DNA of 64,000 nucleotides. Source: a virus. The translations under genes and the position numbers were made by a program. Location of the stretch: positions 13,742 through 77,741 of the IMG/VR virus record IMGVR_UViG_3300042541_003876. One strand, given 5' to 3'. Shown in pieces: positions 1 through 64,000 of the stretch. The notes under the pieces were generated by a model, which did no database searches, was not told the DNA's origin, and worked only from the letters and a program-made list of their open reading frames with translations. The stretch's first letter is position 1; every line of letters begins with the position of its first letter.

Positions 1-381
1 GGAAGTAGTATTCCTGATAAAGTAGAATATCTACAAGCCAATGGTTGGCAATGCTATAATCATCACGACAACTGGGTTAAATCTACTTGGTCGGACACGG
101 AAAAAGACGGTTCATTATTAGATTTAAACAAAGCATTTGAGCAATGCGTAAAAGAGCAAATTGTTTTACAAGAAGCAATTAAAACACTATGCAATGCGTT
201 GAAAGAAGATAAAGGGTTATATATCGCTTACCAAGCTAATATTGCTATGGCTTTCCAAGATGAGTTTAATATACAGTCAGAAAAGCACGAAATGTTTACA
301 AAGTGGTTAATGTTGGAAGGTGGATTGTACACAATAGCTAATAATGCAAGTCATAATTTCCTAAAACTTTTAATGCCGTAG
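1..381 (+). CDS. hypothetical protein, 5'-truncated by window edge
   Basis: Frame 1 is open from base 1 (GSSIPDKVEYLQANGW...) to TAG at 379-381. The ORF-track start at 199 is an internal TTG. Confidence 0.75.
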   Translation, partial: GSSIPDKVEYLQANGWQCYNHHDNWVKSTWSDTEKDGSLLDLNKAFEQCVKEQIVLQEAIKTLCNALKEDKGLYIAYQANIAMAFQDEFNIQSEKHEMFTKWLMLEGGLYTIANNASHNFLKLLMP

Positions 382-402
382 GGTGGTAGCAGTTGCGCAG
401 AT

Positions 403-427
403 AACTCGTTTATTTGCGCAACTTTAA
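403..427 (-). repeat. 25-bp element, copy 1 (candidate attI-like recombination site)
   Basis: AACTCGTTTATTTGCGCAACTTTAA is 21/25 identical to 1634-1658. It lies within the hairpin AGTTGCGCAGATAA-ctcgt-TTATTTGCGCAACT (391-423). Confidence 0.5.
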
Positions 428-442
428 TAAAAAAATAAAAAT

Positions 443-1113
<671 letters not shown>

Positions 1114-1282
1114 CCGATACTGTTAAATCTTTCATATTTTCAAATTTTGTTGAAAAGTATTTATGTTTCCCTCATAAATAAGGGAAACAATCTGCAACTT
1201 AATGTATATCAATAACTTTAGTGGTCTTAAAACAGGCTGCAAACATATAGAATTAGAAAGTGCTAACGTCTGTTAAGATTGT

Positions 1283-1380
1283 CACTAACTGTTCTAGGCT
1301 TGGCGTTAGTGCTACCTTGCACGAACTTTGAATTTAGCACTAAACTATCTGGTGGCATTACGCCAAACCCGTGTTATAGG
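1283..1380 (-). other. attC-like integron cassette recombination site
   Basis: CACTAAC (1283-1289) and GTTATAGG (1373-1380) bracket an imperfect inverted repeat, AGGCTTGGCGTTAGTGCTACC (1296-1316) / GGTGGCATTACGCCAAACCC (1351-1370), with an unpaired base. Confidence 0.7.
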
Positions 1381-1422
1381 ATAGTTTTATTTTTGTGGGT
1401 TGGCAATAAATAAATTTCAATT

Positions 1423-1623
1423 ATGAGTAAATGGTTAGACAAAGAGGTTAAACAGCTAATGATGTATGTAGAAGCATCAGATGATAAAACAATGGAAGAG
1501 CTTTATGAATATGTTCACCACATGATGTATAAAGAAGGTAATCATCCAGATTTTCCAGTTAGAACATTGTCGGCTGTAACTGCTAAAATTCGTAAATTTT
1601 GTCGGGAGCTTGGAAAAAAATAA
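1423..1623 (+). CDS. 66-aa hypothetical protein (HTH/Myb-like), probable gene-cassette cargo
   Basis: W-x3-E...RT-x2-AV-x2-K pattern. It is flanked by the complementary ends GTTATAGGATAGTTTTAT and ATAAAATTTCCTACAAC. Confidence 0.7.
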   Translation: MSKWLDKEVKQLMMYVEASDDKTMEELYEYVHHMMYKEGNHPDFPVRTLSAVTAKIRKFCRELGKK

Positions 1624-1633
1624 AATTTCCTAC

Positions 1634-1658
1634 AACTCGTGCATTGGCGCGACTTTAA
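1634..1658 (-). repeat. 25-bp element, copy 2 (candidate attI-like recombination site)
   Basis: AACTCGTGCATTGGCGCGACTTTAA. Similarity to copy 1 ends at about the AAC (GTT on the minus strand). Confidence 0.5.
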
Positions 1659-1719
1659 ATGTAATTAACTGATTATAAGCGCATATAAATTGCGTATTTT
1701 AAATATTAAAAAAAATAAA

Positions 1720-2535
1720 ATGGATACACCACAAGAAAAAATAGAAAAGTACAAATCTAAAATAGCAGAGTACGAAGATAAAATAGCAGAACTAAAAAAA
1801 GAAATATTAGAAATATTAGAAAGATTACATAAAGACAATCGTGATATTCTATTTAATGCTAATTCAAAAAACGAATTTTTTGATTTATTTAAATCGAATT
1901 TTATTATTTTTTGCAGGTATAAAATAATAGATGCCGATTTAATTAAAAAGTATGAATATATTTTTAATTCAGAAAAGATATATTTGAATATTGATATTAG
2001 TGATGGTTTTTTATTCGCTTCTGATAATTCAAAAGTAAACACTCATGGAAATTCAGTAGTATTCGCTTCTGAAAATTCAGTAGTAATCTCTTATGATAAT
2101 TCAGAAGTATTCGCTTATCAAAATTCAAAAGTATTCGCTTATCAAAATTCAAAAGTAAACGCTTATGACAATTCAGAAGTAAACGCTTATGACAATTCAG
2201 AAGTAAACGCTTATGATAATTCAAAAGTAAAAGCTCTTGATAATTCAAAAGTATTCGCTTTTGAAAATTCAACAGTAACCGCTTATGATAATTCAGAAGT
2301 AAACGCTTATGATAATTCAGAAGTAAAAGCTTTTGATAATTCAAAAGTAATCTCTTCTGATAATTCAGAAGTAAACGCTACTGGAAATTCAGAAGTATTC
2401 GCTTATCAAAATTCAAAAGTATTCGCTTATCAAAATTCAAAAGTAAACGCTTATGACAATTCAGAAGTAAACGCTTATGATAATTCAAAAGTAATCTCTT
2501 CTGATAATTCAAAAGTAAATGATTTAAGAAAATAA
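1720..2535 (+). CDS. coiled-coil N-terminus plus octapeptide-repeat (beta-solenoid-like) protein
   Basis: About 21 repeats of A-Y-D-N-S-(E/K)-V-x. ATG at 1720 follows an A-rich tract. Confidence 0.85.
   Translation: MDTPQEKIEKYKSKIAEYEDKIAELKKEILEILERLHKDNRDILFNANSKNEFFDLFKSNFIIFCRYKIIDADLIKKYEYIFNSEKIYLNIDISDGFLFASDNSKVNTHGNSVVFASENSVVISYDNSEVFAYQNSKVFAYQNSKVNAYDNSEVNAYDNSEVNAYDNSKVKALDNSKVFAFENSTVTAYDNSEVNAYDNSEVKAFDNSKVISSDNSEVNATGNSEVFAYQNSKVFAYQNSKVNAYDNSEVNAYDNSKVISSDNSKVNDLRK
2011..2520 (+). repeat. 24-bp coding tandem repeat array
   Basis: Unit is roughly GCTTATGATAATTCAGAAGTAAAC. Positions 2098-2192 recur exactly at 2386-2480 (offset 288 = 12 units). Confidence 0.95.
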
Positions 2536-2537
2536 AA

Positions 2538-2657
2538 ATGATTACAAAAAAAACAGAAATTAAATATTGCCGTAATTACGGTGCTTTAACTCAGATTACA
2601 TTTTATTTTTTAGGGTTAAAATTTTGGACTGAAAATCACTTAAAATATGAAAATTAA
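2538..2657 (+). CDS. 39-aa hypothetical protein
   Basis: MITKKTEIKYCRNYG...TENHLKYEN, packed tightly between neighbouring genes. Confidence 0.45.
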   Translation: MITKKTEIKYCRNYGALTQITFYFLGLKFWTENHLKYEN

Positions 2658-2805
2658 AATGGAAATAATAAATATCGGTGGGATTTGGAATGCAATTATA
2701 AACAATTCTATCCCACAAAGATATAGTGAGCTAAGAGATAAAACAAAATGTGATGATAAATTTAAAATCTTTAATAAAATAAATCCTTTTCAAAATGAGA
2801 AATAA
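2647..2805 (+). CDS. 52-aa hypothetical protein
   Basis: MKIKMEIINIGGIW...PFQNEK, overlapping both neighbours by 11 nt. Confidence 0.45.
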   Translation: MKIKMEIINIGGIWNAIINNSIPQRYSELRDKTKCDDKFKIFNKINPFQNEK

Positions 2806-3091
2806 GCAACACATGACATTTATTGCATTAGAAACATTAGTTGGAAAAACCATTAAATGGAGCGCTCCTTCAGCTAAAGAAAACAGACCGTATTCTGGAA
2901 TTGATAAAATAATATCAATCGATTTAAAAGATCGAACACCTTTAAAAACAGAAGTTATTGAAGGTGATGATTTATCATTTGCTTTTGTAGATGATATGAT
3001 GAAAAATGAATTTTTATCTTATTCAGATAGCTGTCGTGTAGTATCTTTTGAAATCATTGAACCAAGTAATAAAGTAAAATTCATGTCGTAA
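2795..3091 (+). CDS. hypothetical protein (possibly the N-terminal part of a disrupted longer gene)
   Basis: 98-aa ORF. Protein-like sequence continues in the same frame past the stop. Confidence 0.65.
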   Translation: MRNKQHMTFIALETLVGKTIKWSAPSAKENRPYSGIDKIISIDLKDRTPLKTEVIEGDDLSFAFVDDMMKNEFLSYSDSCRVVSFEIIEPSNKVKFMS

Positions 3092-3422
3092 GAATGAGAC
3101 GTCCAAAAAACAAAGTATGCAGTTGATGATTCAATTGCATTAAAACTTACCCATCTAGATGATGGACCGATTGCTACAGATACAGTTTAGCTGGAACAGT
3201 TTCCGATTTCAGAACTGCATAAAAAAGACCATTGCTGGATTAAAACATGGTCTGAAAACGAGGGAATCCTTGAAGCTTTAATCGAAGCTAAGATTATAGA
3301 AAAAGTAAACTTTCCAGCTGTTGATGTTAATGATTGGGGGAAGAATGGCCGTTTTAGTAAAACTAATGAATTCACAAATAACCAATACCGAGTTTATAGA
3401 CTTGGTTGATACAATAGATTAA
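3065..3422 (+). pseudogene. disrupted copy of a common phage/plasmid small protein (DUF4313-like)
   Basis: Reads KVKFMS*E*DVQKTKYAVDDSIALKL...GPIATDTV*L...WIKTWSENEGILEALIEAKII. In-frame stops at 3089, 3095 and 3188, and a probable extra G in the run at 3336-3340. Confidence 0.65.
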
Positions 3423-3424
3423 TT

Positions 3425-3877
3425 ATGATAGCACAAGTTAGAATCACTGTAGGAAAAGATTCTTTAGAGAAAAGAGTCACAGAGTTAAATCTTTTAAAAT
3501 TGTATTTTGAAAGAGATAAAAATAATTTACCTTTCTGTATTGAAATTTTAAATGAATTTGAAGCCGAAGATGATATCGGAGAAATCAATTATTTTCTAAA
3601 AAAAAGATTACCTAAAATGAATCAACACCAAATCGAAAACAATTCAGAAGCTCTTCAGAAAATTGAAGATTTGCAATTAAAAAAGAAGTTTATTCTGGAG
3701 TCAATGGAACGCGTTCACCAAATTAAAATGGAGAATGTAAATGCAAAACTTGATGATGGAAATAGTGCTTTTGTAATTATGGAAATTCCAAAGATGCAGC
3801 TTATTGAAAATCTCCGAATGCAGCTTATTGAAATCGAAAAAGAGATTAAAGAATTGCAGGGAAAAATCATCATCTAA
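3425..3877 (+). CDS. hypothetical coiled-coil protein
   Basis: 150-aa ORF on the coding strand, followed by a terminator. Confidence 0.7.
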   Translation: MIAQVRITVGKDSLEKRVTELNLLKLYFERDKNNLPFCIEILNEFEAEDDIGEINYFLKKRLPKMNQHQIENNSEALQKIEDLQLKKKFILESMERVHQIKMENVNAKLDDGNSAFVIMEIPKMQLIENLRMQLIEIEKEIKELQGKIII

Positions 3878-3895
3878 TATTAACCTACGAAGAAC

Positions 3896-3928
3896 AAAAA
3901 CCGGTACAAACACTTGTGCCGGTTTTTT
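3896..3928 (+). terminator. intrinsic terminator
   Basis: AAAAACCGGTACAA-acac-TTGTGCCGGTTTTTT. Confidence 0.8.
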
Positions 3929-3939
3929 ATTTTATTACT

Positions 3940-4227
3940 ATGGCGAAAATGACATTTGCAATTAGTTGCAAGAAAATCGGTTTATCACATTCTACTTCTT
4001 ACTTTACTTTAGAGAAAGATTTTAATAATGAGGATCATTGTAAAAATTGGATTGCTAAGTATGGAGACACCAATTATAGAAAGGTAATAAGTTACGATAG
4101 AGTTTATTCTATTAAAAAAGAACATTCTGTTGAAGAAATGAGATCAGCTTATGAAGCTGCAGAATCAAAAAAGTTTTCGAAATTTGAGGAATGGTATAAA
4201 TTTAATTTTAAAAAAAATCCTGAATGA
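3940..4227 (+). CDS. hypothetical protein
   Basis: ATG at 3940 (the track start at 3916 lies inside the terminator). ATGA overlap with the helicase gene. Confidence 0.7.
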   Translation: MAKMTFAISCKKIGLSHSTSYFTLEKDFNNEDHCKNWIAKYGDTNYRKVISYDRVYSIKKEHSVEEMRSAYEAAESKKFSKFEEWYKFNFKKNPE

Positions 4228-6842
4228 AAAAAACAAAACAAAGCGTTTCAAGTTTAAAGCAGCTTTCATTTGATGATATGTTTGATAGTTTTTATGAAGA
4301 TGAAATAGTTGAGACAATAATTGATGAAGTTATAATTGAAGGTCCAAAACATTTAGACCTTCCTTTTATTTTAATGGATATTGAAAACATACGAGCAACG
4401 GTTCCTCAACTTCTTCCAGAGCAGCATGATAATGTTTTAATGGCTGAGCTAAGATTTTTTCAACAAAAAGGAAAAGGCATGTTGTTTACTGACTCAACTG
4501 GTTCTGGAAAGACTTTTACAGGATTGGGAATCATTAAAAGATTTTTACTTCAAGAAAAAAAGAATGTTCTTATTGTAGTTCCTACAGATAAAAAATGTAA
4601 AGATTGGATTGATGATGGAGAAATTTTAGATATTCATGTTGAGCAACTTAAAGGAATCAGTGATTGTTATCTAGGAGTAAATGTTACTACCTATGCGAAT
4701 TTTTATCAGAATGATAAAATTATTGAACAGCACTGGGATTTAATTGTTTATGATGAATCACATTATCTCCAGCAGAATGGTCAAGGCGATAAAACTATTT
4801 ATCAAAAGGCTCATGCAATTTTAGCAAAGCTTCCATCTACTATCAAAAGTATTTTGAATAGTGAAGAAAATCGAGAAGCTACTTATAAGATGCCTGAAGA
4901 AAAATTGAAACAGATTATTTCTGATTATGTTCAGTCTACAAAAGTTGTAATGCTTTCAGCAACTCCATTTGCCTATGTAAAATCTATAATGTATGCAGAT
5001 GGTTGTTTATGGGATATTAACGAAACAGAAGAACTTTATTCACCAATACCATCAACTACATATAATTCTCCAAGTAAAGAACAAGCTTTCTTTATTGAGA
5101 ATTTTGGATACAGAATGAGGTACAATAAACTGACAATTCCGGATACAGGTGTTGACTTAAATCTTATGGAAAGACAATTCCATGAAAAGTTTAAAGCACT
5201 TGGTGTAATCTCCGGAAGACAGCTTGACATTGATAAGGATTATTCCCGCGACTTTGTGATTTTAGATTCAACTATTGGCGACAAGATTGATAAAGGAAGA
5301 AAGGTTTTTTATACCGAATATTTTAAAAATAATTATAAAATACTTAATGAGTATTGGAATAAAAAATACAAAGGTCTTTATAATCGCCAATTGCTTGAAG
5401 CAATCAAAGTAAGGTTGGTAATGCCAAGAATTATAAAGCATATTCAGAATGGCCGTAAGGTTGTTTTGTTTCATGATTTTAACACAGCAATTCCTACTCA
5501 CCCATTCCGATTTACTTTGGAAGAATTAATGGGTAAAAATCACCATGATGTTAATGTTTGTAGACGTCTTAAACAAGACATCGATAATTTTCATGAAGAA
5601 TACAGAGATCTGTACAATCTGGATTTATCGGAACTTACCAATGCTTTATCTGAATATTCTACTCATTTTGAAAAGAAAATTGCTTTATTTAATGGAACTG
5701 TTTCCAAATTAAAAAGAAGTAAAGTTTTTATAGAATTTATGACTGACTATTCAGAAATAGATTTATTGGTTGTTCAACGTAAAGCAGGTAAAGAAGGTAT
5801 TTCCGCTCATGACATGACTGGAGTACAAGAACGTGTTTTAATCGATTTAGGACTTCCTACTTCACCAACGGATGCTATTCAATGTGAAGGTAGGATTTAT
5901 CGCTATGGTGTACAATCAAATGCCAGATTTGAGTATCCTGTAATTATGACTAACTTTGAAAGAGAGACTTTTGCTCAAACAATTGCAGAGCGTTCTCGAA
6001 CTGCAGAAAATTTAGCCCTTGGAAACTTAGCCAGAAATATGGAAATTGTTTTTAAAGAAGGTTACTCTGGAGCAGATTATATCGATCCTTTGGAAACCAC
6101 CGGAATCGGCGGTAAAAATACTGATAGATTCATTATGGAAATTTCAGAGTTTGAAAGGTCTAAAACTTATTATTGGGCGAATCAAAAGAAAACTGCTAAA
6201 AATAAAGCAGCTGAAGGTAAAGATTACTACGCAACTCCAGAACCTTTAGGTTTTAAGATGGTTGAGTGGCTGAATTTACTTTCGAACCAAAAAGTTTTAG
6301 AACCATCATGTGGTCACGGTGCAATATCTAGATTCTTTCCTGCGTTTACAAATAATGTAATGATAGAACCAAGCTATGATCTTTCGACAAAAGCAATGAT
6401 TAATTCTACAGGTGATGTTTACAACATTACTTTAGAAGATTATTCTATAGTCAATAGTTTTGATAAAATTGCAATGAATCCTCCATTTGGTAGAGGTGGT
6501 GCTTTGGCCGCCGAACATATTAAAAAATGTTTGAGATATCATTTAAGAAGAATATACGATAAAAGTTCAATGCTAATTGCTATTGTTCCGGACAGTCCGA
6601 TTTATGATAAAAAAATAGCAGAAGTAATGGAGATGATAGAAATTCGACGTTACTTTAAACTGACCAGAGAAATTATTCTTCCATTGTGTACTTTTGAAAG
6701 AGCCGGAACAAATGTAAAATGTAAGATTCAGTTCTTTGAAACATTTGATCCTTACAATGAAAAGCCTTTGCATAATATAGATTTGTCTTATGCAAAAGAT
6801 ATAAAAGAATTCTTTTCTTCAATCGAAAATTTAAATTTCTAA
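4224..6842 (+). CDS. SF2 (Strawberry-notch-like) helicase fused to a C-terminal N6-adenine DNA methyltransferase
   Basis: Helicase motifs TGSGKT, DESH, SATP, AGKEGISAHD and QCEGRIYR. MTase motifs YYATP, VLEPSCGHG and MNPPF. Confidence 0.88.
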   Translation: MKKTKQSVSSLKQLSFDDMFDSFYEDEIVETIIDEVIIEGPKHLDLPFILMDIENIRATVPQLLPEQHDNVLMAELRFFQQKGKGMLFTDSTGSGKTFTGLGIIKRFLLQEKKNVLIVVPTDKKCKDWIDDGEILDIHVEQLKGISDCYLGVNVTTYANFYQNDKIIEQHWDLIVYDESHYLQQNGQGDKTIYQKAHAILAKLPSTIKSILNSEENREATYKMPEEKLKQIISDYVQSTKVVMLSATPFAYVKSIMYADGCLWDINETEELYSPIPSTTYNSPSKEQAFFIENFGYRMRYNKLTIPDTGVDLNLMERQFHEKFKALGVISGRQLDIDKDYSRDFVILDSTIGDKIDKGRKVFYTEYFKNNYKILNEYWNKKYKGLYNRQLLEAIKVRLVMPRIIKHIQNGRKVVLFHDFNTAIPTHPFRFTLEELMGKNHHDVNVCRRLKQDIDNFHEEYRDLYNLDLSELTNALSEYSTHFEKKIALFNGTVSKLKRSKVFIEFMTDYSEIDLLVVQRKAGKEGISAHDMTGVQERVLIDLGLPTSPTDAIQCEGRIYRYGVQSNARFEYPVIMTNFERETFAQTIAERSRTAENLALGNLARNMEIVFKEGYSGADYIDPLETTGIGGKNTDRFIMEISEFERSKTYYWANQKKTAKNKAAEGKDYYATPEPLGFKMVEWLNLLSNQKVLEPSCGHGAISRFFPAFTNNVMIEPSYDLSTKAMINSTGDVYNITLEDYSIVNSFDKIAMNPPFGRGGALAAEHIKKCLRYHLRRIYDKSSMLIAIVPDSPIYDKKIAEVMEMIEIRRYFKLTREIILPLCTFERAGTNVKCKIQFFETFDPYNEKPLHNIDLSYAKDIKEFFSSIENLNF

Positions 6843-6844
6843 AT

Positions 6845-7093
6845 ATGACAAAAGTTTTAAGTAAAAACTATACTGTAGATTTTAAACAGTATGGTAAAAT
6901 CACAGTTCCTAAAGGAACAAGGACAACTCATCAAACTGCAATGGGTATTGATAGAAGCTACAATTTTGTAGATGAATATGATTGGATTGATAAAGATTAT
7001 CCGGCTTATTCAAACATCTTAAAAATAGATGTAGAGTATTACGGAATTAATGTTCCCGAGGAATATCTTGAAGAAATTAACAAAAAAGTATAA
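6845..7093 (+). CDS. hypothetical protein
   Basis: 82-aa ORF packed tightly in the operon. Confidence 0.75.
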   Translation: MTKVLSKNYTVDFKQYGKITVPKGTRTTHQTAMGIDRSYNFVDEYDWIDKDYPAYSNILKIDVEYYGINVPEEYLEEINKKV

Positions 7094-7103
7094 CCATTAA
7101 ATT

Positions 7104-8588
7104 ATGGTCAATTATGACATACATGCACGAGACTTAATTGAACAGCAGATTCTTTCTTCCATCATCAATCTTTCAGCGTACAATACTATTGAAAAGGTTA
7201 AAAATTTATTTATAAATATTCATGGCCTTGACAATCCTGAATACTTTGGTTCTTCAATGAACAAAAGTGTTTTTATTGCAATTTTAAGATGTTGGGAAAA
7301 TGAAGTTCAAGCAGATATAAGTATGGTTTGTACTTTCAAACCAAGAGATGTTATTGCAGGAAATAATCACTTACATTTTGAAGGTAAAAAAAAGAATGAT
7401 GACGGTTCAAATAGCCTTTATGATTTAGATAATGATTGTAAGTATTTTGATAATTACATTATCGATATTTCAATGAAATGGTTAAGTGAAACAAATCTTG
7501 AAAAAACAATTTTTATTCACAAGCAATTTATATTGATTGATTATTGGAATAATAAAGCTAAAGATATTCTGTATAACGAATGGGAGCAACGTGATATTCT
7601 TGTTGTTACCAAAAATATTATAGATGGTCACAATCTTTTATTTGATAAAATCACCAAGACTTTTCAAAAGAACACCGAAGTTTTAACTCCAAAAGAAAGA
7701 ATGAGATTAGAGCGCCAGCGTGTAAAAAATGGAGAAGTTATTTGGGTTCCTTCCGGAATACCACCGGTTGATATTAAATGGAAAGGCTATTGGAATGGAG
7801 AGGTTACTATCATTGCAGGAAGACCTTCAATGGGTAAAACAGCATTAATGATTGCTTCAGCAGTTCATTCAGCTTTTAACTTTAATAAAAAAGTAGCTTT
7901 CTTTTCCTTGGAAATGGATAAGACAAGATTAATGAATCATATTATTTCTGCAAAAACAGGGATCAGTTATAAGGCAATGAAAGAACATTCTACAACTGAT
8001 CAGGAATTTGAAGTAATAGAGCAATGGTACGACTGGTTTGAAATAGAATCAAATTTGAAAATTTATGACATTCACGAGTGCCAGACTTTAGATGAAATTT
8101 TATATTTTATTCCAGGAAACGAAATTGTATTTATTGATTATCTTCAACTTGTGAAACTTGTAAAAACTACCAAGAAAAAGGATTTTGTCCGGGAACAAGA
8201 TGTTGCCGAAATATCCCGAAGTTTTAAACTTGCTGCTTTACAACATCAAATACCTTTGGTTATTGGTGCTCAGTTAAACAGAGATGTTGACAAAAGACCA
8301 GGACATATTCCGGTTCTTGGTGATTTGCGGGAATCAGGTAGTATCGAACAAGATGCAGACAATGTTTACTTTCCGGTAAGACCATCATATTATGATGAGA
8401 TTGCAAATCCAGATGCGGTTATTCCGTATTGGCAAAAAGGAAACTTTACAATGCGTGGTGCAAAAGGTAGAGATACAGGAACTGATAATCTAAAATTCCA
8501 CATGGATATGTTAACTTATAAATTTACAGACGGCCATTTACACACAGCGCCAGAACCCGAATTCAATGTCGGTAATATGAAAATCTAA
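7104..8588 (+). CDS. dnaB: replicative DNA helicase, DnaB family
   Basis: Motifs AGRPSMGKT, FSLEM, IDYLQL, AQLNR and LRESGSIEQDAD. Confidence 0.95.
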   Translation: MVNYDIHARDLIEQQILSSIINLSAYNTIEKVKNLFINIHGLDNPEYFGSSMNKSVFIAILRCWENEVQADISMVCTFKPRDVIAGNNHLHFEGKKKNDDGSNSLYDLDNDCKYFDNYIIDISMKWLSETNLEKTIFIHKQFILIDYWNNKAKDILYNEWEQRDILVVTKNIIDGHNLLFDKITKTFQKNTEVLTPKERMRLERQRVKNGEVIWVPSGIPPVDIKWKGYWNGEVTIIAGRPSMGKTALMIASAVHSAFNFNKKVAFFSLEMDKTRLMNHIISAKTGISYKAMKEHSTTDQEFEVIEQWYDWFEIESNLKIYDIHECQTLDEILYFIPGNEIVFIDYLQLVKLVKTTKKKDFVREQDVAEISRSFKLAALQHQIPLVIGAQLNRDVDKRPGHIPVLGDLRESGSIEQDADNVYFPVRPSYYDEIANPDAVIPYWQKGNFTMRGAKGRDTGTDNLKFHMDMLTYKFTDGHLHTAPEPEFNVGNMKI

Positions 8589-8606
8589 AAAAAACAATTT
8601 AAGAAT

Positions 8607-8684
8607 AAAAATACTTGAAGTTATTTCATATATGATGGAAAATGTTTATTTTCGCCTTATACAAAATAGTATTCAAGTATTTTT
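8607..8684 (+). promoter_or_regulatory. candidate promoter (TTGAAGTTATTTCA box plus TATTTTCG) inside a 13-bp inverted repeat
   Basis: Box at 8615-8628, 18-nt gap, TATTTTCG at 8647-8654. Inverted repeat AAAAATACTTGAA (8607-8619) / TTCAAGTATTTTT (8672-8684). Confidence 0.55.
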
Positions 8685-8686
8685 TT

Positions 8687-8962
8687 ATGAAAAGAAAACC
8701 AGATTTAGTTAAAGACGTACATCGTGATTTGAAGAGTGAAGGATTAGTAACTCATGCAGATCAAACAAAAAAGATTGTTGATATTGTAATCAACAATATT
8801 CGAAATTATATTGTTCAAGGAATTACTCTCGAATTAGTCAATTTTGGTAAGTTCTATACCAAATTTGTAAAAAGAAGTAATTTCGGAAAAGAACAAACGA
8901 AAAGATGGGAAGCTTTATTTTCAGCTTCGCCATTATTAAAATCAGATTTAAATGAAGATTGA
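8687..8962 (+). CDS. HU/IHF-family DNA-binding protein
   Basis: About 91 aa and basic, with helix-helix then G-x2-LELVNFGKF and a terminal FSASPLLK strand-helix. Confidence 0.75.
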   Translation: MKRKPDLVKDVHRDLKSEGLVTHADQTKKIVDIVINNIRNYIVQGITLELVNFGKFYTKFVKRSNFGKEQTKRWEALFSASPLLKSDLNED

Positions 8963-9389
8963 GCACGATTTGAATATCTCGCATTCACCTCGATTTCTAC
9001 CGAAAATAGATAATTTCTTCTATTACAAAAAACTTAAATATTCTAAAGAAGATAAAGAATTGATTTTTCAAAAAGAAGTCATTGAGAATGTAGATTTTCA
9101 AAGACACATTTCAGAAACAGCATTAAAGCTGAATATTCCTGAATATATTGTGCACACTGTTGTAACTCATTATTTTTTTACTAACCTTTTAAAACTTAAA
9201 TATCTAAAGCAAAGAATAAGAATCGTTATTTATCAATTTTTTTATATCGAGCAAATTAACCCTCTCGAAAATGAATATTCAAATTACTATAAACATAAAC
9301 TTAAAAATTTAAAAAATGTCAAATACAAACGTCAACTACGTCGCGCCAATGGGAGCAATGACAACACCAATGATTGCTCCGGAGAGTAG
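8952..9389 (+). CDS. hypothetical protein, possibly a degenerate HU/IHF-like fold
   Basis: ISETALKLNIPEYIVHTVV...RIRIVIYQF resembles the HU helix1-helix2-strand pattern. Confidence 0.55.
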   Translation: MKIEHDLNISHSPRFLPKIDNFFYYKKLKYSKEDKELIFQKEVIENVDFQRHISETALKLNIPEYIVHTVVTHYFFTNLLKLKYLKQRIRIVIYQFFYIEQINPLENEYSNYYKHKLKNLKNVKYKRQLRRANGSNDNTNDCSGE

Positions 9390-10392
9390 CTCAGGATTTA
9401 CAAAAAGAGACGATATTCAATTACTTCCAAATGGTTTGCATCCAGGAGTAATTTATGCAGTCTGCGGAATAGGAACTCATATGGAGTCTTTCAATGGTCA
9501 ACCACCAAGAGAAATGAATAAAATCCATATTGGTATTGAGTTTCCTCAGATAAAACAAATGTTTTATATGGAAGATACTGTACCACGCTCTACCGTTGGT
9601 TCATTGGAAGGTGCTTTTGCAATGACAGCTAAATCCAAACTTAAAGCACTTGTAGAAGCTGTTAGAGGTGTAGCGTTTAATACAGAACAAGAAGCAAGCA
9701 ATTATGATATAAGTCAGTTACTTGGTTGTAAAGTACTTTGTAATATGACTACCATTGCCAGACAAAACGGAAAAGGAAATTATAATAAGATTCTGAATTT
9801 TGCTCCATTAGGTACTTATCCATTACCTCCGAATTTCAATCCTGAAAATGAATATAATTTATTTGTAGTAGATGCTGCCGGAGAAAATTTCAAAACAACC
9901 AATTATGCAAATCTTCCAAATTGGTTAAAAAAGACAATTATGGAAAGTGTCGAAGCAAAAAAATATGCTTCAAAAGGTGGTGCATTTGCTAAAAAACCAG
10001 ATGCACAACAAAATGGTAAATCTCAACAACCAGTTCAACAACAATTGCAACATCAAGCGGGACAACCGGTTCCTCAACAACAGCAAGTTCCCCAACAACA
10101 AATTCCACCGGTAACTCAGAAAACATTTGTTCTTACAAATCCTGATTATACAATGGAACAATGGAGACATGCCGGATGGAATGAAGAAGCTTTGGTTGCT
10201 GCGGGTCATGCAAGATGGGATATGCCACTTGCGCCAGCAAGCGCACCACAACCACAAGCCCCTCCAGCCTTACCTCCACAACAGACTTCACAACCTCCGG
10301 TTCAACAGATGCCACAACAAGCACAACCACAAGGACCACCACAAATACCAGATTCTCAATTTGTTGATGAAGATGATGATTTACCCTATTAA
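9316..10392 (+). CDS. single-stranded DNA-binding protein (NGO0469/DUF669-like OB fold)
   Basis: N-domain with GLHPGVIYAVCGIGTH...KIHIGIEF, a long Q/P-rich linker and the acidic tail FVDEDDDLPY. Confidence 0.8.
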   Translation: MSNTNVNYVAPMGAMTTPMIAPESSSGFTKRDDIQLLPNGLHPGVIYAVCGIGTHMESFNGQPPREMNKIHIGIEFPQIKQMFYMEDTVPRSTVGSLEGAFAMTAKSKLKALVEAVRGVAFNTEQEASNYDISQLLGCKVLCNMTTIARQNGKGNYNKILNFAPLGTYPLPPNFNPENEYNLFVVDAAGENFKTTNYANLPNWLKKTIMESVEAKKYASKGGAFAKKPDAQQNGKSQQPVQQQLQHQAGQPVPQQQQVPQQQIPPVTQKTFVLTNPDYTMEQWRHAGWNEEALVAAGHARWDMPLAPASAPQPQAPPALPPQQTSQPPVQQMPQQAQPQGPPQIPDSQFVDEDDDLPY

Positions 10393-10437
10393 ATTAGAGT
10401 TTGGTAGAAAGAAATATATCTTACCACCACCAAGTAG

Positions 10438-10830
10438 ATGAAATCATTCACAATGAAAGTAGAAGGAGATAAAATCAAATTCTTAGACAAAGAAGATAAA
10501 GCCGCTTTTCAGCGGCTTCTTTTTCAATTTGAAAAGAAAGGACATAAAACCTACATATTGACTGTTGATGTTTCAACAGATTCAATTAGCGAAAAACAAG
10601 AAAAATTGTTTGAAGTTTTAGTTAACAAGGTAGCGGATGCTTCCGGTCAAGATAAAAGTGATATTGAAGAAACATTAATTAAGAATTATGGTAACGGGAA
10701 AAACATTAAAGATTTTTCCAAAGAAGAATTTCAGAATTTCATAGAACTTACTTCTGCTTTTTCAATAGACTTTTTCGGGTTCTCAATTAATTTTGACAGT
10801 AAAGGGCACGTTCAAATAAATAAAATCTAA
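10438..10830 (+). CDS. NinB-like recombination protein
   Basis: Pattern SEKQEKLF...VADASG...IEETL...FSKEEFQNFIE. Confidence 0.55.
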   Translation: MKSFTMKVEGDKIKFLDKEDKAAFQRLLFQFEKKGHKTYILTVDVSTDSISEKQEKLFEVLVNKVADASGQDKSDIEETLIKNYGNGKNIKDFSKEEFQNFIELTSAFSIDFFGFSINFDSKGHVQINKI

Positions 10831-11046
10831 ATGTATGTTTACACCGTAATAATCACAATCTGTAAAGTAGGTGCAATTTGGGCGCGTACTATTGTTTTTA
10901 GAAAAACATTCCAATCGATATCAACCGTAGTTTTTATGGTCATGATAATTCACATTAACCAAATAAAATCAAAATCCACATTAATTTATGAAGAAAAACG
11001 AAGAAAGAATAACGAAGTTTTCTCCAGATCAAATTCTGGCTCTTGA
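10831..11046 (+). CDS. small hydrophobic hypothetical protein
   Basis: Starts immediately after the previous stop and has two hydrophobic stretches. Confidence 0.4.
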   Translation: MYVYTVIITICKVGAIWARTIVFRKTFQSISTVVFMVMIIHINQIKSKSTLIYEEKRRKNNEVFSRSNSGS

Positions 11047-12460
11047 GAGAATTGAGGAATTCAGAAAACAACCCATAGTCAAGAATGACGTTAATTCAAG
11101 AGTAATGGTTATTATCGGCGCCGCTGGCGTCGGTAAAACCACTCTTATTAAATATGGTTTGGAGGACTTAATTGCAAAAGATACAGAAAAAGAGTATGAT
11201 GATGAACAAGTAGATGGTGGTTTATTTTCTTCTACACCAGAAGTTATAGGAGTATGTTTAGCACATCAAGCAAAAAAGAATCTTAGAAAATCACTTCCAC
11301 ATACAAAAACTTTTGCTTCATTTTTCGGCATGAAAGAAACTCATGGCGATGAAGGACAAAAAAAATTTGAAGTTGATGAATATGCGCTTAGGTTTGCATT
11401 ATGTAAAGCAGATTTATCATTTGTTGTACACGACGAAGTCTCTATGTATGATATTGATATGATCAATATTATTTTGAAAGAAACTAATCCAAGAACTAAA
11501 ATCATTTTAATGGGTGATGCATGTCAATTACCCCCAATTAATACAGTTGGTGATGATGATAGTCCTGCTTTCGAAATGTTTACTAATGTAGTCGAATTAA
11601 CTAAACGTCATCGTCAAGAAGAAGAAAATCCACTTCTTGAATTATCAGATATTTTAAGAGAAGAAATTCGTGGAAAACAAAATGTGAAACGAGTTTTAGA
11701 AGCGATGAAAAATAATAACATTGTTAATGGAAAAGGTTTTAGAAATGTTTTTTATAGAGATTTTCTGAAAGATTATAAGTCGATTACTTCCAATTATAAA
11801 GAAGCAAAATTAATTGCTTACCGTCGTGCAACAGTTCAAGATTATAATATCAAAATTCGTAATTATCTTTATCCTACCGCTGATCAAATTTATATTCCAG
11901 GAGAAATAATTTACATGAATGATACTTTTAGGCAAGAAAAAAGTGAGCCGATAAATCCTGATGACCATTTGGATGAAATCATTAAAAAGAAACAGGCTCC
12001 TGCAGAATATTACTGTTACAATTCCGATGAATATGTCATCAATACAGTTGAAACAGGTTTTGTTGAAGGAGTAAAGATTTATAAAATCTATTTTGATAAG
12101 TCGGATCGTCCGGATATCGCCGTAGAAAAACCTTATTTTCCAATGCTTCATCCATCAGGAGTAACTAAGTACAATGAAACTTTTTATTATCGTCGTGGAA
12201 AAGCTTTAAATGAGTTTGACAGAAAAAAGAAAAAAGGTTATTGGAAATGGTTTTATATTTTCAAGAATCAGTTTGGTGATTGTTCTTATGCTTATGCATT
12301 AACAGGTCACAAAGCTCAAGGAAGCGGATATAAATACGTTTATGTTGATGTAAGCGATATACTTACCGTTGGTCCAATTTCGGACAAAAGAAAGCTCCAA
12401 GCAATCTATACAGGAATGACAAGAGCAACAGATATCGTATTATTTTTAAAATCAAAATAA
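10988..12460 (+). CDS. SF1B helicase, Dda/RecD-like
   Basis: Motifs GAAGVGKTT, DEVSM, GDACQLPP, YALTGHKAQGS and YTGMTRA. Confidence 0.93.
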   Translation: MKKNEERITKFSPDQILALERIEEFRKQPIVKNDVNSRVMVIIGAAGVGKTTLIKYGLEDLIAKDTEKEYDDEQVDGGLFSSTPEVIGVCLAHQAKKNLRKSLPHTKTFASFFGMKETHGDEGQKKFEVDEYALRFALCKADLSFVVHDEVSMYDIDMINIILKETNPRTKIILMGDACQLPPINTVGDDDSPAFEMFTNVVELTKRHRQEEENPLLELSDILREEIRGKQNVKRVLEAMKNNNIVNGKGFRNVFYRDFLKDYKSITSNYKEAKLIAYRRATVQDYNIKIRNYLYPTADQIYIPGEIIYMNDTFRQEKSEPINPDDHLDEIIKKKQAPAEYYCYNSDEYVINTVETGFVEGVKIYKIYFDKSDRPDIAVEKPYFPMLHPSGVTKYNETFYYRRGKALNEFDRKKKKGYWKWFYIFKNQFGDCSYAYALTGHKAQGSGYKYVYVDVSDILTVGPISDKRKLQAIYTGMTRATDIVLFLKSK

Positions 12461-12747
12461 TGAATAAAAAAAGTCAAGAAGAAATTTTTCAGGAAACCTG
12501 GGATAATTCAGAATTTAATGTTTTTAAGTATAAAAAAAAAGGTGGTAAAATAACCACAAAAAACGAAAGTTTTTTTCTTACCCCACTTCTTAAGAAAAAC
12601 AAATTGTATACTTGGGAAAAGATTAATCGCGAAGCAACTTTGATTGTTGATGGGAAATCAGAACTTTCCTCAAAAGCGAGAGGTGTTATTGATCATGTTC
12701 ACACTCATGTTCTTATTATGTATCAAAAACAATTCAATGGAGAATAG
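12460..12747 (+). CDS. hypothetical protein
   Basis: 95-aa ORF with a TAATG overlap with the helicase. Confidence 0.7.
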   Translation: MNKKSQEEIFQETWDNSEFNVFKYKKKGGKITTKNESFFLTPLLKKNKLYTWEKINREATLIVDGKSELSSKARGVIDHVHTHVLIMYQKQFNGE

Positions 12748-13621
12748 TGAGTTTATTCAATTTGAAATAAAAGCTTCGTCTCATACGAATGCTATTTTAG
12801 ATACTGGAAAGATTGCCTTATTCGATGCAGATTTTTTCAAATATCACGCTACATATAAAAGATTCAAAGAAATTGAATCAGATAAGCAAGCAGGAAGATT
12901 TCCGATATTTGAAAAAGAATTGCCAATCCTGAGAATAGTTAAAAGTATGCTTGCAACATATTTGCTGAAAATTAAGGATCCTATTATTTTTTGTTTTTCT
13001 GGAAGTTCCAAAAATACTTTTCGTGCGCATTGTGCTGTTGAAAAAGAATACAAAGGAAACCGTAACAAAACTGAGGATAAGTATGATTACGATGGAAAGA
13101 TGAATGATATTTTTACTTTAATGAAATTCATTAAGGAAAATTATATGTCATTGCTTTTCGAAGATTTAGAAGCAGATGATATTGTTGCGGTACTGCAGGA
13201 TGAAAATACCTATATTATTTCTCAGGATAAAGATTTAAAACAAGTTCCTGGATTTCATTATAATTTTGGAAACAATACCATTGAGGAAGTCACAAAAGAT
13301 CAGTCAATGTACAATCTGATGTTCCAGATGATTAAAGGAGATACCACGGATAATATCGCAGGTATTCCGGGCGCCGGAGAAAAAAAAGCAATTACTGTAC
13401 TTTCAGAAGTAAGACCACCTAAATATATTAGTAGGGTTTTATTTGAATACCAGTCTAAATTTGGATTAATGGAAGGAACAGACCGATTTGTTGAATCGTG
13501 GAATTTGATAAAAATGAGAATGAATAGAGGTGTTCATTTTCGTTCCAAATACCATCGAATGTTTGACCTCAAAGAATTACTCATTAATCAATTAAAACAA
13601 GAAAAAAAGATAAAGAGTTGA
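12737..13621 (+). CDS. 5'-3' exonuclease / flap endonuclease (T7 gp6/T5 D15-like)
   Basis: Motifs FDAD, YKGNR, EADD, SQDKDLKQVPG and GDTTDNIAGIPGAGEKKA (H3TH). Confidence 0.93.
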   Translation: MENSEFIQFEIKASSHTNAILDTGKIALFDADFFKYHATYKRFKEIESDKQAGRFPIFEKELPILRIVKSMLATYLLKIKDPIIFCFSGSSKNTFRAHCAVEKEYKGNRNKTEDKYDYDGKMNDIFTLMKFIKENYMSLLFEDLEADDIVAVLQDENTYIISQDKDLKQVPGFHYNFGNNTIEEVTKDQSMYNLMFQMIKGDTTDNIAGIPGAGEKKAITVLSEVRPPKYISRVLFEYQSKFGLMEGTDRFVESWNLIKMRMNRGVHFRSKYHRMFDLKELLINQLKQEKKIKS

Positions 13622-13657
13622 AGTTATTTCAACTCTTTATCTTTTTTATTAAATTTG
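13603..13657 (+). promoter_or_regulatory. perfect 20-bp-stem hairpin/terminator containing the TTGAAGTTATTTCA box, followed by a TAAATTTG -7 element
   Basis: AAAAAAGATAAAGAGTTGAA-gttat-TTCAACTCTTTATCTTTTTT (13603-13647). Box at 13618-13631, 18-nt gap, TAAATTTG at 13650-13657. Confidence 0.65.
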
Positions 13658-13682
13658 TCTAATAATTAAAAATCAAAAAATT

Positions 13683-14912
13683 ATGTCAGAAACTAAAAAC
13701 GCCTTGGAAGTAGAAGTAATCATTCCAAAGGAAGTTCTTGAAAATAACGAAGGACTAAAAAAAATGTACGATGAAAAGAAAAAATCTTTATCATATGTCA
13801 TGGGAGCAGAAACTACAAAACAACTTAAAGATTACATTTCAGATGTAGTAAAAAGTTCTACTTCTGAAGAACTTGCTTTGTTCAATCCAGTATTTAGCGC
13901 TATCAGTTTTATTCAAAATTTCCGTTCCCTTAAATGGAATCCGGAAAAGAAAAATGAAAAAGAATATACTCAAGCAAAAACAATACTGGGTAAATTCAAT
14001 ACTGCAATTAAAACAACTGCGTCAGAAATTAAGAAACCGAGAAATGAATACAATAAAAAAGTTATTCAGCTTGAGAAACTTCTTAATGAAGAAAGCGCAA
14101 ATGTTCGGGCAGCTTTGGATAAAAACTTTGATGAACTGCTTAAAGAAAAGTTAGCAAAAGTAGAAGCTGCTAATGCTAAAAAAGATGCGGTGAAAGACGG
14201 TCAGATTGCGGAACTTTCTGCTGAAAACACAAAGAATACTGAATTACTTACTAATCAGAAAATAACTACAAGAAAATTAGAAATTGATAATATTATTGCA
14301 AAAGTTGTTATCGATGTTACGGGTAAATTAGATTCTTTAAATGAAGAGGGATTAGATAAATTACGAGTAGAAGTTTTGGATAAAAAATTAGGAGACACTG
14401 ATACTCCGGATGTAACTTTTTCAGTCGAAGAAAAAACAAAGTACAGGAAAGATTTTGCAACTCAGGTTTTAGCTGCTATCAAATTAATTGATGATAAAAA
14501 GCAAAACCTTTCTCTTACATCAACTAATGCAAACCTGGAGACTGAAAATAAAGTTTTGAAAGCAAATACACCATCGGCTTTTGTAGACGATGAAGATGAT
14601 ATGCCTTTCGAAATTACTACAGCAACACCAATTACTCCACAGCCAATTGCGCAACCGGTTCTGGTTACAGATGCTGATAAACTTTCATTAGTTGCTCAAC
14701 TGATTGATGAAACTAATACTGCACTTATCAATGCTGTTTCTACTATCAATAATTTAGAATTTGAAGATCCATCACTTCAATCTATTCAAAGAAAATTGGT
14801 AGATGTATCTATGAAAAACATTCTTGACTGGACGGATAAAACAAATATTTGGACGGCCAAAAAGAAAGAAGCATATATTAATCACATTAATTCTTTACAA
14901 AATGAACTTTAA
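13683..14912 (+). CDS. long coiled-coil protein, DUF1351-like
   Basis: LGKFNTAIKTTASEIKKPRNEYNKKV motif, heptad-rich sequence and an internal FVDDEDDMPF. Confidence 0.65.
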   Translation: MSETKNALEVEVIIPKEVLENNEGLKKMYDEKKKSLSYVMGAETTKQLKDYISDVVKSSTSEELALFNPVFSAISFIQNFRSLKWNPEKKNEKEYTQAKTILGKFNTAIKTTASEIKKPRNEYNKKVIQLEKLLNEESANVRAALDKNFDELLKEKLAKVEAANAKKDAVKDGQIAELSAENTKNTELLTNQKITTRKLEIDNIIAKVVIDVTGKLDSLNEEGLDKLRVEVLDKKLGDTDTPDVTFSVEEKTKYRKDFATQVLAAIKLIDDKKQNLSLTSTNANLETENKVLKANTPSAFVDDEDDMPFEITTATPITPQPIAQPVLVTDADKLSLVAQLIDETNTALINAVSTINNLEFEDPSLQSIQRKLVDVSMKNILDWTDKTNIWTAKKKEAYINHINSLQNEL

Positions 14913-15555
14913 GCTACCAAAACTTCAAGTATTTTTAAATGGAGACAAAAAAACCGATGAAACTGATGCTACAAAAAACATTCATGTTATCGGTGGTCAT
15001 GCTATTGTAAGCAATGACATTATTGCAATTGTTAATCTTCGTGAATATGTCAAACGAGAATTAAAAATCAATGACGATAATGATTTGCAAGAGTTGTCCC
15101 AAATTATTGATTGGATGAATTATAAGTCATTCACAAAAGAATTTTGGAGCGAACTTACTTCCGAAAAAATTGTTTCATTATTAGATGATGGTTTGGAAAT
15201 TACTCACCAGAGTTATACTAAACATCTGAATTATCTTGATAATGATGCAGATCCTGAAAGAGCTTATCAACTTACAAAAGATAATATCAATCGCAATGAA
15301 ATTGAAATGTCAAGATTTGCATTATCAGGAGAGCATCTGAGTTTAATATCAAAAGGCTTTGCTTCTGAAATGAAAGGAGATAATCTCATTTTTAAATTGT
15401 CAGGAACAGGAAACGCGATCATGTTTTCTCTTCAGAGAAGAGATTATATATTTGGTGTTATTCCTGAACATTTCGATTCATCAATGGACCTTGCCGCTTT
15501 CATTACTTCGGAAGGTTTGTTTGAGTTGCTTCGAGCAAAAGAATTTAATCAATAA
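14902..15555 (+). CDS. putative sliding-clamp-fold (DnaN-like, truncated) protein
   Basis: NIHVIGGHAIVSND at the N-terminus and FALSGEHL...LIFKLSG...AIMF...IFGVIP at the C-terminus resemble beta-clamp domain patterns. Weak similarity. Confidence 0.45.
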   Translation: MNFKLPKLQVFLNGDKKTDETDATKNIHVIGGHAIVSNDIIAIVNLREYVKRELKINDDNDLQELSQIIDWMNYKSFTKEFWSELTSEKIVSLLDDGLEITHQSYTKHLNYLDNDADPERAYQLTKDNINRNEIEMSRFALSGEHLSLISKGFASEMKGDNLIFKLSGTGNAIMFSLQRRDYIFGVIPEHFDSSMDLAAFITSEGLFELLRAKEFNQ

Positions 15556-15563
15556 CTTTTAAA

Positions 15564-15590
15564 GGCGGTCTTAGTGCCGCCATTTTTTTT
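15564..15590 (+). terminator. intrinsic terminator
   Basis: GGCGG-tcttagtg-CCGCC followed by ATTTTTTTT. Confidence 0.75.
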
Positions 15591-15593
15591 ATT

Positions 15594-16253
15594 ATGGCAA
15601 CTGAAATAAACATGACCGAAGTCTATTTTGAATGGTGGTTAAAAGAACTTCAAGCAAAAGGGTTGGTATTATATTATGAAAGAGAACCTCAAAGTTTTGT
15701 GTTGACGAATCCGGTTCAAATCTTTTACAATCAATTCAAAGCAACTAAAGAGATTATAAAATCTTTTGAATTATATTCACCATTAACATACACTCCTGAT
15801 TATAAAGTAGTGATTTCCGAAAAACTAAAAAATAGATTATTCGGTGTTGTTTCAAAGGAACAGCAGATTTTAGAAGATGAGGATTTTAACGAAATAGGTT
15901 CTGCTTATCAAAATACTATTTTCTATACTGAGTCGCTTCAAAAATCTAAAGATTATCCAGGTTGCTATGAAATATGGTTTGATGTAAAAGCACCGAATGC
16001 TGCATCAAATGTTAATCCTCGTTTAACATCTACCAGAGATTTTAAATACGTCTCTCGTTTGATGTTTGACACTCATGGAATAGTCGTTAATAAAGTCGTT
16101 CCTATTGGAATGAAAACGTGTTTATTTGGTAAAACATTTATGCCAAAAAGATATAGGTACACGGATATTTCCGGACAGCTTAGAAAATTAAAAGATTATG
16201 AATCTGGCTTTCGTAATCTTGAACAGTATTTAGAAATCAAAAAAGTAATTTAA
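15594..16253 (+). CDS. PD-(D/E)XK nuclease (DUF1064-like; possible Holliday junction resolvase)
   Basis: E(VYF)...YEREPQSF...YTPDY...WFDVK. Confidence 0.7.
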   Translation: MATEINMTEVYFEWWLKELQAKGLVLYYEREPQSFVLTNPVQIFYNQFKATKEIIKSFELYSPLTYTPDYKVVISEKLKNRLFGVVSKEQQILEDEDFNEIGSAYQNTIFYTESLQKSKDYPGCYEIWFDVKAPNAASNVNPRLTSTRDFKYVSRLMFDTHGIVVNKVVPIGMKTCLFGKTFMPKRYRYTDISGQLRKLKDYESGFRNLEQYLEIKKVI

Positions 16254-16271
16254 TTTTAAAAATCAAAAAAA

Positions 16272-16907
16272 ATGCAATTATCAAAAGTATTATTATTAGG
16301 ACTTTCACACTTTTCAATTGATGTGAAACAAACAGAAACCAAAGTTACTGTGGTCTTTTCTCCAAAAACAACTGTTACCGATCCTGCGGTAAAAGATTTA
16401 AAACCATTAATTATTAACTTTGATTCTCCGGAAGAAATGGATGAGAAATTTGTGGAAATGATTACTGGGCCAGTTCAAAAAACAGTTCAGTTGTTTACGG
16501 GTATCGAAGATTACGAAAAACAATTAGCAGCAACCGCCAAGAAAACCAAAGAAGCTGATGCTGAGAAAAAAGCAAACAGTACCGCGGCGGCGAGTAAAAA
16601 AGCAGCAGATGCAAAGAAAAAAGAAGAGGTTGCAAAAGCAACTCCTACTTTAGAATTTACTGAAGAAACTCCAGTGGAAAAACCTGCAGAAGTAGAAACT
16701 AAAAAAACAGCACCGGAATTAATCAAGGAAATATCTGATAAAAATAAAGCTGAAGTTCCGGTTGTTGAGGAAGCAAAAGTCGAAGAGGAAATCATTCAGA
16801 CTCATTCTTACGACAATGAAGATGTTGTTGATGCAACAGACCAAGAGCAGGAAGAGGAAGAAAATCAAGAAGATTTATTTTCATCAGTTCCGGATTTATT
16901 TTCTTAA
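16272..16907 (+). CDS. PRTRC system protein E
   Basis: KPLII..SPEEMDEKFVEMITGPVQKTVQLFTGIEDYEKQL motif, then a low-complexity charged tail. Position upstream of the Ubl fits the cassette. Confidence 0.85.
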   Translation: MQLSKVLLLGLSHFSIDVKQTETKVTVVFSPKTTVTDPAVKDLKPLIINFDSPEEMDEKFVEMITGPVQKTVQLFTGIEDYEKQLAATAKKTKEADAEKKANSTAAASKKAADAKKKEEVAKATPTLEFTEETPVEKPAEVETKKTAPELIKEISDKNKAEVPVVEEAKVEEEIIQTHSYDNEDVVDATDQEQEEEENQEDLFSSVPDLFS

Positions 16908-16925
16908 TCATTAAATATTTATAAA

Positions 16926-17147
16926 ATGGCTACAGTACAAGCAATTACCAGAAAGTTCTCATTAAAAGTAAATGGAAACACTATAGAGTTAGATGATCCA
17001 AATCCGGAATTATCTACAGACGAAGTAAAAGATATTTTGTCTAATCATTACCCTCAATTATTAAATTCAACTATTAGTGACAAAGGTCTTTCAGATAACG
17101 GAGACCACACTTTTGAATTTATTACTGTTGCAGGAACAAAAGGATAA
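16926..17147 (+). CDS. prokaryotic ubiquitin-like protein (PRTRC protein C)
   Basis: RKF...LDDPNPELSTDEVKDILSNHYPQLLNS...FEFITVAGTKG, 73 aa, ending in Gly. Confidence 0.93.
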   Translation: MATVQAITRKFSLKVNGNTIELDDPNPELSTDEVKDILSNHYPQLLNSTISDKGLSDNGDHTFEFITVAGTKG

Positions 17148-17150
17148 AAT

Positions 17151-17354
17151 ATGAATGCAAAACAGTTTTTAAAATTCTGTAAAGAAAGAGGGGTCGGTAA
17201 CGATCCCTCTTTTTCTATTGGAAAAGTAAAAAAAGAGAATTCCAATATTATAAACTTAATGTCTTCAATATGCAAAACTCAAAAAAATCAATCGGAACAC
17301 AACACATTCCAGGAGAAATTATACCAAGCAAAAACAAAAACTTTTTTGAGTTAA
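17151..17354 (+). CDS. small hypothetical protein within the PRTRC cassette
   Basis: 67-aa ORF starting 3 nt after the Ubl stop and overlapping the next gene. Confidence 0.6.
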   Translation: MNAKQFLKFCKERGVGNDPSFSIGKVKKENSNIINLMSSICKTQKNQSEHNTFQEKLYQAKTKTFLS

Positions 17355-18343
17355 CATCTTTGTTACCTCGAATTATTGTTCAAAATCAAAATGAAAAGAG
17401 TTTTGAATGGTATGTTTCTTATTGCGAATTACTTATTAAGATTTTAGAAAACTATAATCTTTTAGACCAAGTTGATTTTGAATTTGTAGAATATGATTCT
17501 ATAATAACATTAACAATAGAACTTGAACGAGTAGTACAACTTATTGAAGGCTGGACTGATGATACATCTCGTCATGATTATTCAGATGAACTTGCTGTTT
17601 CGATATACACTGAAGATTTCAAAAACAAAAAATTAAAAAACGTAACATTAGGATTTCCGGATTTAAACCCAGATTACATTTATGTTTATTATATAACACA
17701 ATTCCGAAAATTTAAAAGCCGAAAAATGAGAATCGGTTTTTGTCATTTTCTTCATCATTTTAAATACCTCACTCCATTACCATTATCTGATGATGCACTT
17801 TCCTATTACACTACTTTAGAAATGGAGTTAGATAATTATGAAGACTTTGATCCGGAAGAAATGCAAGATGACACTTTTGTTTCTGGTCTTTTTGATATGA
17901 AATCTTTACTTGAAACCAGAGAACCTATTTTGAAAAAAATATTTTCTGAGTTCAATGAATATTCTATTTCTTATTATTCAGAGTTCCTAAGTTACAATCC
18001 TCGGGATCCAGAATTAAAAAAAGTCAAAGAATCAATAATTTTCTGTGTAGATAACTTAAAAGGTTTTCATGAAAAATACGGATGTTCTTTTTATGGTGCC
18101 GATGAAGGTGGGATTCACTTTGAAGAAATGTTTAGGATTTTTCCTGAAAAAAATGGAATAGATGACTATGAAGTTGACAGTATTCAAATTAATGCTCAAA
18201 ATGGAGTCTTACCATTAGAGTCTTTTTTAACATTTAACAAAACAACTATAAATTTCGAAAAAAGAGAAAAATCAAAAAAGATTTTTAATGAATTATTACA
18301 TCACTTAATTGTAATTTCTGAATATTTTAATAAAGATGAATAA
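17270..18343 (+). CDS. acidic 357-aa protein at the position of PRTRC protein F
   Basis: Synteny between the Ubl and the E2. No catalytic motif recognised. Confidence 0.6.
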   Translation: MQNSKKSIGTQHIPGEIIPSKNKNFFELTSLLPRIIVQNQNEKSFEWYVSYCELLIKILENYNLLDQVDFEFVEYDSIITLTIELERVVQLIEGWTDDTSRHDYSDELAVSIYTEDFKNKKLKNVTLGFPDLNPDYIYVYYITQFRKFKSRKMRIGFCHFLHHFKYLTPLPLSDDALSYYTTLEMELDNYEDFDPEEMQDDTFVSGLFDMKSLLETREPILKKIFSEFNEYSISYYSEFLSYNPRDPELKKVKESIIFCVDNLKGFHEKYGCSFYGADEGGIHFEEMFRIFPEKNGIDDYEVDSIQINAQNGVLPLESFLTFNKTTINFEKREKSKKIFNELLHHLIVISEYFNKDE

Positions 18344-18998
18344 GAAAAAAAAAGAAGAAAAAACAGACCTTATTGGGGTAATATCTGTTTACGAGAATTT
18401 AGTTTTATACCATTCAAATAAAAATGGAGAGCTGTCTGCCGGTAAACTTTTAGATAAAGAATCAATGAAAAAGATTTTTAAATTTTTACAGACAGGTTCA
18501 GATTTGGTTTCATACAAATTTGAAGGAATGGTTCCGGAAAATGTTTTAAAATACAATTCCGATAACGGTGATCTTTTGTTTTACACAAAACCTCAACGTC
18601 GCACAATGATATTCAAAAAAGACCTTCCTGTGCAAACTGCAGAATATAATTTGCCTTATATCTTATGGCAATATACAAATGGAAGTCTTAAAGTTTTTTC
18701 CTTAAAATCAAAACCTAAAAACGAAAAAGATATTTTATACAATGCCCCTTTCTTTAACACTAATTCAAGCGGCCTTGTATGTATGGGAAATGTTAATTAT
18801 AAAAACAATACTGGCAAATTCAATGGCTTTATGGACCAGCTTCAAGAATTGTTTTTTAATTCAATTTTTAATGCAAGTCATAACAACAAAATGGCTACAG
18901 AAAACATCATTGATGTTTATGAAAAAGCAAAATCAAAAGATTTTAACTGGAATGAATATTTGGTTAAATCATCATATACTTTAAAAAACGTATTATGA
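18336..18998 (+). CDS. prokaryotic E2 family D (PRTRC protein B)
   Basis: GMVPENVL...LPYILW...LYNAPFFNTNSSGLVCMG (candidate catalytic Cys)...FFNSIFNASH. Confidence 0.9.
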   Translation: MNKKKKEEKTDLIGVISVYENLVLYHSNKNGELSAGKLLDKESMKKIFKFLQTGSDLVSYKFEGMVPENVLKYNSDNGDLLFYTKPQRRTMIFKKDLPVQTAEYNLPYILWQYTNGSLKVFSLKSKPKNEKDILYNAPFFNTNSSGLVCMGNVNYKNNTGKFNGFMDQLQELFFNSIFNASHNNKMATENIIDVYEKAKSKDFNWNEYLVKSSYTLKNVL

Positions 18999-19723
18999 GT
19001 TACAAAATAAATGGATATTTACAAAATCCAAACCATGCAATTACTGTTGATGTAGTTGGTTGTGGCGGTACCGGTTCTTTTGTTCTTTCAAGATTAGCAA
19101 GATTAAACTATGCTCTTAAAGCAATGAATCATCCCGGACTCCATGTGAAAGCTTACGATGATGATAAAGTAGAATCTCATAATGTTGGTAGGCAAAATTT
19201 CTACGAAACGGATGTTAACGATTACAAATCAACAAATATTATTGAGAAATGTAATATGGCTTACGGAACAACTTGGGAAGCTTTTAGAAAAAAACACGAT
19301 GCAAAAATAAATTCAAATATTTTGTTTTGTTGCGTTGATAATGTTCAATTCAGAAAAGAAATCTATGATCGTGGTAAAATAAAAATTACTAATCATACAA
19401 TGTATAATCAAGGATTGTATTTGTTTGATTGTGGAAATGGAAAAGATTTTGGCCAAGTCATAGTTTCGGAACTATTTGATTCTAATTTAAAAGACACCAT
19501 TGATTTCTTTCCGGAAATGATGTCTCAAGACAATGAAAAAACTCAGGGAACTAAAGGTTGCAGTTATGCAGAAAAACTTCAAGAACAGAGTTTATTTATT
19601 AATGATTTTATTTCTGCAGAAGCTTGCAATTTATTTTTTGTGATGCTTACGTCAAAAACAATTGATTACCAAGGCGTGATTATCAATCAGAACAATTTTA
19701 AAAAACAACCGTTAAAAATTTAA
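18995..19723 (+). CDS. E1-like activating enzyme (PRTRC ThiF family)
   Basis: Motifs VVGCGGTGS, DDDKVESHNVGRQNF, CCVDN, DCGN and GCS-x2-E-x-L-x2-QSLFIN. Confidence 0.93.
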   Translation: MSYKINGYLQNPNHAITVDVVGCGGTGSFVLSRLARLNYALKAMNHPGLHVKAYDDDKVESHNVGRQNFYETDVNDYKSTNIIEKCNMAYGTTWEAFRKKHDAKINSNILFCCVDNVQFRKEIYDRGKIKITNHTMYNQGLYLFDCGNGKDFGQVIVSELFDSNLKDTIDFFPEMMSQDNEKTQGTKGCSYAEKLQEQSLFINDFISAEACNLFFVMLTSKTIDYQGVIINQNNFKKQPLKI

Positions 19724-19725
19724 TC

Positions 19726-19947
19726 ATGAGTACATATGAAATTTTCTTTTGGTTAATGCTTTTCTTTTATTGGATACAACAATTTATTAATTCAAAAAAT
19801 CGAAAGAAACAACAGAAACTTAATGCAGAAATATTGTCTTACAAAGACAGAACGATTGCTTCGTTGATTAGACAAAATCAATTGCAAGCTGCAAAAATTG
19901 ATTTCCTTGAAAAGATCAGGAGATACCCTAACGCTAATTACAATTAA
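19726..19947 (+). CDS. small membrane-anchored coiled-coil protein
   Basis: N-terminal hydrophobic segment IFFWLMLFFYW. Confidence 0.65.
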   Translation: MSTYEIFFWLMLFFYWIQQFINSKNRKKQQKLNAEILSYKDRTIASLIRQNQLQAAKIDFLEKIRRYPNANYN

Positions 19948-19948
19948 A

Positions 19949-20119
19949 ATGTTTATCGTAATATTTAATATCGGAAGCCGTGACGTCACATTGATGACAA
20001 ATAACCATGGATTTATTGAAGAGTTTTATGACTATGAAACCGCTGTACAACATGCTAAAGAATGGTTAGACGAAGACCAGTTCAGAAAATTTGAAGTATT
20101 TGAAAAATCAAAAAATTAA
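19949..20119 (+). CDS. hypothetical protein
   Basis: ATG at 19949, directly after the previous stop. Confidence 0.65.
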   Translation: MFIVIFNIGSRDVTLMTNNHGFIEEFYDYETAVQHAKEWLDEDQFRKFEVFEKSKN

Positions 20120-20123
20120 AAAT

Positions 20124-20579
20124 ATGTTACTAATCGAAGACAAAAGAGAGCGATACGTCGTTGATAAAAAGAATTTCAAGGGAAATGTTCAATCAATCCT
20201 TTACGGTCAAAAATGCCCATACAGCGGAAAGACTGAACGGGAATATTTATCACAAGGATTTGTGATTTATGATTCGTGGGATTTGTTTTACGATGAAATG
20301 GTAAATCCTTATTTACTTTCCTTACAAGGTGAGTGGGTTGAAATTTCAGAAGAGCGATACGATGATATGCTAAATTGCTTACCACCGATGCGCTGGAGAA
20401 ACATTGCTTCCGGAATAAATTGTTTTGCAATGTGTGAAGGATTAACCTATGATTTGCATTCATTTTATTTACAAGTTACCGACGGAAAATCTGTAAAGTA
20501 TTACACCGCTGTTCGCAGGATTCGTGAAAAAGATTCAGTGATTGCAGCAGATATTATTAATCAATTGAAACTAGGGTAA
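20124..20579 (+). CDS. DUF1419-like protein
   Basis: EISEERYDDMLNCLPPMRW...FAMCEGLT. Confidence 0.7.
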   Translation: MLLIEDKRERYVVDKKNFKGNVQSILYGQKCPYSGKTEREYLSQGFVIYDSWDLFYDEMVNPYLLSLQGEWVEISEERYDDMLNCLPPMRWRNIASGINCFAMCEGLTYDLHSFYLQVTDGKSVKYYTAVRRIREKDSVIAADIINQLKLG

Positions 20580-20818
20580 TGAGAGCAATTGATATTAATA
20601 ATGACGATTTATATGAATACAAAAAAGATCGTCAAAGAACAAAACAACGACTTCAACAGCTTATTGATTTAGGTTGTGAAGAAATTGGCGTTTTTTCTTT
20701 TGGAATTAAAGATGTTTTTTCCGGATTGTATATCGAAAAAGTTTGGAGTTATTCTGAAAAAGACTGGAATGATTATATGGATTTTACTAATAAACTAATT
20801 AAAAACAGCAAAAAATAA
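20579..20818 (+). CDS. hypothetical protein
   Basis: TAATG coupling at both ends. Confidence 0.75.
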   Translation: MRAIDINNDDLYEYKKDRQRTKQRLQQLIDLGCEEIGVFSFGIKDVFSGLYIEKVWSYSEKDWNDYMDFTNKLIKNSKK

Positions 20819-21342
20819 TGGAATTTACAATAGAGCAATTTAAAGCAATGAATAAAGGAAACGAAAATCTTGGCGCTTACTTCGGTGAGTGGACTCCTGA
20901 ACTTGGATTTCCCTTTTCTTTTAACGAAAAAAAAGTTCAGGAAAATTTTGAACTTTTTAAAGAAATGCAGAAGTCAAGATTTGTTATAAATCCTTCACCT
21001 ATTCATCCGCGTAATGGCGATGTTATTCATTTGCCAAATAACAAAATGGTTTATATCTGTCATGTTTGGGATACCAATGTACAGACTACACAAGGTGGTT
21101 CATTTTCGCTTCATTCAGCGGGTGGGATGTCTTACTCAGGTGGATTAGATTCAGGTCTTAAAATAGAAGATTTGGTAGAATCAGATGAGCAGGATTTTTG
21201 TATCTGCTGGTTTCCGGAAGGTGGAAGACTGCGAGCTCATTCTGCGCTTTTTGCGAAAATCAAAGTTCGTGTTTGGAAAGTAAAAGAAGATGCCGACCTT
21301 TCCGGTGTTTGGAAAAGTAAAGAACGTAAAACAGAAAATTAA
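20818..21342 (+). CDS. hypothetical protein (DUF4121-like)
   Basis: PRNGD...GGSF...SYSGG...CWF...AH pattern. Confidence 0.6.
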   Translation: MEFTIEQFKAMNKGNENLGAYFGEWTPELGFPFSFNEKKVQENFELFKEMQKSRFVINPSPIHPRNGDVIHLPNNKMVYICHVWDTNVQTTQGGSFSLHSAGGMSYSGGLDSGLKIEDLVESDEQDFCICWFPEGGRLRAHSALFAKIKVRVWKVKEDADLSGVWKSKERKTEN

Positions 21343-21356
21343 ATAAATTTTAAATT

Positions 21357-21593
21357 ATGGATGCAAAAACAGCAAGACAAATAGCCGAAAAAACAAAATC
21401 AAGTGCTATTAACAAAAGCTTTGATGAAATAATGACTAATATTTTACGTGACAGTAAACAAGGTCATTTTGAAAGTCATTACTACAAATCAATACCTTTT
21501 GAGACTACCGTTAAATTGGAAGAATTAGGCTATAAAGTTTCTAAACCTTTACAATCCGGGCCAAATGAAATGTGCGTAACTATTAAATGGTAA
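21357..21593 (+). CDS. hypothetical phage protein
   Basis: Common phage pattern A-x2-AR...LEELGYKV...IKW. Confidence 0.75.
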   Translation: MDAKTARQIAEKTKSSAINKSFDEIMTNILRDSKQGHFESHYYKSIPFETTVKLEELGYKVSKPLQSGPNEMCVTIKW

Positions 21594-21596
21594 ATT

Positions 21597-22025
21597 ATGA
21601 AAAAGCAATTAACAAAAGATAACAATCATCTTTACTTCTGGGTTAATAATGAAGAATTGTTTGAAACCTATCAAACTATCAGAGGTCGAAGATGGAGATT
21701 AATTATGCCTGTTTTGGGTATGAAAAATATTGAGAAATGTTCTGAAGAGGATATCGAAATGATTGAAATGATTTATGTCAATATTTACAATCTTGAAGGT
21801 AGATTTCAATTTTATCTGCAAATGGTAAAATTGGATAAAGACAAAATTTCAGTGCATCAGTACGAAGAAACCCGAAGAGCATTTTTCGGAGCATGCGGGA
21901 TTATTATGGATATTTTCAAAAATAGAATTCCTGAAGAAACAGATGAAAATGCATTTAATATAATGACCAATTTAGAAAATCAAATAAAGAATTTTTTTAT
22001 TGACCAGGATAACAATTTTAATTAA
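21597..22025 (+). CDS. hypothetical protein
   Basis: 142-aa ORF containing QYEETRRAFFGAC. Confidence 0.7.
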   Translation: MKKQLTKDNNHLYFWVNNEELFETYQTIRGRRWRLIMPVLGMKNIEKCSEEDIEMIEMIYVNIYNLEGRFQFYLQMVKLDKDKISVHQYEETRRAFFGACGIIMDIFKNRIPEETDENAFNIMTNLENQIKNFFIDQDNNFN

Positions 22026-22030
22026 TAATT

Positions 22031-22297
22031 ATGAATACAAAATATAATACTAAAAAAAAACTAAAGAAATTAAAAAAACAAATTGTAGAAAATTCTGCAA
22101 TTTTTGTAGGTTATGATTGTTCAATACTGGAAAATTTACCAAGTTATTCTTTATTACAAGCTATAAAAGAAATTTCTATACATCGATTTATTAAAGAAAA
22201 AACTGATGAATCAGAAAGCATGAATATAGTAGTAACAGAATCTGTAAAAGCAATGAGTTATCAGGACTTTAAAAAAGTTTCAGATTTTTTTATTTAA
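22031..22297 (+). CDS. hypothetical protein, last gene of the plus-strand arm
   Basis: 88-aa ORF whose stop overlaps the stop of the convergent gene. Confidence 0.6.
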   Translation: MNTKYNTKKKLKKLKKQIVENSAIFVGYDCSILENLPSYSLLQAIKEISIHRFIKEKTDESESMNIVVTESVKAMSYQDFKKVSDFFI

Positions 22298-22545
22298 TCA
22301 TCTACACCATAACCGTGTTGAGAAAGCAATTCAATCTCAATCTCACCGATGCTTTCTTTAGCATTGAGATTGAGATTTTTTTTAAAAGTTTCTTTTTTAC
22401 GTCGGATCATATCAGGAATAGAATAACCTTTTATTATTACATCATTGATTTTTCTTTTACGAGAAACAGTGGTTACACGACCTGTTTTCTCTTTAATTTC
22501 TAAAGTGATATTGGCTATATAAATAGGTACATTAAATTTTTGCAT
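22294..22545 (-). CDS. small basic hypothetical protein, probably leaderless
   Basis: ATG at 22545 lies 3 nt downstream of TATATTTG (22549-22556, minus strand). Confidence 0.7.
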   Translation of the reverse strand: MQKFNVPIYIANITLEIKEKTGRVTTVSRKRKINDVIIKGYSIPDMIRRKKETFKKNLNLNAKESIGEIEIELLSQHGYGVDD

Positions 22546-22557
22546 AGACAAATATAT

Positions 22558-22597
22558 AAAAAACCACTTTTATTGTGAAATAAAAGTGGTTTTTTTT
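22558..22597. terminator. bidirectional intrinsic terminator after the RNAP gene
   Basis: AAACCACTTTTAT-tgtgaa-ATAAAAGTGGTTT with flanking A and T runs. Confidence 0.85.
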
Positions 22598-22635
22598 AAA
22601 ATCAAAAATGATACTAATTATATGGCTGGTCAAAT

Positions 22636-25600
22636 TTAAAACATATTATTCAAAGCTGCAACCGGTGCCGGAACAAGTTTTCCTGCAAGCCTGTCTGAAT
22701 TCAATATCAAATGACTATCCGAAATTAATTTATCAATAGCAGGATTGTCTGTAAATGTATTTACTGCTGCCAAAGAAGAAACTAATCCCATTGTCACCAA
22801 TGCTGAATTTAATTTTTTTCTTTCATTAGAGTCAAGGTTTTTGTAATAATTTACAAAAGTTTTAGGAGTCCATTCACCACGATATCCTTTCTGAATTGTT
22901 TCAAGCAAAGCAGTATAAGTTCCTATGGTAACATTTCCATAACGGTCAATGTCTTTTTTGCCAAATAAAGTATTGAACATTGTTGGAATGTACCTATTAA
23001 ACTGCATCATTGCTCTTCCCCATGAATACATTTGAATCATTCTTTGATCAGTTGGTTGATAACCTCTGCCATGAACTGCTTTAATTTGATCTTCATAAAG
23101 AGTCAATTTATTTGAATTAATTGGATTTCCATTTTTTAAAGTTTCCCATTCTTCATCTTGAAGTTTACCTAAAAAATGTACACCTTGAATCCATTTCTCA
23201 CTCCATGTCATTGGAAACAAAGCAATATTCATTAGATTTTTTTCTACTGAATTTTTGTTATCCATATTGACATCATCGTAGATATTAATATCCATGAATC
23301 CAGCAGTTTTCAATACCGCCATGGATTCCCGAATTCCCTTAAAAGGATCGGTGATATCAAACTTCCCACTTTTTCCCATCCAAAATCTTTTTTCTCCTTT
23401 TAGCCAATCGGTACCACCAGCTTCTACAACATTGTTGAATTTACCAATCAGCACATTTCCCACTGCATAAACTCCGGCACCCATTGCTAAACCCTTCCAT
23501 CCAAGCCAATAAACTAAACTTCCTTTGGTGATATAATCAACGACTTTATCCGATGTAATTCCCATTGCTTCCAATGCAGGAATATTAGGAATTGAACTTT
23601 GTTTTTGACCGCCAATAAAATATTGTTTCCAAACTTTGTTTACATAATCTGATACATTTTTATCTCCATTAGCATCTGCTTGTGCAAGAATTCCGTCAAT
23701 AACTGGAACCATTTTTTTAAAGCCTTGAAAATTTTCATTTCCATGCTGGAATAATGTAGCATGAGCATAATCAACAAAAGATTTGTTTAAATCCAGCGAA
23801 GGAAAGTCTGCGGACTTCACACTCCTTCCACTTGCAAACCTATCCATAAACACATCACCTAAAGCCCCGCCGATTTCGATAGGGCTTTGGAATATTGGTG
23901 AACCGTCTTGGTTGATTCCTTTTTTATTTAAAACAATTGCTTTTCGTTTTAACTTTATATAATCTAAAGCGTGCCGGTTACTCCGGTTTGGGCCTGCCGA
24001 TAATCCATTGTAGATGTCAGTGATTTCTTTGAATGAAACTCCTTTCATTAACATGGCGTTGACAGGATTTATGATATCCATTTTAACATCGTTGATTTTT
24101 TCATCAACTGTTTTGGCATTTACCATCAATCCAAGCAATCCCCTTCTTGATAATATTTCCCAGTTTGCAGGAGCAACGTGCGGTATATAATCTTTCCTTC
24201 CTGATTTCCCTTCTGGCAAAGCAAATCCTTTTAAAGCATCAGTCGTTGCACGTGAAATATTGTAGAAATTATATTGAGCATCGGAAATACTTCCGGCTTT
24301 ATGTTCTCTCTCTACAACCTCTCTTGGTTTATACCTCATTTCATTGTAAGAATTCCCTTCATTATCTTTTTCAATAATAATCATCAAAGGCCCATAAAGT
24401 TTTTGGTAAATTTCCTGTTTGTTTCCAAACAAATTTGTCTCAACATTTTTGATGTAATTTTTAATATTACCTGAAATTCCTTTACCGCCGTAAGGCTCAT
24501 AACCTAACTGTTCTTTGTATAAAGCATTGGTAGCATCATTAATTTTACCGACAATTTTACTTCTTTCATTCAAAAAGTTTTTATACTCTCCTTCCATTCG
24601 GCGAACTAAGTTTTGTACAGCTGGGTGATTACTGGGAACATTTCCGGTCATGAAATATTTCTGCAAAATAGAAATATCATTTCCGTCATATTCGCGACCC
24701 GTTAACATTGTTTGGTCAGTGGCTGCTCTCGTAGCTAATTCTTTTATGATTGGTGCCACAATTTCAGCATAAGCAAATTTATTCCGGTTTCCAAAACCAA
24801 CTCCATTTCCATATTTATTTCCGATATCATCACGAGAATCATAAAGCTTCAGTAATTCATCATTACTCATTGTTTTTACTGAATCAGTATTAATGATCGA
24901 TTTTAATTTATCGGCTTCCATTTTATTACTGACATATGCCTGATGCATGGAAATTTTACGGTTTTCAGAAAACTCTTTAGAATACTCCATAACCTGATCA
25001 TATTCGTCTTTGTTCATCAGGCGAGCAAAATTCCAGTAATCTCCCCGCATTTCACGTCCATCTGACAGTTTACTCATATCCAATGGTCTTGCAGTAGATT
25101 CATTAAAAATACGGTCATTTATGCCTGTTTCCAGCGTTGCAGGATTTTTAATGGTGATGTAATCCAAATTAGGATTTGCATTGTATTTACCAGCGTAACT
25201 TTTTGAAATCAACCTATGAATTGTCGGCAATAATGTATTGCTGTAATATTCTTTAGTGCTTGAACTTTCTTTATCCAGTTTCAGCTGAGCTCTCGTGTCT
25301 TTATCAATCCCTTGGAATTTTTGAATTAAGTCTTTTCCAGATTTGTCTTTTGTTCGGAAAATAAACGGGTCACCTTTCATAAATGAAGCCATTAAACTTT
25401 CATTGTTTACAGACAATTCGGGATTCAAATTTCTTTCACCATTTCTGCCGTAGGAAAATACATTGTCATAGCTTCTGAATAAATCAGGGTTATTAAAAAT
25501 GGCTTTGTTTTTTAATTGCTGCAACTGAACATCTGTAGCTTTATTTTCTTTTGACATTACAGATACTGTCTGTTTGATCCCACTCTCAAATAATGGAAAC

Positions 25601-28600
25601 AACGAGTTTGGTCCTGACCATCCATTTTTCATCAAATCATAAAGAATCAAATCATTCTTAAGTTCCGACGGAAGCGCCGCAAATTCCTGAATCATTTTGC
25701 TTCTCAAAGTATCATCAGCAGAATTATTGAAAAAATCACTGTTCAAAGAAATATATTTATTGCTTGATTTTAGAGATAAGTTTAAGCCTTGAGTAAGCAA
25801 TAAATTGCTTTCAAAATTGGTAACACTGGCATTAGGGTTTTTGCTGTCATAAAAAGCAAAATCTTTTTTGTACTCAGTAATCTGTTGAGCTAAATTGTTG
25901 AATATGTTTTTTGGTCCAGGAACCTGGCGTTTTGTTGCTGGATCAATTTCATATTTTGTTAAAGCTTCATAAACTTCGCGATCCACATTATTCAATCCTA
26001 AAGCCTGAGCAGTATGGAAAATATCCAAAGCATTATACAAAGCTTTGTGATTATCAGCACTCATTTCTTTTGTAGACAAACTGGTAATTTCATTGTAAAC
26101 TGCTTCGGTATTTCCGGAATAAACAGGATCCAGCTTTTTCTGTGCATCTTGATTTTTAATCAAAACATTTTTGTAATTCTGAACGATAGGACTGTTTTTA
26201 AAATCATCATTGGTAATCAAATGACGGTTATTATCCGGATTCATTCTGTTGTCAAAGTTTTTGATAACGTCATTAATCTCAAATGGATTTACGGTCATTG
26301 TATTGTGAATTGACAGTACAGCACTAATGTCAGAAAGTTCAGTTTCCATTTGATTGATGGTATTAATCAAATTGTACAATTCAATTTCTTGTGACTCAAT
26401 TTTTTTCGTATCGATGTTTATTTCTGAAAATTTACTTCTTTTTAAACCAAATTCAGTACGAAGTTTTTCCATCACATTATACTTCTCATCTTTATTGAAA
26501 GCACTGGTATTATTATTTTTTAACGCTGAATATCTTTTGATCATCGGTGAATTTAGAATAACTGCAACCTGGTCCAAATCAAATCCAAGATTAGTAAGTA
26601 CCATTGCAATAGGAATGGTATTAGTGTCAATTCCCAATTTATTAGCAAAAGCATTTTTGGAATTATCCAGAATAATGTTGAAGTTTTTCGCTGAATTAAT
26701 GGATATTGATTTGTCTGCAGCATCCATAAATTGGTCAGCATAATTACCATCGATATTAATCGGAACTTTAATTCCAATACCGTAATTTCTAAACATTCCT
26801 AAAGTCGTATGAAGATTGGCTGCCAATCCCACATTTGCTTTTGCAATCAAAGTATCTTCGAAAGCTTTTTGTCTACCTCTGGAAGAAAATGGTAACGTAA
26901 AATCAGTTTCGGTTTTTCCCCAAACTTTTTCAGCTGCTTCCACTGCATTTTGCGCATCTTCTTTAAAGTCGATATCCAATCGGATTTCGTCCTGCATCTG
27001 AGGGTTCAGATAATGTTTTTCAATTTTACCCAAAATTCTATTCCAGTCACCGGTCCTGCTTCCTTTGTGCTGAACAAATATCGGATCACCATCATTATCA
27101 GAACCGATGGTTTTTTTAAACTCATTTGGCAATTGGATATTATTTCCTTTTTCTCCGGTAGTCCCTACTACTTCAAAAACTCCTGTAGACTGAATACCAT
27201 GTGAAGGAATACGCGTTGCCAAAACGGTGTCTCCGGCGGCGTAAAATCCTATATGTTGACCACTTGCATTGAATACTTTTCCAACTTCAGTTCCGCGGTT
27301 ATTTGCTTCTGATTTAGCTAATTTCATTTGCTCTTCCAACGATGACTGTTCCGTATAAGTTCCAACAAAATATTTTCTGACTTTCAGTTTATTTCTTTTG
27401 TTGGAATCAGAACCATCTACCATTCCTTCCGGAATAACAACCTCACCTTTTGAAACGGTACCATTGGAATTTGTTTGGTAGAAATTTAAACCAACGTTTC
27501 CGGATTCAGCATTTAAGTCTGAACTTGTTGCATATTCTTTTTCAAATAATGATGGTTTTTCCCGGAGGATTCCCCCGGGGGTTTTTATTTTCAAACCATT
27601 CTGTTTGATGTAATTGGCGATTGTATTTTTTACAATTGATTTTACTGCAGGAGTTTGAAGTGATACATTTTCATTGAATAACAAAAAGTTTTGAGTCTGG
27701 TCAATTAAATTCGGATCAATCAAATCTTTGATAAAAGTTCTGATTTCTGAATCGGTACCACTTATTAATGTTTCCATTCCGACAGTCAGCTGTTGTTCAG
27801 AAAGATTCCTAATGTCATTTAAAATATCATTGACAAAATCTTCATTTTCATTTAAAGCTATATTGCTTGTAAGCGATTTGATGAACTGAACAGAAGTGTT
27901 GGCAAAATCTTTATCAATATCCATTACCTGTTGAATACCAAAGTTAGAACCGTCTGCACCGATAAAGTCATCACCTTCGTAATACATTTTATCCAGCTGA
28001 TTTAATGCTTCCTGAAACTGTTCCGGATTGCTTTCAAAAGCATCGGTAATATTTTGGAAATTCATTAAAGCCGGATTTTCATCGGTAGTTCTATGATTGT
28101 AATAATCAGGAAGATTGTTTGATTTATTTGCCGAAATAGGCACAATCATAGGAATATAGTTTCCGGTACCATCCAACAAATTCATTGAAGGTTTACCATA
28201 TTTAGATTCGTATTTTGCTTTTCTTGCTTTCAACAATTCATAAGCGCCTTTTAAAGCAGGGTTTTTAATGACAACCTCATCATTAAGAACGGTAGCAAAT
28301 CCTTTGTTGTAAATATTCTGGCCAAGCATTCCCGGAGCATTTCTCTCAATACCGGTATGAATCAGTTTGAATGAATTACCTAAAAGCATCATGTTACCAC
28401 CAGCTGATCTAAATCTTTCTGCGTCATCTTCCAAAATATAAAATCCGGAATCGGTTGCTTCAAAATCATCCAATTCATTGATTTTAATATCTTCCAAATA
28501 AATCGGTTCCACGCGGGTATTTGGAAAAGTAAACATCGGCGATGATGCAGATTTTGCTCTTTTCACCAACTCATTGTCTCCATTTGCTTTTTTCATCTGG

Positions 28601-31600
28601 AACGACGGAAAGAAAATCTCAGTAAAATTGGTACCATTGATAATTTGATTCATTTCAAATTCTGCAATTTTCATTTGGCCGTCACGGTTTAATTTACCTG
28701 TAGCTGGATCAGTAATTTTTTGGAATTTCTTATCATATTTAAATGAAGTTAAATTGTCGTTAACAAAATTAATTTGATCTTTTACAGAATCCAACAGCAA
28801 GCCTTTAAATTCATCAAAAGTTCCGTTGTAACCCAAAGCCTTGTGAGTATTATAAATATTGTCTAAAAACGCTCTGTTGGTAAAATCAATGCCGTCTTTC
28901 CCGATTTTCATAATATCAGCAATATCTGTTTTAGGCATTTCGGTATAGAATGCTCGTGTACTGTCTGAGAATCTTCCCAAGTCCATCAAATAAGTTCCTG
29001 CTTTGTCAGTATTCAAAAAAGTAACAAATTGGCTTAATCTTTCAGTAACAGGATCACTTGTTTTTAAAGTGGTTCGTTTATCATTGTTATAAGCATTTTG
29101 AATTCCACCGTATTCCAATAAATCGATATCTCCACCATTGGAAATTCTATCATAAATAAATCCTGCAAATTTGTTGGATAATGCTCCTTTTCCTTCAGTA
29201 TTTTTCAAAGAATGTTTAGCGATAAACTCATTTTTTGAATTTCTTAAAACATCTTCTTTTAAATATTTAAAATTACGTGAGAGGTAATTATCGACAATTC
29301 TTGCTTGGTGCATATTGTTGTCTGCATGCATTACGGTATAATCAGCGCGGTACTTACGGTTTTCATTGATAAGACCCTGTACTACCATTCTGATTCCCGG
29401 CTTCATAATAGAAGCGTTATTTGAATCTAATTTATAAACTCCAGAAGTGAATTTATTACCAACTTTTTTAATGAACTGTTTGGTCTTGGTATTACGAGCT
29501 CCTTCTACATTTCTAATTTCACCAATAAAACCATTTCCACTTTGATCTGTAGCTAGAGAAACAATAATTTGGTCAAGCGGATAAGCTTTACCATTAATAT
29601 TAATTCTGTTTGCTGCAATCAAAGATTTTGAGTCAATACCAAATTCATTACGAACTAAAAATCTAGTAATAACATTAATGTCATTACGTGTGTAATCGTT
29701 GTTTTGAATATTATTCAAAGATTGATTTAGAGTAATATATTCTTCCTGTAAATCAGAATTGTTTTTACGGTTGTTTCCAAAGAAAGGCTCTTTGATACTT
29801 TCCATAATATTTTCATATTGAGTCTTTTCTTTGTTGCTTAAATTTAATTCTACTTGGGATTCTCCGGAAGGATTTACATAATTTTTAAATGAAGAAATAT
29901 TACTGGTGTTATTCTCGTGCCAGTAAAACATTTGCATTACCATATTTTTGTCACCACGGTTTATTTTATCTAAATGTTTTAAAAATTCCTCAACTTCATA
30001 ATACGGTGATTCTTCCATTCTTCGGATAAAATCAGAACCGGACCACGCAACTTTTGCCAATCCACTCATTTGATAACGAAGCTGGTCAGCTTTCACATAA
30101 GGAATGTTTTTCCAGTTGGCTTTTTTTCCATTGATACTATTGATATAGGAAATTCCTTTATTCATTTTCCGAGTAAATGCTGTAATCAATGGTGTAATTT
30201 TGTTTACATACGAAAACCGGTTATCATCATCAAAAAAATTATTGAAATCAATATCATCAATTAAGTTTTCTAAATCTCCGGAAGCTAATCTTTGCGGTAA
30301 AGTTTCATTATTGATAAAAGCTTGGCGCTCTGCTTCAATGGAATTTTCAATTGCTTGTAGACGATTTGAAATCTGGTCATTGTTTTCCATTTCTAAAGAT
30401 GCGCGACCATCTGCAGAAATAAGTTTGCCGCTAATTTCATTTTGAAACTGATCTAAAATAGAATTTAAATTATCAGAATATTCAATTTGATCATCCTCAC
30501 TTAAAGTTTTGAAAAACACTTCTCTTTCAGATTTATTACCAAGGTTTTTTCCTTGCTCTTTGATTTTTCCCCACCATTTTTTTGCAAGAAATTTTCGGCG
30601 AGGTTCATCTTCAATTGAAGGATTACTGTCTTTGAAATATTTGTTATACTTGTCAGATAATGGACCTTGTAATGTTGCCGCGAAAACTTCATCAGCGATT
30701 ACCTCCTGTTCTATCAAAGGAATATTTGTAATGAATCCTTTTTTGATTAATTCTTCAATTTTAGAATCTCTTTCTTCCTGGGATAAGTCTCCAAAATTTT
30801 GGAACAATTGTTCCCGAAAAAGAATTTCACCATCTTTTTTACGGTACTGAATTTTATCTTCGTAACGATCAAGAATATTATTAACCAAAGTTTTGTTTCT
30901 AAAACCATTTCTCAGCATTCTTTGAGTTTCCTCGGTATCTTTAGTCAAAGCATAGTAAATGTGCGAAGCTTCATGCATGAAAACATCATTCTGGTACCAC
31001 TTTGATTCGTCAATATAGATTTGTCCGGCCAAGGCAAAGCCCATAGCTTTTACGCCTACAGTTTCCTGCATGTTGCGAACAGAATAAACATTAATGTTCA
31101 TATCTGGAAATACTCTTTTCATTGCATTGGAAACTCCAATCGATTGTGATAAGAATTCAAAATCAGCGGTACCGAAATCACTTTCAAAAAAATTAACTGC
31201 TTTTCCTTTTTTGTTTCGAAGATTGTTTAAACCATTGGAAACAATATCCAAAGCTGAACTGACAATCTTTTCTTTATTGAAAAATTTATTTTCTTCCTGT
31301 CTTGCATCACGACGATCATTGAACATATCAGGATTTGCAGGTTTAACAGTAATTTTTTCTTCTGAATTTTCTTCAGCTGCTGGTGATGCTTCATTAATGG
31401 ATTTTTTACCACTAATGTTTTTCATCATTTCTTTAACCTCAATTTTTTCTTCGTCGGATAAAGTTTCATCGTTATCCACAAATTTTGAAGGGTTATCCAC
31501 GATTTCATCAACTTCGGTTTTGAAAGCTTCATAAACCTCAGCTTGTTTTTTAGTCAATTCCTTACCATCCAGAATTTGTAACGCCAAAGCATCTACAGCA

Positions 31601-34527
31601 TGAGAACCGACAGTTCCCTTGCTTTTATACTCTTCATAATCTTTAGTTGCAAAATTGGGCTCCTGATCAGTTTGCTTAATAGTGGTTTTTGGTTCTGCAG
31701 GTTTTGTTTTGTATTCTTTTGCTTTTTTTAAATCTTCAGATTTTTTCTGTAATTCTGATATTTGTTCCTGATTATTATTAGAGGAATTTTCCGGTTGATT
31801 ACGAACAGCTTCTATTTGTTGATTATAATTTTCAGTAATTTCAGATTTCTTTTCCTGTGTTTCTTGTTTAGCTTGTTCTTGTAATTTTTTATTTTCTTCT
31901 GGATCTAAAGAAATACTTTCAGGCAAAACATTAGTATTTGCGACTTCGCGATCACGCTTGATTTCTAATTCTAAAATTTTCTCATCATTAGACTGAACAT
32001 TACTATTTCCTAATTCAGCAATAGCAATCTCTACATTAGATATTTCAGCATCGATATCTTCTGGAGTAGAAAATGAATTTGCTAATTCTTCAATAGCGCC
32101 ATTAACCTGAGCTTCGATTCCGGTGGTTTTTTCTTCCAGAGAAGGATTATTTTTTTCTTCTAAAGATTGTTGTTCGGCAGCGGCTTCTTTGCCAAAATAA
32201 CTTTTCGCTTTATTCCACCATCCTTTGACTGTTCCAACCATTGTTCCTTCTTCTGCTTGTAATTCCTCGATGATTCGTTGTTGTGCCGTTTCCCGTTCTG
32301 TTTGTGTAAGTCCTGTTTCATTGATAACTTCGGTATAAATGGGATCGATGAATTCTCCAGTAACCGGATCCTGTTTGAATTCTACTTTATATTCAACAGG
32401 TTTTGCATCTTTCCCTAAAATTAAATTTTTTTGGTTTTTCTTTGACGCAGCAATCATGTTCACCAAAGGAATAATTTTTTGCTGATGTTCTTTATCTAAT
32501 TCTGCTTTTTGCTTTTCAAAATTCTGAGTGTCGCGTACACCATTTTCATCAACATAAGTATCGTAAGCATTGGATAATGTTGCTAAAGCTTCTTTATAAT
32601 TATCATTAATTTCATTCAAGTCATCATTAAATCTGATCTCTTCAGCAACATTCAACATGAAAGCTTTCTGGCCTTTCATTTTTAAATCTTTGATTTTTCC
32701 ATGATTCGAAGCAATTTGATCATAAGTCTGAGCAAATCTTTTATAATCATTTTCATCGATTTTATCCTCTTCATAAAGAGTATCAATAAATTCAGTAAAC
32801 AAACCTCCTTTGTTTTCCATCACTGCTTCTGCCATTTGCCGGTAAATATCTCGGCGTTGCGTGTCTTTTCCTTCCGGAGTATTATGAAGTTTGTTAATGT
32901 TATTCCATCGGTCTTCTAATTTAAAAGCATTGTCAGCTTGTTTATTGAAAACTTCTCCAACATTAAAAGCGCCGCCAGCCATTGCTCCCATCGCTGCGGA
33001 AATAACTCTGATCGATTCTGAATCTTTTGATTTGTAATAATCCCAAAATCCGGAAGAGAATGGGCCCCAACCTTTCATATTATAATTTTGAGAAACCTTA
33101 CCTTGGTAATTATCTAAAGAACCATGAATATCAGCATAAGCTTTCATTTTAGACCATTCTTCGTAACTTTCTTGAATAGTTTCTTCAGCACCTTCAGCAA
33201 TCATTTTACCACCAATCTTTGCAAGATTTTGATACAATGGTTTCACAGACTTAGAGATTAACTCGCTTGCTGTTTTTTTAGCGATTTCTGGAGTCATTGA
33301 TTTTACAGCACCTTTCACTGCGCCAAGACCTTTTCCGTATACCAATCCCCATGATAAAATATCAGCAGCCATATATTGAGAATTAGTAATAAAAGTATCT
33401 CGTGACATTTGACCTAATTCTTCTTTGGTAAATAATGGAATTGGTTGACCCTGATTATCTCTTGAAATGTTTCCTTCTTCATCTAATTGATATGCGTTTT
33501 TGTAGGTGTTGTAAATTTCCCCGGCATTTCGAAGACTAACGGAAAGATTAGTAAATGCTCCGGCACCGGTTGCCTGTAATGTTGCAGCAAAACCTTTAGT
33601 TAAATTTCCTTTATCAGTAACGGTAGCACCTAAAATTCCTGAACCTTTTTTTAAAGTATTCTCGACACCTGCTTTTCCCGCACCGGCTGTAAATGCATCG
33701 GTAGTAGTAACTTTTGGAGCACCGATGACTTTTTTTAACAAACCTTTTTTTACAGACTCTTCGGCAACTTCCTCAGCAATTTCAATTCCTGCTTTTTTTC
33801 CTGCTATTTTTAATAAGCCTCCGGTAGCTGCTTTACCAGCAGTTTTAGCTACGGCACCCGCACCATAAGAAGCAGCAATTTCTGCAAGTTGTGGAATAAA
33901 CTCTCCACCATAAGTAGACCAAAATTCAGGATTTAAAAATGTATCAAATGAAAATGTAGGATTTTTTAAATCTTCAGTTTGAAAACTTTCATTTTCTTTA
34001 GCAAGTTTTTTTCCAGCTTCTTGCATCATAAACGATAATTCGTTGTTTGATTCCATCAACTCATTAAACGTTTTATTGAAATTAGCTGGATTCATAGCAC
34101 CTCCTGCAGCCGCATTTACAACTTGAATAACAGAACCCCAACCATCAATAAAAGTTCCTGTACCACGTTTCAATGAAGTCAATCCATTATCAAGAAAAGA
34201 TTCAGCCATAGCAGTTTTGGAAACAGTGTCATTTCCTTGCTGATCATATTCAGTTCCAGAATAACCAATGCGATTTTCCATAAATGGAGCTTCGTTGTCA
34301 GTAATTCTTTTTTCATACTCATCATTTAAACCCTGTTCGGTTCCTCCGGTAGCAGCTATAGATGTGTCAACACCTCTTTGTTGATAAAGAGGTGCGGATT
34401 GTTGTTTTATATTGTTTACACGATTCTGTTTGATTCGTTGTAAAGGAGTAAGATTTTGTGTATTGAGTTTCTGTTGTGATTGTCTGTTTACAATATCTTC
34501 TTTTAATCTATCGAAAAAATCAGGCAT
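22636..34527 (-). CDS. giant virion-associated DNA-dependent RNA polymerase polyprotein (crAss-like) with a zincin-like domain
   Basis: 3963 aa. GSDNDGD (DxDGD, 27085-27099) is preceded by ATRIPSHG, ELVKR, DSGFYI and TPGG. HEASH at 30961-30975. It sits at the end of the cargo gene block. Confidence 0.9.
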   Translation of the reverse strand: MPDFFDRLKEDIVNRQSQQKLNTQNLTPLQRIKQNRVNNIKQQSAPLYQQRGVDTSIAATGGTEQGLNDEYEKRITDNEAPFMENRIGYSGTEYDQQGNDTVSKTAMAESFLDNGLTSLKRGTGTFIDGWGSVIQVVNAAAGGAMNPANFNKTFNELMESNNELSFMMQEAGKKLAKENESFQTEDLKNPTFSFDTFLNPEFWSTYGGEFIPQLAEIAASYGAGAVAKTAGKAATGGLLKIAGKKAGIEIAEEVAEESVKKGLLKKVIGAPKVTTTDAFTAGAGKAGVENTLKKGSGILGATVTDKGNLTKGFAATLQATGAGAFTNLSVSLRNAGEIYNTYKNAYQLDEEGNISRDNQGQPIPLFTKEELGQMSRDTFITNSQYMAADILSWGLVYGKGLGAVKGAVKSMTPEIAKKTASELISKSVKPLYQNLAKIGGKMIAEGAEETIQESYEEWSKMKAYADIHGSLDNYQGKVSQNYNMKGWGPFSSGFWDYYKSKDSESIRVISAAMGAMAGGAFNVGEVFNKQADNAFKLEDRWNNINKLHNTPEGKDTQRRDIYRQMAEAVMENKGGLFTEFIDTLYEEDKIDENDYKRFAQTYDQIASNHGKIKDLKMKGQKAFMLNVAEEIRFNDDLNEINDNYKEALATLSNAYDTYVDENGVRDTQNFEKQKAELDKEHQQKIIPLVNMIAASKKNQKNLILGKDAKPVEYKVEFKQDPVTGEFIDPIYTEVINETGLTQTERETAQQRIIEELQAEEGTMVGTVKGWWNKAKSYFGKEAAAEQQSLEEKNNPSLEEKTTGIEAQVNGAIEELANSFSTPEDIDAEISNVEIAIAELGNSNVQSNDEKILELEIKRDREVANTNVLPESISLDPEENKKLQEQAKQETQEKKSEITENYNQQIEAVRNQPENSSNNNQEQISELQKKSEDLKKAKEYKTKPAEPKTTIKQTDQEPNFATKDYEEYKSKGTVGSHAVDALALQILDGKELTKKQAEVYEAFKTEVDEIVDNPSKFVDNDETLSDEEKIEVKEMMKNISGKKSINEASPAAEENSEEKITVKPANPDMFNDRRDARQEENKFFNKEKIVSSALDIVSNGLNNLRNKKGKAVNFFESDFGTADFEFLSQSIGVSNAMKRVFPDMNINVYSVRNMQETVGVKAMGFALAGQIYIDESKWYQNDVFMHEASHIYYALTKDTEETQRMLRNGFRNKTLVNNILDRYEDKIQYRKKDGEILFREQLFQNFGDLSQEERDSKIEELIKKGFITNIPLIEQEVIADEVFAATLQGPLSDKYNKYFKDSNPSIEDEPRRKFLAKKWWGKIKEQGKNLGNKSEREVFFKTLSEDDQIEYSDNLNSILDQFQNEISGKLISADGRASLEMENNDQISNRLQAIENSIEAERQAFINNETLPQRLASGDLENLIDDIDFNNFFDDDNRFSYVNKITPLITAFTRKMNKGISYINSINGKKANWKNIPYVKADQLRYQMSGLAKVAWSGSDFIRRMEESPYYEVEEFLKHLDKINRGDKNMVMQMFYWHENNTSNISSFKNYVNPSGESQVELNLSNKEKTQYENIMESIKEPFFGNNRKNNSDLQEEYITLNQSLNNIQNNDYTRNDINVITRFLVRNEFGIDSKSLIAANRININGKAYPLDQIIVSLATDQSGNGFIGEIRNVEGARNTKTKQFIKKVGNKFTSGVYKLDSNNASIMKPGIRMVVQGLINENRKYRADYTVMHADNNMHQARIVDNYLSRNFKYLKEDVLRNSKNEFIAKHSLKNTEGKGALSNKFAGFIYDRISNGGDIDLLEYGGIQNAYNNDKRTTLKTSDPVTERLSQFVTFLNTDKAGTYLMDLGRFSDSTRAFYTEMPKTDIADIMKIGKDGIDFTNRAFLDNIYNTHKALGYNGTFDEFKGLLLDSVKDQINFVNDNLTSFKYDKKFQKITDPATGKLNRDGQMKIAEFEMNQIINGTNFTEIFFPSFQMKKANGDNELVKRAKSASSPMFTFPNTRVEPIYLEDIKINELDDFEATDSGFYILEDDAERFRSAGGNMMLLGNSFKLIHTGIERNAPGMLGQNIYNKGFATVLNDEVVIKNPALKGAYELLKARKAKYESKYGKPSMNLLDGTGNYIPMIVPISANKSNNLPDYYNHRTTDENPALMNFQNITDAFESNPEQFQEALNQLDKMYYEGDDFIGADGSNFGIQQVMDIDKDFANTSVQFIKSLTSNIALNENEDFVNDILNDIRNLSEQQLTVGMETLISGTDSEIRTFIKDLIDPNLIDQTQNFLLFNENVSLQTPAVKSIVKNTIANYIKQNGLKIKTPGGILREKPSLFEKEYATSSDLNAESGNVGLNFYQTNSNGTVSKGEVVIPEGMVDGSDSNKRNKLKVRKYFVGTYTEQSSLEEQMKLAKSEANNRGTEVGKVFNASGQHIGFYAAGDTVLATRIPSHGIQSTGVFEVVGTTGEKGNNIQLPNEFKKTIGSDNDGDPIFVQHKGSRTGDWNRILGKIEKHYLNPQMQDEIRLDIDFKEDAQNAVEAAEKVWGKTETDFTLPFSSRGRQKAFEDTLIAKANVGLAANLHTTLGMFRNYGIGIKVPINIDGNYADQFMDAADKSISINSAKNFNIILDNSKNAFANKLGIDTNTIPIAMVLTNLGFDLDQVAVILNSPMIKRYSALKNNNTSAFNKDEKYNVMEKLRTEFGLKRSKFSEINIDTKKIESQEIELYNLINTINQMETELSDISAVLSIHNTMTVNPFEINDVIKNFDNRMNPDNNRHLITNDDFKNSPIVQNYKNVLIKNQDAQKKLDPVYSGNTEAVYNEITSLSTKEMSADNHKALYNALDIFHTAQALGLNNVDREVYEALTKYEIDPATKRQVPGPKNIFNNLAQQITEYKKDFAFYDSKNPNASVTNFESNLLLTQGLNLSLKSSNKYISLNSDFFNNSADDTLRSKMIQEFAALPSELKNDLILYDLMKNGWSGPNSLFPLFESGIKQTVSVMSKENKATDVQLQQLKNKAIFNNPDLFRSYDNVFSYGRNGERNLNPELSVNNESLMASFMKGDPFIFRTKDKSGKDLIQKFQGIDKDTRAQLKLDKESSSTKEYYSNTLLPTIHRLISKSYAGKYNANPNLDYITIKNPATLETGINDRIFNESTARPLDMSKLSDGREMRGDYWNFARLMNKDEYDQVMEYSKEFSENRKISMHQAYVSNKMEADKLKSIINTDSVKTMSNDELLKLYDSRDDIGNKYGNGVGFGNRNKFAYAEIVAPIIKELATRAATDQTMLTGREYDGNDISILQKYFMTGNVPSNHPAVQNLVRRMEGEYKNFLNERSKIVGKINDATNALYKEQLGYEPYGGKGISGNIKNYIKNVETNLFGNKQEIYQKLYGPLMIIIEKDNEGNSYNEMRYKPREVVEREHKAGSISDAQYNFYNISRATTDALKGFALPEGKSGRKDYIPHVAPANWEILSRRGLLGLMVNAKTVDEKINDVKMDIINPVNAMLMKGVSFKEITDIYNGLSAGPNRSNRHALDYIKLKRKAIVLNKKGINQDGSPIFQSPIEIGGALGDVFMDRFASGRSVKSADFPSLDLNKSFVDYAHATLFQHGNENFQGFKKMVPVIDGILAQADANGDKNVSDYVNKVWKQYFIGGQKQSSIPNIPALEAMGITSDKVVDYITKGSLVYWLGWKGLAMGAGVYAVGNVLIGKFNNVVEAGGTDWLKGEKRFWMGKSGKFDITDPFKGIRESMAVLKTAGFMDINIYDDVNMDNKNSVEKNLMNIALFPMTWSEKWIQGVHFLGKLQDEEWETLKNGNPINSNKLTLYEDQIKAVHGRGYQPTDQRMIQMYSWGRAMMQFNRYIPTMFNTLFGKKDIDRYGNVTIGTYTALLETIQKGYRGEWTPKTFVNYYKNLDSNERKKLNSALVTMGLVSSLAAVNTFTDNPAIDKLISDSHLILNSDRLAGKLVPAPVAALNNMF

Positions 34528-34531
34528 ATTA

Positions 34532-36688
34532 TTAATTTTTAGTTTTAATGTAATTTAAAGTTTGTTCCCAACTATTGGCGTTTTCAGCAGAAACATAACC
34601 TTTGTCTTTAAAAAACTGGATCATCCTTCTGTCTGTAGTAGAACCATCCTGCACCAAAGTTCGCAATTCTTTTTGATGTTGAGGATTAGCATTGATTTCT
34701 TGAATTAATTTAAGGAAAGCTCCACTTTGCACCATATCATCATTACTTGTTTTACCACCTGATAATGAATTTGCGATAACATAGAATGAAGTTGAAAGTG
34801 CTCCATATTTATTTCCGGTATTATTTGCTCCCGGAATTTGCTGAGCATGCTGGATCATTTTTGAAGCAACATTTTTATTTAATTGCTGATAAATAGTTGC
34901 AACATTTTGTTGATCTTTTTTCATTTTAGCAATAGTTCCTTGTGCGCTCTTATTAGCTTGAACTCTAGCTTGATGAACTTTGTTTCCATCAGCACCAACC
35001 CATTTAGATAATTCAGTTAATCTGGCTGTTCCGGTAATTGGCACATAAGTTCTTTCTCCATATTCTGATTCCATTGCCATCATTAAACGAGGAACAGGCT
35101 TTTCGTTGGTTTTAATACGTTTGTTGTATTCAGTGGTTTTTTTCTCATCTTTTGTTCCTCGACCTTTACCGCCGCGAACATCCATGATGATAGTTTCCTG
35201 ACCGTTCTGATCTTTTCCGACAAATGTTCCTACAACTCCTAATGGTTTCCAAGTTCTGTTTTCTACATCTTCACCATAAGTTGAAGCAATTATGCCTTTT
35301 TCACTGATATCAGTTTTAAGATTTTCAATTTTAATTCCTTCAGCGGTATATGCGTCACGCATTTGTTTAAGGTCCATTTTGAATCCACCTTTTTCATTAT
35401 CATATTTGAATCCACTCATCACTTTTGCAGCTGACTCAGCTTCGGCGCCATTAAATAACATTTTACTTCCTCTTGGAGCAAAAGCATTCAACATTACATT
35501 TTTAATACCTTTTCCAATTTTACTATCAGTATCCCAGAAGTTTCCTCCGGAACCGTTTTCTTCGTAGTTTTTGGCAAAAATCTCAAATCGATCAAATGAA
35601 TCTTTACCAAAAACTTGTTTTCCGTATTTCTCCCAAACCTGATCATTGATATTATCTACAGTCGGAACTTCACTTTCTACAGCTTCATTCATATTTTCAA
35701 TTTGATAAGCAATAGTGCCTTGATTATCTTCCAATTCTTTTAATTGTTCTTTAGTCATTCCGGAAGTATCAACAACATTTGATTTAGCTCCGTATTCTGA
35801 CTGAACACCAAGTTCATATTTGTTTTGTTCATTTTGATCATAAGCTAATTCTTGATTAAACTCTTGACCAGATTTTCTAAGAAGATAATCTAAATTCCAT
35901 TGTTTATCATTTTGGTCTAAAGTAGCTTTTCTGTATTGTTGATCGTTGGTTTCTTTTTGATAAGATAAATCACGTTGCCAGTTTCCACCTTTAATGTTTC
36001 CATGAGATAATGCTACAAATGATTTTAATTCTTCTTCGGAAGGTGGATATGTTGCTTGTGGGTAAGTTAATTTATAATTACCTAAGAATTTTACATAATT
36101 TTGTGCATTATTTAAAATGTATTCAACAGGAATTGTTTTGTCATAATCGAAATTATTCAAGTCCGGCATTTCAATTTGATTTAACATTCCAGAAAAAGTA
36201 ATTTTACCTTCTCCATTTTTCTGATAATGCTCCAGATTATTCATATCAGTAGCTGTTAATAAATGACCAAAACCTTTTGATTGCATATCTAAGATTCTTT
36301 CCATGTTTTTTTTGTTCTCAATATAAGTTCCAGATTCTTCCGAATTGACAACAGAATTTTTATATTCAGACATAATTTTGTGTCCGCCATTCGCCCAGAA
36401 TTTTCCCATATCATTTCCATTAGCTTTGATATGTTCACGAACCATAGCAGATAATACTCCAGATTTTTGATTAATTCGATTTCTATCTGGAGCCAATAAT
36501 GTATCAGCAAATTTGCTTATTTGTTCTTGATAAGCTGCTTGTTTTAAATCATCAGTTTCTTTCTGAGCTCGGTCAGCTTTCATTTGTTGATCCAGCATTT
36601 GAAGCGTACCTAATTCTTCTTTTGCTTGCTGATTACGATTTACTCCTTGATATAGACCAGAGTAGCCTTTTCCTATTCCCCAATCCAT
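34532..36688 (-). CDS. internal virion (cargo/ejection) protein
   Basis: 718 aa, helical and Q/N-rich, between the lysozyme cargo and RNAP genes. Assigned by synteny. Confidence 0.65.
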   Translation of the reverse strand: MDWGIGKGYSGLYQGVNRNQQAKEELGTLQMLDQQMKADRAQKETDDLKQAAYQEQISKFADTLLAPDRNRINQKSGVLSAMVREHIKANGNDMGKFWANGGHKIMSEYKNSVVNSEESGTYIENKKNMERILDMQSKGFGHLLTATDMNNLEHYQKNGEGKITFSGMLNQIEMPDLNNFDYDKTIPVEYILNNAQNYVKFLGNYKLTYPQATYPPSEEELKSFVALSHGNIKGGNWQRDLSYQKETNDQQYRKATLDQNDKQWNLDYLLRKSGQEFNQELAYDQNEQNKYELGVQSEYGAKSNVVDTSGMTKEQLKELEDNQGTIAYQIENMNEAVESEVPTVDNINDQVWEKYGKQVFGKDSFDRFEIFAKNYEENGSGGNFWDTDSKIGKGIKNVMLNAFAPRGSKMLFNGAEAESAAKVMSGFKYDNEKGGFKMDLKQMRDAYTAEGIKIENLKTDISEKGIIASTYGEDVENRTWKPLGVVGTFVGKDQNGQETIIMDVRGGKGRGTKDEKKTTEYNKRIKTNEKPVPRLMMAMESEYGERTYVPITGTARLTELSKWVGADGNKVHQARVQANKSAQGTIAKMKKDQQNVATIYQQLNKNVASKMIQHAQQIPGANNTGNKYGALSTSFYVIANSLSGGKTSNDDMVQSGAFLKLIQEINANPQHQKELRTLVQDGSTTDRRMIQFFKDKGYVSAENANSWEQTLNYIKTKN

Positions 36689-36690
36689 AG

Positions 36691-39495
36691 TTATTGATTT
36701 AATAATTCTCTAAATTTTTTATTTTGTTCTTCTATTGTTAACCGATCATTCATTACTGTATTAACTGTTTCTGATTGATTTTGTAAAAAAGAATTAATCT
36801 CAGTTTTCATATTTTGATTTTGCTGTGCTTGTTTTTCAATATTACTAAATAAATCACTTCCAATGTTATTTTCAGTTTTAGGCATTAAATCATAATTAGG
36901 TAAAGATAATTCAGGAAATTTTATTTCAGTATTTGGAATTGGAGAAGATGGATTAAATTTTACTTCAGCAATTTTAGCTTTTGGTAATGGCGCCATTTCT
37001 TCTGTAGACACAGGAAACATTTTATCAGGTGACTTTTGCTCTTGATTTAATATTTCCGGAGCTTTAACATTATTTTCTGATTGCTGAAATAATGAAGCCC
37101 AATTTCCAGATTTTTTTGCTTCATTATATTTACCTAAATCAGCCTGATTACCAACATCATTTTTAGCTAAAAAATCTAATAAACCTTTTGATTCATTACC
37201 ATAACCTTTTTGCATAGCAATACGATTAAATTCGATTTGTTTTTCTGGAGAAAGATTTCCATATTTTTCACCCATTTCTTTATTTTGGGTATAACGAACT
37301 AAATTTTCTTTATCAATTTTATCTTTGTATGATTTAGTTCCGGGAACAGTTCCTGAACCATCATCTTTTTTATTAGGATCAAAATCAAACATTTGTTGCA
37401 TCATGTAAGATTTATAAGCATGATTTGCAGAACCTGGTTTGTTTTGTTCGTAATAATTGATATTATCCATTAAAGATTTCCATCCCGCCGACATTAATTC
37501 ACCACCAGCTTGTTTATTTAACATTGCATTTTGATATTGTCTATCACTATTAGCAATATCTTTATTTGCATCAAATTCTGAGACATATTTCATTGCTTCA
37601 CCATACTTGTAAAAACTTTCGTTTTTGGCATTAGCATCTGCTAAAGCAATTTCAAGTAATCCTCTTTGTTTTTGATAATCCAATCTTCCAAGATTCCCTA
37701 AGACTAAATTTCTATTACCGCCAGAAGCGTGAACAATTTGTTCTACGCCAGAAGAGTAAGATTCAGAAAGCATTCTTTTTGCATAAGCTTCATCTTCGGG
37801 ACGAAGTCCTATTTCTGACAATCTTTGTAATTCTCCAGCATAAGACATATAAGCAGCAGAAACCTGTTCATTTCTTTGTGGAAGTTCATTGTCTGCCATA
37901 TCCATTCCTGTCATAATACCAAACATAGAACTTGCTATTTCAGCATAAGGAACGCTTTGTTTATAAGCGCTTGGATCATAATTATATTGCGTAGGCATTT
38001 CAGAATTAGCAAAAGTTTCCATCATTTTACCGATACCCGCATTGCTTTCTTGCTGTTGTGATAATCTATCAAACTCTTCTTTTTCAGCAGCAGTCCATTT
38101 TGATTTATCTTTTTGGCCGAGCTCAGCAAGTCTTTTGTTTTCGGCGGAACCATCAGACAAAGCATTATATGATAAATTTGGATTGTAATTATTTTCTGTG
38201 TAATTAGAAGCTGAACTGTCAATGTATGGATCAGCTGTAGCAGCAGCATCATTTGCAACTTCTGTTACTGTAGAATCATCAATTTCCCAATTTTGTCCAG
38301 GAACAATATAATTTAGTTTTTTATAATTTGAATTTTTTGGATCGTATTTAAATTCCTTAGGATTATAACTATTTGAAATTTTTAATCCCATTATTCCATT
38401 TCCTTGATTTCCTTGAGAAAAATCTGGAATATAAACTTGTGATGGAGAAAAAGTTTGTTTAGTTTTATCACTTCCTTCGGAATTTTCAAAAGCCAAATCT
38501 TTTCCTCTTGAATTATCTTTACTATTAATTAATTGTACATTTTGTCCATGATCTTTTAATTTTGATTGAAGTTTTGTTAATAAATTAATAGTTGAAACAG
38601 AAGTTTTGTCATCTATTTTTTTACCTAAAACAACCTCTAAATCTTTTTTTTGATCGGCATTTAAACTTAAAGTTGGAACATTTGATTCTTTTGAGATATA
38701 ATTTTTACCGTTTTTATCGATATAATTTAAACTATAAGAACGTCCTCCAGTTTTATCAATTTTAGTTCCTAATAAATTACTTAAATTATTCGCCACCCTA
38801 AAAGTAGCTTCTGCATCAGTTTTATTATCACGCCACTTGTTTTTGTTAATCTGCATAATGAGATTATTGAAAGGACCTGTAGCTTCGCCATTTGCATCTG
38901 AACCAATAAAACCCTTATCAGTGTATTTTTTAACCAATTTGTTTTCTTGCTTATCTCTGTCAGAACCAGTATAATTTTTTCTTACGGTAGCAAGCTCATT
39001 ATTGTAATTTCTCCATTCGTTTAAAAGTTCTTCATTCATTGGTTTAGAATTAGAGGATTGATTGTTAGGAATTTTTTTAGAGTATTGTCCTGCATGATTT
39101 AAACGACGAACACTTGATGGTGATGTGTGAGAATCAAATCCCGCATATCTTTCATATTTGCCAAAAGCAAGAGTAGAATCTTTTACAGTTTTAGCATTTT
39201 TCAAAGAATTATAAGCGTCTTTTTCATGATTTTTTAATTCATAATCAATAAACTCTAATTGCATTGCTACTGGAGCACCTTCTAAACTTCTACCAAATTT
39301 TTTTGAAAATTTAGCTTGTCTATCAGGATGCCATTGTGCTAAACCGACAGCTTTTCCAGAATCACCTTTTACTTTTCCAGAAACTACATTAGGATTAAAG
39401 CCTCCAGTTTCTTCTCTAAGATTAGCTATAATACCAATTACTTGGTGATGAGTATAACCTTTATTTTTGAAGAAATTATATATTTCTTTTTCCAT
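36691..39495 (-). CDS. cargo/ejection protein with an N-terminal phage tail lysozyme (Phage_lysozyme2-like) domain
   Basis: GIIANLREETG.FNP...GDSGKAVGLAQW...R...QLEFIDYEL. Confidence 0.85.
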   Translation of the reverse strand: MEKEIYNFFKNKGYTHHQVIGIIANLREETGGFNPNVVSGKVKGDSGKAVGLAQWHPDRQAKFSKKFGRSLEGAPVAMQLEFIDYELKNHEKDAYNSLKNAKTVKDSTLAFGKYERYAGFDSHTSPSSVRRLNHAGQYSKKIPNNQSSNSKPMNEELLNEWRNYNNELATVRKNYTGSDRDKQENKLVKKYTDKGFIGSDANGEATGPFNNLIMQINKNKWRDNKTDAEATFRVANNLSNLLGTKIDKTGGRSYSLNYIDKNGKNYISKESNVPTLSLNADQKKDLEVVLGKKIDDKTSVSTINLLTKLQSKLKDHGQNVQLINSKDNSRGKDLAFENSEGSDKTKQTFSPSQVYIPDFSQGNQGNGIMGLKISNSYNPKEFKYDPKNSNYKKLNYIVPGQNWEIDDSTVTEVANDAAATADPYIDSSASNYTENNYNPNLSYNALSDGSAENKRLAELGQKDKSKWTAAEKEEFDRLSQQQESNAGIGKMMETFANSEMPTQYNYDPSAYKQSVPYAEIASSMFGIMTGMDMADNELPQRNEQVSAAYMSYAGELQRLSEIGLRPEDEAYAKRMLSESYSSGVEQIVHASGGNRNLVLGNLGRLDYQKQRGLLEIALADANAKNESFYKYGEAMKYVSEFDANKDIANSDRQYQNAMLNKQAGGELMSAGWKSLMDNINYYEQNKPGSANHAYKSYMMQQMFDFDPNKKDDGSGTVPGTKSYKDKIDKENLVRYTQNKEMGEKYGNLSPEKQIEFNRIAMQKGYGNESKGLLDFLAKNDVGNQADLGKYNEAKKSGNWASLFQQSENNVKAPEILNQEQKSPDKMFPVSTEEMAPLPKAKIAEVKFNPSSPIPNTEIKFPELSLPNYDLMPKTENNIGSDLFSNIEKQAQQNQNMKTEINSFLQNQSETVNTVMNDRLTIEEQNKKFRELLNQ

Positions 39496-40130
39496 TAGTA
39501 ATCTAAATTAATGTAGTTTAACTGATTTTTACGAAGAGCAGTCAAAGCCTTAATTCTTTTTTCATCTTCCTGTATAGAACCGTCAAGTTCGCGTTTGGTA
39601 AACATTGCTTCATTTTTCAAATCAGTTTGTTTTCTTGTTTCAGTATTTCGTTTGGTGATATCACCAAACGCATCAACTACTCCGGCAATTGTTCCTACTC
39701 CCGCACCAATTGCAGCGCCTACAGGACCACCAACCTGCATTCCTAAAGCACCGCCTTTTAATCCCCAAGTTCCTGCCTGAGCCCATCCTTCTTTTTCACT
39801 ACCGGAAGTTGTAGAAAATCCTTTACCGATTTCTAAAGCGAGTCCAGCGCCTTTAATTGCAGTTTCACTTGTCAAACCATCACCCTTAAAACCTTCTTTT
39901 CCTGAGTCTAAATTTTCCAGCATTTTAGAATCTTCGTCATTTCTTCCGCGTTGAACAGTTTTTGGCGCAGAATTACCAATCTCGTAATTATCAATAGAAT
40001 ATCCGTCACCAATTAAACCACCGGATTCGTTCATTTTTTGAGTAAGATTATCTCTGTTTTTATAAAGTTCATTGAAGTTTTTATAGCTGGTTTTAGCGGA
40101 TTCTAAATCCTGTGTAAATTCGTACGTCAT
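39495..40130 (-). CDS. cargo/ejection protein with a glycine-zipper membrane segment
   Basis: GLKGGALGMQVGGPVGAAIGAGVGTIAGVV. Confidence 0.7.
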   Translation of the reverse strand: MTYEFTQDLESAKTSYKNFNELYKNRDNLTQKMNESGGLIGDGYSIDNYEIGNSAPKTVQRGRNDEDSKMLENLDSGKEGFKGDGLTSETAIKGAGLALEIGKGFSTTSGSEKEGWAQAGTWGLKGGALGMQVGGPVGAAIGAGVGTIAGVVDAFGDITKRNTETRKQTDLKNEAMFTKRELDGSIQEDEKRIKALTALRKNQLNYINLDY

Positions 40131-40141
40131 GATTTTTGATT

Positions 40142-43100
40142 TTAAAGATTTGAATGTCTGACAAAATTAAGGAAAGAAAAGATGTTTATATTTTTGTTGT
40201 TCTTAGACTCTACTTCAATTTCCAATGAAGCCCATTCTCCACGCAAATCCGCGTAATCCATTCTGTTTTTTAAAGGAACATTATGAACGCCTTCATGAAT
40301 CTGGTACCGGTGATGCTCTCCAAGAATTACTCTTTGTTGTCCTAAACTCGTTTTAGCAATGATTTTTTTAATCGGATAATCAATATTTATTGTAGCAGCC
40401 CACGCTTTGAAAACTTTTACTGTTTGAGGATTATCATTCATGGTAATTTCAATTTTCAAAGTTTTTTGTTCACCAAAAATATTCATGTTAATTCCTTTAT
40501 TGAATTCGTGGATTCTCATTTTATCAGTAATAATTTTTGGAGCAAATACTGAATTTTTCCACATAATAAAAATATTGGAATCAATCTGCATCCATCCATT
40601 AAATACATCAAATAATTCATTAAAAGAAAGCATAAAACTGTTTCCTGATTTAGTAGTCATTCGGATATTTGTTTCTTTGTATTCATCATCATAATAACCT
40701 TCTGTGTCTACAATAGGATCATTTTCAAAAATCTCTCTAAATTTTAATTGCAATGATTTCTGTGTAAGCTTGGGAATAGTATTTTTAACCCACTCAAATC
40801 GCTTTTCATCGATGAATGTAAATCCACCTAATTTCTGATCATTAGATATTGCTTCGACAATTGCTCTACGGATTGAAGTACCAAAATCAGAAACCGGCGT
40901 ATGTCCTGATATCTGGTTTCCGGTTCCCTGCTTCATGGAAATTTCTCCGTTAGTTGTAGGAATTGCAACGTTTTCATTAATTATTAACTCCGATGTTTGA
41001 TTTTCTTGAATAACGAAAATTTTATCAAGAAATTTAGAAAGATTATAAGCTACACCTTTATTTTTTTCAACTTCATAAAAATTGTTTGTTCGAAATGATG
41101 ACCAACTATCAATATAATCTCCATTTAATTTTGGGTCTGATACAGCTAAAATATTTGAAAGATTTGGATCATCTTTAAAATTGTAAGGTTTTGGAATGTA
41201 AGTTTTCAGATTATTTTTTTGTAAATAAGCTTCGTTAATAACACCGCGTTCCCGTGACGAAAAATTTATTTTATCTTTTCCGTCTTTATAAAATAAATCA
41301 TCATGAGTCCATCTTGGTTCTATAGAAGTTTCAATTACTACAGCGTACAAAGCACCTCCTTTTCTTGTATATTCTTCTTCTTCATACTTTGGTCTACATG
41401 ACGAATGATTTTCCATTTTTACTTGATAAACATCATTGTCGTTGAAGTAAGACTTCATTCTTAAAAATAAAGTACAATAAGTATCTCCAAAAACTTTTAT
41501 TTTTTGAATATTATTGGAATAAATCAAAACAGGAATAGTTTCAGATAATGGTGCGTATACATTTTTACTATATGATAATTCTGAACGTCCTCCATAAATA
41601 GAATCTTTATTGTTAATAATAATATTTACTAAAGCATGAGTATCATAGACAGGCATTATTCCATAATAATCTAACTTAGGATCAATGTAACTATGAGCAT
41701 CTAATTTAACTGGACTTTGATTAATAAAGCTATTAGTAAATAAATTTTCTTTTGTTTTAATAAAAACAGTATCATTTCCTACAGCGTGATTTGCAGACAT
41801 AAACAATTCATAATGCAAAGCTGTTCCTGCATTACTTGTATTATTGCATTTTTCATCTGCTCTAGTAGTATCTAAATAATACCACGCTGGTCTTCCAAGT
41901 GTCATTGCATTATTTGACATCTGCTGTTGCATTCCTAATGATGATGAGCTTTTAATTTCTCCAGCTGCAAACCTTTCTGATTTATCAATATTTAAAGAAG
42001 TAAAAATTTCATTAGATTGACTTTCTAAAAACATTGAAAAATGAGTCATTAAAGGTCTTTCATTTTCACTTCCTTCGATATTATCCATTTGAATTCTTCG
42101 GCTGAATGCAGGATAATTTTCTGGAATATATACAGAATATAAAGAATCCCGACGTTTATCATGATTTAATCTTGCAACAGGTTTTACTTTTCCATTTTGA
42201 ATTTTATCAGAACTTATTAAATTGAAAATAATATCTGGAGCATCAAAATAAAATAAATTTCTTGCAGTTACAACTCTTTTATATGGTTCTGATCTATCAG
42301 ATTCATTAATATTATTATCTCCAGTCAAAAGTCCATGATAATCATAAGTTGGTCCACCAAAATAAGGAATATTCCATTTGTTATTTACAGGATCTGGAAG
42401 ATTTACATATTCTGTATGATAAAAATTATTTGTTCTTTCTAATGGCGCCGAAATTCCTTGACAAAGAATACTTCTATTATCTTCTGTGCGTTCAACATAA
42501 ACAATTTGATACATTGAGATTCTATCTTGAAGTTCACAAGATAATCGAACATCAATTTCCAAATAAATACCAATTGACTTTAATAATTCGCCTTCAGTAA
42601 TACTATTTTTATAAGTTTCTGAAGTAATTACAGGGTTTCCGTTTTCATCAATATAACTGATCTGTTCATTTAAATCCGGAATCTTAATGTCACCTAATGG
42701 AACTACAAATGGAGTACTGCCATCTTTTAACCAGACTTGTAATCCAAGTCGGTATATTTCACCTTTCATGAAATATCTTTTTTGATTTGGCTTTACTAAG
42801 TCTACCAAAGGTTTTGTAGTTAGAAATCCTCCCGTAGATTTTCTTGCTAAATCTGCTTGTTCAGTTTTAAAAGTAACGCGAATCCCATTACCTTGGTTAA
42901 ACCCTAAACTTTGATAACCTCTTATTTTTGTTCCTGGAGAATTTAAGTTTTGAAATTTAATTTCATCCTGATAATCTTCGATGATCTGAATAGTACTATA
43001 CTTAAATTCTAAATTTGAAAAATCAAAATCAACCAATAGGTTTATTTTTGAAAACAGAATTTTGTTTTGAATAAATTCAACTTTTACATTTAGAAATTTT

Positions 43101-44725
43101 GAAAGAAATTCCGGAGTGTTTTTTATACTATTTAGCCAGCTCCAAACTTCATCGATATATTCTTCATAATTCATCTGAACTTTCTCTTCGATAAAAGTTT
43201 CCATAGATTCTCCCGAAGATTTATTAACAAGCGCAATGGTAAAGCTTTGGAAAACCTGAATTGAATTGTATAGTTTTTTATCAGAATAAAACATTTTGTT
43301 TTGATTCAGCGGATCAATCCAAGCATATTCTGTCGGATCAGGATTCATATAAGATTCGTGACTTTCTCCGGTTTTTCTCCAGCCGTGTAATGCAAAGAAA
43401 TGAGTAACATTATTAAAGTATGCCGGAATAGGCTCATTTCTCAATCCTGAAGCAATTAATAAATTTTTCTTACTGGATATATCAGAACAGTATTTCCATG
43501 AGTTTTTTCGTACTAAAATATCACTCAAAGTTAAATCAGTGCTAAATTCACTTTCGTTTCCATAATGATTAAAATAAACAACTGGTGCAGCTGCTTTAAT
43601 TCCCAATGTACGAATAGAAGTCGGTGAACCGTTTGCTTCATATTCAATAGCAATACATTCAATTTCTTTAAAATTTTTGTAGTTTAAAATATTACATTTT
43701 ATTACAACATTTTTTGAAGTAGTTTCAGAGACATCACCGCCGGCAAAGCCTAAATCAGTATCATTTTTTAAAATCTTAACATCATCTGAAATAGGAGAAA
43801 ACTCACTTGTTTGTCCGTTTGCTGTAATCAATCGATAAACATACAATGATGTTCCGGCTTTAATTTGTCCGTTATTTTCTACACTGTCAATAAGTGGTCG
43901 TAACATCGGAACATTTTGAAACGTAGAAAATTCTAAAGCTTTTCTGTTTGCAAGATTAGAATCTTTGATATTGATTACTTTGAAGTAATTCACATAATCG
44001 GTAAAATAAACGCGTTTGTAAAAAGTATTTTCATTGACTCCAAGTGTTACTACTTTGGCATTTAAAGGAAGATTTAAATTCCCAGACCATAATAATTTGT
44101 CTCTTATTTCTCCAGTATCTTTGTCAATAGTCAGTGACATAATAAAATCTACATAATCAACATTGTTTTCTGGAATCTGATTTGTAATTATTTCACATAA
44201 TTGATAGTTAGCATCATCGGTGAGAATTTCTTCAAAATAAAAACTCAAATCAATTTCTTCATTACTATTTTCTGTTTCGGAAAATGGAACATCAATGATT
44301 AAAGATTCATTCCCTTCCGTCGGAACAATTTCTTGTATAGTAATGGATTTTACAAAAAGATCAAAATTGATTGTTTTTGAAAAATCGGAATAAGGAATAT
44401 TAATATTTATGTAAGAAGCTCGTAATTGTTCTTTAGTGATAGTTTCGAAATCATCATCAATTGGATCATCCGAAGTTCTATTAACTTTTCCAATTAAAAT
44501 CAGTTCATCATCAAAAGCACAATATCCATTATAAACTACTACAGAAGGATTACTGTAAACTTCTTTTGTTCCTTTTATAGAACTAAAAGCAATCGTTCCA
44601 TTGTGAGAATGTAATCTACCGTTTACTCCGTTTTGATATGATTTTGATGACTCTGCATGTTGGTCGAAATCTGTCTTTAAACCGTCAATAAATACATTTA
44701 GAGACTCGTAATTGATGCTATTCAT
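40142..44725 (-). CDS. tail muzzle / stabilization protein (P22 gp10-like, crAss-type)
   Basis: 1527 aa, beta-rich, with VYFTD, YVYRL, YRLGL, YGG, GDTY and a C-terminal LRGEW. Synteny fits. Confidence 0.8.
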   Translation of the reverse strand: MNSINYESLNVFIDGLKTDFDQHAESSKSYQNGVNGRLHSHNGTIAFSSIKGTKEVYSNPSVVVYNGYCAFDDELILIGKVNRTSDDPIDDDFETITKEQLRASYININIPYSDFSKTINFDLFVKSITIQEIVPTEGNESLIIDVPFSETENSNEEIDLSFYFEEILTDDANYQLCEIITNQIPENNVDYVDFIMSLTIDKDTGEIRDKLLWSGNLNLPLNAKVVTLGVNENTFYKRVYFTDYVNYFKVINIKDSNLANRKALEFSTFQNVPMLRPLIDSVENNGQIKAGTSLYVYRLITANGQTSEFSPISDDVKILKNDTDLGFAGGDVSETTSKNVVIKCNILNYKNFKEIECIAIEYEANGSPTSIRTLGIKAAAPVVYFNHYGNESEFSTDLTLSDILVRKNSWKYCSDISSKKNLLIASGLRNEPIPAYFNNVTHFFALHGWRKTGESHESYMNPDPTEYAWIDPLNQNKMFYSDKKLYNSIQVFQSFTIALVNKSSGESMETFIEEKVQMNYEEYIDEVWSWLNSIKNTPEFLSKFLNVKVEFIQNKILFSKINLLVDFDFSNLEFKYSTIQIIEDYQDEIKFQNLNSPGTKIRGYQSLGFNQGNGIRVTFKTEQADLARKSTGGFLTTKPLVDLVKPNQKRYFMKGEIYRLGLQVWLKDGSTPFVVPLGDIKIPDLNEQISYIDENGNPVITSETYKNSITEGELLKSIGIYLEIDVRLSCELQDRISMYQIVYVERTEDNRSILCQGISAPLERTNNFYHTEYVNLPDPVNNKWNIPYFGGPTYDYHGLLTGDNNINESDRSEPYKRVVTARNLFYFDAPDIIFNLISSDKIQNGKVKPVARLNHDKRRDSLYSVYIPENYPAFSRRIQMDNIEGSENERPLMTHFSMFLESQSNEIFTSLNIDKSERFAAGEIKSSSSLGMQQQMSNNAMTLGRPAWYYLDTTRADEKCNNTSNAGTALHYELFMSANHAVGNDTVFIKTKENLFTNSFINQSPVKLDAHSYIDPKLDYYGIMPVYDTHALVNIIINNKDSIYGGRSELSYSKNVYAPLSETIPVLIYSNNIQKIKVFGDTYCTLFLRMKSYFNDNDVYQVKMENHSSCRPKYEEEEYTRKGGALYAVVIETSIEPRWTHDDLFYKDGKDKINFSSRERGVINEAYLQKNNLKTYIPKPYNFKDDPNLSNILAVSDPKLNGDYIDSWSSFRTNNFYEVEKNKGVAYNLSKFLDKIFVIQENQTSELIINENVAIPTTNGEISMKQGTGNQISGHTPVSDFGTSIRRAIVEAISNDQKLGGFTFIDEKRFEWVKNTIPKLTQKSLQLKFREIFENDPIVDTEGYYDDEYKETNIRMTTKSGNSFMLSFNELFDVFNGWMQIDSNIFIMWKNSVFAPKIITDKMRIHEFNKGINMNIFGEQKTLKIEITMNDNPQTVKVFKAWAATINIDYPIKKIIAKTSLGQQRVILGEHHRYQIHEGVHNVPLKNRMDYADLRGEWASLEIEVESKNNKNINIFSFLNFVRHSNL

Positions 44726-44743
44726 TGTAAGAATTATTTACAT

Positions 44744-44751
44744 CAAAAATA
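44744..44751 (-). promoter_or_regulatory. Bacteroidota-type -7 promoter element (TATTTTTG)
   Basis: Matches TAnnTTTG, 18 nt upstream of the muzzle ATG and just after a terminator. Confidence 0.5.
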
Positions 44752-44756
44752 CATAT

Positions 44757-44782
44757 AAAAAAAAACTCCGAAGATTTCAGAG
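44757..44782 (-). terminator. intrinsic terminator
   Basis: Minus strand CTCTGAA-atc-TTCGGAG followed by a T9 run. Confidence 0.75.
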
Positions 44783-44798
44783 GTTTTACAATTTGGCA

Positions 44799-44844
44799 TT
44801 GACAACTCCCCCGTCTAAAGACCCAAGTGTAGGGGACTTTCTTG
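44799..44844 (-). mobile_element. possible IS200/IS605-family end remnant (PATE-like mini element)
   Basis: Minus strand CAAGAAAGTCCCCT...GTCTTTAGAC-GGGGGAGTTGTCAA: a GC-rich hairpin with a TTTA loop, ending in TCAA. Confidence 0.4.
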
Positions 44845-44883
44845 AAAAAATGGCGTAAAAGCTTTTCCTAGACTTTAATTAAT

Positions 44884-44912
44884 AAAAAAAATGGTAACGA
44901 TTCTCATTACCA
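44884..44912 (-). terminator. intrinsic terminator after the endolysin
   Basis: Minus strand TGGTAATGA-gaa-TCGTTACCA followed by a T run. Confidence 0.75.
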
Positions 44913-44947
44913 ATTAAATAAACATCTCATTTTTTTTTAATTAATAA

Positions 44948-45487
44948 TTATTTTAGAGCATCATATTTTAATAAAATTAAAGCTATTTCTTTGTTAAGTT
45001 TTTCCGTGTATAATGTGTATTTATCCATGTCTAAAACAGAAGAAATAAAACAAATTTCCCACAAAACAGAAATTCCTGCTTTTAAATTTAAAATACCAAT
45101 TCTTGGATGTTGAGAACTTGCTTCTGATTTTACACCTCTGTTTTTTATTCCTAAAATTGTAGAAGTTACTTTACATATTTCCGCAGACATTTTGTAAGAC
45201 AATGAGTCTTTATTTGAAAAATCTGCTTTATTTACATAACATTCCGTTCCTGTAGCTGTAGGTGTTCCGGAATTAAAATGAATATCAAAAACTACTGAAC
45301 CATTTCCTGGTTTAATTCTACTTTGATACTGACTATTATTTTCAAAATCTTTATCTTTTATAACTTGATTTTGAAATAAATGAAATCCAATAAGCTCTCT
45401 TGATTGTTTTGTTAAATTTCTTTCAATGTATTTTCCAGAAACTGCTCCTGGATCTTTATCGTGATGACCTGCTGATAAGTATATCAT
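44948..45487 (-). CDS. endolysin, N-acetylmuramoyl-L-alanine amidase (Amidase_3)
   Basis: Zinc and catalytic residues in LSAGH, IERNL, DIHFNS and VLWEICFIS. Confidence 0.93.
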   Translation of the reverse strand: MIYLSAGHHDKDPGAVSGKYIERNLTKQSRELIGFHLFQNQVIKDKDFENNSQYQSRIKPGNGSVVFDIHFNSGTPTATGTECYVNKADFSNKDSLSYKMSAEICKVTSTILGIKNRGVKSEASSQHPRIGILNLKAGISVLWEICFISSVLDMDKYTLYTEKLNKEIALILLKYDALK

Positions 45488-45585
45488 TTTAATTTAGTTA
45501 TTTAAGGTTTATTAAATAAGCAATCTTGAAAAAAATTTAAACTCATGTCTGGATTATTATTTAACGATTGCAAGATTGCTTATGA

Positions 45586-45843
45586 TTATTTAAAATTTTT
45601 AAGTTGTAAATCTTTTTGTTTAATTATATTTTTCAAACTATCAATTTTATATGCTTTAGAAATAATATTAATCCTCAAACTATCGTCAATTTTGCTTTCG
45701 TATTCAATCGAAAAATCAATTAATGAATCTAGTTCTTTCTCTTTCTTGTCAGTTTTATATGGCTCTTTTGTTGGCTCTTTTAACGTTAAATTTACTGCTG
45801 TCGCAATTAAAACAACAAAAGCGCTATACATTATTGTTTTCAT
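45586..45843 (-). CDS. membrane-anchored coiled-coil lysis-region protein (spanin-like?)
   Basis: N-terminal TM/signal segment followed by a coiled coil, located between holin candidates and the amidase. Confidence 0.55.
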   Translation of the reverse strand: MKTIMYSAFVVLIATAVNLTLKEPTKEPYKTDKKEKELDSLIDFSIEYESKIDDSLRINIISKAYKIDSLKNIIKQKDLQLKNFK

Positions 45844-46088
45844 TTTATACTATCTTTTAAAGATTGTTTTTGAACAATTACAATTATTTTTTCGTGCAAA
45901 AGTTCAATTTTATTTTCTAAAACTTTTGAATGCTGCATACATTCTTTAAGGTTGTTTTGGTCTGTAATAGACTGCTTTTCCTCGCTTCTTCGCCAAAAAC
46001 CAAATATTGTTATTAATGCGATAATTGTTGCAAAAGCGTAATATGTACTTTGATTTCTGCTAAAATCTTGGAAGCTTGGCATTTTCAT
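45840..46088 (-). CDS. single-TM holin-like protein with an MKM dual-start motif
   Basis: Starts MKMP, has the TM segment YYAFATIIALITIFGFW and a C-terminal coiled coil. Confidence 0.55.
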   Translation of the reverse strand: MKMPSFQDFSRNQSTYYAFATIIALITIFGFWRRSEEKQSITDQNNLKECMQHSKVLENKIELLHEKIIVIVQKQSLKDSIK

Positions 46089-46186
46089 TTCTTTTTGTAT
46101 TTTTTGATTATTAAAACTATCCAGACAATGCTCTCAAATAAAAGAATTAAAATATTCTCGTAAATTTCTTTTATAATGCTTTGCAT
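46085..46186 (-). CDS. 33-aa membrane peptide; not in the ORF track
   Basis: MQSIIKEIYENILILLFESIVWIVLIIKKYKKK, with an ATGA overlap with the next gene. Confidence 0.5.
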   Translation of the reverse strand: MQSIIKEIYENILILLFESIVWIVLIIKKYKKK

Positions 46187-46481
46187 ATTCAATTATGATT
46201 ATTGTTGGAATTAAAATAAAGTCTGAATAGCTATAATGTTTTTCTTCAAAAAAATATAGACTTATAATATTGCTTAAAATTATTGACAAAAATATACTTT
46301 CTAATAAGCCAAATAAACCTACTTTATAAGCATTATATTTGATCGCCAAAATAATTATAATTGAGTATATCGAAACCTTTAAATCCCAAAACTTAACTAC
46401 ATCATAAGGGTGTAAGAAATTACATATTTGAAAATTCAGGAAGTAAAGAGCAATAATTATAAAACCTAATAATTTATTCAT
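46134..46481 (-). CDS. multi-pass membrane protein
   Basis: About four hydrophobic segments in 115 aa. Confidence 0.65.
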   Translation of the reverse strand: MNKLLGFIIIALYFLNFQICNFLHPYDVVKFWDLKVSIYSIIIILAIKYNAYKVGLFGLLESIFLSIILSNIISLYFFEEKHYSYSDFILIPTIIIIEYAKHYKRNLREYFNSFI

Positions 46482-46486
46482 TTTTT

Positions 46487-46723
46487 TTACTTTCTTGGCG
46501 GATAATTAGGGTTTTGCGGGTCTGTATTGTCAGATATTTCAGAATCTTCCATCGAAGAAGATTTAATAATTGTTGATGCAGAATCTTTTGAAAATAATCC
46601 AATAATAAAGCCTACTGCTCCTAAAAGATATACACTTTGTGTTTGGTCAATTTTATTTGTGTAAAGCAATCCTGCTACGGTTGCGGATAAAATACCGCCT
46701 AATGTTGTTTTCCAGTTCTTCAT
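46487..46723 (-). CDS. putative holin (two TM segments)
   Basis: MKNWKTTLGGIL...GFIIGLFSKD pattern. Confidence 0.7.
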   Translation of the reverse strand: MKNWKTTLGGILSATVAGLLYTNKIDQTQSVYLLGAVGFIIGLFSKDSASTIIKSSSMEDSEISDNTDPQNPNYPPRK

Positions 46724-46739
46724 TTTGTTGTTAAATTAA

Positions 46740-48662
46740 TTATGTTAATAGTCTTATAGACTGTATATTAGTTGTATCCAAAGTCATTATAGTATTTCCA
46801 TTAACCCGAGATATTTTAATTCTAAAACCTCCAGCTGTTGCTCCTACTGGCAATTGAAAGTTGTCATTTCCACCACTTTGAACATACGAGTTTATAACGC
46901 TAACTTGCTTGCTTGTAAATGTTTCTGTGGTCAATTCCGAATTATATAAGAAACTCCTAAAAATAGCATCATTTGGTCTATGAAGCGTTACCAAGAAAGT
47001 ATCTCCAGAACCGCCACTTGTAATAGTACCACTCAACAATAAAATAATATTTATCGAAAAATACTTTTGTGTCAAATTACTACATCTTATCAAATTATTT
47101 GCACTATCATAATAAAATGGTGAACCCTCATTTAAAGGCGTAACTCCACCACATATTAAAGCGGTCAAATCTACTGGTGTAGCAGAATTAATTACTTGTG
47201 TAGTTGCCAGCGTTTTGTTGAAAATTATACCTTGGTCTAGTTGCTCTAATCCAATATTAGAAGCAATTTTATTTCTAACACCACCTGAAACAAAGTGCAA
47301 ATTAGCACCATCAAACTCTAACATACCATTTGTTGGAGTTACATCTAAAGGTGTGTTTTTTAGAATAACTTTTTTAGCTTTTAATTTATCCCCGACTTCA
47401 AACTCACCACTTTCTCTTGTAAATGAATAAGCAAGACCAGCATAGTCACCATTATTGTCATAATAATATGTAAACAAATTACCTCCCGAAATTGCTCCCG
47501 TTTCAGAACCTGTCCATTCGGTCGCATATCTAAGCTTATTGCCTACAAGCATATTATTATTAATAGTCTCTAACCCATCTGTTTTTCTTTGATTAAAATT
47601 TCCTTTATTTTCAATTCCGGAAACTTTTAATGAGCCATTAATATCTAGCATGAAGTCATTTTCAGCAATTCCAGAATCAAACTCATAACCTATCCTAGTT
47701 TTGCCTGCTAAATAATTTATGTCAGATAATCCCTCCTGCATTATCCCATATGCATTATTAATTCCAACTCTTTTTAAAGGCTTAATAACTAATCCATAAG
47801 CTCTATTAATAGTAGTGCCGTGCATTTCGTTAATATAAGACTTAAAAGAGGTAAATGATTCAACGTAAGTAGTATTTGCCCCGTAGCCTGTTAAAGCTCC
47901 CTCGACAGATGTAATTGAATTTACAGAGCCGCTTGCTCCTGTTCTAATTCGGTTAATTATCTCGGCACCAGTAATACTATCAATAGTACCCATATTTCCT
48001 TCCATAACCATTACACCACCAAGATAACCTATTTGAGCACCCGATGCAAACACTCCTAAATCGGTGCTTATATTAGTATAAGCCTCGTTACTTACTACTG
48101 TTGAATAATCTGAAGCGGTTTGATGCAAGTACAAATCTGAATATATTCCAATCATTCCAGGATTTCCAGTTGGCACAACCCAGCTCATATCCTCATGCCA
48201 AGTATAAAATTTTGCACCTGCTGAATTGACGGTATCACCTACAATGACTGATTTTAATTCGTCATCTAAAATTTTTATTCTATTAAAAACATTGAATAAT
48301 TGTGAATTTGGCATATCATAGCCTACCCATAATTTTCCATCAACTTTTCCCCCAGTTTTATCATATTTATTATTTAATGAAACATCTACTTCATCAATTG
48401 TATATGCGCCAACGTTTGCGGCGCTAGTCCCATGAGGGTTGCCATTCGTCTGTGAATGTTGATAAGCTATTTCAGTTCTTTGGCTATATAGTACTGATAT
48501 ATTTGACGAATTATCAGTCACATACCTATCATGCGTACCTGCTCCGTTTTTCAAAAGATAAGCGTTATCAGGCTCAAATGGCTTAGTCACTCCATTTTTA
48601 TCAATAAAAGTATTATTGACAAAATCTATTGATTGAACAATTTGTTCTTTGATTCTACTCAT
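46740..48662 (-). CDS. tail fibre / receptor-binding protein
   Basis: HSQTNGNPHGTSAANVGAY and KYDKTGG fibre motifs, G/beta-rich body. Confidence 0.75.
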   Translation of the reverse strand: MSRIKEQIVQSIDFVNNTFIDKNGVTKPFEPDNAYLLKNGAGTHDRYVTDNSSNISVLYSQRTEIAYQHSQTNGNPHGTSAANVGAYTIDEVDVSLNNKYDKTGGKVDGKLWVGYDMPNSQLFNVFNRIKILDDELKSVIVGDTVNSAGAKFYTWHEDMSWVVPTGNPGMIGIYSDLYLHQTASDYSTVVSNEAYTNISTDLGVFASGAQIGYLGGVMVMEGNMGTIDSITGAEIINRIRTGASGSVNSITSVEGALTGYGANTTYVESFTSFKSYINEMHGTTINRAYGLVIKPLKRVGINNAYGIMQEGLSDINYLAGKTRIGYEFDSGIAENDFMLDINGSLKVSGIENKGNFNQRKTDGLETINNNMLVGNKLRYATEWTGSETGAISGGNLFTYYYDNNGDYAGLAYSFTRESGEFEVGDKLKAKKVILKNTPLDVTPTNGMLEFDGANLHFVSGGVRNKIASNIGLEQLDQGIIFNKTLATTQVINSATPVDLTALICGGVTPLNEGSPFYYDSANNLIRCSNLTQKYFSINIILLLSGTITSGGSGDTFLVTLHRPNDAIFRSFLYNSELTTETFTSKQVSVINSYVQSGGNDNFQLPVGATAGGFRIKISRVNGNTIMTLDTTNIQSIRLLT

Positions 48663-48664
48663 TA

Positions 48665-49573
48665 TTAAACGTATTCTATAATTATTTCAAATAAACGTGT
48701 CGTGAAATCATCTGCGTTAACTTGCCCAAGATTAATATTTTGGTATATTTGACCAGCTATCAATGTGATTTCTGAAATTGTAGTATCTGACTCGGCATGA
48801 TAAAGTTTTAACATAATGTTTTGAGATTCAGATGTCATGTCTATCGAAGTTGACAAAACTGAAACATAATTGTAATTAATAAAAGGAGTTAAAATTGCCG
48901 AAGAAGAGTTGTTTGAACTTAAAGATTCAGTCTTATAACCTGATGATAAGAATAAATCTTTTGAAAATGACGTTACATTACTCACGGTAAAGTTAATTGG
49001 TGTTCCATTTATTAAGTCATCTCCTCCTCCAATGTCTAGTATATTAGCACTTATAGAAAAGGATTTGTTTATTGTCCCAAAATCTTCTCCTAATGGTAAT
49101 GTCTTAAAAGCCTTGCTTAATGGTACTACTTCATCTAAAATATAATTAATAACTAAATACTTCCCATTGGGTAAATTAAAATCTTTCTCCTCCTCACTCG
49201 TAAATGTTATTGGAAAATCTTCCGAAATAAAATTAAAACTTGCAACATTACTACTATCAATTATTTTAAATCCTAAATTCCCATTAGCTAATATTTTAAT
49301 ATAATTTCCATTAAGATTAGCAGCTGATTTTGTGATTCTAAATCCGCTTAAATCATTTATATAATTAGATATTTGCTTTGCCTGTTCATCTGTAAGGTTA
49401 TTAAAGATATTATCAATAATATCTTTAGTTTCTAAAATAGATCCCTTTACGGTGTTAAAGTCCACGAAACTATGATACTTATTCTCTTCTCCTGCTGGTA
49501 TATCTTGACCCATTGTAGGGTGCTTTTCTTTGTCTTGAATTAACGCTAATGCGTCTAAATTTGGTGTTGTCAT
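48665..49573 (-). CDS. putative tail-associated structural protein
   Basis: 302 aa, beta-rich, within the fibre block. Confidence 0.55.
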   Translation of the reverse strand: MTTPNLDALALIQDKEKHPTMGQDIPAGEENKYHSFVDFNTVKGSILETKDIIDNIFNNLTDEQAKQISNYINDLSGFRITKSAANLNGNYIKILANGNLGFKIIDSSNVASFNFISEDFPITFTSEEEKDFNLPNGKYLVINYILDEVVPLSKAFKTLPLGEDFGTINKSFSISANILDIGGGDDLINGTPINFTVSNVTSFSKDLFLSSGYKTESLSSNNSSSAILTPFINYNYVSVLSTSIDMTSESQNIMLKLYHAESDTTISEITLIAGQIYQNINLGQVNADDFTTRLFEIIIEYV

Positions 49574-49576
49574 TTT

Positions 49577-50053
49577 TTAAAATATTTGATTAAATGTGTA
49601 ATTAAACCCTAATGTTTGCGGTGTATCATCCCAAAGTCCTATGCCTGTATCATTAAACATCTCTACAATGTAATTATATTTAAGTTCGTCCAAATGAAAA
49701 TTTTGACCAATTGAACCCCCTTGTATTCCAGTTAATTCATTATGTACTGATGTTCCCCCACCGCCGGAACCCCCACCTTTTTTAAAAAGTATCGGTGTTA
49801 ATACTTCTGATAACTCTTCGTAAGTATCATAAGTTATTCCATCTACTTCAATTTCTTGAACAGTTATACCTTGAAAAAGAAAATCTCCTGTATGTACGTT
49901 TCTAGCAATTACAGGGATTTTAGCCGGATCCTTTTTCAAAGCACCATATCTTTCAAGCTGATAGATTTTAGGTCTTGATTCGAAAAAATTAATGGATTGA
50001 TCTTTAAATTTAAAAGCATCATCTCCGGACTCAATTTGAATTTTTATTGGCAT
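49577..50053 (-). CDS. putative structural protein
   Basis: GGGSGGGG linker, VHNELTGIQGG fibre-type motif and C-terminal FNYTFNQIF. Confidence 0.55.
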   Translation of the reverse strand: MPIKIQIESGDDAFKFKDQSINFFESRPKIYQLERYGALKKDPAKIPVIARNVHTGDFLFQGITVQEIEVDGITYDTYEELSEVLTPILFKKGGGSGGGGTSVHNELTGIQGGSIGQNFHLDELKYNYIVEMFNDTGIGLWDDTPQTLGFNYTFNQIF

Positions 50054-50071
50054 TTTATATTTTTTTTATTA

Positions 50072-52117
50072 TTAAATTACTTGTGATATCGCATTTTCGG
50101 TTGTATTGAAATAAGACATTCCTATAATATAATTCGCTGATACTGCCTCTGCGTTATTCGCAAAACTTGCTAATCCTGTATTTATTGGTATTGATTTTAT
50201 AGAACTCCAAGCACCTTCAGTTAAGATATTCAAAATAGGTACATTCTTTTTTACCTTATCAATTTTGTTTAGATTGCCACTTTCTAATTTTACATTAATA
50301 GTATTTATATTATCTCCTTTAACAAAGAAATTCATATATGATGTTTGTAAAGTGTTTTTTAAATTAATATTTGTGTTAATTCCAGATGATGATATTAAAC
50401 TTATAGCTGAACCACCTCCTGTATCTGTATATTTATCTAAAATATCAATTGTACTATTAGTATTTACATGAAATATTGAATCAACAGATGATGTTAATCT
50501 ATATTGAGAAATCGTTGATATTCTCTCTACTCTCAAATAACCAGATATATCAAAAACTTTTCGTGACGAATACGGTTTAAAAAACAAATCATTTCTTCCA
50601 ATCAAAAGTTCTGTTTCATCAGATGTCATTCCACTTAACCCTGTATATAATTTCTTTTCATAGCCTATATTGAATATGTCTAATAAGTATTTCACTTGGT
50701 CACAATTAATATTAACACTTCCGTCATTTATTGTTTGAATAAATGATTGAGTACTTGACGTTATTTCCAAAGTAGTGCCTGAAATATTTACCGAAAATCC
50801 TATTTGATTATTACCATCAATTTTAATTAAAGGTATAATTGGAACTTGTGTTGAACCTTTAACCTGAATACCTGCTTCTAAATAGGGAGAACCATCACCA
50901 TTTGTAAGTAATGTATAAGTTGCTGAACTCATAGATTCTTCTATTTTAAGACCTGATAATACTGGTGAAATAAAAAGTGTTGAATCTATTGTGTCTGTTG
51001 TACTTATAACAGAAGTTTTATGATTTATAACTCCAAAATTATTTATATTAATTAAAGTTCCTTCACCTCCAATTTCATAGCTAATACTTCTATTTAGAAC
51101 ACCTACTGTTTTTGGCATTAAATCCCATAATCTTTCTGTATCAACTGCATAATCTTCAGTACCATTATAAAATAATATTACATTATTTTGCAACCAAATA
51201 GAACAATTATTAATTTCTAATATTTTATCAGTCGTTAAATCCGATAGTATCCTTAATTTTTTATAAGGGTTTTTAGGGTTAATTCTCGAATAAACCCCAA
51301 GATCATTACTCCCTCCTGTTTCACCAATACATCTTCTAAGATATTCCTCAAAAGTTTTAAATGGATCATTAAGTGTTCCTTTCGCTGTTTCAATTCCATC
51401 AATTAACTCTGCTTTTTCAATCCAATTTGAAGGTCTTATAAAGTTCACATCTAAATAATAATCAAAAGAATTTGAACCACCTCCTGGTGAATTAATATTC
51501 AAATTTCCATTTCCATCTTTAAACGTAATTAAATTATTTGATAAAATTTTAGAGAAGCCATGAGTTTTAGATCCAGGAAAAAATTCGTACAAAGAAATTG
51601 CATCTTCAGAACCGCGATTAAAAAAGTCAATTTCAGAATTTACAGAACCATCATCTTGTTTTAATATTTTTTGAGTTGCAGAATTTAATTTTGCAATTTT
51701 TGCATTACCAGTTGTTGTAGATTTTCCATTAAAAAATTCTACACCAACGCCTTCGTTTTCTAAATTATTTAAAAGCCCTTCATTAATTTCAATTACGATT
51801 TTTAAATAATCAGAATATTTGATAAAATTGAAAGATTTTCCAGAATAATCAAAACCGTATGAAACAGTATCAACAGGGTAAGTATAATTGCTTGTCAAAA
51901 GTTTTGGTACTGCAGATAATATGTTTGTCATTTCAAGCCAAATATATTCTTCTGATTCTTCTTGGAAAAAAATAATTTGTCCTTTATAAAATCTAAAATA
52001 TAAAAACTGATCAGCTGCTAAACCTGCAATTAAACTTGCTTTGTTAAGAGATACTAATTTTTTGTCTAAAGGATTTTGACCTTGCAAGTCATAATTTTCG
52101 CTTACTGGAGTTCCCAT
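50072..52117 (-). CDS. tail spike/fibre with a probable beta-helix domain
   Basis: N-terminal QNPLDK docking-type motif, YYLD...GTLNDPFKT motif and I/N/S-rich strands. Confidence 0.7.
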   Translation of the reverse strand: MGTPVSENYDLQGQNPLDKKLVSLNKASLIAGLAADQFLYFRFYKGQIIFFQEESEEYIWLEMTNILSAVPKLLTSNYTYPVDTVSYGFDYSGKSFNFIKYSDYLKIVIEINEGLLNNLENEGVGVEFFNGKSTTTGNAKIAKLNSATQKILKQDDGSVNSEIDFFNRGSEDAISLYEFFPGSKTHGFSKILSNNLITFKDGNGNLNINSPGGGSNSFDYYLDVNFIRPSNWIEKAELIDGIETAKGTLNDPFKTFEEYLRRCIGETGGSNDLGVYSRINPKNPYKKLRILSDLTTDKILEINNCSIWLQNNVILFYNGTEDYAVDTERLWDLMPKTVGVLNRSISYEIGGEGTLININNFGVINHKTSVISTTDTIDSTLFISPVLSGLKIEESMSSATYTLLTNGDGSPYLEAGIQVKGSTQVPIIPLIKIDGNNQIGFSVNISGTTLEITSSTQSFIQTINDGSVNINCDQVKYLLDIFNIGYEKKLYTGLSGMTSDETELLIGRNDLFFKPYSSRKVFDISGYLRVERISTISQYRLTSSVDSIFHVNTNSTIDILDKYTDTGGGSAISLISSSGINTNINLKNTLQTSYMNFFVKGDNINTINVKLESGNLNKIDKVKKNVPILNILTEGAWSSIKSIPINTGLASFANNAEAVSANYIIGMSYFNTTENAISQVI

Positions 52118-53067
52118 TACGTTGTAAAATTAATGTTAATAGTGTTTTCTGTTGGTGAAACTAAATCTTCATCATTATCGATTTTTAATAATTTAATTTC
52201 TAATGTACCGGTGATGTCTGCTAAATTGTCTTGAACAAAAGATATATCTGCTTGAAGTCCGGAGTTTCCGCGATCATCAATTAATATTTCAAATTCTTCT
52301 GAAATGTTTTCAGTGTATCTTTTGTTGAATCCATTCGCTGAGATAACGATTTCATTATTGTTTCCTTCTGGCCAAGCTGTTGCTTCATCTAAATTAATTT
52401 CAATAGAAAATAAAGCTTTTTTATTTATTCTACCATTGGTAAGTTTAGAAATTAAAAATCGACTTATTACACCTTCGTTTAATTCTGTAGTATAAGATTC
52501 ATTTTTATATTCTGCTAAACCAAGTATATTAAATGCAATATAATTTATTACTCCAGAAGTTACAGATTCATTAGCTGCTGAAAAATATATTTTTTGGTAA
52601 GGTTCACCAGTTCCAGAATAGGTTTCAAATTTTAAACGATAAAAATCATATTTCACAATTTCATCGTTTGGATATAAAAGCTGGGTTCCGTCCAAAGAAA
52701 GTTTTCCAGCAAATAAATCAAAATCTCTGATCAGAATTCTGTCAGAGGATTGATTGATATCTATAAAAGATTCTAAATTCAAAACTTCATTTTGATTTAC
52801 ATCATCTTCATAATTTTCTCCATTCGGCGAACCTGGATTTGTAGACAAATTAATTTGAACGGTTGATATATTACTTACTAAATCATCTTTGTAAACGCGA
52901 TATTTTAATTTTGCAAATGGAGTTCCTACATCATTAGGATTTTTCTTTTGAACATTAATTACTGTTACCGCAGGATATTTAAAATTAAGCATTGCAGCAA
53001 CTCCATCAGCTAATAAATCAACTTTTGAATCAATTTCTAAAAACTCTATATCTGTAAAATTACTCAT
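52117..53067 (-). CDS. putative tail structural protein (Ig/cadherin-like strands)
   Basis: 316 aa, acidic and beta-rich, coupled to its neighbours. Confidence 0.55.
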   Translation of the reverse strand: MSNFTDIEFLEIDSKVDLLADGVAAMLNFKYPAVTVINVQKKNPNDVGTPFAKLKYRVYKDDLVSNISTVQINLSTNPGSPNGENYEDDVNQNEVLNLESFIDINQSSDRILIRDFDLFAGKLSLDGTQLLYPNDEIVKYDFYRLKFETYSGTGEPYQKIYFSAANESVTSGVINYIAFNILGLAEYKNESYTTELNEGVISRFLISKLTNGRINKKALFSIEINLDEATAWPEGNNNEIVISANGFNKRYTENISEEFEILIDDRGNSGLQADISFVQDNLADITGTLEIKLLKIDNDEDLVSPTENTININFTT

Positions 53068-54049
53068 AACTTAATTTAAAATAAATGCTTGATGGAGTAA
53101 TGAATTCTCTTGAAACAAAAATAATTCTTTTATTTTTTTCGTCGATATACACTTCCATAGCCGAAATAATATCGTGACCTAAAATATCGATAATTTTTAG
53201 ATTTTCATTTAAATTTCCTTCAATTACAAATCCATATCTACCAAGATAAGCAAATGAGTGTTCAAATCCTGCTTTAACTTGATTTTCTGAGTAAACTACT
53301 TGCTGTTCAAGAAAATCATCTGTAATATCAGATTCATTATTAATGTATTGGTCTTGACCATTCAATTGAATGACCCAAATTTTACCCATTGTATCATCAT
53401 AAGTTTCTCTACAATTATCAGAGGTACAGTAATCTTGACAAAATTTAGCATCCATTTCCTGCTTTGTCATTTTTTGAATTTGATAAACAGCTTGCATTCC
53501 TTTATCAGTTGGCATTGCATCATGACCACGCGCTGCCATACATTCATTTTCCCATTCAATTTTATATTCTCTTCGTTGTTGGGAGGAACCCTCTCCGGTA
53601 AATACTTTTGGTGAATAAAGTTTAAAAACAATAAAAGCTACAATCGCTTCTTTATGATTCATTGGAATTACAGGATTTCCTTCACCATCACATGCGAGTA
53701 CCCAATAATTAAAAGCAACTTTATCTCTTTTGTAGGTGTCGCAAATTACAATGTGACTTGGTGAAACATAAATTTTATTTCCACACAATCCGTCTGCACA
53801 CATTCCTTTTTCGTCGAGCATTACAAAATCAGCGGGTTTCGTGATATTTTTTCCGTCAAAATTTCCATTGCCTTTATTGTAAATCATTCTTTTACGTTTT
53901 AAGAATCCGGACCATGGATTGATTTCATATTCTGCCCGGGAAATCAGATTCCTGATCTCGTTGTAAAAAGGTCGCATGTTGGAATATCCAATCTCCTGTT
54001 TTACATCTTCAATCAATTCGGTAAAACTGTAATAACTGCTATTTAACAT
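53060..54049 (-). CDS. tail ring / tubular protein (P22 gp4-like, crAss-type) with a C-terminal extension
   Basis: KPADF...NY...DGEGNPVIP...EAIVAFI motif and synteny. Confidence 0.75.
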   Translation of the reverse strand: MLNSSYYSFTELIEDVKQEIGYSNMRPFYNEIRNLISRAEYEINPWSGFLKRKRMIYNKGNGNFDGKNITKPADFVMLDEKGMCADGLCGNKIYVSPSHIVICDTYKRDKVAFNYWVLACDGEGNPVIPMNHKEAIVAFIVFKLYSPKVFTGEGSSQQRREYKIEWENECMAARGHDAMPTDKGMQAVYQIQKMTKQEMDAKFCQDYCTSDNCRETYDDTMGKIWVIQLNGQDQYINNESDITDDFLEQQVVYSENQVKAGFEHSFAYLGRYGFVIEGNLNENLKIIDILGHDIISAMEVYIDEKNKRIIFVSREFITPSSIYFKLSYE

Positions 54050-54554
54050 TTCTTGGTAATTTAAAAAGTGAAACGATCTTGTGGTCTTTTTTTAATTCTC
54101 TTGCGAATTTTAGCTTTTCAACATTGAAAAAACTTTTAAACTCTTTTTCCAGAACCGGTAATTTATTTGAACTTCCAGTCATTTTTTTTAAAGTTGTATA
54201 AAGCAATGAAGTGATAGGTCTATCGTACCAAAAATAACCAACTGAAGTTGATGTTTTTTTAATCTTATTCTGTATTCCAACCTTATAGTTAGACTCATCT
54301 TTTCTAATCCATCCACCGCATTTATTAAGCCTTAATTTTCCCGTTAAAGGAAAATAGTAAGTTTTGTTTAAAAACAATACTTCATTTATGTATATAAAAA
54401 GAAACTTTGAGATTATTTTTTTATAAACCTCAAAGCTTACTTTTTTCTTTACGTTATAGGGAACTCCGTTTTTTGGTTCCGTGAATTCATTATAACTATC
54501 TTTTATTGTGTAGACTTTGAAGTCTGGTCTCTGACCATCTTTTTTTTCTGCCAT
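54039..54554 (-). CDS. IHF/HU-like protein of the crAss-like structural module
   Basis: Basic, with YKKII..F...YFPLTGKLRLNK. Located beside the tubular protein gene. Confidence 0.65.
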   Translation of the reverse strand: MAEKKDGQRPDFKVYTIKDSYNEFTEPKNGVPYNVKKKVSFEVYKKIISKFLFIYINEVLFLNKTYYFPLTGKLRLNKCGGWIRKDESNYKVGIQNKIKKTSTSVGYFWYDRPITSLLYTTLKKMTGSSNKLPVLEKEFKSFFNVEKLKFARELKKDHKIVSLFKLPRNVK

Positions 54555-55264
54555 TATTCTTCAATATTAAATTCATTTTGATAAATTACATTGTCTTGTC
54601 TTGCATTTTGAATTTCATCTTTTTTGTATTGAGTAGTCAATTGAAATTCTTTGAACGCAATTTGACTTTTTAATTCAACCAACCTTTCTGACGGAAATGG
54701 ATAAATAGATTCTTCCCAATTGTAATTTGGATCTTCCGAAGGATCTGCAAATATTCCTGAGAAATCCAAATCTATTTTTTTTAAAAAACTTTGTTCTTTT
54801 TCTAATATAGAAAGAATCGAATATAATTCTCCAGATTTATTTAAGCAATTTGATTTTTTAGGAACCTGAATAATCAAATTTTGATTTACAGTTTTTCCCT
54901 GAAGCAAATTTTTAGCAAATGAGTTTTTTTTACTTAAGTCAAATGATTCTGAATCTACAATTGGAATATTATAATATTCTTTATTAAGAAAAAATCCTGC
55001 ATGTCTTTCAAGTCTAATGATTTTAGGAATTTCCGCAACATAGTCACCTTTTAAAGATTTAGTAAAACTTAATGATATTTTTTGAATTACTTCATCATTT
55101 ATATTAATGCCATTTTTATATTGTCTTCGAATCGAATCAGCACGATAAGTTTTTAAAATCTGTCGCATCAATCTTTCACTGATTACTTCATCATTATTAT
55201 GAACAGAATTACGAACTGCATTAATCAGTTCATAAACAATATGATATTCACTGTTTGTAGTCAT
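54554..55264 (-). CDS. tail ring protein (crAss-type)
   Basis: D.ISER...YRA...GIFADP...YPFP...D..NA pattern. Confidence 0.7.
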   Translation of the reverse strand: MTTNSEYHIVYELINAVRNSVHNNDEVISERLMRQILKTYRADSIRRQYKNGININDEVIQKISLSFTKSLKGDYVAEIPKIIRLERHAGFFLNKEYYNIPIVDSESFDLSKKNSFAKNLLQGKTVNQNLIIQVPKKSNCLNKSGELYSILSILEKEQSFLKKIDLDFSGIFADPSEDPNYNWEESIYPFPSERLVELKSQIAFKEFQLTTQYKKDEIQNARQDNVIYQNEFNIEE

Positions 55265-55266
55265 TT

Positions 55267-55938
55267 CTATCTATTTTTTTTACCAAAACTCTGAGTCATT
55301 TGATAAGTACTTGCTGCAGTAACATCACCTGTTGTAACTCTCAATGAATCTGCTGTTTTTAAAAGAATTTTTTCAATTGCGACATTCGATAAATTAACAA
55401 TTCTATTTGTCAAATTATTTCCATCGGCAAACAAAGGTTCTTTGACATAAGAAACAAGACAGTTATCATAAACTGTGGTATCGTCTCCTACATCAATTTT
55501 AAAGAAATTTTCCAAACGAAATACATTTGGATATTCTGCTGAAGCTTTTCTAAATGGATCACGTGCATAAGATATTGCTTGTCCTTCTTGCAAAGTTGCA
55601 GGCTTTTTAGCTTTAATCATATCGTTACCACTTTGATTAATTACCGGAAGTAAGCCGACTAATCTAAAATAATCGGCTGGCTCCGGCACATTCCAAATGT
55701 TTTTTAATGGTTCTAAAGCATCCTTAGTAATAGTAAATCTTCTACGCACCAAAATGTTTTTAATCTGGTCCGAAGCTCCCTGATTTATCTCAAGGTCTTT
55801 TGTTTGCTTGTGAATAAAATCATAAGTGATTGTAATGAATCGGTCAAGCTTTACCGGTAAAGGGAAATAATCACTTCCCATTTTATCCAGCAAAGAATCT
55901 AAATACTGATCACACCATTCTAAGGAATACCTATCCAT
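55267..55938 (-). CDS. head-tail ring/adaptor protein
   Basis: PADYF, DPF and SYVKEP motifs, plus synteny. Confidence 0.7.
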   Translation of the reverse strand: MDRYSLEWCDQYLDSLLDKMGSDYFPLPVKLDRFITITYDFIHKQTKDLEINQGASDQIKNILVRRRFTITKDALEPLKNIWNVPEPADYFRLVGLLPVINQSGNDMIKAKKPATLQEGQAISYARDPFRKASAEYPNVFRLENFFKIDVGDDTTVYDNCLVSYVKEPLFADGNNLTNRIVNLSNVAIEKILLKTADSLRVTTGDVTAASTYQMTQSFGKKNR

Positions 55939-55941
55939 CTT

Positions 55942-56757
55942 TTAATTATTTAAAACGTTTTCTTCTTTTAATCGATCACGAACAAGTTTTTGATGTTCAG
56001 CATAAATTATTGCATTTTGTTCGTACCAAATGATTACATGATCAATTCCACCACCTACAGGTCTGTCATCAATCTTGTAAACTCCACTGAATTCTTCAAT
56101 AATTTTTAATCTAATCAATTCATTGATATAAAAAGTCATTTCAGTTTCTTTCATGTTATCCAAAACTTTAAGAAGTTTCTCGGCATTTGGAATACTTTCC
56201 TGTACGTATTTATCAAGTTTTTTGATAAGCTCATTTACACGTCTGCTTTCTTCAGTAATGTCAGTTCTATATGACAATCCAAAGTTTGAAGCAATCCAAA
56301 TTAATTTTTCTAAAGAAAGAGGATTTTTATCATCATAAAGACGCGCTCTTACTTTAATTAATTTTACTTCTTTTTTATACTTATCATCATCGACTTTATC
56401 GACGTTGGTAATGGTGAATTTCGGATTGTCGACTTTATATCCTTCTCGTACAAGCTTCATGTGTTCTTCTGAATTCATCCCACCAATGTAAACATTTGGA
56501 TGCTGAATCAGCACTGAAATGTTATGATTGTCGTACAATTTTTTTGGATTAAATAGTATTGACGCTCTGTCAATAAACAACGTGTCTGTCTCTCCGGATT
56601 CTGTTAAAAATCTCATTTTGTCAGTAACTTTTTTTCCTACTGGCACAAATGAATTAATGTTAGTCAATGAGAATTTTTTAATGTCAGTTTTTACCTCTAA
56701 CTTAAATCGTCCGTCAATTACAACATTTGTTTTTCCGAGTTTTACAAATTCGCTCAT
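55942..56757 (-). CDS. conserved head-module protein following the MCP
   Basis: 271 aa with a C-terminal winged-helix-like segment (LKIIEEFSGVYKIDDRPVG). Synteny fits. Confidence 0.6.
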   Translation of the reverse strand: MSEFVKLGKTNVVIDGRFKLEVKTDIKKFSLTNINSFVPVGKKVTDKMRFLTESGETDTLFIDRASILFNPKKLYDNHNISVLIQHPNVYIGGMNSEEHMKLVREGYKVDNPKFTITNVDKVDDDKYKKEVKLIKVRARLYDDKNPLSLEKLIWIASNFGLSYRTDITEESRRVNELIKKLDKYVQESIPNAEKLLKVLDNMKETEMTFYINELIRLKIIEEFSGVYKIDDRPVGGGIDHVIIWYEQNAIIYAEHQKLVRDRLKEENVLNN

Positions 56758-56782
56758 AAAAAATTATTTATTGATTAATATT

Positions 56783-56806
56783 AAAAAAGCGGGATAAACC
56801 CGCTTT
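56783..56806 (-). terminator. intrinsic terminator after the MCP
   Basis: Minus strand AAAGCGGG-tttat-CCCGCTTTTTT. Confidence 0.85.
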
Positions 56807-56823
56807 CCCTTTTTTTGTTATTA

Positions 56824-58536
56824 TTACATGATGGCTGGGATATTTCCTAAGCCTGGAGTTCCAGACATTACACCTCCATTGTATTTTCCAGTTCCTCTAA
56901 TTACTGCACAAGAATCCTCTACATAAACGATAGGGAATAATTCTGACAAGTAGTTACAGAAAGCACCATCAAATCCGGATGCAGCAAACATAGAGTTTCC
57001 TCCATTTGCCAATGAATGCATACCGTCCACATATTTCTTAAGGAAATATCTGCTGTTACCTCTGGAGAAAAGTTCGAAATTCGATACTCCTTCAAATGGT
57101 GTAACATTGATGATGTACATATTACCGTTACCTACCATACCACCGTTACGGTTATTTAAACCTGGGTGAGAGAATAATTCATCTAAGATGAAAATAAACT
57201 CATTGTCATTGTAGGTGTAAGAAGTCACTTTAAACCCTAATTTAATTTCTTGATTGGTTTCAATGTTGAAATTAATTTGAGTTGTATGTCCTGCAGGAGT
57301 TGCCGGACCTTGACCGCTTGGGTTCCATCCCATTGCTCTTCTCATTGCTTGATGATAGTGTCTTTGAGCAATACCGTCACCAATTACGATGTAAGTATTT
57401 CCTTGGGCACCAGCTGGAGAGTTTGCAGATAAAATATCAGAAATACCTTCGATGAAACCAAGATTAAATCCTGTATTCACATCATAAGATAAATCGATAG
57501 TATCTTTAATTTGTCTCACCCAACCATCAGATGTTTTTGGTGGCGTAATACCTGCTTCCGGATTCATCCCGATTGGAGATAAAGTGTTTTTACCAAAATT
57601 CTCAAACCATGAGTGCGTTGAAGCATCCATTGTAGTAGCAGAAAAACGACATGCTAATTCTAATGCAATTCCAAAGAACTGATCAGCTTCCCACTCTTTT
57701 TCAAACTGCCACAAGTTATCTTCCTGACGAGCACCTTTCATAGCGCTTACTTTAGAAGATGGTGAACACCACTGTACTTTTCTTTGGTCAAGTGCATTAC
57801 CTGTGAAAGAAAGCGTATAACGGGAAATGAAAGAATAGAAAATCTTCCAGTAATCCTGAGTGTGACGTTGGTAACCTCTCATGGAACCTTCTCCGTAGTA
57901 GTTACCACCCTCCATTAATACTTGATCTTCTGCAAGACCACCTGCGTTAAAGTCATTAGCTTGACCAATTACTTTACAGTCAAGAATTGCGTGATCTCCG
58001 GTAGAAGAATAACGAATTCTTTGAATCCAGAATAATGTTCCAAGACCTGAATCCAATACGAATGAATCTTGTGGGTTAAATTTATCTCCAAAAATACCAT
58101 TTGCAGGATCGTGCTTAATTGGTACGGATGCTAAAACATCGGTTTTAACAGTCGTAGACGTAACACCACCTGTATAAGTAACTGTAGTTACTGCGGTCAT
58201 ATCTGGACTCGGATTTGTTGCATCATGCCATCCACCGATTACTGCTCCACCTGTAGTGTATGCCGGTTTGATGTTCAATGATTTGAATTTTACACGATAA
58301 GCATTATCATGAATTTCTTTGTCGGCACTTGGAAGTCTTACCCATCCTGCTCTTGTTCCACCATCGATACGACCGGTATGAATAAGCCAAGATGTAAACT
58401 TGTTGTAACGCTCAAATTTGCTGATCACTTTATTGTGAACCGCGAAATCCTTGTTCATGTTACTGGTCAAGGATAATTCTTCTGTGTGAATCTGAGGGTT
58501 AAATGTCTCTTGTACCCCTCTAAATAATTGTGACAT
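56824..58536 (-). CDS. major capsid protein (HK97 fold, crAss-like)
   Basis: 570 aa after portal and scaffold, with its own terminator. Motifs YGEGS, R...FTG.A, DGWVRQI, LGF..TSY and LFSHP. Confidence 0.85.
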   Translation of the reverse strand: MSQLFRGVQETFNPQIHTEELSLTSNMNKDFAVHNKVISKFERYNKFTSWLIHTGRIDGGTRAGWVRLPSADKEIHDNAYRVKFKSLNIKPAYTTGGAVIGGWHDATNPSPDMTAVTTVTYTGGVTSTTVKTDVLASVPIKHDPANGIFGDKFNPQDSFVLDSGLGTLFWIQRIRYSSTGDHAILDCKVIGQANDFNAGGLAEDQVLMEGGNYYGEGSMRGYQRHTQDYWKIFYSFISRYTLSFTGNALDQRKVQWCSPSSKVSAMKGARQEDNLWQFEKEWEADQFFGIALELACRFSATTMDASTHSWFENFGKNTLSPIGMNPEAGITPPKTSDGWVRQIKDTIDLSYDVNTGFNLGFIEGISDILSANSPAGAQGNTYIVIGDGIAQRHYHQAMRRAMGWNPSGQGPATPAGHTTQINFNIETNQEIKLGFKVTSYTYNDNEFIFILDELFSHPGLNNRNGGMVGNGNMYIINVTPFEGVSNFELFSRGNSRYFLKKYVDGMHSLANGGNSMFAASGFDGAFCNYLSELFPIVYVEDSCAVIRGTGKYNGGVMSGTPGLGNIPAIM

Positions 58537-58651
58537 AATTTTGTTGTTGTTTTTAAAATAGTAAATAAAAATTTTTGATGAAGATTTTTAAAACTATTTC
58601 ATCGAACATGCCGACTACTCTTGTTAAGTGAATTATAATTTAACATGCAAA

Positions 58652-59803
58652 TTATCCCCCACGTCCTGCTACAAACATTGGTGTTGCATCAAGTTGTTTT
58701 TGATCATCTTCGATCGTTGGTAGTTTCCAAGAATCCAGTCGATTCGCACCGCCTTGTGCTTTTGATGAATTTATTGCTGCTGAGATAGGTGATCGAGATT
58801 GCTGTGTGCCTTTGTCGCGAATGGCCGTCACAGCATCTTTAACACCCTGTCCGTATGTTGCCCCACCTAATAAGCTTTCAATCGCTTCAAGGTTTTTTGT
58901 AAAAAAGGCGAACTTAGCAACTAGGTCCGGATTACTATTGACTGTTTTAGTAAACTCTCCTGAGGTGATTTCGTTGTAAACTTCCTGAGCCTGCTCAGCG
59001 TTTACATCTACACCAAAGAATTTACCTCCTGAAACTATATTTTCTAAAGAGCCTTGAAGCTTTAATCTGCTTTGCGCAATAGCTTGGTCTCTTCTTTCTT
59101 GTTTTTTTGTGTTAAGATTCTGTTTTTGTGCTTCAACAGTATTCTTGTAATTTGCAATTCCGTTTCTGATATTATCAGCATACATTTTTGCTTGGTGTTC
59201 TGATTGAGTAATTTCTTCAACAGTTGCTTCCAAATCAATTTCAAAATCTTCAGTTCCTACCAAATGTGATTTACCTAAACTTTGATATTTTTTGATAAGT
59301 TCATCACGAGATTTGATTCTAATAACTTCTGCATCTGGTTGTTTTAAAAAGTTTTCAGCATTTTGCAATTCATTATTTAATCTTTGAAATTCTTGATTTT
59401 CAACAAAATCTTCTGATTTTTCTTCTTCTTTTACAGGAGCAGCATAACCTTTTTGCTGTAATCTTTGGATCAATTCTTCTTCACTTAATTCATCAGTTGA
59501 TTGTTTTTGAGCATACTTGTTTACGAGCTCATCTTCAAATTTTACTTTAGGTTCAGGATTCGTAGTTCCTGCTGGATTTGGATTATCAACACCGTTAACT
59601 GCTGGTGCGTGAGTTGCGGAAGGTTGTAGATTAGATTCATTTTGTGAGTCCGGCTGAATGGGCGCTTGATTTTCAAAATAAGACGATGGCTGAATAAGAC
59701 CTCCATCTTCTTCTATCATTTGAAATGGATCACTAAACACATTAAATGGCGAATCGCCGGTACCTTGTGAATTATCACCTTGGTTGTTTTCAAAATCTGA
59801 CAT
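58652..59803 (-). CDS. putative capsid scaffolding protein
   Basis: Acidic disordered N-terminus plus coiled coil, between portal and MCP. Confidence 0.7.
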   Translation of the reverse strand: MSDFENNQGDNSQGTGDSPFNVFSDPFQMIEEDGGLIQPSSYFENQAPIQPDSQNESNLQPSATHAPAVNGVDNPNPAGTTNPEPKVKFEDELVNKYAQKQSTDELSEEELIQRLQQKGYAAPVKEEEKSEDFVENQEFQRLNNELQNAENFLKQPDAEVIRIKSRDELIKKYQSLGKSHLVGTEDFEIDLEATVEEITQSEHQAKMYADNIRNGIANYKNTVEAQKQNLNTKKQERRDQAIAQSRLKLQGSLENIVSGGKFFGVDVNAEQAQEVYNEITSGEFTKTVNSNPDLVAKFAFFTKNLEAIESLLGGATYGQGVKDAVTAIRDKGTQQSRSPISAAINSSKAQGGANRLDSWKLPTIEDDQKQLDATPMFVAGRGG

Positions 59804-59835
59804 AATATTGTTTTAGTTGATTGTATTAATTGTTA

Positions 59836-59843
59836 CAAAAGTA
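59836..59843 (-). promoter_or_regulatory. Bacteroidota-type -7 promoter element (TACTTTTG)
   Basis: Matches TAnnTTTG in the 58-nt gap upstream of the scaffold/MCP genes. Confidence 0.55.
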
Positions 59844-59861
59844 TATTTAATTTTTATAAAC

Positions 59862-62021
59862 TTATTTTTCATTTTGTTTAGCTTGAAGCTCCATTAATTT
59901 AGCTTCAATGTCAGCCATTTTACGAAGATTATTATTATCTTCTTTCACTCTAATTCCATCAGCATTATTTTCAGCATAGATATTAGCAACGTCGATATTG
60001 TTTTGAAGTACTTTATCAGATTGGGCCGCTTTAATTTTTTCTGATTCAAGTTGAGCCTGAGTTTTATTTTCCTCAATTTGAGCCATCATTTTGTCATTTT
60101 CTGCTTTTAAAGCTTTAAGAGCGTTAATTCCCTTTTGAACGATTCCTTCAGCTTCAGAAACATTGTCAGATTTAATTACTCGGATAAGATCAAGCATTAA
60201 TTCTGGAGACTGAGCATTTCCAAATAATTTCGCAGCAACATCATTGAGTAATTTTTTATCCTCATAATCTTTACGATTATCAGTCACATAAATTCCTAAA
60301 TCATCGTACATAAAGTCTGGGGAAATTTCCAGAAATTTCATTTGAGTATCTCCAGCAAAGTAAGTAAATACTTCACCTTTTTTATAAACACTTTTTGATT
60401 TTAATAAAACTCTTTCATTCAAAATATCTGTGAAAGTATCAAACAAACCAAAATATTCTTCTGTTCGAGAAGTAGTGTTTTCAAGACCAATTTCAGCTAC
60501 TGTTGCTTTCTGATATGGATTTTGTTCTTTGGTAGAGATTCCGGTGATTGTATCAGCCATGTTTTCAATCAATGCCATAAGATTCATTAATTCTTGCAAT
60601 CTTCCTTTTTGTGAAACATTAATACTTGAAGCGTAAGGATTAGAACGTTTGTCTTTAGAATTAATTATCTGTACTCTATCTCTTTTTAGAAAGAAATTCA
60701 TTTTTTCAAAAGCTGCATCCGGACCATCTTTTAACCATTCTTTTGGTGAATTAGATAAATCCCATACAAGCACGTTACCATCAACCTGTCTCATGCTTAA
60801 TCTAATTTCGTAAAGAATTTCAGAAGCAAAGTTTTGAAGATATAAAAGTTTTTTAGCCAAAGAACGAATTTCTTCTCTACCCATTCCACCATAATCTACT
60901 AAACCTACAGCCGGGATAAATCTTTTCTTTTCATCACCTGCAGTTTTCATTTGATTTTCAAGAGAGCCCCAAGATAATACGATATCAGGACCAATCATCG
61001 TGACATGACGAACATCTTCTATATCTAAATATTCAATTTTATCGCGATTTCTTTCTTTATAATCATCACTAAGAATTTTAAATTCTTCAGTACCTTCTTT
61101 ATTTACAAATGATTTGAATTTTATTCTTTTACGCGATTTCCAATACATAGAAACTACGCGTGGGCGTAATCCATATTGAGAATCGTTTAGGTACCATAAT
61201 GAATTGTTGGCAGTATAACTTCGGGTTTGATTTTTTTGCTTCTCACTTAATGTAAACGTGTTAAAAATATCATTGATAGGCATAAATCTATCATAAATGA
61301 AATACTGAGGATCACGCTGAACAGTTTCATTTGGATTGTAATCCCATTCGCAATCTAAAATATGCGGAATAAAAATTGATGGATGCCCGTCTTTTTCTTC
61401 GGCCAATCCCCAAACAAATCCGGAGATTAAATAATGCTTCAAAGCATCGTATAATTTTTCTTTTTCTTTTCTTACAACTAAAATTTGCTTCAGAATATCT
61501 TCACCGTTTTCCTCAGATAAAGTCCGGTAATCTTTAGCAAAAAACTCTTCAACATCTTCCGGAATTTCCATTTCCGGGTTAGGACTTTCCGGAGCAAACC
61601 CTAATGAATCCGCCATTGTTTCATTTTCTTTTCTTAACAACGACTCAGCTAACATGTTTAATTTATCATCAAACTTTTTTATAACAGCATCTTGATTGTT
61701 TACTAAAAGTTTTCTTTTTACAGGTCTTTTGCGGTAGTCTCCTACCATTTTATCAATTTTAGATTCAATTAAAGGGTAAACAACGTATTCAGGACCAAAA
61801 TTGTTACCGCATCTTTGAGTAACTGTAGCTTCAATTTTCTTTTTATCTTCATCATCTAAACTTGCACTATAAGCATGGTAAAGCTTTGAAATTTCTTTCT
61901 TTTTCGCACTGTAATGTTTACTTCCTGCATATCTCATATAGCCTAAAACATGTTGCTTGTGCCAAGCTTCATTTTTTGCTGACTCAGATATTGTTTGGTC
62001 TGGAAAATTATAGATACTCAT
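59862..62021 (-). CDS. portal protein
   Basis: 719 aa downstream of TerL, with YPLIESKIDKMVG, YWKS, ITGIS and a C-terminal coiled coil. Confidence 0.88.
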   Translation of the reverse strand: MSIYNFPDQTISESAKNEAWHKQHVLGYMRYAGSKHYSAKKKEISKLYHAYSASLDDEDKKKIEATVTQRCGNNFGPEYVVYPLIESKIDKMVGDYRKRPVKRKLLVNNQDAVIKKFDDKLNMLAESLLRKENETMADSLGFAPESPNPEMEIPEDVEEFFAKDYRTLSEENGEDILKQILVVRKEKEKLYDALKHYLISGFVWGLAEEKDGHPSIFIPHILDCEWDYNPNETVQRDPQYFIYDRFMPINDIFNTFTLSEKQKNQTRSYTANNSLWYLNDSQYGLRPRVVSMYWKSRKRIKFKSFVNKEGTEEFKILSDDYKERNRDKIEYLDIEDVRHVTMIGPDIVLSWGSLENQMKTAGDEKKRFIPAVGLVDYGGMGREEIRSLAKKLLYLQNFASEILYEIRLSMRQVDGNVLVWDLSNSPKEWLKDGPDAAFEKMNFFLKRDRVQIINSKDKRSNPYASSINVSQKGRLQELMNLMALIENMADTITGISTKEQNPYQKATVAEIGLENTTSRTEEYFGLFDTFTDILNERVLLKSKSVYKKGEVFTYFAGDTQMKFLEISPDFMYDDLGIYVTDNRKDYEDKKLLNDVAAKLFGNAQSPELMLDLIRVIKSDNVSEAEGIVQKGINALKALKAENDKMMAQIEENKTQAQLESEKIKAAQSDKVLQNNIDVANIYAENNADGIRVKEDNNNLRKMADIEAKLMELQAKQNEK

Positions 62022-62305
62022 TTGATTCTAATATTATGTTCTTGTTTAAATATGATCCATTGTATTTCTCTTGGAAAAAAGTTTGGAAATTTCTTTTCAT
62101 GGTTACAAGAGAATGTTTCTCCTAATACATCATGCGGGTTACATTCGCATACAATGCATTTTTCGTTTTCAATACATTTTTCACAAAGATACATTCTATA
62201 ACAAATCTGTTCTATTTCAACATTATTAAATGTTTTTTGTGGGAAATTTGCAAAAAGTTTTTTTAAAAACACTTTTGCTTTTTCTGAATTTATATCAATC
62301 TCCAT
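62018..62305 (-). CDS. small Cys-rich (zinc-binding) protein
   Basis: CEKCIENEKCIVCEC...C, overlapping both TerL and portal. Confidence 0.7.
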   Translation of the reverse strand: MEIDINSEKAKVFLKKLFANFPQKTFNNVEIEQICYRMYLCEKCIENEKCIVCECNPHDVLGETFSCNHEKKFPNFFPREIQWIIFKQEHNIRIK

Positions 62306-64000
62306 TGTTCATTATCCATTTTAATTGTTCATTTCTTATAAGTTCTGCCATAGAAGAGTTTTGATCAGTAGATACCCAGTTATCACGTTTATTAATAAAT
62401 TCTGATTTACTTTTTTCTTTTTCTGCCAAAAACCTTTCATATTCAGGTTTACTCAAATCTCTATGAGGTAAAAATGATTCCATTTGAAACTCTCCGTGAG
62501 TGTCAATTGCTAAATTTCCATTAATATCGATGTGATACCTTCCTTTGTTCCCGGAAACATTTGAGTTGGAAACAGGATCATTCATGTTTTCAATATCTTC
62601 AGTAATTTCTTCAAACAAATCCATCCTAAAAATAAGACACATAATTAGTGCAGAAGCAATATCCGTGTTACCATCACCATACTTTATCAAATCTAAGATA
62701 ACCGGTGCCATCCAATAATTATGAATATTATCTTTTACTTCTGATTTTAAACTTCTGGTAGCAATACCTTTCATTCTTCCATCCATTTTAACACCATGAT
62801 TATTCTTATGATTATCAGTAGCATTTTCTTCAATATTTACAGGTTTACCACGTACATATTCGTTAGCACCAACATCAAAGAAATATCGCATAATATGGAA
62901 TTTAGTATATTCTATCAAAATTTCCATATCCCAATAAATTGCAAACTTTACACAGTTTTCGTAAAATACATCATCATCAAAACTACCATCACCTCTTTGA
63001 CAAATTAAACCAACCGGATAGTTAAATTCCCGTAGCGGACCAGAAAAACAACGGTAAGCTATAATTGCTCCAGAAGAAACATTTTCATTGTCTTGGTCAA
63101 CCTCTTCATCGTAACTGTCACAACCGCCAATATCTGGTTTGTATGACAAAAAGTTTTCAACAGACTTATTGATAGGCGATCCTATTTTAAGCATATATCC
63201 ATTTTCGTCATCAATCTTGAATACTACTTTGGATTCATTAGCTACACGGATTTTAGTGCGCTCTTTTGTATTTTTAGCGCGTTGTAGCAACGCTGTTGTT
63301 TTTGGTGAATCTTCCCATTCTAAAGTTCCTTTAAGAACCGGTTCGGGCATATTCTGCTCGTTAATCTCTTTTAACTGAAAATTTAATTTCTTTAAATCTA
63401 AAATTCCACCTTTTGTTTTTAAAAAAACTTCTTCAGGAATAAGAGGATATGATTGAATGTGTTTGATGTAGGTGTCTTTAGAACCTTCAGCAATTTTTCT
63501 TTCACGTAAAATGTATTTTTTAGCAGATTCTCTGTCGGTAACTCCTGTTTCATAATTAAAGAAGGAAATTGTTTTCCCGGATTTCTCATCAGGAATACCG
63601 TCTCCAGGATAATAAAAATATGCAGGAATAAATATTTGTTTTAGATTGTAAGCATCTGATTTATCCCACATTTCTTTGTAGCCTTTAGCTCCTTTGTCAA
63701 TTTCACCACCGGTACCATAAACCAAAGGAAGTCCATACTGAATCGCTCCGGAACGGAAAGAAGGTTCCGTTGCTTTAAATGACATTGAGATATTTTCAAA
63801 GAGTCCAGCTTCCTCAAAGATTGAGATTTTATTATTGTTGATTCCCTCAAATGCTCCAGAATCAGCGAACATGGTTTTAAACCTGGCCTTGGTATTTATT
63901 CCGGAAGGAATCTTTTGTTTGTTGATTGTATCATTGTAAAATATTTCCATCAACTTGTCATTGTTGGTTTCCATATAATTACGATAAGCAGGGTGAGTAT
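62295..64000 (-). CDS. terL: terminase large subunit, 5'-truncated by window edge
   Basis: Walker B IFEEAG, GTGG coupling motif, FIPAY, YP..PEE.F, nuclease GCDSYD and NTD. The frame stays open from 63974 to the window end. Confidence 0.92.
   Translation of the reverse strand, partial: THPAYRNYMETNNDKLMEIFYNDTINKQKIPSGINTKARFKTMFADSGAFEGINNNKISIFEEAGLFENISMSFKATEPSFRSGAIQYGLPLVYGTGGEIDKGAKGYKEMWDKSDAYNLKQIFIPAYFYYPGDGIPDEKSGKTISFFNYETGVTDRESAKKYILRERKIAEGSKDTYIKHIQSYPLIPEEVFLKTKGGILDLKKLNFQLKEINEQNMPEPVLKGTLEWEDSPKTTALLQRAKNTKERTKIRVANESKVVFKIDDENGYMLKIGSPINKSVENFLSYKPDIGGCDSYDEEVDQDNENVSSGAIIAYRCFSGPLREFNYPVGLICQRGDGSFDDDVFYENCVKFAIYWDMEILIEYTKFHIMRYFFDVGANEYVRGKPVNIEENATDNHKNNHGVKMDGRMKGIATRSLKSEVKDNIHNYWMAPVILDLIKYGDGNTDIASALIMCLIFRMDLFEEITEDIENMNDPVSNSNVSGNKGRYHIDINGNLAIDTHGEFQMESFLPHRDLSKPEYERFLAEKEKSKSEFINKRDNWVSTDQNSSMAELIRNEQLKWIMNNGD

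Follow-up and report, generated by a model that had tools for sequence, protein, structure and literature searches.

A candidate integron-like gene cassette with a hairpin spacer and gene-flanking complementary arms in a freshwater crAss-related phage

The DNA analyzed here (the window) is a stretch of 64,000 nt, covering positions 13742-77741 of an IMG/VR virus record that is 77.7 kb long, that CheckV rates as 98% complete and that encodes a portal, a terminase, and a 3963-aa open reading frame (ORF). Between an exonuclease gene and the gene for a 271-aa repeat protein lie 309 nt of noncoding DNA and a 66-aa ORF, which together are the subject of this study (Table 1). The named relatives of the terminase (TerL) were crAss-like phages only, at 23-26% identity; by this similarity TerL is distantly crAss-like, in agreement with the initial annotation, which had called the phage crAss-like. 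DNA of the phage was present in lake and freshwater metagenomes (24 DNA runs), and a megablast search of window positions 1-4200 against the phage collection returned no match. The 3963-aa ORF had no match in PDB, Pfam, or PHROG, and its GSDNDGDPIF segment recalls the metal-binding motif of the two-barrel RNA polymerases packaged by crAss-like phages. The neighboring 271-aa ORF consists mostly of about 20 tandem 7-residue units (NSEVNAY/DNSKVFAY, 21-nt period) and weakly matches phrog_15773, a PHROG without assigned function. A 12-bp hairpin, TGTTTCCCTCAT / ATAAGGGAAACA (window 1164-1189), situated 50 nt past the exonuclease stop codon, is possibly the terminator of that gene; a sub-threshold Rfam match to "Bacteroides-1" (E = 5.3) overlaps it. 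The lack of a tyrosine recombinase, initially reported for the window, holds for the whole 77.7-kb record, in which no tyrosine recombinase (PF00589), Y1 transposase (PF01797), or serine recombinase was found. An IS200/IS605-type (Y1 HUH) element was rejected, given the missing PF01797 match and a hairpin at one end only, as was a serine-invertase reading, given that the record has no serine recombinase.

The two arms around the 66-aa ORF pair in antiparallel orientation through 19 Watson-Crick pairs, a single G.T pair (1384.1626), one A.C mismatch (1376.1633, a position at which relatives carry T), and one bulged T (1382), which bears out the earlier description of this gene as flanked by complementary ends of about 22 nt. 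The 98-nt upstream element with a GC-rich imperfect stem, also described initially, is present as well. The right arm overlaps the 3' end of the ORF, from its penultimate sense codon through the stop codon, and the hairpin spacer, referred to here as H, is a single-copy element in the genome of this phage. No Pfam or PHROG family matched the 66-aa protein; its AlphaFold model consists of three helices and is weak (pLDDT 64.6), too weak for a fold search.

Several smaller motifs accompany this architecture. G-rich boxes are located at the inner ends of the arms, GTGGG(T/C) after the left arm (window 1395-1404) and GTGCGGTGGG before the right arm (1604-1615); the same boxes occupy equivalent places in L084-L191, where the pair amounts to a direct repeat on either side of the swapped ORF, with the replacement falling between the boxes. 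The 3' G-rich box resembles Chi-type G-rich motifs. A AAACTTAATTAAAA-like box found 10-25 nt before start codons in the spacer loops of L085, L131, L164, and L050 is a candidate phage promoter or leader, and the same box occurs in the H hairpin (window 1325-1336) as AACTTTGAATTT or AAACTTAAATTTT. Reading the hairpin as a host sigma-A promoter (TTG-N19-GAACTTTG) fits one H variant, H1; the TTTG is not kept in the other, H2.

Table 1. Features of the 66-aa gene cassette and its surroundings, in window coordinates
Feature	Position	Strand	Remarks
Right arm GCAGATAAC of neighboring bracketed gene	397-405	+	genome 13629-13637 pairs with 14138-14146
Canonical copy of repeated leader motif	403-442	+	follows the right arm of the neighboring gene
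RNase T/Rv2179c-like exonuclease gene	562-1113		upstream neighbor of the cassette
Left border CACTAAC	1283-1289	+	similarity with all related cassettes starts at (T)AAC
Hairpin spacer, H element, 83 nt	1290-1372	+	44 non-identical copies found
H stem, GC-rich, imperfect	1297-1316 with 1351-1369	+	within hairpin span 1297-1369
H loop	1317-1350	+	contains the AACTTTGAATTT box
Left arm, GTTATAGGATAGTTTTATTTTT = GTTATAGGATAG + T-run	1373-1394	+	pairs with 1616-1636
End of 98-nt upstream element, GTTATAGG	1373-1380	+	element spans 1283-1380
A/T-rich leader GTGGGTTGGC...AAATTT, up to ATG	1395-1422	+	kept before unrelated ORFs
Cargo gene, 66 aa	1423-1623	+	KWTxEE N-terminus, three predicted helices
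Right arm AAAAATAAAATTTCCTACAAC, ending in right border CAAC	1616-1636	+	similarity to L091 stops exactly at 1636
Next spacer, degenerate fourth copy of leader motif (AAC, then TCGTGCATT(T/G)GCG...ACTTTAA)	1637-1719	+	precedes the 271-aa gene
271-aa repeat protein gene	1720-2535		downstream neighbor of the cassette
3963-aa ORF	22636-34527	-	GSDNDGDPIF at residue 2477 (DNDGD motif)

Judged from the window alone, the arms and the hairpin are not beyond chance, and the case for them is weak. Folding of the 98-nt element as single-stranded DNA gave unremarkable scores (z = -0.9 for the plus strand and z = -1.6 for the minus strand), one half of either arm is a run of A/T that finds other complements nearby, and the genome was no richer in nine-base inverted repeats than its shuffles. 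An Rfam cmscan of window positions 1-6000 (E ≤ 10) placed no family over 1283-1640, and no tRNA or tmRNA was detected within the window. The fold scores, the local frequency of A/T-run complements, and the genome-wide level of inverted repeats would all suit a chance match of inverted ends in A/T-rich DNA beside an unrelated hairpin. The non-randomness of the feature is nevertheless established by comparison with other contigs, more than 40 of which have the identical architecture, arms and hairpin stem alike showing compensatory changes; this comparison already refutes the chance reading, whose probability we regard as practically nil.

The viral contigs in question were retrieved with a hairpin-core pattern (13 contigs) and with a looser pattern (about 30 more). 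The hairpin, the left arm, and the leader of ~28 nt were near-identical across them, and the ORF after the leader differed. Sequence 5' of TAAC was different in every contig, with conservation starting from TAAC, and each following ORF terminated in its matching right arm. The 36 complete cassettes in other viral contigs that have the 83-nt hairpin and both arms carry 25 unrelated ORF families, which include an MT-A70 methyltransferase and a metallophosphoesterase and for the most part have no recognizable function. Cassette behavior, as initially proposed, is thereby borne out twice over, by one hairpin and arm pair flanking 25 unrelated ORF families and by one cassette recurring between unrelated flanks.

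Covariation sorts the arms into at least four types, with A-T, C-G, or G-C at stem position 6 and inner segments that change together as TTTTATTTT/AAAATAAAA, TTCATTTTT/AAAAATGAA, TTTTAAAAACC/GGTTTTTAAAA, and TTCAATTTT/AAAATTGAA, with the bulged T and the G.T pair kept in every type. RNAalifold on the H copies returned a stem of 17 bp in which 3 pairs covary and one G.U is invariant; the compensatory changes comprise AU<->UA in 15 sequences and GC<->AU in 18, and the differences between the two main H variants are themselves compensatory. H is combined with other arms in L086, showing that hairpin and arms sometimes assort independently. In L153 and L164 the left arm and the leader are intact, and the hairpin cannot form because only the 3' half of H is left, fused to the upstream coding region.

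Comparison of related phages had been set beforehand as one test of the cassette proposal, and on two of the three points named then as grounds for refutation the outcome favors the proposal: the borders are precise at AAC, and homologous sites surround different genes. The 66-aa gene has an 85%-identical copy in an unrelated context in L003/L091; the cassette as such recurs in L091 at 87% identity, where both of its neighbors are unrelated genes, and the alignment of the window with L091 stops exactly at the right border. Eight cassette families, including that of the window, were 86-99% identical between contigs inside the AAC borders, and their 40-nt flanks were at background (48-62% identity, with one pair at 70%). 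Break points of homology fell within 10 nt of bracket ends in 181 cases versus about 23 expected (L122 left out; see below). By this alignment evidence, cassettes have been exchanged with exact borders. No viral contig showed an "empty" site, that is, a left arm with a right arm directly behind it, both inside 31 nt. Four of the lake or freshwater DNA runs yielded fragmentary contigs with two poorly supported joints, both away from the borders, and none was informative at 1290/1636.

The cassette belongs to a much wider set of gene brackets of the form GTTA-N6...N6-TAAC. Such brackets numbered 235 in all fetched loci versus 27 in shuffles, and 194 of the 235 (83%) had a G.T at stem position 11 with the G always in the 5' arm on the sense strand, both counts including 21 pairs from L122. 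The "brackets" of L122 are cross-pairs of an unrelated GTTAGCSG repeat, and this locus was left out of the later strand and break-point analyses; its region 2879-4859 contains dense GTTAGC(C/G)G... / ...C(G/C)GCTAAC repeats that pair with each other in many combinations and form a separate family sharing the GTTA/TAAC ends. Of 188 brackets, 173 had a G.T pair whose orientation matched the coding strand. An open frame fills a median of 92% of the bracket unit, and the units form arrays with spacers of ~80-120 nt. In most cassettes the two arms have a sequence particular to that cassette and match one another, in agreement with the initial remark that the two ends of one gene match each other and not those of the neighbor.

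The spacers are structured as well: 109 distinct spacers contain their own stem of ~20 bp, which starts 5-6 nt after TAAC and ends 1-2 nt before GTTA. With L122 left out, the mismatches in these spacer stems were G.T in 145 instances and T.G in 6, mainly at stem positions 11 and 14. Common to the spacer loops are a conserved box, AACTT..AATTAAAA, and a leader rich in A. Many units have their start codon inside the spacer and an ORF that runs across the GTTA border, and free shuffling at this border is consequently constrained.

Three brackets were found in the genome of this phage (genome coordinates 12368/13044, 13629/14146, and 15114/15377), along with leader-motif copies at genome positions 13042, 13473, 14144, and 15375, the last of which corresponds to window 1634 with the motif extending to 1660. 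The leader motif consists of AAC, then TCGTGCATTTGCGCAACTTTAAT, an A-run, and ATG, and genome positions 13042 and 13473 equal positions 1509 and 1940 of L002. Three of the four copies are near-identical and run directly into a start codon, and MNKIKNF opens two of the ORFs behind them. The stretch is common to many unrelated lake contigs, as seen from a depth peak and loose ends in the run contigs.

In related phages, the arrays are linked to a recombinase. A PF00589 gene was present in 2 of 5 array-bearing records, where it follows the last TAAC immediately and in the same orientation; the encoded proteins share 72% identity. A search with these two proteins yielded 39 loci with full-length Xer-like relatives (66-100% identical), which are not independent associations, the count being partly inflated because the loci come from related phages and their gene order may be inherited. 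At these loci, 146 sense-oriented brackets were located upstream of the recombinase and 1 downstream (203 kb versus 271 kb), and an array was present in 32 of the 33 loci that had at least 1 kb of upstream sequence. The last TAAC often lies 16-58 nt before the recombinase match, and at about 16-60 nt before it a conserved junction, N6-TAAC followed by TAT(N)ATATATA (TAAC, then TATNATATATA), separates the last cassette from the recombinase gene in L201-L240. This junction is a candidate primary (attI-like) site; the TATNATATATA site is absent from the genome of the phage studied here. Among phages with 72-95% similar recombinase genes, DNA similarity starts at the last TAAC and the upstream arrays share nothing. 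The cassette type of the window occurs inside such recombinase-linked arrays.

The recombinase measures 276-286 aa, and its best profiles are XerA, the integron integrase, XerC, and XerD, all of them below every curated cut-off. On the integron-integrase model TIGR02249, whose cut-off is 265, it reached 145-158 bits, and on NF011946, whose cut-off is 435, it reached 94-107 bits; it matched each in two stretches, and by sequence it is closest to a XerC-like structure. No close bacterial homologue emerged from the recombinase search of genome contigs. One contig labeled as a Saccharibacteria MAG, possibly a phage contig, carries brackets and a truncated recombinase match. No bracket array occurs in the nearest cultured phages, which have a 38%-identical integrase and include Cellulophaga phage Ingeline.

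Taken together, these data lead us to favor, by a modest margin over doubt, the view that positions 1290-1636 constitute one self-contained mobile cassette from an integron-like system by which freshwater crAss-related phages capture genes, present here without its enzyme. The cassette comprises, in order, the 83-nt hairpin spacer, a left arm starting with GTTA, the cargo gene, and a right arm ending with TAAC, and the AACTT..AAT box in the H loop may serve as the cassette's promoter or leader. Where cassette ends are joined, the right arm, the hairpin, and the left arm could form one imperfect hairpin of ~126 nt, in which the arms would supply a lower stem with the bulged T and the G.T pair, followed by an asymmetric internal loop and then the upper stem. 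A fold computed with DNA parameters gave a single long hairpin for each strand of the joined site (-17.7 and -20.6 kcal/mol), and the better-folding strand is the counterpart of the integron "bottom" strand. We infer that the site folds as a single strand in vivo and that the Xer-type tyrosine recombinase recognizes it in this form and exchanges strands at the GTTA/TAAC junction, upon which cassettes would be excised, inserted, and shuffled. Read on the strand antisense to the genes, the layout is recombinase, adjacent (candidate primary) site, and then (gene + hairpin)n, which is the integron plan. Because the record of this phage contains no recombinase, its cassettes would be either moved in trans (e.g., during co-infection) or relics; the action in trans proposed initially is plausible because a dedicated tyrosine recombinase ends such arrays in related phages. 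Several of the observations above weigh against the cassette view, namely the missing recombinase and TATNATATATA site in this record, ORFs that run across the GTTA border, the occasional independent assortment of hairpin and arms, the A.C mismatch in the arms studied here, and the nearest cultured phages lacking arrays.

Part of this evidence could be accommodated if the helices acted in RNA, with early transcripts folding into stems for RNase III-type processing, mRNA-end protection, or cistron insulation, and if ordinary recombination at the conserved spacers produced the cassette-like shuffling incidentally. On the sense strand, the position that departs from Watson-Crick pairing is invariably G.U, and it tracks the coding direction in the aforementioned 173 of 188 brackets, and a conserved, oriented G.T coupled to coding direction fits an mRNA structure equally well. 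Stems of 15-26 bp are of a size typical for substrates of double-strand RNases, the stop codon is located at the inner end of the right arm, and the stems are present in this phage without any recombinase. The crAss-like phage phi14:2 is also reported to produce abundant noncoding early intergenic RNAs (bioRxiv 10.1101/2020.03.07.982082), which counts for a role in RNA. However, the invariant GTTA/TAAC ends and the exact cassette borders in unrelated contexts would be left unexplained, as would the tight junction of array and recombinase with its conserved adjacent site. The strict G(5').T(3') bias (145 versus 6) exceeds simple wobble tolerance, and the 5' arm of the spacer stem would be missing from its own gene's transcript if the spacer-loop box acts as the promoter. 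We consider this combination of RNA function and incidental shuffling unlikely, albeit deserving of attention; the helices may also serve in mRNA in addition to a role in DNA.

A different possibility is that the conserved parts form a regulatory promoter/leader and terminator module common to many early genes and resembling the PeSLs (promoter-early stem-loops) of T4-type phages, with homologous recombination between shared flanks swapping the ORFs and no site-specific enzyme involved. PeSLs are documented mediators of modular shuffling (PMC2839356, PMC4122927), and contigs with nothing else in common agree at 88-99% over hairpin and leader (~135 nt), with the ORF swapped between this conserved leader and a conserved 3' box consisting of GTGCGGTGGG and the arm; another leader motif, moreover, has four copies in this genome. 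Shared flanks do not account for the gene-specific, mutually matching arms of most cassettes, nor for the arm covariation, the stereotyped position of the G.T pair, and the polarity of the arrays toward the recombinase. We regard such a module as a distinctly improbable explanation of the whole. Homologous recombination between conserved spacers may still contribute, as it does with PeSLs.

Returning to the integron-like reading, a more specific version appears to us tentative, with its prospects somewhat below even: an undescribed phage gene-capture system in which a Xer-type (non-IntI) recombinase would act on self-expressing single-gene cassettes through a site of ~126 nt that is split around the gene on insertion, serving early accessory genes (host takeover or anti-defense), with cassettes that persist and can be moved in trans without the enzyme. 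The large GTTA/TAAC-bordered cassette family of freshwater crAss-related phages is apparently undescribed, and our literature search turned up no description of Xer-linked arrays or of sites built in this way. Early regions of phages contain many small genes with fast turnover, often for counter-defense, and their exchange is largely attributed to illegitimate or homologous recombination. If the proposal is true, a site-specific cassette system in virulent-type phages would provide a mechanism for this early-gene turnover, crAss-related freshwater phages would own an integron for early accessory genes, and the integron principle would extend to another enzyme branch and site design. The pattern GTTA-N6...G / T...N6-TAAC would then also be an easy metagenome signature for mobile accessory genes of phages.

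Among known systems, Xer sites are short duplexes of ~28 bp. Elements that exploit Xer/dif resemble the arrays described here in that the associated enzyme is nearest to XerA/XerC/XerD by profile, and differ in using short duplex sites, in contrast to the putative folded hairpins of ~126 nt repeated between genes in the phage arrays. Integrons include sedentary chromosomal ones with near-identical attC repeats of ~123-126 nt, and the likeness to them is broad. Both systems consist of single-gene units with a site type common to many unrelated ORFs; both have an imperfect folded site with conserved AAC/GTT ends, a variable interior, and mutually complementary cassette ends; in both, the arrays (here, those of related phages) abut a tyrosine recombinase of the Xer/IntI branch with a distinct adjacent site; and in both, a fixed irregularity marks one strand, the G.T pair being analogous but not identical to the extrahelical bases of attC. 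The differences are equally concrete. The phage recombinase, at 276-286 aa, is below the integron-integrase cut-off, and the present record has no IntI; the enzyme reads in the same direction as the genes and closes the array at its 3' end, and the genes point toward it, whereas integron ORFs run away from attI; and the phage cassettes seem to bring along a leader or promoter of their own. Whereas the attC hairpin is contiguous and 3' of its ORF, the phage hairpin is positioned 5' of the ORF with which it travels, and for this reason the genes are antisense in the integron convention. Unlike in attC, the phage stem extends 15-26 bp beyond the border and is therefore split around the gene. The attC cores are GTTRRRY/RYYYAAC and the phage cores GTTA/TAAC, with CTACAAC and GTTATAG of the window misfitting the R/Y pattern, and the two extrahelical bases of attC contrast with a G.T mismatch, plus a bulged T in the cassette type of the window. 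Of the IntI/attC signature recognized initially, AAC and GTT are invariant, homology borders fall on them, and a crossover would lie within the invariant TAAC; the enzyme is Xer-like and below the IntI cut-off, the cores do not follow the attC pattern beyond AAC/GTT, and the position of the hairpin and the split stem differ from the attC layout. The integron-like reading as a whole is partly supported, with recombination being what we infer from the comparisons.

The PeSL cassettes of T4-type phages, in which regulatory motifs flank small early accessory genes in hyperplastic regions (PMC2839356, PMC4122927), share with the present family the conserved motifs that flank accessory genes and mark the break points of shuffling. 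They are direct repeats that act through homologous recombination, whereas the ends described here are gene-specific inverted repeats with fixed GTTA/TAAC and belong to recombinase-linked arrays. Nearest in print are the CALINs, clusters of attC sites without an integrase, reported in virulent and temperate phages (Qi et al. 2023, PMC9892861). These were canonical attC sites identified by IntegronFinder/HattCI in phages of other hosts, and the paper, which also covers canonical integrons in phages, makes no mention of an enzyme of the Xer type, of Bacteroidota-type phages, or of split stems. With at least two cassette sites (three brackets) and no recombinase, the array of the present phage would count as a CALIN only if its sites were accepted as attC-like. 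The two nonetheless have in common cassette-type sites without an integrase in phage genomes and a cargo of the methyltransferase type.

Follow-up and report, generated by a model that had tools for sequence, protein, structure and literature searches.

The closest described relatives of the locus reported here are the canonical PRTRC operons (ParB-Related, ThiF-Related Cassette; TIGR03734-03742), which correspond to operon type 6d of Iyer, Burroughs & Aravind 2006 (PMC1779556). PRTRC cassettes have been reported on Elizabethkingia ICEs (10.1101/2024.12.10.627669) and in a Phocaeicola prophage (10.64898/2026.10.01.756045), and have been discussed for the Burkholderia prophage AB2 (PMC13366799). 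A further cassette is annotated in the genome of Ralstonia phage Dina (NC_055026), Burkholderia phage BgVeeders33 carries another, and we have identified 85 stretches in IMG/VR that encode an E1 relative. The range of PRTRC extends beyond the plasmids and integrative elements named in the original prediction; its occurrence in phages has been documented before, and the variant described here is a JAB-less, ParB-less type 2. No solved structure and no published assay of a PRTRC component was found in the structures and literature searched (PMC13366799; 10.1101/2024.12.10.627669). Bil (BilABCD), CBASS Cap2/Cap3 and Bub ("6E") likewise combine an E1, an E2 and a Ubl that uses a C-terminal Gly, but they are host anti-phage or stress systems. 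Their E1s have tandem IAD-AAD-CYS architectures or occur as fusions, and their partner genes encode a CD-NTase or DUF6527: Cap2 and Type II Bub are E2-E1 fusions, Type I Bub is a JAB-E1 fusion, and Bub adds a DUF6527 serine protease (PMC11601596). Type II Bub typically lacks a JAB peptidase, as does the phage cassette (PMC11601596).

We have analysed a window of 64,000 nucleotides (positions 13,742 to 77,741 of IMG/VR record IMGVR_UViG_3300042541_003876) from the 77,741-bp genome, estimated to be 98% complete, of an uncultured, tailed, distantly crAss-like lake phage. Its replication module contains a six-gene PRTRC-type cassette on the + strand at 16272-19723. The genes encode, in order, a PRTRC_E-like protein (211 aa, 16272..16907), a Ubl modifier (73 aa, 16926..17147), a small, conserved, basic protein, ORF x (67 aa, 17151..17354), a 357-aa protein in the PRTRC_F position, here called F2 (17270..18343), an E2-like carrier (Prok-E2_D / PRTRC_B-like, 220 aa, 18336..18998) and a ThiF-type E1 with a single adenylation domain (242 aa, 18995..19723). 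All six ORFs lie where they had been predicted, and their spacing from E to E1 (18, 3, -85, -8 and -4 nt) agrees with the tight coupling claimed for them. The E1 matches TIGR03736 at 189.7 bits (cut-off 144.75), and the Ubl matches TIGR03738 at 55.7 bits (cut-off 45.95) and PF14454 Prok_Ub at 1.4e-16. The E2 matches PF14460 Prok-E2_D (1e-21, 77.9 bits, cut-off 25) and scores 77 bits with TIGR03737, below the cut-off of 131; it thus appears to be homologous to PRTRC_B, yet outside the curated equivalog. PRTRC_E matches PF19556 (1.7e-13, 51.1 bits, cut-off 26) and our own HMM built from 76 loci (2e-32), with TIGR03741 at 34 bits, just under the cut-off of 37.95. The assignment to a PRTRC-type E1/E2/Ubl cassette is borne out by these matches. 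The TIGRFAM comparison suggested along with it gives a divided outcome, in that the E1 and Ubl are above cut-off, the E2 and E are below, and A and F are unmatched.

The residues of a conjugation cascade are all present (E1 GxGGxG, R66, Q67 and D115; E2 C149; Ubl G73-COOH). The E1 carries the nucleotide-binding loop GCGGTGS, N63-x2-R66-Q67, D115 and C189, so that the predicted loop, N-x2-RQ and distal Cys are all confirmed; GxGGxG, R66, Q67, K78, C113, D115 and C189 are each conserved in at least 98 of 99 sequences. The Cys predicted in the E2 is C149, the only Cys in the protein, although the motif had been given with one residue too few (x5) and reads P138-F-F-N141-x6-V-C149-M-G151; P138, N141, C149, G151 and F178 are invariant in 97 of 97 sequences. 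With a family profile, the closest solved relatives of the E1 are the eukaryotic UBA6/UBA1/NAE1 adenylation domains, at only E ~1e-6, and the ThiF and MoeB models match weakly. Among Bil/CBASS/Bub-type models, the sole match is a weak one to 6A-MBL cap2_3 (E 8.7e-4). Membership in Bil, Cap2 or Bub was rejected, since the phage E1 is a single 242-aa ThiF domain and its E2 is separate and of the Prok-E2_D family.

The Ubl terminates in AGTKG (G70-T-K72-G73) with a free Gly, as predicted for a mature form, and G73 is invariant in 84 of 84 sequences. JAB (PF14464) and PRTRC_A (TIGR03735) show no match anywhere in the 77,741-bp genome, in a search that recovers A in Dina, BgVeeders33 and 10 IMG/VR records. 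The genome likewise contains no match to ParB_N (PF02195), PRTRC_D/ParM (TIGR03739) or tyrosine/serine recombinases, which extends to the entire genome the claim that no JAB, ParB or ParM gene is adjacent. At the sequence level, Gly73 is the last residue of the 73-aa translation product, and no peptidase would be needed to expose it. G-x-K-G forms the C-terminus of the Ubl in all 35 JAB-less loci, whereas in JAB-bearing loci it is extended by 1 to ~60 aa beyond GTKG. The absence of a dedicated eraser thus stands; what does not stand is that it is peculiar to this phage, as it is fixed throughout the cassette subtype.

Compared with canonical PRTRC, the phage cassette has the same gene order (E, Ubl, a small ORF, a ~350-aa protein, E2, E1), homologous E, C, B and ThiF proteins, the invariant E2 Cys, E1 Cys and Ubl G-x-K-G, and an E protein with a conserved hydrophobic C-terminal motif. 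It differs in lacking protein A (JAB-N + JAB), ParB and the ParM-like D, in a Ubl without C-terminal extension, in a middle protein from another family, in B and E below the NCBIfam cut-offs, and in a carrier phage without detected integrase or partition genes. JAB-less cassettes of identical architecture (E, ~70-aa Ubl with G-x-K-G, F2-family protein, E2 and E1) are found in other viral contigs and in Flavobacteriia, for instance Flavobacterium sp. P3160 (NZ_SNWW01000020.1, locus L106/L003) and Chryseobacterium viscerum (L108), although their E1s are only about 33-47% identical to that of this phage. The cassette represents a distinct JAB-less, ParB-less type 2 PRTRC architecture.

The 357-aa protein had been described as F-like. 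No such identity is detectable, as hhalign against PRTRC_F gives 2-10% probability and just a weak 44-column C-terminal hint; TIGR03742 (PRTRC_F) matches neither F2 nor six position-equivalents, whereas the control, Dina F, scores 353 bits. F2 instead belongs with the position-equivalent proteins (hhalign probability 96-98%, E 1e-9 to 4.5e-14), in an unnamed family of 1088 cluster representatives at E<=1e-3. It has no Pfam, NCBIfam or PHROG match, and its AF2 model (pLDDT 82.7, pTM 0.78) has no fold match in the PDB. F2 is the fastest-evolving component, with 21-26% identity to relatives versus 44-57% for the E1, and may be the specificity or adaptor subunit. Its annotated start is tentative, because residues 1-20 are disordered and lie within the overlap with ORF x. 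The last 85 nt of ORF x overlap the F2 gene, with F2 in the -1 frame, an arrangement found in 10 of 10 loci and with no conserved slippery site among them. ORF x itself has no Pfam, NCBIfam or PHROG match; it shares 44% identity with its counterpart in L085 (1.5e-15), 34% with that in L083 and 30% with that in L087, and its HMM additionally finds L080 and L003/L106.

The cassette is shared with other phages. L083 has the same genes as the window at 9316-16253, in the same order and followed by the cassette; L087, a 78-kb contig, has in common the DnaB-like helicase, SF1 helicase, exonuclease, a 3963-aa protein and the cassette; and L080, at 80.5 kb and with an estimated completeness of 100%, has both the cassette and the genes flanking it. 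The E1s of this phage, L083, L086/L087 and L089 form one clade (SH-aLRT 96). These results suggest that the cassette has been retained long-term in a lineage of freshwater phages that are distantly crAss-like and have genomes of ~78-80 kb. In four further lake-water runs, dating from 2020 and 2024, contigs at least 99% identical span both cassette junctions. Because independent lake metagenomes bridge both junctions, the cassette is not chimeric or an assembly artefact; together with the synteny, this upholds its predicted place beside the replication genes of a phage and removes the ICE-derived chimera that the original prediction had named as its own refutation. A 219-aa gene (15594..16253, +) accompanies the cassette in the phage lineage, its homologs lying upstream of the cassette in L083 and L080 and just past the E1 in L087, and it is probably in one transcription unit with the cassette. 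It has no Pfam, NCBIfam or PHROG match. A weak DUF1064-like lead was seen for it. A terminator-like GC hairpin with a T run (15564..15581, +), found by pattern scan as a consensus match only, may mark the upstream limit of this unit. A second terminator-like hairpin (22558..22595), called on the - strand by the pattern scan and left here without a strand, separates the + strand early/replication block from the - strand structural block; with A and T runs on either side of its stem, it could act bidirectionally. The GC skew changes sign at about 22 kb.

Evidence bearing on function comes from PRTRC_E and its neighbours. The AF2 model of PRTRC_E (m6f98803b19ac, pLDDT 72.8) predicts a small 3-strand N-domain, a long Lys/Ala/Glu-rich helix (53-121) and an acidic disordered tail. 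The tail, with pLDDT of about 50, bears Q199-E-D-L-F203 and P207-D-L-F210-S211-COOH (16866..16904, +), whose sequence resembles a beta-clamp-binding motif. Clamp-binding peptides follow the consensus Q-L-x-L-F and are as a rule found at the C-terminus, in disordered sequence (PMC4549789). The tail motifs are weak and short, with E or P at position 2, where the consensus has L. The pattern [SDGT][LIM]F is nevertheless found within the last 70 aa of 21 of 38 type-2 E proteins versus 1.8 in shuffles (500 shuffles, maximum 6), an enrichment of about 12-fold, and 40 of 42 type-1 E proteins terminate in [LVI][DE][LMIV][FYL]-COOH. Alternatively, the motif could bind another cassette protein instead of the clamp. 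When only type-2 loci with an E gene and flanks of 1.5 kb or more on both sides are counted (37 in all), dnaN lies beside the cassette in 14, equivalent to 13 distinct loci, 12 of which abut the cassette within 110 nt; PF00712, PF02767 and PF02768 all match the neighbouring DnaN. About 60% of these well-flanked loci have no adjoining dnaN. Many type-2 relatives thus have their own dnaN next to the cassette, unlike this phage, in which it is absent there, as it is in its nearest relatives L083, L087 and L080; the clamp link for this phage is transferred from more distant type-2 loci. The genome encodes DnaB-like, SF1 and SNF2 helicases, an exonuclease and an HU-like protein, and PolA, PolB, Pol III alpha and DnaN show no match in the 77,741 bp, although this could reflect a very divergent polymerase in an uncultured genome.

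Taken together, we regard it as an even call, and as the likeliest of the readings considered, that this is a working minimal type-2 PRTRC conjugation system, conserved in the phage replication module and acting at the host replisome. The Ubl is, at the sequence level, made mature, with Gly73 terminal; judging from the conserved motifs, the ThiF-type E1 would adenylate Gly73 and may take the Ubl on Cys189, and the Ubl would then be handed to E2 Cys149 and joined to target lysines. PRTRC_E would serve as an elongated adaptor whose clamp-binding-like acidic tail docks the system on the beta sliding clamp, as suggested by the tail motif and by dnaN adjoining related cassettes. Since searches of the phage genome detected neither a DNA polymerase nor a clamp gene, the clamp would be that of the host. 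F2 would be the likeliest specificity or E3-like subunit, a role suggested by its evolutionary rate only. During takeover of the host replisome, the targets of the system would be the clamp, host proteins bound to it, or E itself. The more specific proposal, that the phage Ubl covalently tags the host beta clamp or clamp-bound replisome proteins, with E docking the E1/E2 and F2 picking the substrate, is more doubtful, and we put it forward tentatively.

The cassette might instead serve counter-defence or takeover outside replication, tagging or inactivating host defence or housekeeping proteins, or acting as a decoy for Bil/CBASS, and the fast-evolving F2 may then select targets in an arms race. 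F2 is indeed far more divergent than its neighbours (E is 88%, Ubl 74% and F2 only 26% identical between L085 and this phage), PRTRC protein B in the Phocaeicola prophage has been reported as a diversity-generating retroelement target (10.64898/2026.10.01.756045), and the cassette is located in the early/replication block. Rapid evolution of one subunit, however, equally fits adaptation to differing host replisomes; no linked defence or anti-defence gene was found, the genes that recur beside the cassette function in replication (DnaN, DnaB), and the conserved E tail points towards the clamp. We consider counter-defence unlikely. Of the three roles proposed in the original prediction, only replisome control gains circumstantial support, from the E tail, the dnaN neighbours and the lack of a detected polymerase or clamp gene; counter-defence is without direct support.

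Considerably less probable is that the E1 and Ubl form a ThiS/MoaD-like sulfur carrier/adenylation pair for cofactor or nucleic-acid modification, without protein conjugation. The plain single-domain ThiF-type E1, its weak ThiF and MoeB matches and the ThiS-like terminal Gly of the Ubl would suit such a pair, but the cassettes invariably include an E2-fold protein with a single invariant Cys and a P-x-x-N signature, the nearest solved relatives of the profile are eukaryotic ubiquitin and NEDD8 E1s rather than ThiF/MoeB, and the scanned genes of the cassette and its surroundings include no rhodanese, cysteine desulfurase, or thiazole/molybdopterin gene. A partition or maintenance module is very improbable. 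Canonical PRTRC accompanies ParB on plasmids, ICEs and temperate phages, and annotation papers use the label "ParB/ThiF partitioning cassette", given without tests (PMC13366799); yet the ParB, ParM and integrase models are unmatched in this genome, no type-2 locus came in through ParB linkage, and there is nothing to partition, because no lysogeny or plasmid-maintenance genes were detected. The phage is presumably lytic, as no integrase or ParB was found. We give scarcely any credence to a passenger without a phage role, by recent ICE capture or misassembly: the nearest cellular homologs are indeed from Flavobacterium and Chryseobacterium (E1 identity about 33-43% by tblastn, 44-45% by protein alignment), but synteny extends over at least three related phages with E1s 44-57% identical, the catalytic residues are all kept, GC content is uniform (0.29-0.32), the junctions are bridged, and Bacteroidota conjugative TraG occurs in 0 of 38 type-2 viral records.

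Action at the host replisome would recall a eukaryotic pathway. In PCNA ubiquitination and SUMOylation (Rad6-Rad18 and Ubc9-Siz1), Ubl conjugation is brought to the sliding clamp. The likeness would be a functional analogy only, with clamp recruitment suggested by the E tail and dnaN adjacency; the adaptors are not homologous, and the bacterial beta clamp is not PCNA. If the proposal is true, the type-2 cassette would give bacteria and phages their own version of PCNA ubiquitination, serving capture of the host replisome.

Six ORFs are encoded on the plus strand at positions 16272-19723 of the window, with gaps of 18, 3, −85, −8 and −4 nt between them, in a 77,741-bp IMG/VR virus record, of which the window covers bases 13742-77741 and which CheckV estimates to be 98% complete. 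Four of the six were identified by profile searches: PRTRC_E (16272-16907, 211 aa; PF19556, 1.7e-13), a Ubl of the protein C/Prok_Ub type (16926-17147, 73 aa; TIGR03738 at 55.7 bits, above the cut-off), an E2 of the Prok-E2_D/protein B type (18336-18998, 220 aa; PF14460, 1e-21, with TIGR03737 below the cut-off) and an E1, the PRTRC ThiF protein (18995-19723, 242 aa; TIGR03736 at 189.7 bits, above the cut-off). The E1 signature residues (GxGGxG, R66, Q67, K78, D115, C113 and C189) are intact and invariant across the family, as are those of the E2 (P138, N141, C149 and G151), in which C149 is the sole cysteine. The C-terminus of the Ubl, G70-x-K72-G73-COOH, is also family-invariant. We found no close solved-structure relative for any cassette component. 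The six ORFs and the catalytic signatures described in the original prediction are therefore present; its E2 motif has the catalytic cysteine, with the spacing one residue off. Its interpretation as a whole, that the phage may tag host or phage proteins without a dedicated eraser, is supported in part.

The cassette belongs to the phage that carries it, an uncultured virus known from metagenomic sequence. The terminase (phrog_6681; 23-26% identity to crAss-like terminases), portal, structural proteins, amidase and a 3963-aa protein are encoded on the minus strand, and the plus-strand block around the cassette encodes SNF2, DnaB-like and SF1 helicases, an HU-like protein and a 5′-3′ exonuclease. 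The GC content is uniform. The cassette is kept in the same module in three related phage contigs: L083, where the window genes at 9316-16253 are found in the same order and are followed by the cassette; L087 (78.4 kb), which shares the helicases, the exonuclease, the cassette and the giant protein, a homolog of the 3963-aa ORF at 33% identity; and L080 (80.5 kb, estimated 100% complete), which has both the cassette and the genes flanking it in common with the window. In a quick E1 tree, the window groups with L083, L086/L087 and L089, further loci with related cassettes (SH-aLRT 96), and L080 lies in the sister clade, together with Flavobacterium sequences. The phage is found again in lake-water metagenomes, where contigs of at least 99% identity from four further runs (2020, 2024) span both cassette junctions. 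The synteny in related phages, the uniform GC content and the junction-spanning contigs thus exclude both a chimeric assembly, a possibility raised in the original prediction, and a recent passenger. Model searches of the phage genome gave no match to a tyrosine or serine recombinase or to ParB, and a virulent lifestyle is plausible. The cassette has no blastn match among GenBank phages, an IMG/VR scan with a single protein found nothing, and a scan of genome contigs with narrow patterns yielded only five loci.

Several other features of this genome were observed. One 219-aa protein (15594-16253, plus strand), which belongs to no known family, adjoins the cassette in three related phages at a variable position (after E1 in L087); its neighbours in the ESM Atlas are clusters of hypothetical viral proteins and, at lower rank, DUF1064. 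A DUF1419 protein (PF07215, 1.7e-7) is encoded at 20091-20579 (plus strand), within the strand block of the cassette and about 370 bp beyond its last gene. A 20-bp AT-rich perfect inverted repeat at 13603-13647, directly after the exonuclease gene, gives a terminator-like call on both strands, and predicted sigma-70 promoter sites are no commoner than in shuffles. Upstream of the window, on the remaining part of the phage genome (L111:4781-6487, minus strand), a GroEL-like chaperonin is encoded (Cpn60_TCP1, 3.9e-55). The 3963-aa ORF (22636-34527, minus strand) contains SDNDGD, which resembles DxDGD, a motif of two-barrel RNA polymerases, and may be a virion RNA polymerase of the crAss type.

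An E1 profile search of IMG/VR retrieved 85 stretches, from which 80 loci were kept, and our ORF and HMM analysis separates these cleanly into two architectures. Type 1 (43-44 loci, the phages Dina and BgVeeders33 from GenBank among them) has the order E, Ubl (~130 aa), F (~350 aa), B, A (JAB), ThiF, with a Ubl that runs 1 to ~60 residues beyond GTKG. Type 2 (the window, ~35 IMG/VR loci, and metagenome and Flavobacteriia loci) has the order E, Ubl, a 345-420-aa protein, B, ThiF, and is devoid of A; its Ubl is 67-74 aa long in most loci and terminates exactly at G-x-K-G in 35 of 35. PRTRC_A is present in type-1 records only, as determined by whole-record searches. The missing eraser is therefore a fixed trait of the whole type-2 subtype, whose modifier needs no processing, rather than of this phage alone, and loss of the JAB peptidase tracks strictly with a ready-made modifier. 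Bacteroidota conjugative TraG was found in none of the 38 type-2 viral records, and a Terminase_6N-type terminase in at least nine of them. Further variants occur in an Armatimonadota MAG (L109) and in metagenomes (L095, L097 and L098), among them one JAB-less locus that encodes a PRTRC_F-like protein and in which B and ThiF appear to be fused into a single ORF, and divergent JAB-bearing loci with a DnaN gene 150-4900 nt downstream.

The window cassette shares homology with PRTRC, which Iyer et al. 2006 (PMC1779556) list as operon type 6d. Three components that define canonical PRTRC (A, F and ParB) are missing from it, and its B and E score below the curated cut-offs; it is therefore filed as a PRTRC variant. 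The E1 architectures and partner genes of Bil, Cap2 and Bub are unlike those of the cassette (PMC11601596), which is none of these systems. PRTRC cassettes have been recorded in phages before, and protein B of a Phocaeicola prophage has been reported as a DGR target (preprint 10.64898/2026.10.01.756045). Papers mentioning PRTRC describe its function as unstudied, and our literature search found no experiment on PRTRC, no link of crAss-like phages to ThiF and no link of PRTRC or ThiF to the sliding clamp.

The 67-aa ORF x (17151-17354) has no match in Pfam or NCBIfam and only a marginal one in PHROGs, to the unnamed family phrog_37770 (E 0.006). Homologs were found in L085, another locus with a related cassette (E 1.5e-15), and, by HMM, in L080 and Flavobacterium sp. 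P3160 (NZ_SNWW01000020.1). Judged by this sequence conservation, ORF x is a real conserved gene within the sub-clade of the window. In each of the 10 loci compared, the gene after x lies in the −1 frame and overlaps it by 55-150 nt. The same bases encode K-x-[FL]-[FL]-[SI] at the C-terminus of x and F-x-L...[IL]-P in the downstream frame, and the start of the 357-aa gene (17270-18343) is putative. That x might be the detached N-terminus of the 357-aa protein was rejected (0.2% probability in hhalign). A −1 frameshift joining the two ORFs would fit the A_AAA_AAT and T_TTT_TTG found in the window; this was also rejected, and frameshifting is not proposed here, because no slippery heptamer is conserved among the relatives despite the frame relation in all ten loci.

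The 357-aa protein (F2) has no match in Pfam, NCBIfam or PHROGs, and a word-indexed search gave P0081 (41% identity) as its sole real homolog. In hhalign, it aligns with the position-equivalent type-2 proteins over 270-289 columns (96-98% probability, E down to 4.5e-14). The F2 family comprises 1088 representatives of 50%-identity clusters (E ≤ 1e-3) and is without a Pfam or NCBIfam model. Homology between F2 and PRTRC_F is undetectable by hhalign, which gives 2-10% probability and no more than a hint over 44 C-terminal columns. F2 was modelled with confidence by AF2 (pLDDT 82.7, pTM 0.78); Foldseek matched the model to no solved fold in the PDB (best E 0.3), a wide VIA fold search reached at best Z 4.8 for residues 39-102 only, the single BFVD match was to a phage protein that is uncharacterised (A0A6J5L345, E 1.2e-7), and the ESM Atlas gave nothing usable. 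The predicted complex of E2 with F2 (ipSAE 0.00) favours neither contact nor its absence. F2 is the most divergent cassette component in every comparison: identities between the window and L085 are 88% for E, 74% for Ubl, 43% for x, 26% for F2, 53% for E2 and, by tblastn, 61% over residues 1-195 for E1, which ends at the contig edge in L085; those with L083 are 35%, 52%, 33%, 25%, 44% and 57%, respectively.

PRTRC_E is predicted to consist of a small beta domain, a single helix of ~70 residues and an acidic tail that is disordered, and its fold search returned generic long-helix matches only (Z ~6). In the window, the tail ends ...NQEDLFSSVPDLFS. The pattern x-[S/D/G/T]-[L/I/M]-F is located near the C-terminus in 21 of 38 type-2 E proteins (e.g., QTSLF, QNSLF, HPSLF and QPGLF), versus 1.8 expected from shuffles, and the C-terminus of type-1 E proteins is [L/V]-D-[L/M]-[F/Y/L]-COOH in 40 of 42 cases. 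These tail motifs resemble in sequence the beta-clamp-binding motif Q-L-x-L-F, which is typically C-terminal (PMC4549789). Independently of the tail motif, clustering of flanking genes identified DnaN as the commonest neighbour of type-2 cassettes, followed by DnaB-like helicases. DnaN was found in 14 of 37 well-flanked type-2 loci (13 distinct loci, 12 of them within 110 nt of E or E1), and these proteins are bona fide clamps matching all three Pfam clamp domains.

Model searches of the window's own phage genome gave no match to DnaN, PolA, PolB or Pol III alpha, so either the host replisome is used or a phage polymerase is unrecognisable; presumably the phage replicates with host Pol III and clamp. 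Its replication-type genes include DnaB-like, SNF2 and SF1 helicases, 5′-3′ and 3′-5′ (535-1113) exonucleases, an HU-like protein and a DHH/RecJ-like protein. From the tail motif, the dnaN neighbourhood and the lack of a match to a clamp or polymerase of its own, we infer, beyond sequence conservation itself, that the cassette may be a machine for Ubl conjugation that docks on the sliding clamp, which is the best-supported reading. For the window's cassette, we infer the clamp link from its relatives. F2 would be a candidate specificity subunit, and the substrates could be the clamp, proteins bound to it or E itself, which is rich in Lys.

PRTRC was predicted in 2006; it is catalogued in annotation pipelines and found on many plasmids, ICEs and phages. 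To our knowledge, the bacterial E1/E2 systems characterised so far serve to defend the host, whereas in this case it is the invader that has such a system. A stripped-down PRTRC, with neither eraser nor ParB, is stably retained in the replication module of phages in which no lysogeny genes were detected. Docking on the DNA sliding clamp is a concrete and cheaply testable hypothesis. If true, it would provide a site of action for the long-unexplained PRTRC family and would represent clamp-directed ubiquitin-like signalling outside eukaryotes.
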